IMG/VR virus record: IMGVR_UViG_3300031949_000026
Source: an uncultured virus (IMG/VR IMGVR_UViG_3300031949_000026)
Taxonomy: Duplodnaviria; Heunggongvirae; Uroviricota; Caudoviricetes
Length of the DNA stretch: 20,000 nucleotides
Reading direction: 5' to 3' (one strand)
Shown piece after piece: positions 1 to 20,000 of this stretch (positions within the stretch are counted from its first letter, which is position 1; each line of letters opens with the position of its first letter). The notes beneath the pieces are model-generated. The model saw only the letters and a list, made by a program, of their open reading frames with translations. It was not told the origin of the DNA and searched no databases. The translations under genes and the position numbers were made by a program.

Positions 1-376
1 CGGCCGCCGCCGCTGCCGTCTGCTGCCGCTGGATGTCGAGCTTCGCGATCGACTCGGCGGTTTTCGCTTCGACCTTGGCCGTGTAGGTCTTCGTGGCGAC
101 GTTCGCGGCCGTCGAGACGAGGGAGCCGATGAGTTCCGCCCATTGGCCCATGCCGGACGGAGCGATCTCCAGCTTCGCGGCCTCCTTGACGATCCTCCGG
201 AGATTCGGGAAGAGATTCTGCCTCCCGGAAAGGCTCCGGTACGCGACGTTCGCGAGCCCCCGCGCGTCGAGCTTCTTCGTGATGAGCGACTGCTTGAGCG
301 TCGGAGACCGCTCGATATCCGCGACGAAGGCGGCTGAGAACGCCTTCGCGTATTCCTGCTTGGCTTTGATGTCCAC
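1..376 (-). CDS. Putative virion protein, 3'-truncated by the window edge (MDIKAKQEYAKAFSAAF...SGMGQWAELIGSLVSTAANVATKTYTAKVEAK...)
   Basis: Not in the ORF track; read manually. GTG start at 376 preceded by AAGGAG SD overlapping the upstream stop. Frame is open to the window edge. Contains GMG and a TAKVEAK motif shared with the 12873-14384 protein. Confidence 0.85.
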   Translation of the reverse strand, partial: MDIKAKQEYAKAFSAAFVADIERSPTLKQSLITKKLDARGLANVAYRSLSGRQNLFPNLRRIVKEAAKLEIAPSGMGQWAELIGSLVSTAANVATKTYTAKVEAKTAESIAKLDIQRQQTAAAAA

Positions 377-386
377 GATCTTCTCC

Positions 387-1727
387 TTACGCCGCCGCCG
401 CGATCGCCGCCGCCGCGCCGCCCGCGATGAGCCACCACGGAACGCCGCCTCCGGCTTCCTCCGCCTTCCCTTCTCCCTTGGCCGCCGCCGCCGCGCGCGC
501 GACCATCGAACGAACCTCGCCGAGGGACATCGAACGGACCTTCTCTTCGGATTCCTTCGGAACGGAGATGACGCCTGCCGCGGTCCGCAGCTTGAGGCCG
601 AGCGACTTCCCGTTCAGGAAGACCTCGAAGCGGTCCCCCTCTTTCGTCTTCTGGCCGATCGTATCGAAAAGTTCGTTCGAGTCCTCGGTCTCGAAGACCT
701 TCTCGCCCTCGACGACGAGTTCGTAGCGTCCGGAAGGAGCCTCTCCCTCGGGAGCGGGAGCGCCGCCGGAGGGGGGAGGGGCGCTCGGGGCTTCTCCCGG
801 AGCGGACGGGTAGACCGGCGGCGAGGTGTACGCGGAGGCGAGCGCCTGCCGGTAGATGGACGCCGACTGGATCGCGCTCATCCAGTCCGGAGAGACCGGA
901 GCGGAGGACGGAGCAATCCCCTGCTCCTCGGCCTGCTCGTTGACCGCCGCCTGCGAAGCGGGCATCTCTCCCTTATTGATCTTCTCGATCACCGCGAGCT
1001 TCTGATCGACCGTGAGCCCCGCCCATGCCGAGTCTGTGATCCCGGCCGCCGCGAAGACCGGCTTGTTCTCGTTGTAAAGCTTGTCGAGTTCGGCCTTGAG
1101 CTTCGCCTCTTCTTCCAGGACCTCGGCGTTGAGGCGGGCCGACTCCCGCTCGTTGACCTTCTTGATCTGGTCGGCCTGCCGCTTCTTCTGGTACATCGTG
1201 TTCGCGGCCGTAAGAACGGAGGCGGCGATGAGAGACGCGCCGCCCGTGAAGGGAGCCAGGACCGCTCCGACCACGGTGATGATGACGTTGCCGTACTTCT
1301 TCCAGACTTTTTTCGCCCCGGCCTGGACTTTCTCTTTTATCTTCGCGTGGACTTCCTTGACCTTCTCCTTCACCTTGAGGATGGCCTTCGGGACGATGGC
1401 CTTCTCGATCTTCTTGTGGACTTCCTTGACCTTCTTGACGATCTTCTTGAACTTCTTCTTGAGACTCCCGAGTCCCTGGTAGTAGACCTCCTCGTCATAG
1501 CCGCTGAGACCCACGCTCCGGGTGTACCGGATGGCATGGACCGCCTTCGTGACTTCGGTCGCGATCTGATTGGCGAGCGCGCGCTCGGGGTCCCGGGAGA
1601 GCAGGATGTTTCGGATCGTCGCGCGGGAACCGGGCTCCGAGAGTTCCTGGATGATCTCGGTGCGGGCGCTGGGAGAAAGACGGCGGAGGGCCTCCACCTC
1701 CCGCGTACTCAGTTTCGCCATCCGCAT
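387..1727 (-). CDS. Putative virion membrane/entry protein, 446 aa (GLG motif, Lys-rich amphipathic helix, hydrophobic hairpin, coiled coil, Pro-rich linker, C-terminal hydrophobic anchor)
   Basis: ORF with GGAG SD. Segments include QGLGSLKKKFKKIVKKVKEVHKK, VIITVVGAVLAPFTGGASLIAASVL and C-terminal VPWWLIAGGAAAAIAAAA. Confidence 0.8.
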   Translation of the reverse strand: MRMAKLSTREVEALRRLSPSARTEIIQELSEPGSRATIRNILLSRDPERALANQIATEVTKAVHAIRYTRSVGLSGYDEEVYYQGLGSLKKKFKKIVKKVKEVHKKIEKAIVPKAILKVKEKVKEVHAKIKEKVQAGAKKVWKKYGNVIITVVGAVLAPFTGGASLIAASVLTAANTMYQKKRQADQIKKVNERESARLNAEVLEEEAKLKAELDKLYNENKPVFAAAGITDSAWAGLTVDQKLAVIEKINKGEMPASQAAVNEQAEEQGIAPSSAPVSPDWMSAIQSASIYRQALASAYTSPPVYPSAPGEAPSAPPPSGGAPAPEGEAPSGRYELVVEGEKVFETEDSNELFDTIGQKTKEGDRFEVFLNGKSLGLKLRTAAGVISVPKESEEKVRSMSLGEVRSMVARAAAAAKGEGKAEEAGGGVPWWLIAGGAAAAIAAAA

Positions 1728-1739
1728 GATTCTTTCTCC

Positions 1740-2072
1740 CTAGAGAAGCGCGATGATCGACGGCAGCGCCTTCTCCGCGAACTCGAAAATGGTTCCGAGG
1801 ACCTCCTTGAAAGTCGCACGCGCCTCCCGCTCGGCGTCGAGCGCGATCCCGGCGACCTCGTTTTCGGCAGCCTGCCGCGCGATCTGAAGTTCCCGCTTGA
1901 CCGCCTCTTCCTCCTGCTCGTCCCCGGCCTGGGACATCATGACGACGAGGCGGGCGATGTCCTTCGCGCGCTCTTCCAGAAACGCGCGGGCCTCGGCGCT
2001 CTCTTCGAGGAGCTTCTTCGCGCGGCCCTTGACGGTCTCGATGATTCCGTTCCTGATCGCTTCCAGATCCAT
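1740..2072 (-). CDS. Hypothetical alpha-helical protein, 110 aa
   Basis: Abuts the upstream stop, has a GGAGG SD, and has helical Glu/Ala/Lys composition. Confidence 0.8.
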   Translation of the reverse strand: MDLEAIRNGIIETVKGRAKKLLEESAEARAFLEERAKDIARLVVMMSQAGDEQEEEAVKRELQIARQAAENEVAGIALDAEREARATFKEVLGTIFEFAEKALPSIIALL

Positions 2073-2321
2073 CTATTCCTCCAGGGCCTTTCGGAGCTTC
2101 CCAACAAGCCGCTCCAGGGACTCGACAAGGGCCTTCCGGCGGGCCTTCTTGTCCGCGTCGAGCGAGGCGTCCTTCTCGACGTAGCTCTTGTACTCCGGCA
2201 GGACGATCTTCTGGGTGTCCTCGATCTCCGCCGCCGCCTGCCGCGCAGCCGGGGAGCAGGTGCAGGACACCACCGAGCAGGACAGGATCGCGACAACTGC
2301 CAGAATTGAGAGCTTCCTCAC
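2073..2321 (-). CDS. Small putative lipoprotein, 82 aa
   Basis: MRK + hydrophobic stretch + lipobox-like ILSC/VVSC, then a helical charged domain. GTGA overlap with the upstream gene and GGAGG SD. Confidence 0.75.
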   Translation of the reverse strand: MRKLSILAVVAILSCSVVSCTCSPAARQAAAEIEDTQKIVLPEYKSYVEKDASLDADKKARRKALVESLERLVGKLRKALEE

Positions 2322-2722
2322 GGGCTTCCTCCTTCTTTGGGCGGCGACGGAGCCTTGCCTTCCTCTTCGGGTGCTGCGCCGCCCGTAAGCTTCCCCATGA
2401 GAGGGTTCATGATCTTGTCGTGGAACTGCTGCGCGCCGACCGCGGCGAAAAGAAGGATGACCTCATGAAGCCCCCACGCCTGGACGGTGTTCGCGCCGTA
2501 GACGCCCGGCATGGTGAGCTTCGCAAGCGTGCCGAGAACGAAGGTGAGCCCGATCGCCCAGAAAGGCTCGCGTCCCTCGACAAGCTTCTTCATGGCCCAC
2601 TTGAATCCGGAGACGAGAAACGCCACGCCCGCGACGATGCCGAGGTAGCTCGCGAGGAATTGGAGCACGAGTTCCTTGATCGGGTCGGCCTTGTCTTCCA
2701 GGACGAACGAGAGGATCGCCAT
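2318..2722 (-). CDS. Integral membrane protein with about 3 TM segments (holin-like), 134 aa
   Basis: Three hydrophobic segments and a charged C-terminal tail; AGGAGG SD. Confidence 0.75.
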   Translation of the reverse strand: MAILSFVLEDKADPIKELVLQFLASYLGIVAGVAFLVSGFKWAMKKLVEGREPFWAIGLTFVLGTLAKLTMPGVYGANTVQAWGLHEVILLFAAVGAQQFHDKIMNPLMGKLTGGAAPEEEGKAPSPPKEGGSP

Positions 2723-2730
2723 GGAACCTC

Positions 2731-2994
2731 CTACTTGAACTCCGCTTTGTGCTTCTTCGTGAGCGCGTCGAAGAACTTCTGCATCTCGTCGGGCTTCGAG
2801 ACGAGGGGGATCGACTGGTCCGGCACGTCGAGCAGCCCGACGTTCCGGTGCGGCTTCCCCTCGACCGCGTGCGAGGGCATCGTGTTCACGACCCGGCGCT
2901 TCCCCCCGACGACATAGGTCCTCTGGGGCGCGAGAGCCCCGGCCGCGATCACGACCTTGCAGTCCCGGCAGTAGGCGACTTTCATCTGGCTCAT
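2731..2994 (-). CDS. Hypothetical protein with CxxC and His residues (possible Zn binding), 87 aa
   Basis: ATGA-coupled to the upstream ORF; YCRDCK motif with later His residues. Confidence 0.75.
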   Translation of the reverse strand: MSQMKVAYCRDCKVVIAAGALAPQRTYVVGGKRRVVNTMPSHAVEGKPHRNVGLLDVPDQSIPLVSKPDEMQKFFDALTKKHKAEFK

Positions 2995-3212
2995 TTCACC
3001 CTCGCCGTGGCCTCGCGCTTCTTGGTCTCCATCGCGTCCCGGGCGGTCTTGAGCGCCTGTTCCAGGTGCAAATTCACTTCCGGGAGCGCCTCGTCGGGCA
3101 CCCGGTCAAGCGCCGCACGGATGTCCGCGATGAGGAAACGGGCCTTCATGTCGGCCTCTTCCATCTGCTTTTCGGACCCTTCCACCTTGGGTTTCTCGAT
3201 CTTCGTCGTCAT
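2991..3212 (-). CDS. Hypothetical helical protein, 73 aa
   Basis: ATGA overlaps at both ends within the operon. Confidence 0.75.
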   Translation of the reverse strand: MTTKIEKPKVEGSEKQMEEADMKARFLIADIRAALDRVPDEALPEVNLHLEQALKTARDAMETKKREATARVK

Positions 3213-3418
3213 GACTTCTGCCTCTTTTCCTCGACCATCTTCTGAAACGCTTCGAGTTCCTCGATCCTCCTCTTGTGGAGCGCGAGGACCTCCGCCTTCG
3301 CCTTGTCCGCTTCCCTACGCTCCTCCGCGACCTTACTCCAAAGAATCTTGATCGTCGTCACGAGAGCCGCGACGATGCCCCCGGCGATCCCGAGGATCTT
3401 CCAGCATGTCGAATCCAC
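3209..3418 (-). CDS. Small single-TM plus coiled-coil protein, 69 aa
   Basis: ILGIAGGIVAALVTTIKILW TM segment followed by a charged heptad region; GGGGAGG SD. Confidence 0.75.
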   Translation of the reverse strand: MDSTCWKILGIAGGIVAALVTTIKILWSKVAEERREADKAKAEVLALHKRRIEELEAFQKMVEEKRQKS

Positions 3419-3436
3419 GATGCACTTTGCCTCCCC

Positions 3437-3736
3437 TTAGACCCGAATCGCGATGACCTTCCCGGTGTCGTCCACAGAGAGTGCCCATTCCGTTCCGTCC
3501 GGACTCGAAAGGAAAACCTGCTCCGGAAATCTCCTGGCCGGAACGTCCACGAATGCCCGAACGACGGAAGCGGGGTCCTTCGTTTCCGCATCGTCGAGGA
3601 CGACCCGCGTGTAGGCCGCCCCCTTTTTGTTCTCGTCGGAGTCGATCCGCACGACGAGGAAGTTCGCCGCCAAAAGAGCCTGCTGGAGGCCCGCGAGATC
3701 GCGGATCGCCCGGCCCGAGACGTCTACGTTTTTCAT
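3437..3736 (-). CDS. Hypothetical protein, 99 aa (C-terminal LSSPDGTEWALSVDDTGKV resembles fibre/spike beta-hairpin segments)
   Basis: Tightly packed in the operon. The fibre resemblance is pattern recognition only. Confidence 0.7.
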   Translation of the reverse strand: MKNVDVSGRAIRDLAGLQQALLAANFLVVRIDSDENKKGAAYTRVVLDDAETKDPASVVRAFVDVPARRFPEQVFLSSPDGTEWALSVDDTGKVIAIRV

Positions 3737-3739
3737 ATC

Positions 3740-4438
3740 TTATGTATGCATACAGATCGCGCGAAGCGGCGCGTTGGCTGCCCGCTGAACCTGCCCCGTC
3801 GAAGCGCCGCCCCCCGAAAGATGCAGGGTGAGCGTGTGGGCTCCGATCGCGACTGCCGGAAACCGGACAACGCCGCCGAGATTTGCGCCTCGGCCGTCCC
3901 CGAGGCCCTGATTGGTCGTTCCTTCGACCACCGAAGGCGTCCCGCTCGCGTCAAGATCGACCCCAAGAGTGGACGCATCCACGAAGCCGCCCGACGTGAT
4001 GGACATTCCGTTCACGAAAACGAGGATGTCTCCGGCGACGACCTGCGTGAAAGGAAGGGAGGCCCCGGGGATGGCCGCGAAAGTCGGAAACACGACCGAC
4101 GTCACAAAGGTTCCCGAGGCGATGTCCGAGAACTCGTCGAACGTATAGCCGCCCGAGGAGATGTCGGTGAGATTCGCGACGGCCCTCGCTGCCCCTCCGA
4201 CGAACTGCTGGAGGCGGCCGGTCACGACGTCCATCCCGACTTCCCCGAGCACGGCCGGGACGCCGGAGCCGCTCCAGCGAATCAGGTTTGCGGGATCGAG
4301 CGTGATCGTGTTCTTCCCGAACTTCATCGACCCGCAAGGGCAGACGAAGATCGGGATGCCGCGCCGAAGCGGGACCATCCGCTTCCCGCACTTGCAGGCG
4401 GGGCGCGGCCCGAACAGTTTTTCGAGCAAAGCCTTCAC
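3740..4438 (-). CDS. Putative spike/minor structural protein, 232 aa, with N-terminal CxC...CxC knuckle and a Gly/Thr/Val-rich beta domain
   Basis: GTG start 3 nt after the upstream stop; beta-strand-rich composition. Confidence 0.7.
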   Translation of the reverse strand: MKALLEKLFGPRPACKCGKRMVPLRRGIPIFVCPCGSMKFGKNTITLDPANLIRWSGSGVPAVLGEVGMDVVTGRLQQFVGGAARAVANLTDISSGGYTFDEFSDIASGTFVTSVVFPTFAAIPGASLPFTQVVAGDILVFVNGMSITSGGFVDASTLGVDLDASGTPSVVEGTTNQGLGDGRGANLGGVVRFPAVAIGAHTLTLHLSGGGASTGQVQRAANAPLRAICMHT

Positions 4439-4441
4439 GTC

Positions 4442-4738
4442 CTACCCGTTCGGAGCTTCCTGGGGTCCGCTGAAGGTGGCGATGGCCGGGACCTTGGCCT
4501 TGAGCACGTCGAGGCGTGCCTGGATCTCGGCCTTGACCTTCGTCTCGGCGTCGATCATCCGGGCGGTCGGGTCCGCGCCCACGGCGGGGCCGGGCATCAT
4601 GCCCCGGAACTCCGCCGTGAAGTTGTGGCCGCCCGTGATCTGCTCGTCGGTCGCCCCGGAGTAGGCGAAGACTTCCCCGACGACGCCCGTGCGTCGGTCG
4701 CGGGCGAGCGTGATGTTGACGTGGAGCCGTTCGGCCAC
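4442..4738 (-). CDS. Hypothetical protein, 98 aa
   Basis: GAGGAGG SD before GTG; tightly packed. Confidence 0.8.
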   Translation of the reverse strand: MAERLHVNITLARDRRTGVVGEVFAYSGATDEQITGGHNFTAEFRGMMPGPAVGADPTARMIDAETKVKAEIQARLDVLKAKVPAIATFSGPQEAPNG

Positions 4739-4750
4739 AGTATCCTCCTC

Positions 4751-5671
4751 TTATGCCACAAGAGCCAGCGGAGACTTTTTCTCGAAGGAGAGCGACGTCA
4801 CCCTCTTCCCCATAATGTACAGGCCGCTCTCTCTGACCGCAAACATCTCTCGCCCCATGCGATTCTTGAGGACCATCCCGTCATCCTCATAGTCCTCGGT
4901 GAAGCGCCAGCCGTTCTCGAACGACAAGTCGCCCGCGGTGATCGTGACGGCGCGAACGAGAGTGAGCCGGAGCGCCGCCGTCCCCAGAGACCAATCATTG
5001 TCCACCACCGGAGCCATCGTGAAATCGCCCTGGAGGGCGATGTTCCCGTTGAAGCGGCTGGCCGCGTTGCATCGAAAGTCTTCTCCGGCCACGGCCCCGA
5101 TGAGCCCGTTGGTGCTGCCCGTCACGATCACGCAGCCGTCGTCTCCGAGCACGAGGACTTCGACCTGGGTCGTGCTCCCGTTCGGTGTCGTCTTGAGGAC
5201 CTGACGAGTGCCGTGATTGGCCGCCGTCCACGCACCCGCCGCCTCGAAAAGGATGGCGGCCTGCTGACCGGAGAAGGCCACGCCGTCGTAGCCGCGTGCC
5301 GAGAACTCCCACATGTCGTCGTCGTCCACGAGGGCGGTCGGAGCGGCCTTGGTGCCTTCCGACTTTCGACCGACGAACTCGAAATTCTCCCCGGATGTTC
5401 CGTAATGGTCGATGATCCAAAGCGGCCCCGTGCCCTGGTATTCCGCGTGCAGCGGGAATCCCGGCGCGAAGATTCCCTGAGCGTCGATCCCCTCGATCCC
5501 GAGCCGCCGGTTCGTCGTATCCACGACGAGAAAATCGTCCGGAGTCGCGTCCCGGACCGTGAACGCGCGGGTCGAGGTCCGGCGAATCTGAGGATCGGCC
5601 GAGACGATGATCGGATCGACGCTCGCCGCGAGGTCGAGCGACGTGACCTGATCGACGATCGAAAGCGGCAT
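4751..5671 (-). CDS. Putative spike/fibre (receptor-binding-like) protein, 306 aa
   Basis: Fibre-like segments (VVDTTNRRLGI; PVVDNDWSLGTAALR; TAGDLSFENGWRFTED); GAGGTG SD. Confidence 0.65.
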   Translation of the reverse strand: MPLSIVDQVTSLDLAASVDPIIVSADPQIRRTSTRAFTVRDATPDDFLVVDTTNRRLGIEGIDAQGIFAPGFPLHAEYQGTGPLWIIDHYGTSGENFEFVGRKSEGTKAAPTALVDDDDMWEFSARGYDGVAFSGQQAAILFEAAGAWTAANHGTRQVLKTTPNGSTTQVEVLVLGDDGCVIVTGSTNGLIGAVAGEDFRCNAASRFNGNIALQGDFTMAPVVDNDWSLGTAALRLTLVRAVTITAGDLSFENGWRFTEDYEDDGMVLKNRMGREMFAVRESGLYIMGKRVTSLSFEKKSPLALVA

Positions 5672-5674
5672 GGT

Positions 5675-6079
5675 CTAATCCACCTCGAACTGAATGGAGG
5701 CCGAGGTCGCGATCCCGGCGACCTCTTCCACTTCGACGGCCGCGATCGACCCGCCGATTCCGCCGTAGCTGATCGACGAGAAACGCCCGAGGATGATCCC
5801 CGCGCCCGCCGGGCCGCCGACTTCCCGGACCCGGATGAGCGAGCCCGCGGGTCCCGTGTTCTGGATCGTCATCCGGTTCGTGTTCGCGGGCGGAACGGTG
5901 AGCGGAACCGTCGCACCGATCCCGACCGCGACGTCCGCGGAGGTGTCGATGACCGTCCCCGGCGAGATGTTCGAGATCACGCCCGAGACGACGAGGGGGT
6001 TCGCGGCCGTCCCTTGCACGACCGCGTTCTCGTCGTGCAGGACCACCGGGAACAGGTGGGGCTTGAGCGGAGCAGGCAT
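5675..6079 (-). CDS. Small beta-rich structural protein (penton/spike-base candidate), 134 aa
   Basis: GGAG SD; beta pattern RMTIQNTG..LIRV..GIIL. The role is inferred from its position after the capsid candidates. Confidence 0.6.
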   Translation of the reverse strand: MPAPLKPHLFPVVLHDENAVVQGTAANPLVVSGVISNISPGTVIDTSADVAVGIGATVPLTVPPANTNRMTIQNTGPAGSLIRVREVGGPAGAGIILGRFSSISYGGIGGSIAAVEVEEVAGIATSASIQFEVD

Positions 6080-6091
6080 CCATCGTCTCCG

Positions 6092-6874
6092 TTAGAGTTG
6101 GAGGTCTCCCGTGGCCCATTCCGCGGCTCCCTGCGGCGCGGAAGCCCAATACTGGTAGAAGGCCAGGACCCCGCGGATCGTGACCGTGACGCCGCTTTTG
6201 TTCTCGACGAGCATCTGGAGCCGCGAGCGTCCGCGGACGCCGAACTGGAGCCCGTTAGAGAGCAAGCACCACGGGATTTCGACCGAGGCGGGAAGAACCG
6301 TCGTCCGGCCGGACTGGACCGGCGTCGAGCCGCCGTAAGCCGTGGGCGTCTGGTCATCGAAGATCGGGATGATGTCGGCCCGGCCCGCGACGTTGTTGCG
6401 GGCGTTGGCCGCCTGGAGCCAGAATTCCAGTTGGCAGTTCATGAGCGGCGCGAGCGGCGCGAGATCCAGACCGAAGCCCGTCACGATCGCGCGCTGGCGG
6501 TCTTCGATCAGCCGGTCGAAGATGACGGCCGTCGCGCCGGGCGCAACCTGGAGGCCGCACTTCGACTTGATGAGCGGCTTCGAGAAGAAAGGCGGCTCGT
6601 TGAACGCGGGCTTCTTGACGAAGAAAATGAGCGGCTTCTTGAGTTCCGACGCGAAGCGGCAGAAGAGGTCGTCCATCTTCTGCTGATCGGCGGGGTCCTT
6701 CGTGTTCGGCCCGCAATTGGGATCGAACACGACGTCCTTCGGGCGAGGTTCGCCCTGTCCGTAGTCCCGCCAGCCCTCGAAGAAGTATTCCTCTTCGTGA
6801 GGGTTTCCCATGCCGCCGCGACCCGGCGGGCGCGGAGGCGGCCCTCCTCGACGGGGAGGCTGTTTAGGAGACAT
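6092..6874 (-). CDS. Candidate jelly-roll minor capsid protein, 260 aa, with a Pro/Arg-rich N-terminal arm ending GGMGNP
   Basis: C-terminal strands (RLQMLVENKSGVTVTIRGVLAFYQY) parallel the strand pattern ending both halves of the 307-aa protein. Confidence 0.55.
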   Translation of the reverse strand: MSPKQPPRRGGPPPRPPGRGGMGNPHEEEYFFEGWRDYGQGEPRPKDVVFDPNCGPNTKDPADQQKMDDLFCRFASELKKPLIFFVKKPAFNEPPFFSKPLIKSKCGLQVAPGATAVIFDRLIEDRQRAIVTGFGLDLAPLAPLMNCQLEFWLQAANARNNVAGRADIIPIFDDQTPTAYGGSTPVQSGRTTVLPASVEIPWCLLSNGLQFGVRGRSRLQMLVENKSGVTVTIRGVLAFYQYWASAPQGAAEWATGDLQL

Positions 6875-7787
6875 AGCTGACCTTGCGGCCTCCGAAGATG
6901 GGCTTCACCGTGTTCGGATTCACCGTGTCGAGGTTGTCGATGTCGAGTTGCACCTTGAGCGACCGGCGGATCATCCAGGAGGTCGCCCACCGCGCCGGGA
7001 AGATGCCGCCCGAACCGCCGACGCCGCCGCCCGCGACGGTCGGCTGGTGCGCGCCGAAGAGAAGGGACGAATGGAGCTTGTCGCCCGTGAGCGCGCGGTC
7101 GTTCTGGCCGTCGCGGATGCGGCAGCGGAACGCGGCCGAGGACTGCGCCGTGAGCTTGAAACACTCGAAGTCCGCGTTGTCCGGAATCGTCATGAAGTTC
7201 GGATCGTCCGTCGCGCCCGCCGGGAGGACGATCTCTTCGTCGGTCGTGAGGAGGTAGGCGTAGGTCCGTTCGCGGCGCTCGATGTACTCCCAGACCTCCT
7301 TCTTGATCTGCCCCGGGGCCTGATTCGGGTAGAACTTGATCCCGCCCAGGACGAGTTCGACCTTCCGCTCGTTCACGAGGTCCTGATTCCGGAACGTGAT
7401 GTTGAGCGACTGGACCGGCGGGATGAAGATCGTCTCCGGGAGGACGTAGGGGCGGCCCGCGTCCCCGGAGCAGGCGAGAAGGGGGATGGGGCGCGGGGAG
7501 AACTGGATGCGCTTCCCCGGGTGCTCCAGAAGGAAGTCGATGTCGTAGGTCGTGACCGGCACATCCGCGTCGTCGTAGACGACGGTCTTGATGTAGAAGA
7601 CCTCGATCGGACCGTCGTACTGCGCGGTGAGCGGAAACGGGCCGCGCCGCTCGCCCGGCGCGAGCGTGACGACCTGATTCGGCTTCGACACCGACAACTC
7701 GAACGGCTGGACCCAATCCTTCGCCGGATTGAGGTAGGTGCGACCCTGCTTGTCGCGAAGGAACGTCGGAACCTGCGCCCAACTCAT
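6864..7787 (-). CDS. Candidate double jelly-roll capsid protein, 307 aa (two internally duplicated beta domains)
   Basis: Halves align by eye: VTLAPG/IVLPAG; DGPIEVFYI/NADFECFKL; SLNITFRNQDLVNERKVELVLGGIKF/KVQLDIDNLDTVNPNTVKPIFGGRKV. Confidence 0.6.
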   Translation of the reverse strand: MSWAQVPTFLRDKQGRTYLNPAKDWVQPFELSVSKPNQVVTLAPGERRGPFPLTAQYDGPIEVFYIKTVVYDDADVPVTTYDIDFLLEHPGKRIQFSPRPIPLLACSGDAGRPYVLPETIFIPPVQSLNITFRNQDLVNERKVELVLGGIKFYPNQAPGQIKKEVWEYIERRERTYAYLLTTDEEIVLPAGATDDPNFMTIPDNADFECFKLTAQSSAAFRCRIRDGQNDRALTGDKLHSSLLFGAHQPTVAGGGVGGSGGIFPARWATSWMIRRSLKVQLDIDNLDTVNPNTVKPIFGGRKVSYVS

Positions 7788-7937
7788 CGTATCTCCCTTC
7801 CTGAACCGCCTTGGTAGAGGAAGGCGTGCGGCCGACTGTGGCCGCCTGCCGTCCGGGACCTACTCTTTCAGGTGCATCAGGGGGCGGCCCCAACAAGAGG
7901 GGCCGCCCGGAGTTGCGCCTGGACCGGCGAAGGACGA
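7788..7937 (-). promoter_or_regulatory. Structured intergenic RNA region (multiple hairpins, SD-sequestering stem)
   Basis: 10-bp perfect stem at 7882-7908, a GCGGCC/GGCCGC stem near 7827-7845, and a CCTTCCT/AGGAAGG pair overlapping the SD of the 307-aa gene. Confidence 0.5.
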
Positions 7938-8576
7938 CTAGACGCCCTTGTACCGGATGCCCCGGATGAACCACCGGAAGAGGAGGTTTCCCGTGATGCC
8001 CGCGAGCCCCGAGGGGAAGCTGATCTTCACCTGATAGGGCTCGGTCGAGTTGATGTGGAGCGCCCTGCCGCCCACGTCGAAGCGGTAGAGGTTGTCGGAG
8101 ATGCCCCACCCGATGTGCGGCGCGTCGGTCGCGCCCAGGCCCTCGGTGTCCACGCCGGAGGGCACGTCCTCGACCGGGATCGTGAGGAACTTCGTGTCCT
8201 GGCCGAAGATGATCTCCGAGAGCGCGGCGGCCATGACGAGCGTGAAGTTCCCGACCGAGACGGTCTTGGACGTGAGGCTGCCCCAGAGCCGGGCGTTGAA
8301 GCCGTAGACGTCGAAGCTCAGGGGGGTGCCGAGCGATCCCGCCTGGGTCTGGTTCGAGTGGATGAACGTCTTCGACGTCGCGCCGTCGTTGAGGTTCTGG
8401 CCCACCGGCTTCGAGTACAGGGTGAACTCCCTGTTCGGGGTCGCCGCCAGGATGACTTCCGAGTCGTACAGCGGCTCCTTGTACGACCGGACGATCGCGG
8501 CGGGCACCCCCTTCGTGATCTTGTAGTAGGGGTGGACCACCTGGATCGGCTGCTGCGAGCCGTTCGGCGGAGGCAT
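7938..8576 (-). CDS. Candidate single jelly-roll major capsid protein, 212 aa
   Basis: Strong AAAGGAG SD; beta-rich sequence (EPLYDS...PVGQ..KT..SNQTQAGSLG.P.SFDVYG...LLFRWFIRGIRY); flanked by stable hairpins. The fold is inferred. Confidence 0.55.
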   Translation of the reverse strand: MPPPNGSQQPIQVVHPYYKITKGVPAAIVRSYKEPLYDSEVILAATPNREFTLYSKPVGQNLNDGATSKTFIHSNQTQAGSLGTPLSFDVYGFNARLWGSLTSKTVSVGNFTLVMAAALSEIIFGQDTKFLTIPVEDVPSGVDTEGLGATDAPHIGWGISDNLYRFDVGGRALHINSTEPYQVKISFPSGLAGITGNLLFRWFIRGIRYKGV

Positions 8577-8619
8577 CGCATTCTCCTTTCACCACGCCAT
8601 TTCCGGGTCGAGGTCAACT

Positions 8620-8758
8620 AGACCTCAAGGGGGCTCTCGCCCGCCTGTCATATTTCCCGTGGGACGGACTGGCGTACTTGTCCGACTCCCTTTCGGGGCT
8701 CGACGCACGAGCCGCGGAAGGGAGGCCCTGGAGGGTTTCCCCTCCAGGGCTCCCGGGA
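8620..8758 (-). promoter_or_regulatory. Structured intergenic RNA with GNRA-capped hairpins
   Basis: On the minus strand: GCCCTGGAGGG-GAAA-CCCTCCAGGGC (8725-8750), CCC-GAAA-GGG (about 8688-8697) and GGGC-GAGA-GCCC (about 8631-8642). Confidence 0.5.
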
Positions 8759-8761
8759 TCG

Positions 8762-9868
8762 CTAGAACCGCTCCGGCATCGACGACCGGGCGAACTCGTC
8801 GAAGGCTTCTCCGATCCCCGAGGGCTGCATCTCGACCCGATCCGTCTGGGTTTCGGTGAGATACGCGCCCATCGTGGCGTCTTCGCCTTCGCGAGCCGTC
8901 AGGAACGTCTCCGCCCCCGCGGGCGTGAGGTACGTCTCCATGATTCCCGCGGGCTGGATGTACTCGATCATCCCCTCGGCTCCGGCGGCCGGGAGATACT
9001 CCTGCACACCTCCGCCGCCGCGGAGTTCCTTGAGGACTTCCTTCTCGATCGCCTTGCGGAACTCCTCCGTCTCGGGCGCTTCGCCCAGAGTCGGGATGAA
9101 CTCCTTCGCGCTATCGGGGAGCGCCTCGGAGAGCACCTGCCAGAGGGTCGCGAGCAAGCCGCCCGCCAGGAACCGGGTCGTCATGTTCCGGTTCTTGGTG
9201 GCGATGCCCATGAACGCCGTTCCGAGGATCGTCGAGCCGAGCATCGTCCCGACGCGGCCGATGCCCGATTCCCCGAGCGACGGGATCACCTTCTTGTAGA
9301 GCAGACGGCCGCCCACGGCGACCCCGCCGAAGCCCAGACCCGTGTGGAACAGGGCTTCGAGCGTGTCCATCGAGAAGGCGTCCTGGAGCGCCGCCTTGAT
9401 CGCGCCGATCGGATCGGCCGACAGACGGACCGCCCTCGCCGGGTTCCGCCGGTAGTACCGGCGGCGCGGGTTGTGCCGGGCGTAGCGGCGGCGACGGCGC
9501 GGCGCGTTGCCCGGGTTGTGCCGGACCCGCCGCCGACGCCGGTAGCTCCGCGGGAAGCGGTAGCCCCTGATCTGTCCGCGACGGCGGCCCTTCCTGCGGC
9601 GCTTGGCGTACTTCGTGATCTTCCTCCAGCGGCGGCCGACCTTGACGAAGCCGCTCGGATTCCGGCTCCGGCGACGACGCCGGACCGTGCCCTTGGACCG
9701 CCGCGAAACAAACCGGCCGCTCGCGGAGCGGGCGGTCCGACGCCGCCTGACGCGACGGCGCGTGATGGTTTTCGCCATCTTGATCCTCCTTGCCCGTCGT
9801 GCGGGCGACTTGCGAACCGACCGGGGAACATCCCCGACCGGGTTTGCGAAAATCAATGCTCCGATCAT
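8762..9868 (-). CDS. Arg-rich putative DNA-condensing core/membrane protein, 368 aa
   Basis: N-terminal about 140 aa are extremely Arg-rich with repeated NP, followed by hydrophobic helices and C-terminal (E/T)Y(L/I)xPAG repeats. Confidence 0.75.
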   Translation of the reverse strand: MIGALIFANPVGDVPRSVRKSPARRARRIKMAKTITRRRVRRRRTARSASGRFVSRRSKGTVRRRRRSRNPSGFVKVGRRWRKITKYAKRRRKGRRRGQIRGYRFPRSYRRRRRVRHNPGNAPRRRRRYARHNPRRRYYRRNPARAVRLSADPIGAIKAALQDAFSMDTLEALFHTGLGFGGVAVGGRLLYKKVIPSLGESGIGRVGTMLGSTILGTAFMGIATKNRNMTTRFLAGGLLATLWQVLSEALPDSAKEFIPTLGEAPETEEFRKAIEKEVLKELRGGGGVQEYLPAAGAEGMIEYIQPAGIMETYLTPAGAETFLTAREGEDATMGAYLTETQTDRVEMQPSGIGEAFDEFARSSMPERF

Positions 9869-9871
9869 TTG

Positions 9872-12565
9872 CTACCCCCGCATCCAGTCCCCGGTCTTCT
9901 GACCGGGACCCATGACCTTGACGATCACCTTCCCGCCGCTCGCGGCGAGGACCGGAACCGGGCGGGGACGGCCGGAGCCGTCGCCCCACTCGTGCCGGTA
10001 CATATGCCGCCCCTTCCGGGAGCCCTTCGGCGGCTTGTACATCGTCTCGGGACTGTCGCCGTAGTGGGCGAACGAGGTCAACATCTCGATCTTCTTCGCG
10101 GAGCCGATCGGCAGCGTCTTCCAGATGACGAAATGGGGCTTCTTGTTCGCCTTCGTCTGGAGCCGCTCGGCCTCCTCGAACTGCCGCAGAAGTTCCGGGT
10201 TCCCGAGCTTCCGCACCCAGGCGCGGGCGCGCTCGATCGGAATCTTCTGGCCCTCGCGGAACGGGATGCGGACCGAGCCGGGATTCCCGACGACCCGCTT
10301 GGTCTGCTTCGTGACGGTCTCCGTGACCCGGACCGGCTTCCCGGCGCGGCGCGGATTCGAGCGGGAATGGTTCTCCTGCCACGAACGCATGAGCGCGCCC
10401 CGCGCGGAGTCGGTGAGACCCGCCCACGACGGGGCCGCCGCGAGCGCCCAGGCGTAGTCGTCCGGAAACCCGGCGAACTCAAGCGCCGCGTGCCGCTGAC
10501 GGCGCGTGAGCGAGGGCCACTTCCGGTCGATCGGCGGGTTTGCGAGGAGCACGGTCTGGAGGAGCGGGTTCGGCCGGACGGATTCCGGTCCATACTTGCG
10601 GATCACGTCCTCGGCCATCGCCGCGCGTCCCGTGTAGAAGCCTCGACGCTCTCCACGGAAACTCCGAGCACGATAAGCGTCGTTCGCGGCATCGGTCGCA
10701 AGCTGACCGCTTTCCCCGCGTGTAAGAGGGTTCCCGCGGGTCCATCCTCCTCCGCCCTTCTGGATATGAGAGATGGCCCTCTTCACGATCGCAGGCTTCG
10801 CGATGGTGAGCACTTCCCCGTCCCTCGCCTGCGCCCAGACGAAGGCGTTCCGAAGCAGCGAGGCGACCTTTCCTTCCAGGCCGCCCGGAACCTTGTAGGC
10901 GCGGACCGATCCATTCGGAATCGGCTGTCCGTATTCGCCGCGCTTGGGCTTGTAGATACCGACCTCTCCGAGAATTTTCGTCTTCTTCGTGAGAAGGGTC
11001 GAAGAACCCATCGCACGGACCGACGACATGAGGAGGAAGACCGGCCGCCAGCCGGTCGTCACCGAGACCGTGCCGCTCGCGACGTGACCGAAGTCGTCCA
11101 CCCAGATTCGCTTCCCGTTTTCGTAGTAGGGAATGAAGCGTGGATCGAGTTCGGAGTCGTCGAACTTCGATCCGTGCTGCGCCTTCGCGCGCGCGAGGAG
11201 ATCCTGATACGATCGACGCTCCCGGCCGGAGGCATAAGGATTGTCGCAGGTCGAAGGGTTCGAGCAGCAATTCTCCCGCGCCGGAACCCGGTAGCCCGCC
11301 TTGCGCGCCATCGAGTAGGCGATCGCGATCGCCTGCTGCTGCGGGTAGCCCTCACGAACGAGCATCCCGATCTTCCCGGAGATGAAGCTCTGCGCGTCGG
11401 CGCTCGCCGGGTTCCCGCGCGCGCCGGTCTTGCTCGCGGCGTACCCGCGGACGAAGCACCACGCCTCCTTGAGGCCGCGCGCGGTGTAGATGCCGTCGCC
11501 CCCGTGGTAGTCGGTCGGCTTCGTGAAGAAGCGGTAGCGCGTCATGCCGTCGCCGGGAGCCCAGGTCTCGATGTGGAGCCCGAGCGACTTCGCAAACTCG
11601 TCGAGCCCCCTACGACCCTCGCCGGGAGCGTTGCGGAACACCGCGGCTTCCGCCCGCTTGATCGTCGCCCCCTGGCGCATATCGAGAGGTCCGAACTCGG
11701 CCACCCCATCGGCGTAGCCGTAGGCGCGTCCTTTATAGTGGGCGGCGAGCCGACCGCTACGCTGTTGACCGGCGGAGACCATCGAGCCCAGCGCCATCGT
11801 GAGCGCCCGATCCGCCTCACGGCGCGTGAGCGGATTCGAGACCGGGCCGATCAGCCGGTCGTAGTTCCCGAGTTCCGCTTCGGCCTCGAAGCTGTCGCGG
11901 AACATTCTGGCTGCGACCTCCCGGGTCGCCCTGTTGAACATGGTGTCGATCCGGGGAATGTCGTGGGGACGCTCCGAGGAGACGACGTACTCTTTGATGT
12001 ACTTCTTCGCTCCGCTCTCCATGAGGTACATGAAGAGCGTGACGGCCTTCTCCCGATCGTAAACGCCCTTGCGCCGCTTGAGCATGAGGTTCTTGACGAT
12101 CGGAATGAACTGCTGACGATAGAGATCCGCGTCGTTCTCGATGAAGATTGCAAGCTCCCGAGCGGCGTCGGCGTCGGCCGGACCGGAGGGCGCGTTGTTG
12201 AAGGCGAAGACGTTCTTACGCGCCTTACCGTTCGGCCATGCGAAATCCGCGTTCGGCTCGGGGCTGCCTTCGTTGTTGAAGGCGAAAATGTTCCGGCGCG
12301 CGCCGTTCGGCTTCGCGATCAGGCCCATTTCCTCGGCATAGCCGATGACGGACCGCTTCAACTCCACACCACGCTTGAAGAATCCATCCCCGAACATCTG
12401 ACGGGCGTCGTCGTCCCACCACTCCGCGATCGTCCTCTGACCTCTCTTTTTGTCGCTGATACGGATGTGCAGCCGATCGCGCTCCTCCCAGACATTGACA
12501 TCGACCTCCGCCCGAGTGAGGAGACGGCGCGGGTTATTGAAGGCGAAGACGTTTTTCCGGCTCAT
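9872..12565 (-). CDS. Large modular NP-punctuated protein (putative virion core/cargo polyprotein), about 897 aa
   Basis: ATG at 12565 preferred over the track start at 12601 because of a GGAGG SD and ATGA overlap with the upstream stop. Contains many NP/NAP motifs and internal repeats. Confidence 0.8.
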   Translation of the reverse strand: MSRKNVFAFNNPRRLLTRAEVDVNVWEERDRLHIRISDKKRGQRTIAEWWDDDARQMFGDGFFKRGVELKRSVIGYAEEMGLIAKPNGARRNIFAFNNEGSPEPNADFAWPNGKARKNVFAFNNAPSGPADADAARELAIFIENDADLYRQQFIPIVKNLMLKRRKGVYDREKAVTLFMYLMESGAKKYIKEYVVSSERPHDIPRIDTMFNRATREVAARMFRDSFEAEAELGNYDRLIGPVSNPLTRREADRALTMALGSMVSAGQQRSGRLAAHYKGRAYGYADGVAEFGPLDMRQGATIKRAEAAVFRNAPGEGRRGLDEFAKSLGLHIETWAPGDGMTRYRFFTKPTDYHGGDGIYTARGLKEAWCFVRGYAASKTGARGNPASADAQSFISGKIGMLVREGYPQQQAIAIAYSMARKAGYRVPARENCCSNPSTCDNPYASGRERRSYQDLLARAKAQHGSKFDDSELDPRFIPYYENGKRIWVDDFGHVASGTVSVTTGWRPVFLLMSSVRAMGSSTLLTKKTKILGEVGIYKPKRGEYGQPIPNGSVRAYKVPGGLEGKVASLLRNAFVWAQARDGEVLTIAKPAIVKRAISHIQKGGGGWTRGNPLTRGESGQLATDAANDAYRARSFRGERRGFYTGRAAMAEDVIRKYGPESVRPNPLLQTVLLANPPIDRKWPSLTRRQRHAALEFAGFPDDYAWALAAAPSWAGLTDSARGALMRSWQENHSRSNPRRAGKPVRVTETVTKQTKRVVGNPGSVRIPFREGQKIPIERARAWVRKLGNPELLRQFEEAERLQTKANKKPHFVIWKTLPIGSAKKIEMLTSFAHYGDSPETMYKPPKGSRKGRHMYRHEWGDGSGRPRPVPVLAASGGKVIVKVMGPGQKTGDWMRG
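12194..12560 (-). repeat. Three copies of an R-[KR]-N-[VI]-F-A-F-N-N coding repeat
   Basis: gtt(g/a)ttgaaggcgaa(g/a)a..tt at about 12195, 12272 and 12533. Confidence 0.9.
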
Positions 12566-12870
12566 GCCGCGACCCTCCGACGCATCGGGACATAGGGCCA
12601 ACCCGCCGGGTTCCGGCGCGCGCCGCGGGACGCGAAGTGCGAGCCGATCGCGGCGGCGACCGCCGCGCCCGCGACGAGGGCCAGGACGACCGCCAGCCCG
12701 AACTTCGGGAGCACGTCTTCGACCATGACTTTCCTGATCGTCGGCTCCGCCGCTTCCGAGGCCGACGCCACGATCTCCTTCATGCGGGGCAGGAGCGCCG
12801 CGGTGATCTTGTCCGCGATCGGCATGATCGCGGCCGAGAGCGCATCCTGTCCCATGCCGTAGTGCTGCAC
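12562..12870 (-). CDS. Small membrane protein, 102 aa (MQHYGMGQDALSAA...TM...ARRNPAG)
   Basis: Real 3' part of the track's 475-aa ORF. GTG at 12870 with GGAG SD, 2 nt after the upstream stop; one TM segment. Confidence 0.8.
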   Translation of the reverse strand: MQHYGMGQDALSAAIMPIADKITAALLPRMKEIVASASEAAEPTIRKVMVEDVLPKFGLAVVLALVAGAAVAAAIGSHFASRGARRNPAGWPYVPMRRRVAA

Positions 12871-12872
12871 GT

Positions 12873-14384
12873 CTATCTCCGGCCCCTGCTCCTGCTCCTG
12901 GACTTGAAGAGGACGTAGCCCGCGGCGAGGGCCGTCACACCCGAGCCGAGCCAGAACCAGGGACTCGACAGGATCGACTTCGACGAGACGGGCATCATCT
13001 GGACCTGTGCGACCGGAGCGCCCGCGACCTTGTTCGTGGCGTTGGCGACGGCCGCCGCGTACTTCGCCTCGACCTTCGCCGTCACGACGGCTCCGGCGAC
13101 CTTCGCCGCCTCCGCGAGCGCCCCCGTCACCGTGTTGAGGACGGAGTTCCCGGCGTCGGTCGCCGCCTTCGCGGGCTCCGAATCGAGGCTCGTGACGAGC
13201 GTGGACTTCCACTCCTCGCCTTCCGCCCCCATCCCCGCGGGGACCCGCGTCGGGTTCTGCATGACGACCACCGCGCGGCGGCGGATTCCCATCGGCTGTT
13301 CCATCACGATCCTCACTTGTCTCTCGGGGGTCCCGGGCTGCTGCTCCTGGACGGTGGGACCGGCCTTCCAGAACCGGCGCACGTCGCGTCCGAGGTTCCC
13401 GTTCCAGGGAGAGCCCGGCGGATACGGCTGGTTTTCGATCTTGGTGTAGGGCTGGTCCCCTCTCCTGTAGTAGGGAGGGCCGTGATCGTCCGGCTGCCCC
13501 TTGAGGTGGACGATCCGGCGCGACGGGTTTTTCCCCTTCGACGCCTTGATGTACTTGAGACCCGGCTGGAGATCCGACTCGGGAATCTCCGTGTCGTGCG
13601 GCGGGAGAAGCTGCATGTTCGCCGCGTCGGAGACGGGGATGAGTCCCTCGGCCCCGTCCGGCCCGAACGACTTGGGGATGCCGTAGCCGTACTCCTCGGA
13701 CGGATAGAACTCTTCCTGTGGATTGGACGTGACGACATCCTCGACCTCCTGGCCGAGGCCGTTCCGGTGGAAGCCGTTGAGCCCGCTCATGCCCTTCCCT
13801 CCGACCACATCTTCGATCGGTCCCTCGGGCCAACGCGCGAAAAGTTCCGGAGCGACAGGCGGCCTCCAACCGGGCTTCGCGCTGGCCGTCGAAGGATCGA
13901 GCGCGTACCAGTCGCCGTTGACTCGGGCCGCGACCCAGACGTGGGAAAACTCGTCGGGGCGCTGGAGATCGACCTTGGCCGTCTCCCACGCATACTGAAA
14001 TCCGAGAATGCCCAGGAGCGCCGCCGTGTAGACGCCCGCGATCGTATCGCAGTCCCCCACGAAAAGACCGGGGCCTTTGTACTTCTTCGCCACCCGAGCT
14101 TCGATGATCGGCTGCATCGCGGCGATCGGATGCTCGATCTTCTCGATCTGGAACGGATCACGCTGGAAGATGCCGTGTTTCTTGATCCACCAAAAGATCG
14201 CGTCGAGGACGGCCGTCGTGGACGCGCGCCGGTCGCTCGGAACCTGTAGCCTGATCCAGGTCGCGATCCGCTGCATCGTCTTGTCGAGCTTCCCGAGCGC
14301 GACGAGCCGGTGCATCTTATCCAGGGTCTTTTTCGTCCCCCGGACGCCGCGCTCAAGACCTTCGATCGTGGACTGTTCGCGCAC
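12873..14384 (-). CDS. Transglutaminase-like cysteine protease (Cys-His-Asp) with C-terminal membrane anchor, 503 aa
   Basis: GDCD (Cys about 14050), FSHVWV (His about 13942) and WYALDPS (Asp about 13897) match the transglutaminase-like core. C-terminus is PWFWLGSGVTALAAGYVLF plus a basic tail. Start codon uncertain (no SD). Confidence 0.85.
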   Translation of the reverse strand: MREQSTIEGLERGVRGTKKTLDKMHRLVALGKLDKTMQRIATWIRLQVPSDRRASTTAVLDAIFWWIKKHGIFQRDPFQIEKIEHPIAAMQPIIEARVAKKYKGPGLFVGDCDTIAGVYTAALLGILGFQYAWETAKVDLQRPDEFSHVWVAARVNGDWYALDPSTASAKPGWRPPVAPELFARWPEGPIEDVVGGKGMSGLNGFHRNGLGQEVEDVVTSNPQEEFYPSEEYGYGIPKSFGPDGAEGLIPVSDAANMQLLPPHDTEIPESDLQPGLKYIKASKGKNPSRRIVHLKGQPDDHGPPYYRRGDQPYTKIENQPYPPGSPWNGNLGRDVRRFWKAGPTVQEQQPGTPERQVRIVMEQPMGIRRRAVVVMQNPTRVPAGMGAEGEEWKSTLVTSLDSEPAKAATDAGNSVLNTVTGALAEAAKVAGAVVTAKVEAKYAAAVANATNKVAGAPVAQVQMMPVSSKSILSSPWFWLGSGVTALAAGYVLFKSRSRSRGRR

Positions 14385-14395
14385 ACGTTAGTCCG

Positions 14396-14434
14396 AAAAA
14401 AAAGAGGACCCCGTGCAATGAGCACGAGGCCCCC
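14396..14434 (-). terminator. Intrinsic (Rho-independent) terminator
   Basis: Minus strand GGGGGCCTCGTGC-TCATT-GCACGGGGTCCTC followed by T8; 13-bp stem with three G-U pairs. Confidence 0.75.
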
Positions 14435-14516
14435 AAGAAGAAGAAGTCGAGTGGCGATAGGACAGAGCCATACGGTTCCTCGTTGCAAGGCCGTACAGCC
14501 CCTTGAGCGGGCTCTT

Positions 14517-14720
14517 CTATGCCTTCCGGGTATTGCCGATCACGCTGACGGTCGGGACGCTGCTCTTGAACCGAACCTCAAGGATCGCACCGCACTTTCC
14601 GGAGTCTCGGCGGTTTCCCTTGCAGTTCACTTGAGCCGTCCCCTCATACGCCCCGCGCATCACCCAACTCCCGCACATCGGGCACAGGATGACGACGCCT
14701 TCGACCGTCTCTTCGGCCAT
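14517..14720 (-). CDS. Small zinc-ribbon protein, Com-like, 67 aa
   Basis: ILCPMCGSWVMR...VNCKG...KCGAILEV has four Cys in an arrangement similar to the Mu Com family, with an expanded second knuckle. Confidence 0.65.
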   Translation of the reverse strand: MAEETVEGVVILCPMCGSWVMRGAYEGTAQVNCKGNRRDSGKCGAILEVRFKSSVPTVSVIGNTRKA

Positions 14721-14793
14721 TTAAGCAAAAAGCCGCGAGTTTCCTCGCGGCCCTTCCATCCCTGAACGGATGCTGCTGCCGTCTTCGATGCTA

Positions 14794-14825
14794 ACTATAA
14801 CACAGAAACGACGATCAGGTGTCAA
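14794..14825 (-). promoter_or_regulatory. Sigma70-type promoter: TTGACA ... TG-T-TATAGT (extended -10), 20-bp spacer
   Basis: tgtcaa at 14820-14825 and actata at 14794-14799; AT-rich upstream; located in an intergenic gap. Confidence 0.65.
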
Positions 14826-14875
14826 GTATTAAATGATGATGGTGTCCTAGCTTGAATCCTACCGTTGAAAGATCC

Positions 14876-15154
14876 CTAGGGAGCTTTGTAGCGTTTCTTT
14901 ACTTCGTCTAGGATGAAAGTCTTATTGGACCCTTCCGCATCGACCATATCGACGATCCCGTTTTCGTGAAGGGCATCGACCCAGGCTTTGTCGCGTTTCT
15001 CGATTACTTCTTTACTGTTCTTAGAGATCGCTTCAAGGGCACCGTCCAGCGCCTTCCTCGCCTTCCACATCTCTACGCTGGCGTGGATGGCGCAAGCTGA
15101 CGGAGGGTGGGGAACATCGTCCTTGTACTCCATGTCGCAAGTCGGACAGTTCAT
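14876..15154 (-). CDS. Hypothetical protein, 92 aa (N-terminal CxxC...H...C)
   Basis: Fills the space between repeat copies; lower GC; stop TAG lies within the repeat palindrome. Confidence 0.7.
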   Translation of the reverse strand: MNCPTCDMEYKDDVPHPPSACAIHASVEMWKARKALDGALEAISKNSKEVIEKRDKAWVDALHENGIVDMVDAEGSNKTFILDEVKKRYKAP

Positions 15155-15161
15155 GGCAATC

Positions 15162-15350
15162 CTACCGTTGGAAGAGTTTTGCTGAAAGCGCCTTCGCGCC
15201 AGCCTGCGTGATCCTCACTGGACCAAAGATCCACCAGCGCCGACGGGCCCACCCACGACGAACAAGCTCCTCGGCAACCGTCACGAACCTTTCGCAAGGA
15301 GAGTCCCAAGTCCCCTTCTGCACGAGGTAGAGGAGGTAGGTCATCATCAT
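15162..15350 (-). CDS. Hypothetical protein, 62 aa (winged-helix-like ELVRRGW...RITQAG pattern)
   Basis: Fills the space between repeat copies; stop TAG lies within the repeat. Confidence 0.6.
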   Translation of the reverse strand: MMMTYLLYLVQKGTWDSPCERFVTVAEELVRRGWARRRWWIFGPVRITQAGAKALSAKLFQR

Positions 15351-15374
15351 GCCGTTAATCGTACCGTTGATAGA

Positions 15375-15629
15375 TTAGCTGGGAACAGCCAGCGTCGCCT
15401 GAAGATCCATCCAGACCTTCACGCAACGCCACCTCCCAAACTCTTCGGGTTTCTCGTCGTACAGGGCGTCGATGGCTTTCTTTAGCGCGGCCTTAGCATT
15501 GAAGACGATGCCGTGCCATCTCCACGACGTCCCATCGATCGGACGCCCTTGTTCGTTGAACTTCATGAAGTCCACGACCCAGAAGGAGTCGGGCCAGTCC
15601 TCCGAGTCTGCCAGCGTCTCTTCCTTCAT
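15375..15629 (-). CDS. Hypothetical protein, 84 aa
   Basis: GAGAGG SD; fills the space between repeat copies. Confidence 0.7.
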   Translation of the reverse strand: MKEETLADSEDWPDSFWVVDFMKFNEQGRPIDGTSWRWHGIVFNAKAALKKAIDALYDEKPEEFGRWRCVKVWMDLQATLAVPS

Positions 15630-15684
15630 CTCGACCCTCTCAATCTTACGTTGGATAGATCCCTAGGGACTACTCCAATCACAA

Positions 15685-15984
15685 TCACGTTCCCGGCCTC
15701 CGGTAGAGCGATCCCGCCCGGATCGCCTGCGCGAACTTCGGGAGATCCTGCCGGAGCGCCTGCATCTCCATCTGGAGCGCCCCGTTGACTTCGATCGTAT
15801 CGTCGAGCGCGGAGATGAGTCCCTCGTCCTTCCGCGTGATCGCGTCGAAGAGAAGCGCCGTCATCTCCGTCTGCTTCTGGACGGCCTCCGTAAGCTTGGA
15901 GACGGACTTCTGGAGACTGTCGAGGCACCTCAAAAACTGGCCGAAGCGTTCCTGCTGCTTCCGAGAGACCTCCTCTTCCGTCAT
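15685..15984 (-). CDS. Coiled-coil protein, 99 aa (MTEEEVSRKQQE...)
   Basis: ATG at 15984 overlaps the upstream stop (ATGA); heptad pattern. Confidence 0.75.
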   Translation of the reverse strand: MTEEEVSRKQQERFGQFLRCLDSLQKSVSKLTEAVQKQTEMTALLFDAITRKDEGLISALDDTIEVNGALQMEMQALRQDLPKFAQAIRAGSLYRRPGT

Positions 15985-16688
15985 CGACAATGCCCCCTGT
16001 ACAGGAACCCGAGTTCGTCGCCGCGGAAGCCGTCGAAGTACGCCACGCGGACACCGCTCGTGTCGGCGCAGTAATTGAAGGAGACCTGATCGCGCTTCGA
16101 CCCGGAAGCAAGTTCCCGCCACCAATAGGCGTTGAACTCCGCCACCTTCGGCGTATGCCGTCGAAGGAGAATCCCGGTCTCCGCAAGACCGGCGTTCGCG
16201 GGGTAGCCGCGACCGCGATACTTTTCCAATTGGGAGCTAACGACCCCAGGATCGTCCTTCCCACAGTCGATCGCGAACTGGCCGCCTTCGTAGGTGCAGG
16301 AGAACATGAAGTGCCTGCACACGGCGATGTCGGCCTCCGCAAGATATTTTTTCACGAGACCCGGGACGTCCACCTTGTCGAGCGTGAACGCGGCATCGAC
16401 CCAGAGGGAATACTCGTAACGGTGGACCGGGTTGCACGGGAGATGGGAATTCAGCTTCCAGAAGCGGGCGCGGCGCGTGTCGTCGAGGCTTCCCCACGAA
16501 ACGTCGGGGGGAATGACCGCGGGCACGAAGCCGTTCGCCCGGCCGTGGAACCAGCGGGGCGGCCCCCCGGGGAAGTCCGTCGCCAGGAACACGTCGTAGT
16601 CTCCCGGCTTCGGACGGTCGTAATGATCGTGAGCGCCGAACAAGGCCGTGTACACGGCGATTTTATTTTTGAGGATGCCGTAGCTCAT
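15981..16688 (-). CDS. DUF616/TOD1-MUCI70-like glycosyltransferase, 235 aa
   Basis: Motifs VYTALFGAHD, RFWKLNSH, YEYSLWVDA, ETGILLRRH and WWRE...RDQVSFNY are characteristic of this family. Confidence 0.8.
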   Translation of the reverse strand: MSYGILKNKIAVYTALFGAHDHYDRPKPGDYDVFLATDFPGGPPRWFHGRANGFVPAVIPPDVSWGSLDDTRRARFWKLNSHLPCNPVHRYEYSLWVDAAFTLDKVDVPGLVKKYLAEADIAVCRHFMFSCTYEGGQFAIDCGKDDPGVVSSQLEKYRGRGYPANAGLAETGILLRRHTPKVAEFNAYWWRELASGSKRDQVSFNYCADTSGVRVAYFDGFRGDELGFLYRGHCR

Positions 16689-17233
16689 CGGACCGGCGCG
16701 ACGTCGATCTTGGAGAGATCGACATCACCGAACTCCTTCTCCTCGTTGAACTTCCGAGCCCGCAAGAGGACGCCGGGGAAGCCCGGCGCGTCCTCCCGAA
16801 GATCCTGGATTCTCATGTCGGCAAAGATCCGAAGAAAATCCGGAACCGTGAAACGCCAGTAGTCGTGCGGATACCCGTGGTACGGGAAGCCGGGACCCCG
16901 TGTGGTCACGACGAGCAGACCGCCCGGCGCGGTCATCTCCTTCATCACGCGAACAGCGGTGCGCCAGTCCTCGGCGTGCTCCAGCATCTCGGTTGAGATC
17001 ACGACGTCGAAGGGCTCGGGAAAGGCTTCAGGAATGCGCTCAACCGAGAGGACGACATCGACGCCCTTCCCCGGCGTCATATCAACGCCGGTCCAGGACG
17101 CGGGACCGTGGCCCGCGAGTGCATCCCGCGGAGATCCGTTCACGTCTTGAGAGCCGATCTCCAGGACGCTCTTTCCCGCGATGTCCTCGCGGCGGATCTC
17201 GTGGCGAAGGAAGTCCATCACGCTCGAATGCAT
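16685..17233 (-). CDS. Class I SAM-dependent methyltransferase, 182 aa
   Basis: VLEIGSQDVNG, GVDMTPGKGVD, FDVVISTEMLEH and YHGYPHDYWRFT. Start MHSSV at 17233 with AAGGAG SD. Confidence 0.88.
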   Translation of the reverse strand: MHSSVMDFLRHEIRREDIAGKSVLEIGSQDVNGSPRDALAGHGPASWTGVDMTPGKGVDVVLSVERIPEAFPEPFDVVISTEMLEHAEDWRTAVRVMKEMTAPGGLLVVTTRGPGFPYHGYPHDYWRFTVPDFLRIFADMRIQDLREDAPGFPGVLLRARKFNEEKEFGDVDLSKIDVAPVR

Positions 17234-17925
17234 TGTCTGTTCTCCTTGGAGAGGTCCTCGACAGCCTTCTCGATGAACTCGTTCGTGATCGCGCCGGAGT
17301 AGAGTTCGTTCGGCCCCGGAGACAACGGCGTGAGGCAATGGCTCTCGTCGAGCTTGAATTGGACGCCCGGATAGTCCTCGACTCCATAAAAGGTCTCGTC
17401 GATCTTCTTCCAGTCGCGACGGAAAAGCGCGGAGTGCTTGAACCAAAAGAAGGTCCCTGCGAAGCACCATCCGCTCCTCGGAGCGACGTGCTGGTAGCGG
17501 AGGGAACCGACGACCCCCGCCTTCTTGAGCTTCTGATCGACGAGTTCCGGAAATCGAAGAGCCGCCTCGTACATGAGCCAGGACCAGTTCAGAATCGGCA
17601 CGAGGTCCTTCCCATGCCGCGTGACACCTTTCGCGTGCGCGTAGAAGGTGGCCTCATCCTCCTTTTCTGACTTGACGAGTCCAAGCAGATCGACAAAGTG
17701 AGCGGCTTCACCGAGCTTCTCGTCGTTTTCGACAAACCTCACCTCCGCTTCGAGCGGGGAGATCGTCCGCAGGACGACGTTCGGGTTCTCCGTCTTCTCG
17801 TCGATCGAGACGGTGATGATCTTCCGGCCGGTGAAGACGCGACGGTGCTCAAGAAGACGTGGAACGTGCCACGCCCACGAAGTCCCGCGCACCGGATAGC
17901 AGTAGAAGAGGAGATTCCGGACCAT
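17218..17925 (-). CDS. Putative glycosyltransferase-like protein, 235 aa
   Basis: Start MVRNLL at 17925 with GAGG SD; FYAHAKGVT and FAGTFFWF motifs seen in glycan-synthesis proteins; adjacent to the methyltransferase and GT genes. Confidence 0.6.
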   Translation of the reverse strand: MVRNLLFYCYPVRGTSWAWHVPRLLEHRRVFTGRKIITVSIDEKTENPNVVLRTISPLEAEVRFVENDEKLGEAAHFVDLLGLVKSEKEDEATFYAHAKGVTRHGKDLVPILNWSWLMYEAALRFPELVDQKLKKAGVVGSLRYQHVAPRSGWCFAGTFFWFKHSALFRRDWKKIDETFYGVEDYPGVQFKLDESHCLTPLSPGPNELYSGAITNEFIEKAVEDLSKENRQCIRA

Positions 17926-17932
17926 GGGACCT

Positions 17933-19957
17933 CTACTGGTTCTGCTGATCCCGCCAGATGTCCTGCGTCGTCCGGATCGCGCGACGGACCCAGGAGTCCA
18001 CGATCTCGTCCTTCCCGGCCTCCTTGATCTTGTCGAGCTTCTCCCGATCACCCCACTTCCCGAGCGTTCCCTCCAGTTCGCCTCCGCTCGTGGCCTTGTG
18101 GATTTCCGCGAGAAGTTCGTTGTCGAGGAATTCGAGCGCGTCGGCGGGAATGTAGCTCTCGATCTTCGAGTCGTTCGCCGCCTTCTGCGGCGTCCCCTCC
18201 GCGATCTCGGAGAGAATCGAGTTGAGGACGTAATTTACCGCCTTCTTCCGATCGTACCTCATCTCGCCGGGCTTCGGGGGAATCTCGACCTTCCCGATCC
18301 CGGGCATGTCCGTGTACTGCACCTCTTCGGCCTCCTCGTGTTTGGCTTCCGCGGTCGCCGCGTCCCCTCTCGGCGTGGTCTTCTGCGAGAGGTCCGCGGG
18401 TTCGATCTGAATGTGCTCGACGATGCCCTCCGAAGTCTCCTTCCGGGCGACGACCTTCCCGGGACTTCCGCCCTTCTGGGGAATCTGCGGCTTCTTCTGG
18501 GGTGCGGGGAGGCCGGGCTTCTGGCCGCCCCCCTGAATCTTCGGGTCCCGGACGAGCCAGCCCTCCTTCCGCCACTTCTCTTCGAGGTCCTTCGCAGCCT
18601 TGCCCGCAGCCTCCTGATAGATCTCCTTCATGCGCTCCTTCGAGACCTCCTGCTTCTTTCCGTCCTTGTCGGTCTTCTCCTCCTTCTCGACCTGCTTCTC
18701 GACATAGGTCTTGAGGACCGGCGTGAACTGCTTGATCGCGAACTTCATCGTGTCTTCTTCGTCGCCGCCCTCCTCGCCGCCGCCGAGGACGCGCTCCATC
18801 GCCATCTCCAGGAGTTGATCCTGGAGCTTCGAGACGCGCGAATCGCCGTCACCAAAGGCCGTCTTCATTTTCGCGAAACGATCCAGCATCTTGTCGAAGT
18901 TCTCGCTCGCATCGGCGGTCTGAGCCGCCGGTTTGTTCATCGTCTTGACGAGATCGAGCATCTCCTTCGAGTGGCTCTGGGACTGCGTGAGGATTTTGAG
19001 CACGAGCGAGTCCTCGCCGCCGCCCGACTTGTGCTCCACGGGCGGCCGGTTGGCGAACGACTGAACGGTCCTCGTAAGGTCCGCGATCGAATTTTGCATC
19101 GCGGAAAAACGATCGTCCACCTTCTTCTCCACGAGCGCGGCTTTCAGGTCCGCGATCTCCTTGTCGCGCGGATCAGGGCCGGATGGAAGAGCAGGCGGCT
19201 TCTTCTCGTCGTCGTCCCCTTCGACCTCCTTGACCATCCGCTCCAAATCCTTGATCTCCTTCTTCATCCTGGCGCGATCAAGACGGCGCTCCAGCGAAAT
19301 CTTCGCGGCGGCGAGCGGGTCGGTTTCCCGAAGCGTCGGATCGGTCCCCCCGGGAATCGACCGCCCCATCGCTTCGGCGGCCTCCTGCGCGTCCCCCTCC
19401 GGATCGTCGATGTACGGCGGCGCTTCGGGGTTCGGATGCTCGATCTCGAAAGCCCCGAGAATCGTGTTCTCGCCGATCGTCGTATTCGGATGGATCGTCA
19501 CGTTGTACGACTGGCCGCCGAAGCGGTCGAACACGTCCTCCTCGATCTGTTCTCGACGCATCGGGCAGGCGTACTTATCGACCTTGACGGCGCATCGAAC
19601 CTTGTCGCCGTTCCGAAGGTGAAAGACGCGCGGAAACTTCCGCGTGACGACGACCATGTTCTTCGGGTCCGCGAGCAGCGGCGCGAGCGGGTCGGCGGGA
19701 GGTTCGTCGGACTCTTCCTTCTCGGGACGGGGGGGAGGCTGCGTGCCGCCGGAGACCCTCTTCGCCGCCGTCGCCACGGCCCGCGCGGTCCCTTCGATCG
19801 AGACCTTCATCTTCGCGGGTTCCTCGGTCTCTGTGTGACCGTTCCCGCCGGTCTCGACCTCGCCTTCGGACGTCTCCTCTTCGGACAGGTCCTCGGGCAT
19901 CTCCTCAGACGATTCGGGGGGCGACGGGGGCGGCTTTGACTTTGCGGCTTTCGGCAT
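17933..19957 (-). CDS. Large acidic/Pro-rich hypothetical protein, 674 aa (disordered N-terminus, small beta domain, coiled coils)
   Basis: GGAG SD; codon usage like the neighbouring genes; no family recognised. Confidence 0.85.
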   Translation of the reverse strand: MPKAAKSKPPPSPPESSEEMPEDLSEEETSEGEVETGGNGHTETEEPAKMKVSIEGTARAVATAAKRVSGGTQPPPRPEKEESDEPPADPLAPLLADPKNMVVVTRKFPRVFHLRNGDKVRCAVKVDKYACPMRREQIEEDVFDRFGGQSYNVTIHPNTTIGENTILGAFEIEHPNPEAPPYIDDPEGDAQEAAEAMGRSIPGGTDPTLRETDPLAAAKISLERRLDRARMKKEIKDLERMVKEVEGDDDEKKPPALPSGPDPRDKEIADLKAALVEKKVDDRFSAMQNSIADLTRTVQSFANRPPVEHKSGGGEDSLVLKILTQSQSHSKEMLDLVKTMNKPAAQTADASENFDKMLDRFAKMKTAFGDGDSRVSKLQDQLLEMAMERVLGGGEEGGDEEDTMKFAIKQFTPVLKTYVEKQVEKEEKTDKDGKKQEVSKERMKEIYQEAAGKAAKDLEEKWRKEGWLVRDPKIQGGGQKPGLPAPQKKPQIPQKGGSPGKVVARKETSEGIVEHIQIEPADLSQKTTPRGDAATAEAKHEEAEEVQYTDMPGIGKVEIPPKPGEMRYDRKKAVNYVLNSILSEIAEGTPQKAANDSKIESYIPADALEFLDNELLAEIHKATSGGELEGTLGKWGDREKLDKIKEAGKDEIVDSWVRRAIRTTQDIWRDQQNQ

Positions 19958-20000
19958 CGAGCATCTCCAGGATTTGAGGGTGTTTGATGAATCCCCGGAA

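What the first reader, a model, noticed from the sequence alone, without database searches (positions are those of the whole stretch)
9872..12565. NP-delimited cargo polyprotein: about a dozen small modules strung between Asn-Pro signals
Seen: the ~897-aa protein is punctuated every 30-140 aa by a usually basic residue plus N-P/N-A-P (FNNP, FNNAP, VSNP, FRNAP, RGNP, CSNP, CDNP, RGNP, RPNP, LANP, RSNP, VGNP, LGNP). The segments between look like independent mini-domains, e.g. ARELAIFIENDADLYRQQFIPIVKNL..., ISGKIGMLVREGYPQQQAIAIAYSMARK and FDDSELDPRFIPYYENG...TTGWRPVF. Inference: NP is a capsid-targeting or protease-cleavage signal, analogous to T4 internal proteins cut by prohead protease or adenovirus core precursors cut by adenain. 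The gene would then be an expandable cartridge of packaged effectors delivered with the DNA.
Basis: partly seen in the sequence, partly recalled or inferred. Interest (0 to 1): 0.85.

Follow-up and report, generated by a model that had tools for sequence, protein, structure and literature searches.

The report
Asn-Pro-punctuated modular virus polyprotein
A large protein of an uncultured prokaryotic virus is built from small interchangeable modules, each bounded by an asparagine-proline pair, and it lies beside a likely cysteine protease and an arginine-rich protein marked the same way, which suggests a virus "polyprotein" cut into many pieces.

Summary
The gene (minus strand, 9872-12565, 897 aa) has 11 NP dipeptides against 2 expected (0 of 1000 shuffles). 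All 52 homologues share the excess, as do 58 of 61 further family representatives.

NP marks the module boundaries:
- 41% of BLAST alignment ends lie within 2 residues of an NP, against 7% for random points.
- AlphaFold gives beads on a string, with 10 of 13 N(A)P sites in disordered linkers.
- Modules are shuffled, duplicated and inserted exactly between NPs, and several occur alone as small phage proteins.

- The next gene (8762-9868) is also NP-punctuated. It has a 9-residue leader, MIGALIFAN|P, then four protamine-like Arg-rich blocks.
- The upstream "enzyme" (12873-14384) is a transglutaminase-like Cys-His-Asp protein.
- This gene trio is syntenic in 10 of 10 testable relatives.

Cleavage at NP was not shown. 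It is my best inference (about 0.45), with the neighbouring enzyme as the likely protease. The rivals are an uncut hinge and Asn-Pro self-cleavage. No module has a known function.

The virus lineage (about 70 kb) shows no recognisable tailed-phage hallmark genes. The system works like adenovirus core maturation but belongs to none of the known families.

The parts
9872..12565 (-). NP-punctuated modular polyprotein gene, 897 aa (P0003). N|P at residues 11, 244, 385, 436, 442, 612, 666, 676, 737, 761 and (789); NAP at 124 and 312.
12290..12529 (-). Module J (aa 13-92, VWEERDRLHI...AEWWDDDARQMFGDGFF). It occurs alone as 65-106-aa proteins elsewhere.
11840..12193 (-). Module F (aa 125-242, helical, ENDADLYRQQ...), preceded by RKNVFAFNNAP. 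It occurs alone as the 121-aa P0059.
11411..11623 (-). Module C (aa 315-385, TWAPGDG..TRYRFF), present in 43 of 53 family proteins.
11258..11410 (-). Module I (aa 386-436), DUF6496-like, matching phrog_2423.
10730..11239 (-). Module K (aa 443-612). Its front part matches phrog_8217 and small hypothetical ORFs in 22 Mycobacterium phage records. It occurs alone as the 100-aa P0060.
10568..10729 (-). Module A (aa 613-666), a helical hairpin beginning NPLTRxE. There are 88 copies in 49 of 53 proteins.
10538..10567 (-). Conserved 10-residue spacer PLLQTVLLAN with an NP on each side (N666 in 51 of 52 aligned proteins, N676 in 52 of 52). It is kept as N|PLLM.V.N|P in distant relatives.
10355..10537 (-). 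Module D (aa 677-737), helical, present in 43 of 53 proteins.
9875..10282 (-). Module B (aa 762-897), the universal C-terminal domain (HYGDSPE...PPKGSxKG...YRHxWG...DWxRG). It is always at the extreme C-terminus. No fold match was found.
8762..9868 (-). Second NP-punctuated gene, 368 aa (P0070). It has the leader MIGALIFAN|P, then four Arg/Lys-rich blocks of 61, 48, 15 and 9 aa each ending in N|P (61 of 133 residues are R or K), then a 226-aa hydrophobic, Gly-rich and acidic part.
12873..14384 (-). Transglutaminase-like Cys-His-Asp protein, 503 aa (P0071). Invariant C112 (14049-14051, GDCD), H148 (13941-13943, SHVW) and D163 (13896-13898, LDPS). The C-terminus has a hydrophobic helix and a basic tail. 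This is the candidate processing protease.
12562..12855 (-). Small gene between the enzyme and the polyprotein, about 98 aa with an uncertain start. It has a hydrophobic helix followed by ...ARRN|PAGW. Its TGA overlaps the polyprotein ATG (ATGA).

Best explanation
The 897-aa protein is a virion-module polyprotein made of about ten small, independently folding cassettes. They are attached to a universal C-terminal domain (B) and separated by Asn-Pro. NP is a punctuation signal under protein-level selection. Most likely the chain is cut at or next to N|P after synthesis or assembly. The probable protease is the transglutaminase-like Cys-His-Asp enzyme encoded two genes upstream. The same signal would trim a 9-residue hydrophobic leader and release short protamine-like Arg-rich peptides from the next gene's product, which would condense or neutralise the packaged DNA. 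The small modules would be pre-made proteins that travel with the genome. Shown: the NP excess, NP at module boundaries, module shuffling and stand-alone forms, the catalytic triad, and the synteny. Inferred: cleavage, the identity of the protease, packaging, and any effector role.
For: (1) NP excess. The query has 11 NP against 2.0 expected, and the 53 family proteins together have 700 against 108, each reached by 0 of 1000 shuffles. A further 61 representatives found with a B-domain profile have 507 against 76.7, and 58 of 61 are enriched at least 3-fold. NP is 6.5-fold enriched while SP is 1.04-fold, so this is not a general helix cap.
(2) Boundaries. Of 8955 internal BLAST alignment ends, 40.7% lie within 2 aa of an N(A)P, against 7.2% for random points. 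Starts peak on the N and ends peak on the P.
(3) Structure. The AF2 model has pTM 0.34 with confident islands. Ten of 13 N(A)P sites fall in the 24% of residues with pLDDT below 50 (binomial p = 8e-5), and two more sit at domain edges.
(4) Cassette behaviour. There are 753 NP-delimited segments forming 103 clusters. B is in 53 of 53 proteins, and the order and copy number of the others vary. L020 and L021 differ by one whole zinc-ribbon module inserted exactly between two NPs. Stand-alone modules begin within a few residues of the NP position.
(5) Specificity. Of 22 ORFs tested in the window, only this gene and the next are clearly NP-enriched (0 of 1000 shuffles each); the next lowest p is 0.083.
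(6) The downstream protein has the conserved layout leader-N|P, Arg-rich blocks each ending N|P, and the spacer PVVVAN|P in all 10 copies examined (the window plus 9 loci).
(7) The upstream enzyme has invariant C112, H148 and D163 in 44 aligned sequences. Ten of 44 members hit PF01841 (best E 2.9e-7). The Atlas's nearest clusters are Transglut_core at 0.93.
(8) Synteny. The order enzyme, small gene, polyprotein, Arg-rich gene holds in 10 of 10 testable loci; an 11th is cut by its contig end.
(9) Codons at NP use both Asn codons and all four Pro codons, so selection acts on the protein and not on a DNA motif.
Against: There is no direct evidence of cleavage from proteomics, and no fragments are known. 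P1' proline is disfavoured by most proteases (general knowledge). The window's own enzyme gets no Pfam hit at E <= 0.1, and only 10 of 44 relatives do; a profile search against PDB sequences found no transglutaminase-like structure. Transglutaminase-fold enzymes are not all proteases. NP-containing linkers also occur in small multi-module proteins where no copy of this enzyme was detected within a 20-kb locus (L075), so the signal may not depend on it. NP often sits 0-3 residues before a helix, which also fits a structural cap. Packaging is inferred only from gene order among unannotated genes. No neighbour could be identified as capsid or portal.
Confidence: 0.45

Rival explanations
1. NP is an uncut hinge. 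The protein works as one beads-on-a-string chain, for example an internal scaffold or an ejection protein. N-P serves as a helix-capping, kink-forming start signal for each module and is kept because it insulates the folding of neighbouring modules.
For: Helices begin 0-3 residues after many NPs: H248 after 244, H616 after 612, H667 after 666, H679 after 676, H790 after 789. NP linkers are seen where no enzyme was detected (L075). AAT, the rarer Asn codon, is enriched at NP (52 of 111 against 28 of 167 elsewhere, p = 9e-8), which could slow translation at module boundaries.
Against: Other capping pairs are not enriched (SP 1.04-fold, none of the other X-P pairs above 1.3-fold). Tiny conserved pieces bounded by NP on both sides (the 10-mer PLLQTVLLAN, the 13-mer with RKNIFAFNN, the 6-mer PVVVAN) and a conserved 9-residue N-terminal leader ending in N|P are hard to explain as hinges. 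Arg-rich blocks each ending in N|P look like released peptides.
Confidence: 0.25
2. The chain cuts itself at Asn-Pro without a protease. The Asn side chain attacks its own carbonyl to form a succinimide, as in asparagine peptide lyases, perhaps accelerated inside the capsid.
For: Only N and P are constant, and the flanking residues vary, as expected if the chemistry of Asn is what matters. Asn|Pro self-cleavage is established in FlhB/YscU, and cleavage at Asn in reovirus mu1 (PMC3207474, passages read) and in RsgI (PMC10328401, abstract seen in the listing). It would also explain NP linkers in loci without the enzyme.
Against: Known cases need a folded catalytic setting (the NPTH turn), whereas here the sites lie in predicted disorder and NPTH occurs at 0 of 700 sites. 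From recall, uncatalysed Asn-Pro cleavage is slow, taking weeks. A conserved adjacent Cys-His-Asp enzyme would then be unexplained.
Confidence: 0.12
3. The chain is cut at NP, but by a host protease or another viral protease. The transglutaminase-like neighbour has a different job.
For: NP-linked multi-module proteins occur without a detectable enzyme nearby. The hydrophobic ...FAFNN|P and ...VFAN|P leaders recall, from memory, the FFA|S leaders removed by the host Prp protease from L27 and from phage 80-alpha capsid proteins.
Against: Strict synteny with the enzyme in 10 of 10 loci. No other protease was found among 65 ORFs of the complete relative G001.
Confidence: 0.08
4. The transglutaminase-like enzyme modifies rather than cuts the NP asparagines. 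It would cross-link them to lysines or deamidate them, fixing the chain inside the particle.
For: The fold family includes transglutaminases and amidases that act on side-chain amides (general knowledge). Exposed linker amides are typical substrates for them.
Against: This does not explain why module boundaries, spacer peptides and leaders are bounded by NP. Transglutaminases use Gln, not Asn.
Confidence: 0.05
5. NP is the footprint of a DNA-level cassette-exchange site, that is, a recombination signal.
For: Modules are inserted and swapped exactly at NP.
Against: The codons vary: AAC 59 and AAT 52 for Asn, and CCG 63, CCC 24, CCT 16 and CCA 8 for Pro. The 16 window sites share no flanking nucleotide motif.
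Confidence: 0.02

Closest known systems
Phage and plasmid 'polyvalent proteins' (Iyer et al. 2017, PMC5512222; abstract and passages read)
   Same: Many small domains of mobile-element origin are strung in one polypeptide. The architectures are mosaic, and the authors proposed packaging, delivery with the DNA and proteolytic release.
   Different: No recognised conflict enzyme domain was found here; Pfam gave only DUF6496 and DUF2958, and those in relatives. There is no in-chain zincin or assemblin-like peptidase. A fixed dipeptide delimiter is not described in the passages I read: 'Asn' and 'linker' each occur 0 times in that paper.
Adenovirus core precursors pVII and pMu cut by adenain (PMC7998265, passages read)
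   Same: A viral cysteine protease trims short N-terminal pieces and releases an Arg-rich DNA-condensing peptide at a short consensus. pMu has a hydrophobic N-terminus followed by a 19-aa basic core.
   Different: The adenovirus consensus is (M/I/L)XGG|X or (M/I/L)XGX|G, not N|P. Adenain is a different cysteine-protease family, and the host is eukaryotic. No homology was detected.
African swine fever virus polyproteins pp220 and pp62 cut at GG|X by the pS273R cysteine protease (recalled, not checked here)
   Same: A large DNA virus makes structural polyproteins delimited by a dipeptide and cut by its own cysteine protease.
   Different: The dipeptide, the protease clan and the products differ. 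The products there are fixed core-shell proteins, not a variable cassette array.
Asparagine peptide lyases: FlhB/YscU N|PTH (family N6) and reovirus mu1 (family N7) (PMC3207474, passages read)
   Same: The scissile bond follows Asn, and is Asn|Pro in FlhB/YscU. Several members are virus structural proteins that mature in the particle.
   Different: Those have a single site inside a folded domain. Here there are many sites in disordered linkers, NPTH occurs at 0 of 700 sites, and no sequence or fold similarity was found.
T4 internal proteins and prohead protease (recalled)
   Same: Small proteins are packaged in the head, cut by the head protease and injected with the DNA.
   Different: In T4 these are separate genes with a capsid-targeting leader cut at L/I-x-E. 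No T4-like protease or head genes were detected here.

Membership tests
Polyvalent proteins (Iyer et al. 2017) | Two to 15 distinct domains in one polypeptide of a phage or plasmid | tested here: met
   About 9 confident structural islands. There are 103 module clusters across 53 relatives.
Polyvalent proteins (Iyer et al. 2017) | Contains recognised conflict-related enzymatic or nucleic-acid-binding domains | tested here: not met
   Pfam found 0 families in the query. In 29 relatives only DUF6496 (E 0.0017), DUF2958 and a weak VMAP-M18 hit appeared. Seven PHROGs matched, of which 6 have unknown function and 1 is an HNH endonuclease in one member.
Polyvalent proteins (Iyer et al. 2017) | A processing peptidase domain (zincin-like, or C-terminal assemblin-like) within the chain | tested here: inconclusive
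   The C-terminal domain B has invariant His, Ser and Asp residues. It has no fold match: best VIA Z 5.0, and no match at E <= 0.001 in BFVD or PDB Foldseek.
Transglutaminase-like superfamily, PF01841 (neighbour gene 12873-14384) | Cys-His-Asp triad in the order and spacing of the core | tested here: met
   C112, H148 and D163 are invariant in 44 sequences, in the motifs GDCD, SHVW and LDPS.
Transglutaminase-like superfamily, PF01841 (neighbour gene 12873-14384) | Significant match to the family profile | tested here: inconclusive
   The window protein has 0 hits at E <= 0.1, while 10 of 44 relatives hit with best E 2.9e-7. Two of 95 homologues carry the precomputed domain. The Atlas feature score is 0.93. 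The PDB profile search was empty.
Transglutaminase-like superfamily, PF01841 (neighbour gene 12873-14384) | Peptidase activity on the NP proteins | not testable with these tools
   This needs biochemistry.
Asparagine peptide lyase N6 (FlhB/YscU) | N|PTH motif in a folded four-strand, four-helix domain | tested here: not met
   NPTH occurs at 0 of 700 NP sites. The sites lie in segments with pLDDT below 50.
2A-type 'StopGo' peptides | D(V/I)ExNPG|P | tested here: not met
   NPGP occurs at 2 of 700 sites and at none in the query. The motif itself is recalled.
Adenain-type core maturation | (M/I/L)XGG|X or (M/I/L)XGX|G sites and a clan CE protease | tested here: not met
   The delimiter here is NP, and the enzyme matches Transglut_core rather than adenain. 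The mechanism may be the same but the family is not.
Tailed-phage head module (portal, MuF-like protein, protease, scaffold, capsid) | Recognisable portal, terminase, HK97-fold capsid or prohead protease nearby | tested here: inconclusive
   None was found in 32 window ORFs, in 28 relatives' ORFs, or in 65 ORFs of the complete relative G001. The only packaging-type hit is a DUF87/HerA ATPase (phrog_2666).

The most novel reading that the evidence does not exclude
A lineage of about 70-kb prokaryotic viruses matures its core the way adenoviruses and asfarviruses do. These viruses have a HerA/FtsK-type packaging ATPase and no detectable tailed-phage hallmark genes. They would use a dedicated papain-fold cysteine protease that reads a two-letter code (Asn|Pro). 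That protease would cut an evolvable cassette polyprotein into a dozen small delivered proteins and cut a membrane-anchored precursor into protamine-like peptides that condense the DNA.
Probability: 0.3. Interest if true: 0.9.

Novelty: new variant of a known kind. Interest (0 to 1): 0.72.

Why it matters
If NP is a cleavage code, this would be a prokaryotic-virus polyprotein system with a minimal two-residue delimiter. It would show how a virus can add, swap or drop pre-made proteins simply by inserting cassettes between NPs.

It would also be a case of protamine-like genome condensation by processed peptides in a virus of prokaryotes, paralleling adenovirus core maturation.

A protease with strict Asn|Pro specificity, or efficient Asn-Pro self-cleavage in linkers, would be useful as a tool.

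The modules are a ready-made catalogue of small virus proteins that probably act early in infection. They include families seen as orphan ORFs in mycobacteriophages. The whole idea can be tested with one co-expression experiment.

Tried and rejected
**Other readings of the gene**
- Plus-strand reading: the 1305-aa plus-strand ORF 8678-12595 is antisense by GC3 phase and has no family hits.
- Stop-codon recoding or read-through linking this gene to its neighbours: in the window 8 of 13 tight junctions are in frame (p = 0.035), but in the complete relative 12 of 35 are, which is chance, and the two NP genes are out of frame in relatives. Rejected.
- DNA-level motif: rejected by codon variety.
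- General helix cap: rejected because SP and the other X-P pairs are not enriched.

**Fold searches**
- Whole model against PDB: nothing at E <= 0.001.
- C-terminal 238 aa: best VIA-wide Z 5.0, and BFVD nothing at E <= 0.001. Residues 173-238 of that model were barely tested.

**Identity of the neighbours**
- PDB profile searches for C307 and T674 gave nothing credible.
- hhalign of C307 against the PM2 capsid protein P2 gave probability 3.4%. The Atlas lead to P2_N/P2_C is only 0.78.

**Complex prediction**
- Enzyme residues 1-200 with polyprotein residues 660-704: verdict 'no answer', score 0.02. This is neither for nor against binding.

**Wider context for distant B-domain proteins**
- Four IMG/VR attempts gave nothing useful.
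- Two genome-contig scans gave only one MAG contig of the same clade.
- Host unknown: the bins are named Thermoplasmata and Thermoanaerobaculia, but the contigs look wholly viral.

**Unavailable**
- Whole genome and earlier findings were not available.

**Literature**
- Searches for an NP-delimited phage polyprotein, or for a transglutaminase-like virion protease, found none. The library lacks most subscription journals.
Full report
**What is there**

GC3 phase shows that nearly the whole window is coded on the minus strand. The finding's gene runs from the ATG at 12565, with a GGAGGG ribosome-binding site 7 nt upstream, to the TAG at 9872-9874, giving 897 aa.

**Is the NP excess more than chance?**

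- The protein has 35 Asn and 53 Pro. Eleven Asn are followed by Pro, against 2.0 expected, and 0 of 1000 shuffles reach 11. NP is the most enriched dipeptide at 5.3-fold.
- A stricter null shuffles only within the predicted linkers, which are themselves rich in N and P. It still gives 8 against 2.16, p = 0.0006.
- The excess is a family property. The word-indexed search found 52 homologues, all from metagenomes and many on contigs of 66-75 kb. All 53 proteins are enriched (700 NP against 108 expected; 0 of 1000 shuffles for each).
- A profile of the C-terminal domain, run against 1.84 billion representatives, found 82 proteins. Of the 61 not seen before, 58 have at least a 3-fold excess (507 against 76.7). 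These include distant Lys-rich members.
- SP is 1.04-fold and no other X-P pair exceeds 1.3-fold. This is therefore not the ordinary Ser/Thr/Asp-Pro helix cap.
A basic residue lies within three positions before N at 307 of 700 sites, and composition predicts about 42%.

**NP marks module boundaries**

- In an all-against-all BLAST of the 53 proteins, 40.7% of 8955 internal alignment ends lie within 2 residues of an N(A)P, against 7.2% for random positions. Alignment starts pile up on the N and ends on the P. The HSPs are not independent, so this is a descriptive contrast and not a p-value.
- AlphaFold2 with a 67-row alignment gives mean pLDDT 73.7 but pTM 0.34. That means confident islands with no fixed mutual arrangement.
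- Ten of the 13 N(A)P asparagines fall in the 214 residues (24%) with pLDDT below 50 (binomial p = 8e-5). Residues 385 and 676 sit at domain edges.
- Only NP789 is inside a domain, and it is the one site that is not conserved.
- The NPs at 244, 385, 436, 666, 676 and 761 are kept in 42-52 of 52 aligned proteins. MAFFT may have used them as anchors.

**The modules behave as cassettes**

- Cutting the 53 proteins at N|P gives 753 segments. The 517 segments of at least 25 aa fall into 103 clusters, 30 of them with three or more members.
- The C-terminal module B is in 53 of 53 proteins and, in the wider search, always at the extreme C-terminus. D-A-B is the usual tail.
- Upstream, modules E, F, G, H, I, J, K, L, M and others appear in varying sets, orders and copy numbers.
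- Short conserved spacers are bounded by NP on both sides. These are a 10-mer, PLLQTVxLAN, and a 13-mer ending RKNIFxFNN. The 10-mer survives as N|PLLM.V.N|P in the most distant relatives.
- Modules also occur alone, and these stand-alone forms begin within a few residues of where the NP would be:
  - module J as 65-106-aa proteins;
  - module F as a 121-aa protein;
  - module K as a 100-aa protein, as phrog_8217, and as small hypothetical ORFs in 22 Mycobacterium phage records;
  - module I resembles DUF6496 and phrog_2423.
- A metagenome scan for module J returned 80 loci. In most of the 79 J-bearing ORFs, J is a small protein without NP.
- In a few small multi-module proteins NP again sits in the linkers. 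L020 differs from L021 by one whole zinc-ribbon module inserted exactly between two NPs.

**Selection acts on the protein, not the DNA**

At 111 NP sites in 12 genes, Asn is coded AAC 59 times and AAT 52 times. Pro uses all four codons, and no flanking nucleotide motif is seen. AAT is over-used at NP relative to other Asn codons (28 of 167; Fisher p = 9e-8). I note this without a firm explanation.

**Two neighbours belong to the same system**

- Of 22 ORFs tested in the window, only this gene and the next one downstream are clearly NP-enriched.
- The downstream 368-aa protein (8762-9868) starts MIGALIFAN|P. It continues with four blocks of 61, 48, 15 and 9 residues that each end in N|P and together hold 61 Arg/Lys in 133 residues. 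It ends with a 226-aa hydrophobic, Gly-rich and acidic part.
- This layout, including a PVVVAN|P spacer in most copies, is conserved in all 10 copies examined.
- Ten of those 44 match Pfam Transglut_core, with best E 2.9e-7; the window's own copy does not. The Atlas's nearest clusters are Transglut_core at 0.93. A profile search of PDB sequences found nothing.
- The order enzyme, small gene, polyprotein, Arg-rich gene holds in 10 of 10 loci where it can be tested: the window, 8 IMG/VR contigs and 1 MAG contig. One further locus is cut by its contig end.

**Mechanism**

Three things are shown. There is a conserved, protein-level two-residue punctuation at the edges of independently folding, exchangeable modules. 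The same punctuation flanks hydrophobic leaders, spacers and Arg-rich blocks in the next gene. A papain-fold catalytic triad is encoded alongside.

What is inferred is that the chain is cut at or beside N|P by that enzyme, that Arg-rich peptides are released to condense DNA, and that the small modules travel with the genome. I put this at about 0.45. The points against it are:
- Cleavage is undemonstrated.
- Pro after the scissile bond is unfavourable for most proteases.
- Transglutaminase-fold proteins are not all proteases.
- NP linkers exist on a 20-kb locus with no detectable copy of the enzyme (L075).
- NP often precedes a helix.

The rivals are an uncut hinge (0.25), Asn-Pro self-cleavage by asparagine-lyase chemistry (0.12), another protease (0.08), modification rather than cleavage (0.05), and a DNA-level signal (0.02, contradicted).

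**Comparison with what is known**

- The architecture fits the idea of phage polyvalent proteins (PMC5512222, passages read). It lacks their recognised enzymatic domains and in-chain peptidases, and that paper never mentions Asn or linkers.
- Functionally the closest parallel is adenovirus core maturation. There a viral cysteine protease trims N-terminal pieces of pVII and releases the 19-aa Arg-rich Mu peptide from a precursor with a hydrophobic N-terminus (PMC7998265, passages read). The consensus, the protease family and the host all differ.
- Asn|Pro cleavage is established for FlhB/YscU, and cleavage at Asn for reovirus mu1 (PMC3207474, passages read). Those sites lie in folded domains, and NPTH occurs at 0 of 700 sites here.
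- 2A-type NPG|P is excluded: 2 of 700 sites.
- I found no description of an NP-delimited phage polyprotein or of a transglutaminase-like virion protease in five searches. The library misses most subscription journals.

**The virus**

A complete relative (G001, 72.7 kb, direct terminal repeats) has a primase-polymerase/D5 helicase, a Sak4-like protein, an integrase, ThyX and many glycosyl- and methyltransferases. Its one packaging-type hit is a DUF87/HerA ATPase (phrog_2666). Among 65 ORFs it has no recognisable portal, HK97-type capsid, tail or prohead protease.

The two most conserved structural genes, of 212 and 307 aa, remain unidentified. A test against the PM2 double-jelly-roll capsid protein was negative (probability 3.4%). 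Whether this is a very divergent tailed phage or a tailless lineage is open.

**Verdict**

The cleavage and cargo part is a good but untested inference. It is a new variant of known kinds (polyvalent proteins; protease-matured viral cores), and one co-expression experiment would decide it.

Noticed in passing
window 387-6874 and 8762-12565, minus strand: Successive minus-strand genes sit in one reading frame. Each pair is separated by a single TAA or TAG, with a start codon 0-4 codons later (gaps of 0, 3, 3, 3, 3, 3, 12, 12 and 12 nt). Eight of 13 tight junctions are in frame (p = 0.035). In the complete relative G001 the figure is 12 of 35, which is chance, and the two NP genes are out of frame there. 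This is probably coincidence and not read-through.
   Followed up: yes
window 6864-7787 (-) and 7938-8576 (-): Two adjacent proteins of 307 and 212 aa are the most conserved genes of the block, at 58-72% and 67-83% identity to relatives. They have no family, PDB or PHROG match. The 307-aa one has an invariant N20-P21 (IYMNPAKDW) near its N-terminus. They are candidate capsid proteins of unknown fold.
   Followed up: partly
related complete genome G001 (L099-L102): This 72.7-kb genome with direct terminal repeats has no recognisable portal, HK97 capsid, tail or prohead protease among 65 ORFs. Its only packaging-type hit is a DUF87/HerA ATPase (phrog_2666). It also carries primase-pol/D5, an integrase, ThyX, a PAPS reductase and at least five glycosyltransferases.
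   Followed up: partly
NP sites of 12 genes (window 8762-12565; L002, L003, L004, L009, L010): The rarer Asn codon AAT is used at 52 of 111 NP sites but at only 28 of 167 other Asn (Fisher p = 9e-8). This could be translational pausing at module boundaries or avoidance of a run of C. It is unexplained.
   Followed up: partly
window 12562-12855 (-): The small gene between the enzyme and the polyprotein has a hydrophobic helix followed by ...ARRN|PAGW. Each relative's counterpart (about 90 aa) also has one NP against 0.1-0.2 expected.
   Followed up: no
window 15981-17470 (-): A TOD1/MUCI70-like glycosyltransferase (Pfam E 3e-13) and a SAM methyltransferase (PHROG E 7e-18) lie just upstream of the structural block. 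Glycosyltransferases are numerous in the relative's genome as well.
   Followed up: no
window 3437-6079 (-); L003 16205-18926: There are several paralogous small proteins beginning MPAPLNPNLWPSVLHDE.... One neighbour (4751-5671) has a weak tail-fibre PHROG hit (E 5e-6). They are possibly host-recognition spikes or fibres.
   Followed up: no
L004 14714-15559; L002 12689-13276: A LAGLIDADG homing endonuclease is inserted between the Arg-rich gene and the capsid-candidate genes in some relatives but not in the window.
   Followed up: no
L001 8960-10363 (278-kb IMG/VR contig): Module J also occurs inside a 467-aa acidic protein of a jumbo-phage-sized contig, without NP delimiters. It lies next to a 1068-aa ORF of unknown function.
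   Followed up: no

What the first reader, a model, noticed from the sequence alone, without database searches (positions are those of the whole stretch)
14855..15669. Mini gene-cassette array: three small AT-richer ORFs each bracketed by a ~20-bp conserved site
Seen: four direct repeats sit at the gene junctions. On the coding strand they read GATCTATCCAACG-TAAGATT, AATCTATCAACGGTACGATT, ACTCTTCCAACGGTAGGATT and GATCTTTCAACGGTAGGATT. Stop codons fall in or next to the repeat and the next ATG follows within 3-12 nt. The repeat has weak inverted arms (ATC...GAT) around an asymmetric CAACG core. The YCAAC near each stop resembles the integron attC R'' box (RYYYAAC), but the sites are far shorter than attC. 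Inference: these are recombination sites of an integron-like cassette capture/shuffle system in a virus. Alternatively they are repeated operators or translation signals. No recombinase is visible in this window.
Basis: partly seen in the sequence, partly recalled or inferred. Interest (0 to 1): 0.8.

Follow-up and report, generated by a model that had tools for sequence, protein, structure and literature searches.

The report
Gene-swapping junction repeats in soil phages
Four short repeats that bracket three tiny genes are local copies of a near-palindromic junction signal, shared by related uncultured soil phages, at which those phages have swapped small accessory genes.

Summary
Four direct repeats lie at 14855-14882, 15158-15185, 15357-15384 and 15642-15669 (4 found, 0.08 expected). 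They bracket three small minus-strand ORFs.

They are diverged copies of a junction element found in related ~70-kb uncultured phages: CC-TAG-G-TAATCTTC-N6-GAAGAT(A/T)A. I catalogued 37 further copies in eight arrays from six relatives. The element closes the upstream frame, often in all three frames, and the next start follows closely. It is co-oriented with the genes, and n+1 copies flank n modules of 1-3 genes.

The closest relative with DNA has four copies at the same locus, with three unrelated ORFs. Other relatives have an empty site there. Between relatives, DNA homology stops and resumes exactly at the elements.

So these are cassette boundaries. This is not an integron: there is no attC structure and no IntI. 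The element behaves as a double-stranded palindromic site, with weak folding and no compensatory changes. In relatives the first copy of a stand-alone array overlaps a TATAAT -10 box.

The closest analogue is the PeSL "mobile regulatory cassette" of T4-like phages. A dedicated site-specific mechanism remains possible, given the 8+6+8 geometry, the conserved spacer classes and the Xer-like recombinases in relatives.

The parts
15642..15669 (-). Junction repeat copy A. On the coding strand it reads TCCCTAGGGATCTATCCAACGTAAGATT. It lies between the conserved coiled-coil gene and the 84-aa ORF.
   Evidence: family D1
15375..15629 (-). Cargo ORF of 84 aa with no family assignment. It has 3 homologues in the 5.8-billion-protein set, at 73-86% identity.
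15357..15384 (-). Junction repeat copy B, closest to the canonical form: TAATCTAT-CAACGG-TACGATTA. The TAA stop of the 84-aa ORF overlaps its start.
15162..15350 (-). Cargo ORF of 62 aa with no family assignment. 13 other proteins match at E<=1e-3 among 1.84 billion representatives.
15158..15185 (-). Junction repeat copy C. The last five codons and the TAG of the 62-aa ORF lie inside it, and the next ATG follows 3 nt after it.
14876..15154 (-). Cargo ORF of 92 aa with an N-terminal CxxC...C..H motif and no family assignment. It has 5 partial homologues covering 49-71% of its length.
14855..14882 (-). Junction repeat copy D, the terminal copy. The TAG of the 92-aa ORF lies in its 5' extension, and no gene follows directly.
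15685..15984 (-). Conserved upstream flank: a ~99-aa coiled-coil gene, 64-66% identical to its L125 counterpart. Homology with L125 ends at its stop codon.
14726..14825 (-). Conserved downstream flank. It holds a sigma-70-type promoter (TTGACA at 14825-14820, then 17 nt, then TGTTAT at 14802-14797), a short leader, and a GC-rich hairpin with a T-run (14752-14727). It ends just before the ATG of the 67-aa zinc-ribbon gene (14517-14720).
   Evidence: The TTGACA and the hairpin core are invariant in 11 of 11 aligned loci.

Best explanation
The four repeats are diverged local copies of a phage-family-specific junction element. Its canonical form in relatives is CC-TAG-G-TAATCTTC-N6-GAAGAT(A/T)A.

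The element works as double-stranded, near-palindromic DNA of the kind a protein dimer binds. It punctuates operons of small accessory genes. It ends the upstream reading frame, the next start follows within 0-30 nt, and n+1 copies flank n modules of 1-3 genes.

Co-infecting relatives exchange the modules by recombination inside the element. The conserved arms supply the shared sequence, so cargo can differ completely while the boundaries stay the same. The function under selection is probably transcriptional control by a phage-encoded binding protein. In relatives the first copy of a stand-alone array overlaps the promoter's -10 box, and internal copies sit in short intergenic gaps, as stoperators do. 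Gene shuffling would then be the evolutionary by-product, as with the PeSL cassettes of T4-like phages.

In this window the array sits at the end of a longer operon, just upstream of a conserved promoter-leader-terminator unit.

Shown here: the repeats, their positions relative to stops and starts, conservation across the family, the differing cargo, and breakpoints at the elements. Inferred: protein binding, the regulatory role and the recombination route.
For: (1) The repeats are real: 4 sites against 0.08 expected.

(2) L125 shows the same architecture at the same locus. Its four copies start at 1647, 1950, 2208 and 2378 and flank ORFs of 86, 78 and 44 aa. tblastn of the window's three ORFs finds nothing in any of 41 relative loci.

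(3) In 10 of the 13 relative loci printed, the coiled-coil gene's stop is followed directly by the conserved promoter and terminator, with no insert. This is the empty site. In 2 of these 10 (L099, L103) the junction is more diverged, and L103 shows no clear TTGACA. Three more loci hold one CxxC ORF there, and L125 holds the array.

(4) The canonical element occurs in arrays in G001 (5 copies), G002 (4+4), G003 (3), G004 (about 14) and G007 (4-5), and nowhere else in those 68-71-kb genomes at <=2 mismatches.

(5) Position relative to genes:
- 40 of 41 catalogued copies have a stop that closes >=45 open codons within -30..+6 of the element.
- 37 of 41 have a start that opens >=40 codons within -3..+30 after it.
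- 28 of 41 carry stops in all three frames, against 42 of 5000 random 48-mers from the same genomes.

(6) Breakpoints:
- G001/G002p homology (83% over 321 bp) ends inside the first element. After that only the elements match (44 nt and 33 nt).
- G001/G007 right-flank homology (77% over 951 bp) starts 1 nt after the last element.
- Window/L125 homology (78% over 317 bp) ends at the coiled-coil gene's stop.

(7) Only one pair of cargo ORFs is homologous between arrays, and the two sit in different intervals.

(8) Double-stranded DNA rather than a hairpin:
- There are 0 compensatory double changes in 328 arm-pair cells, and A.C (7) and G.T (5) mismatches are similarly frequent.
- The window copies fold at -2.8 to -5.8 kcal/mol, and 68-156 of 200 shuffles fold as well.

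(9) In relatives, 6 copies at array starts read TA-TAATC, which gives TATAAT. One of them scores 10/12 as a sigma-70 promoter in a divergent intergenic region. A transcript started there would lack the left arm.

(10) Modules of 2-3 genes have no element between their genes. So the element is a module boundary, not a signal needed at every gene.

(11) PeSLs have the same layout of stop codon, motif and start next to ORFans, with recombination between motifs (PMC2839356, abstract and section 13).
Against: - No binding protein is identified. A comparison of proteins present or absent across 5 genomes gave no consistent candidate.
- The window copies and most relatives' copies have no sigma-70 promoter. 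There are 0 promoter-like sites in 14300-16300, and internal copies read GGTAAT, which lacks the key A.
- The stem is AT-rich and is not a terminator, so two of the three defining PeSL components are missing.
- The 6-nt spacers fall into five classes that are identical between phages whose shared proteins are only 27-46% identical. They keep the order GTGGAA > TCGGCA > TTGGTG in 5 of the 5 arrays that hold all three. A plain operator or a mere homology patch does not predict this.
- The shared arms give only 8-15 bp of identity, which is short for ordinary homologous recombination.
- No population-level evidence of exchange was obtained; reads showed no joints.
- The same-locus comparison rests on one relative, L125, from a genome flagged as unpublished.
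Confidence: 0.5

Rival explanations
1. Dedicated site-specific recombination sites. The element would be the core site of a tyrosine recombinase: two inverted binding arms around a 6-bp crossover region. The distinct, conserved spacers would make neighbouring sites incompatible with each other but compatible with the same-type site in a co-infecting relative. Modules would then be exchanged, or inserted as circles, without deleting the array. This would be a viral counterpart of integron cassettes or of Xer-dependent dif modules.
For: - Geometry is 8+6+8, or 11+6+11 with flanks. The inner arms are conserved and the spacer varies. That matches the 28-bp dif layout described in PMC6449649 (passages).
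- Five spacer classes recur unchanged across six phages and keep their order.
- n+1 sites flank n modules.
- Sites are hybrids. The same left flank and left arm is joined to three different spacers (G001, G007, G002p). The right flank 'ACGATTA-tagctgcac' is joined to TCTGCG in G001 and to TTGGTG in G002m.
- G001's first left arm, TAATCGTA, is the complement of its last right arm, TACGATTA.
- The family encodes a 263-aa Xer-like tyrosine recombinase (PF00589, E 1e-14). Homologues lie in G001, G003 and G005 and in G007.
- In G004 a different 309-aa tyrosine recombinase lies inside an array, just after a first-type copy.
Against: - G005 has the recombinase but no array or comparable repeat.
- The recombinase genes are not next to the arrays in G001, G002 or G003.
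- All four window copies share one spacer (CAACGG) in direct orientation. An active recombinase should delete such an arrangement.
- The same left arm joined to different spacers argues against strictly spacer-matched exchange.
- No recombinase lies in the window; the rest of the contig was not available.
- No excision or circle junctions were seen, though coverage was poor.
Confidence: 0.25
2. Pure transcription-control sites of the stoperator type. A phage repressor would bind the first copy to shut the array promoter, and bind internal copies to block elongation. Gene turnover at these points would be incidental, because intergenic gaps are the only places where illegitimate joins survive.
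For: - Copies lie both at promoters and in short intergenic gaps, and are always co-oriented with transcription.
- Cluster A mycobacteriophage operators and stoperators show the same pattern (PMC9283540, passages).
- The arms are conserved in sequence without covariation.
Against: - Homology resumes within the 22-30 bp of the element itself, not merely somewhere in the gap.
- Intergenic gaps inside multi-gene modules lack the element.
- The sites are confined to arrays rather than spread over the genome.
- No repressor is identified.
- Spacer conservation is not explained.
Confidence: 0.12
3. RNA-level element. A small hairpin in the polycistronic mRNA would bring the stop and the next start together for termination-reinitiation. 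Alternatively it would serve as a processing or stability site.
For: - The stop codon lies at the 5' foot of the stem and the ATG at or near the 3' foot (GATAA-ATG in several copies).
- Some downstream genes have no Shine-Dalgarno sequence.
- Window copies C and D have T.G pairs on the coding strand.
Against: - Folding is no better than shuffles for all 4 window copies and for 3 of 4 L125 copies.
- There is no compensatory change. A.C mismatches, which would be G.U on the other strand, are as common as G.T.
- First copies overlap a -10 box, so their transcripts would lack the left arm.
- Genes inside multi-gene modules manage without the element.
- No Rfam match at E<=1.
Confidence: 0.08
4. 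Chance similarity, or leftovers of a tandem duplication of one gene together with its junction.
For: The copies are short (20-28 nt) and only 71-82% alike outside the core.
Against: - 0 of 200 shuffles reach 4 matches.
- The three ORFs have no similarity to one another.
- The same element type recurs in six other phages.
Confidence: 0.01

Closest known systems
PeSL (promoter-early stem-loop) mobile regulatory cassettes of T4-like phages (Arbiol et al. 2010, PMC2839356; Comeau et al. 2014, PMC4122927)
   Same: - Both are short conserved motifs between the stop codon of one gene and the SD/start of the next.
- Both are concentrated in hyperplastic regions next to ORFan genes.
- Differences between relatives (insertions, deletions, replacements) have their ends in the motifs.
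- A stem-loop can overlap the -10 box, as in the first copies here.
   Different: - Most copies here, including all four in the window, have no sigma-70 promoter.
- The stem is AT-rich and weak, not a G/C-rich terminator.
- The element is a compact 8+6+8 palindrome with a few conserved spacer classes in a conserved order.
- It carries stop codons in up to three frames.
- The host phages are unrelated ~70-kb soil phages.
- No mini-circles have been shown.
Integron gene cassettes (attI/attC, IntI). Features recalled from general knowledge, not from a call.
   Same: - Arrays of mostly promoterless, co-oriented small genes.
- n+1 sites for n units.
- Stop codons in or next to the site, with the next start close behind.
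- In relatives, a promoter at the first site.
- Cargo differs between relatives.
   Different: - There is no attC: no 57-141-bp R''-L''/L'-R' structure and no extrahelical bases.
- The sites are conserved in sequence rather than in structure.
- There is no integron integrase.
- Modules can hold 2-3 genes.
- The carrier is a virus.
Xer-dependent dif modules (pdif sites) of Acinetobacter plasmids (PMC6449649, passages)
   Same: - Small gene modules are flanked by short sites with conserved inner inverted arms and a 6-bp central region.
- Several sites occur per replicon.
- The same module can appear in different contexts.
   Different: - The sites here are in direct orientation, not alternating.
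- They have no resemblance to a host dif. The element was found in 3 of 401 genomes searched in the presumed host phylum, one of which holds the phage contig itself.
- Any recombinase would be phage-encoded.
Operators/stoperators of Cluster A mycobacteriophages (PMC9283540, passages)
   Same: The sites lie at a promoter and in short intergenic gaps near stops and starts, and are co-oriented with transcription.
   Different: - Stoperators are 13-bp asymmetric sites bound by a monomer, more than twenty per genome and spread throughout it.
- Here the sites are 22-bp near-palindromes confined to arrays, and they coincide with mosaic breakpoints.

Membership tests
Integron | Integron integrase (IntI, TIGR02249) next to the array | tested here: not met
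   0 of 17 window ORFs hit PF00589. The relatives' 263-aa recombinase scores 27 bits against a cutoff of 265 and lies far from the arrays.
Integron | attC sites: 57-141-bp imperfect inverted repeats with R''/L''-L'/R' boxes, conserved in structure rather than sequence (recalled) | tested here: not met
   The element is 22-30 bp with simple 8-bp arms and a 6-nt spacer. It is conserved in sequence, folds weakly, and shows no second pair of boxes.
Integron | Co-oriented cassettes whose content varies between relatives, with boundaries at the sites | tested here: met
PeSL | A sigma-70-like early promoter in each motif | tested here: not met
   Only 6 of 37 relatives' copies read TATAAT. None of the 4 window copies does, and there are no promoter-like sites in 14300-16300.
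PeSL | A stable stem-loop acting as terminator or attenuator | tested here: not met
   The window copies fold at -2.8 to -5.8 kcal/mol with z-scores of -0.5 to +0.7. There is no T-run.
PeSL | Position between stop and SD/start beside ORFans in plastic regions, with the ends of indels and replacements in the motif | tested here: met
dif modules (pdif/Xer) | Site with conserved inner inverted arms and a 6-bp central region | tested here: met
   compared with the PMC6449649 passage
dif modules (pdif/Xer) | Sites resemble the host dif and are used by the host's XerC/XerD | tested here: inconclusive
   The host is unknown. The element was found in only 3 of 401 genomes of the phylum of the MAG that holds L125, and one of the three is that MAG's phage contig.
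dif modules (pdif/Xer) | Modules flanked by inversely oriented sites | tested here: not met
   All copies within an array share one orientation, judged by the 5' CCTAGG flank and the 3' GATAA.
Stoperator system | Many asymmetric sites spread over the whole genome, plus a cognate immunity repressor | tested here: not met
   The sites are near-palindromic and confined to 1-2 arrays per genome. No repressor was identified.

The most novel reading that the evidence does not exclude
These phages carry a virus-borne, site-specific cassette-exchange platform. It would consist of a promoter-linked first site followed by an array of 8+6+8 (11+6+11 with flanks) recombinase core sites. Distinct, conserved 6-bp spacers would keep neighbouring sites from deleting one another, yet let co-infecting relatives swap the modules between matching sites. 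A phage Xer-like tyrosine recombinase would service the sites. This would be a natural form of recombinase-mediated cassette exchange and a viral analogue of integrons and dif modules.
Probability: 0.2. Interest if true: 0.9.

Novelty: new variant of a known kind. Interest (0 to 1): 0.66.

Why it matters
How phages gain and lose their many small ORFan genes is largely unknown outside the T4-like phages. Here a compact, precisely placed junction element marks the breakpoints of gene replacement in an unrelated and otherwise unannotated family of soil phages. Its spacer classes are conserved across very divergent genomes. If the element only supplies shared sequence and regulation, it extends the PeSL idea to a new phage group and a new motif design. 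If it is a true recombinase site, it would be the first integron-like or dif-module-like cassette system in a virus, and a natural set of mutually incompatible recombination sites. In either case the element gives a simple sequence handle for finding accessory-gene hot spots in such metagenomic phage genomes.

Tried and rejected
- **Whole genome:** none is held for the window.
- **Window-specific motif in viral contigs:** 85 loci, each with a single hit, taken as chance. The window's own contig was not among them.
- **GenBank phages:** no match for 6 kb of DNA or for the 738-aa protein. The canonical element gave only partial hits at E>=0.1.
- **Single-protein scans of viral contigs** with the 674-aa and 503-aa proteins found nothing. 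An alignment of 34 homologues was needed.
- **Window core motif CAACGGTANGATT:** absent from 41 relative loci, except for one likely chance hit. The relationship appeared only through L125's canonical copies.
- **Reads:** 4 runs were laid, all as contigs.
  - No joints were found.
  - Only X1, which may be the source sample, spans the cassettes.
  - X2-X4 hold a few near-identical 150-220-nt pieces of the flanks at depth 2-7 and nothing over 14867-15739. This is too thin to read as absence.
  - No RNA holder was listed.
- **Rfam:** no match at E<=1 in 14300-16000.
- **G005:** this complete relative with no array shows no other recurrent hairpin or junction repeat.
- **Cognate protein by presence/absence** across G001, G003, G004, G007 and G005: no consistent candidate.
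- **G004's in-array recombinase** is unrelated to the family's 263-aa recombinase.
- **Ideas considered and dropped:**
  - An N4-like hairpin promoter: weak hairpins, an extra terminal copy, and no polymerase identified.
  - A sigma-70 promoter in internal copies: GGTAAT lacks the key A, and there is no -35 box.
  - CRISPR, REP/RAYT and iterons: the spacing and context do not fit.
  - Loop complementarity to the 16S 3' end: judged by eye only and not general.
Full report
**Observation.** On the minus (coding) strand they read as quoted. A consensus search allowing up to 3 mismatches finds 4 sites in the 20-kb window, all in this region. Shuffles give 0.08 on average, and 0 of 200 reach 4. The repeat finder groups them as one 28-nt family at 14855, 15158, 15357 and 15642. 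The outer two copies share a longer form that includes TCCCTAGGGATCT.

The repeats bracket three minus-strand ORFs of 84, 62 and 92 aa. Stops lie in or beside three copies, and 15 nt before the fourth. The next ATG follows 12, 6 and 3 nt after copies A, B and C. Copy D is followed by 134 nt without a gene. The region is AT-richer than the rest of the window.

**Context.** No whole genome is held. The 17 larger ORFs are almost all without Pfam or PHROG matches. The exceptions are a SAM methyltransferase and a TOD1-like glycosyltransferase just upstream.

The 503-aa protein downstream (12873-14384) has 94 homologues. Many sit on contigs of 64-75 kb. With an alignment of 34 of them I fetched 39 metagenome loci, 2 genome loci and 8 IMG/VR loci. 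Several of the IMG/VR records are complete, with direct terminal repeats. So the window belongs to a family of ~70-kb uncultured soil phages.

Synteny is conserved across the family: the 674-aa gene, a variable stretch of 0.8-3.5 kb, then the 503-aa gene. Within that stretch a ~100-aa coiled-coil gene and a ~60-aa zinc-ribbon gene recur.

**The same locus in relatives.** The three window ORFs have no tblastn match in any of the 41 loci.

Of the 13 relative loci printed, 10 show the coiled-coil gene's stop followed directly by the promoter-leader-terminator unit and the zinc-ribbon gene's ATG. The unit is a TTGACA-N17-cAnAAT promoter about 15-25 nt after the stop, then a short leader, then a GC-rich hairpin with a T-run. 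This is an empty site. Two of the ten (L099, L103) are more diverged, and L103 has no clear TTGACA. Three loci hold one CxxC ORF there, and L125 holds an array.

L125 is the closest relative for which DNA was available (503-aa protein 67% identical). At exactly this place it has four direct repeats flanking three ORFs of 86, 78 and 44 aa that are unrelated to the window's. Its repeats read CC-TAG-G-TAATCTTC-N6/7-GAAGATAAA. The last one, TAATCTTC-CAACGAT-AAGATAA, shows the link to the window's CAACGG copies.

L125 comes from a genome that the tool flags as unpublished. The same-locus comparison and the window/L125 breakpoint rest on it.

**A family-wide element.** A scan of viral contigs with the L125 form found it in four family members, at other genome positions and in several copies each. 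Whole-record scans add more:
- G001: 5 copies.
- G002: 4+4 copies in two divergent arrays.
- G003: 3 copies.
- G004: about 14 copies.
- G007: 4-5 copies.
- G005 (complete): none.
- Three partial records (G006, G008, G009): none.
- G010, a record outside the family fetched through the singleton hit L135: one copy, taken as chance.

Outside the arrays these genomes have no copy with <=2 mismatches. The element is not in GenBank phages beyond chance fragments. It was found in only 3 of 401 genomes searched in the phylum of L125's MAG, one being that MAG's phage contig.

**Anatomy.** I catalogued 41 copies, 37 in relatives and 4 in the window.
- The arms are TAATCTTC and GAAGAT(A/T)A around a 6-nt spacer.
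- Internal copies carry CC(C)TAGG on the 5' side.
- 40 of 41 have a stop that closes a long open frame within -30..+6 of the element. This is a heuristic on my own ORF calls in GC-rich DNA.
- 37 of 41 have a start that opens >=40 codons within -3..+30 after it.
- TAG at -4, TAA at 0 and TAA at +19 fall in three different frames. 28 of 41 copies have stops in all three frames, against 42 of 5000 random 48-mers. Only 1 of the 4 window copies does.
- Modules between copies hold 1-3 genes, and the junctions inside a module lack the element.
- The arrays have one more copy than modules. The last copy is followed by no gene in the window, L125 and G003. In G004 it lies at a convergence point.

**Hairpin or duplex?** Across 328 arm-pair cells there are 257 Watson-Crick pairs, 59 mismatches, 7 A.C and 5 G.T, with no compensatory double change. 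One-sided changes that break pairing are tolerated, for example TAATCGTA opposite GAAGATTA. As RNA, the window copies fold no better than shuffles. No Rfam family matches.

Six copies at the start of arrays in relatives read TA-TAATC, which creates TATAAT. One of them, in the divergent intergenic region of G002, scores 10/12 as a sigma-70 promoter. A transcript from there would start inside the element. This points to recognition of double-stranded DNA.

The window copies are not of this promoter type. Here the array is read through from the operon upstream.

**Recombination breakpoints.**
- G001 and G002p share an upstream gene (81% aa identity) and 83% DNA identity over 321 bp. That homology ends inside the first element. 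Beyond it only the elements align (44 nt and 33 nt).
- G001 and G007 share 951 bp (77%) that begin 1 nt after G001's last element.
- G001's left flank matches G002's plus-strand array, and its right flank matches G002's minus-strand array. So the arrays are also rearrangement points.
- Window/L125 homology (78% over 317 bp) ends at the coiled-coil gene's stop.

Among cargo ORFs lying between two elements, only one homologous pair was found, and its members sit in different intervals. One further 187-bp DNA match links cargo of G002p and G007.

Cargo with a family assignment includes a C5 DNA methylase, an RNA-ligase-like protein, CspA, ThyX, DUF3310 and a tyrosine recombinase. The rest, including the window's three, are ORFans. 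The window's three are nevertheless real genes, with a few homologues elsewhere.

**Spacers.** Five spacer classes recur unchanged: TCGGCA, TTGGTG, GTGGAA, TCTGCG and CAACGG. The order GTGGAA > TCGGCA > TTGGTG holds in 5 of the 5 arrays that contain all three. TCTGCG and TTGGTG swap places in L125 and G007.

G004 shares identical 22-mers with G001-G003, although their common proteins are mostly 27-46% identical. The same left flank and left arm is joined to three different spacers. One right flank with its right arm is joined to two. So the exchange points lie at the inner edges of the arms.

All four window copies are of the CAACGG class and have degenerate arms.

**Mechanism.** What is shown: the element is a conserved, oriented module boundary at which relatives differ by whole-gene replacements.

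What I infer as most likely (0.5): it is a protein-bound palindromic control site, and its conserved arms serve as the crossover patch for modular exchange between co-infecting phages. This is the logic described for PeSLs in T4-like phages (PMC2839356, abstract and section 13; PMC4122927, abstract only). The layout of sites at a promoter plus sites in intergenic gaps recalls operators and stoperators (PMC9283540, passages).

The main rival (0.25) is a dedicated site-specific system. In its favour:
- The 8+6+8 geometry resembles a tyrosine-recombinase core site and the dif layout (PMC6449649, passages).
- The spacer classes are conserved.
- The hybrid arms of first and last copies look like the products of an insertion.
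- Relatives encode Xer-like recombinases.

Against it:
- G005 has the recombinase without any array.
- The recombinase genes are distant from the arrays in three genomes.
- The window's four same-spacer direct repeats should be unstable under an active recombinase.
- One arm is joined to several different spacers.

The RNA-hairpin rival (0.08) and the purely regulatory rival (0.12) are weaker, for the reasons given under each.

**Family membership.** It is not an integron. There is no attC architecture and no IntI. It is not a PeSL in the strict sense, because most copies lack the promoter and the terminator stem. It is not a dif module, because the sites are direct and unlike any host site found.

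**Verdict.** It is a new variant of the known idea that conserved junction motifs mediate modular shuffling in phage hyperplastic regions. There is a realistic chance that it is a true recombinase-based cassette system.

**Limits.**
- Only 20 kb of the window's contig could be read.
- The closest relatives (69-84% identical) could not be fetched.
- ORF calls in relatives come from simple scripts.
- There is no expression or population evidence.

Noticed in passing
window 14726-14825 (minus strand); L086, L087, L089-L093, L095, L099, L125 at the equivalent place: A conserved unit lies just before the ATG of the ~60-aa zinc-ribbon gene. It has a TTGACA-N17-cAnAAT promoter, a ~60-nt leader and a GCCGCG...CGCGGC hairpin with a T-run. 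The leader holds a small stem that changes on both sides between relatives (GCTC/GAGC, GCCC/GGGC, ATCC/GGAT). TTGACA and the hairpin core are invariant in 11 of 11 loci. The layout recalls a late promoter with a short terminated transcript that needs antitermination, or a small RNA gene.
   Followed up: partly
window 14404-14434 (minus strand): A second strong terminator-like hairpin (13 pairs, then T8) lies between the 67-aa zinc-ribbon gene and the start of the 503-aa gene. The small gene is therefore flanked by terminators on both sides.
   Followed up: no
window 12873-14384 (minus strand): The 503-aa protein is conserved across the family. C112, H148 and D163 are invariant in 34 sequences. 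Two distant homologues carry a transglutaminase-core domain, PF01841. It is likely a transglutaminase-like cysteine protease with a C-terminal membrane anchor.
   Followed up: partly
G001 66100-66138, G002 53640-53676 and 47728-47760, G007 about 64460-64500; also right after the last element in G001 (68119-68145), G002 (46445-46420) and G007: A second conserved motif, CTGCACA...(A/T)TCTGTGCCGTA, is an inverted repeat around the -35 region. It accompanies the first-type copies and also begins the right flank of the arrays. It may be the operator of another regulator.
   Followed up: no
G002 65429-66220 (L157:5429-6220, minus); homologues in G001, G003, G005, G007: A conserved 263-aa tyrosine recombinase has an N-terminal Cys-rich region and only a catalytic domain. 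It sits next to the methyltransferase that lies at 16685-17470 in the window. Its best models are of XerA type, far below their cutoffs. Its site and role are unknown.
   Followed up: partly
G002 46446-47727 (minus) and 53677-55009 (plus): G002 has two arrays in opposite orientation around a 6-kb block with back-to-back promoters. G001's single array has the left flank of one and the right flank of the other. This implies an inversion or split at the elements.
   Followed up: partly
window 93-12595 (plus strand): Large ORFs of 738, 1201 and 1305 aa, and their neighbours, have no Pfam or PHROG match at E<=0.01. They are nevertheless conserved in the family. They are probably virion or injected proteins of an undescribed phage group.
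   Followed up: no
G004 28900-37830 (L147): The most divergent carrier (GC 0.57, few shared genes) has the densest set of elements, about 14 in 9 kb in two convergent arrays that share one perfectly palindromic copy. Its cargo includes a C5 DNA methylase, an RNA-ligase-like protein, CspA, ThyX and a tyrosine recombinase.
   Followed up: partly
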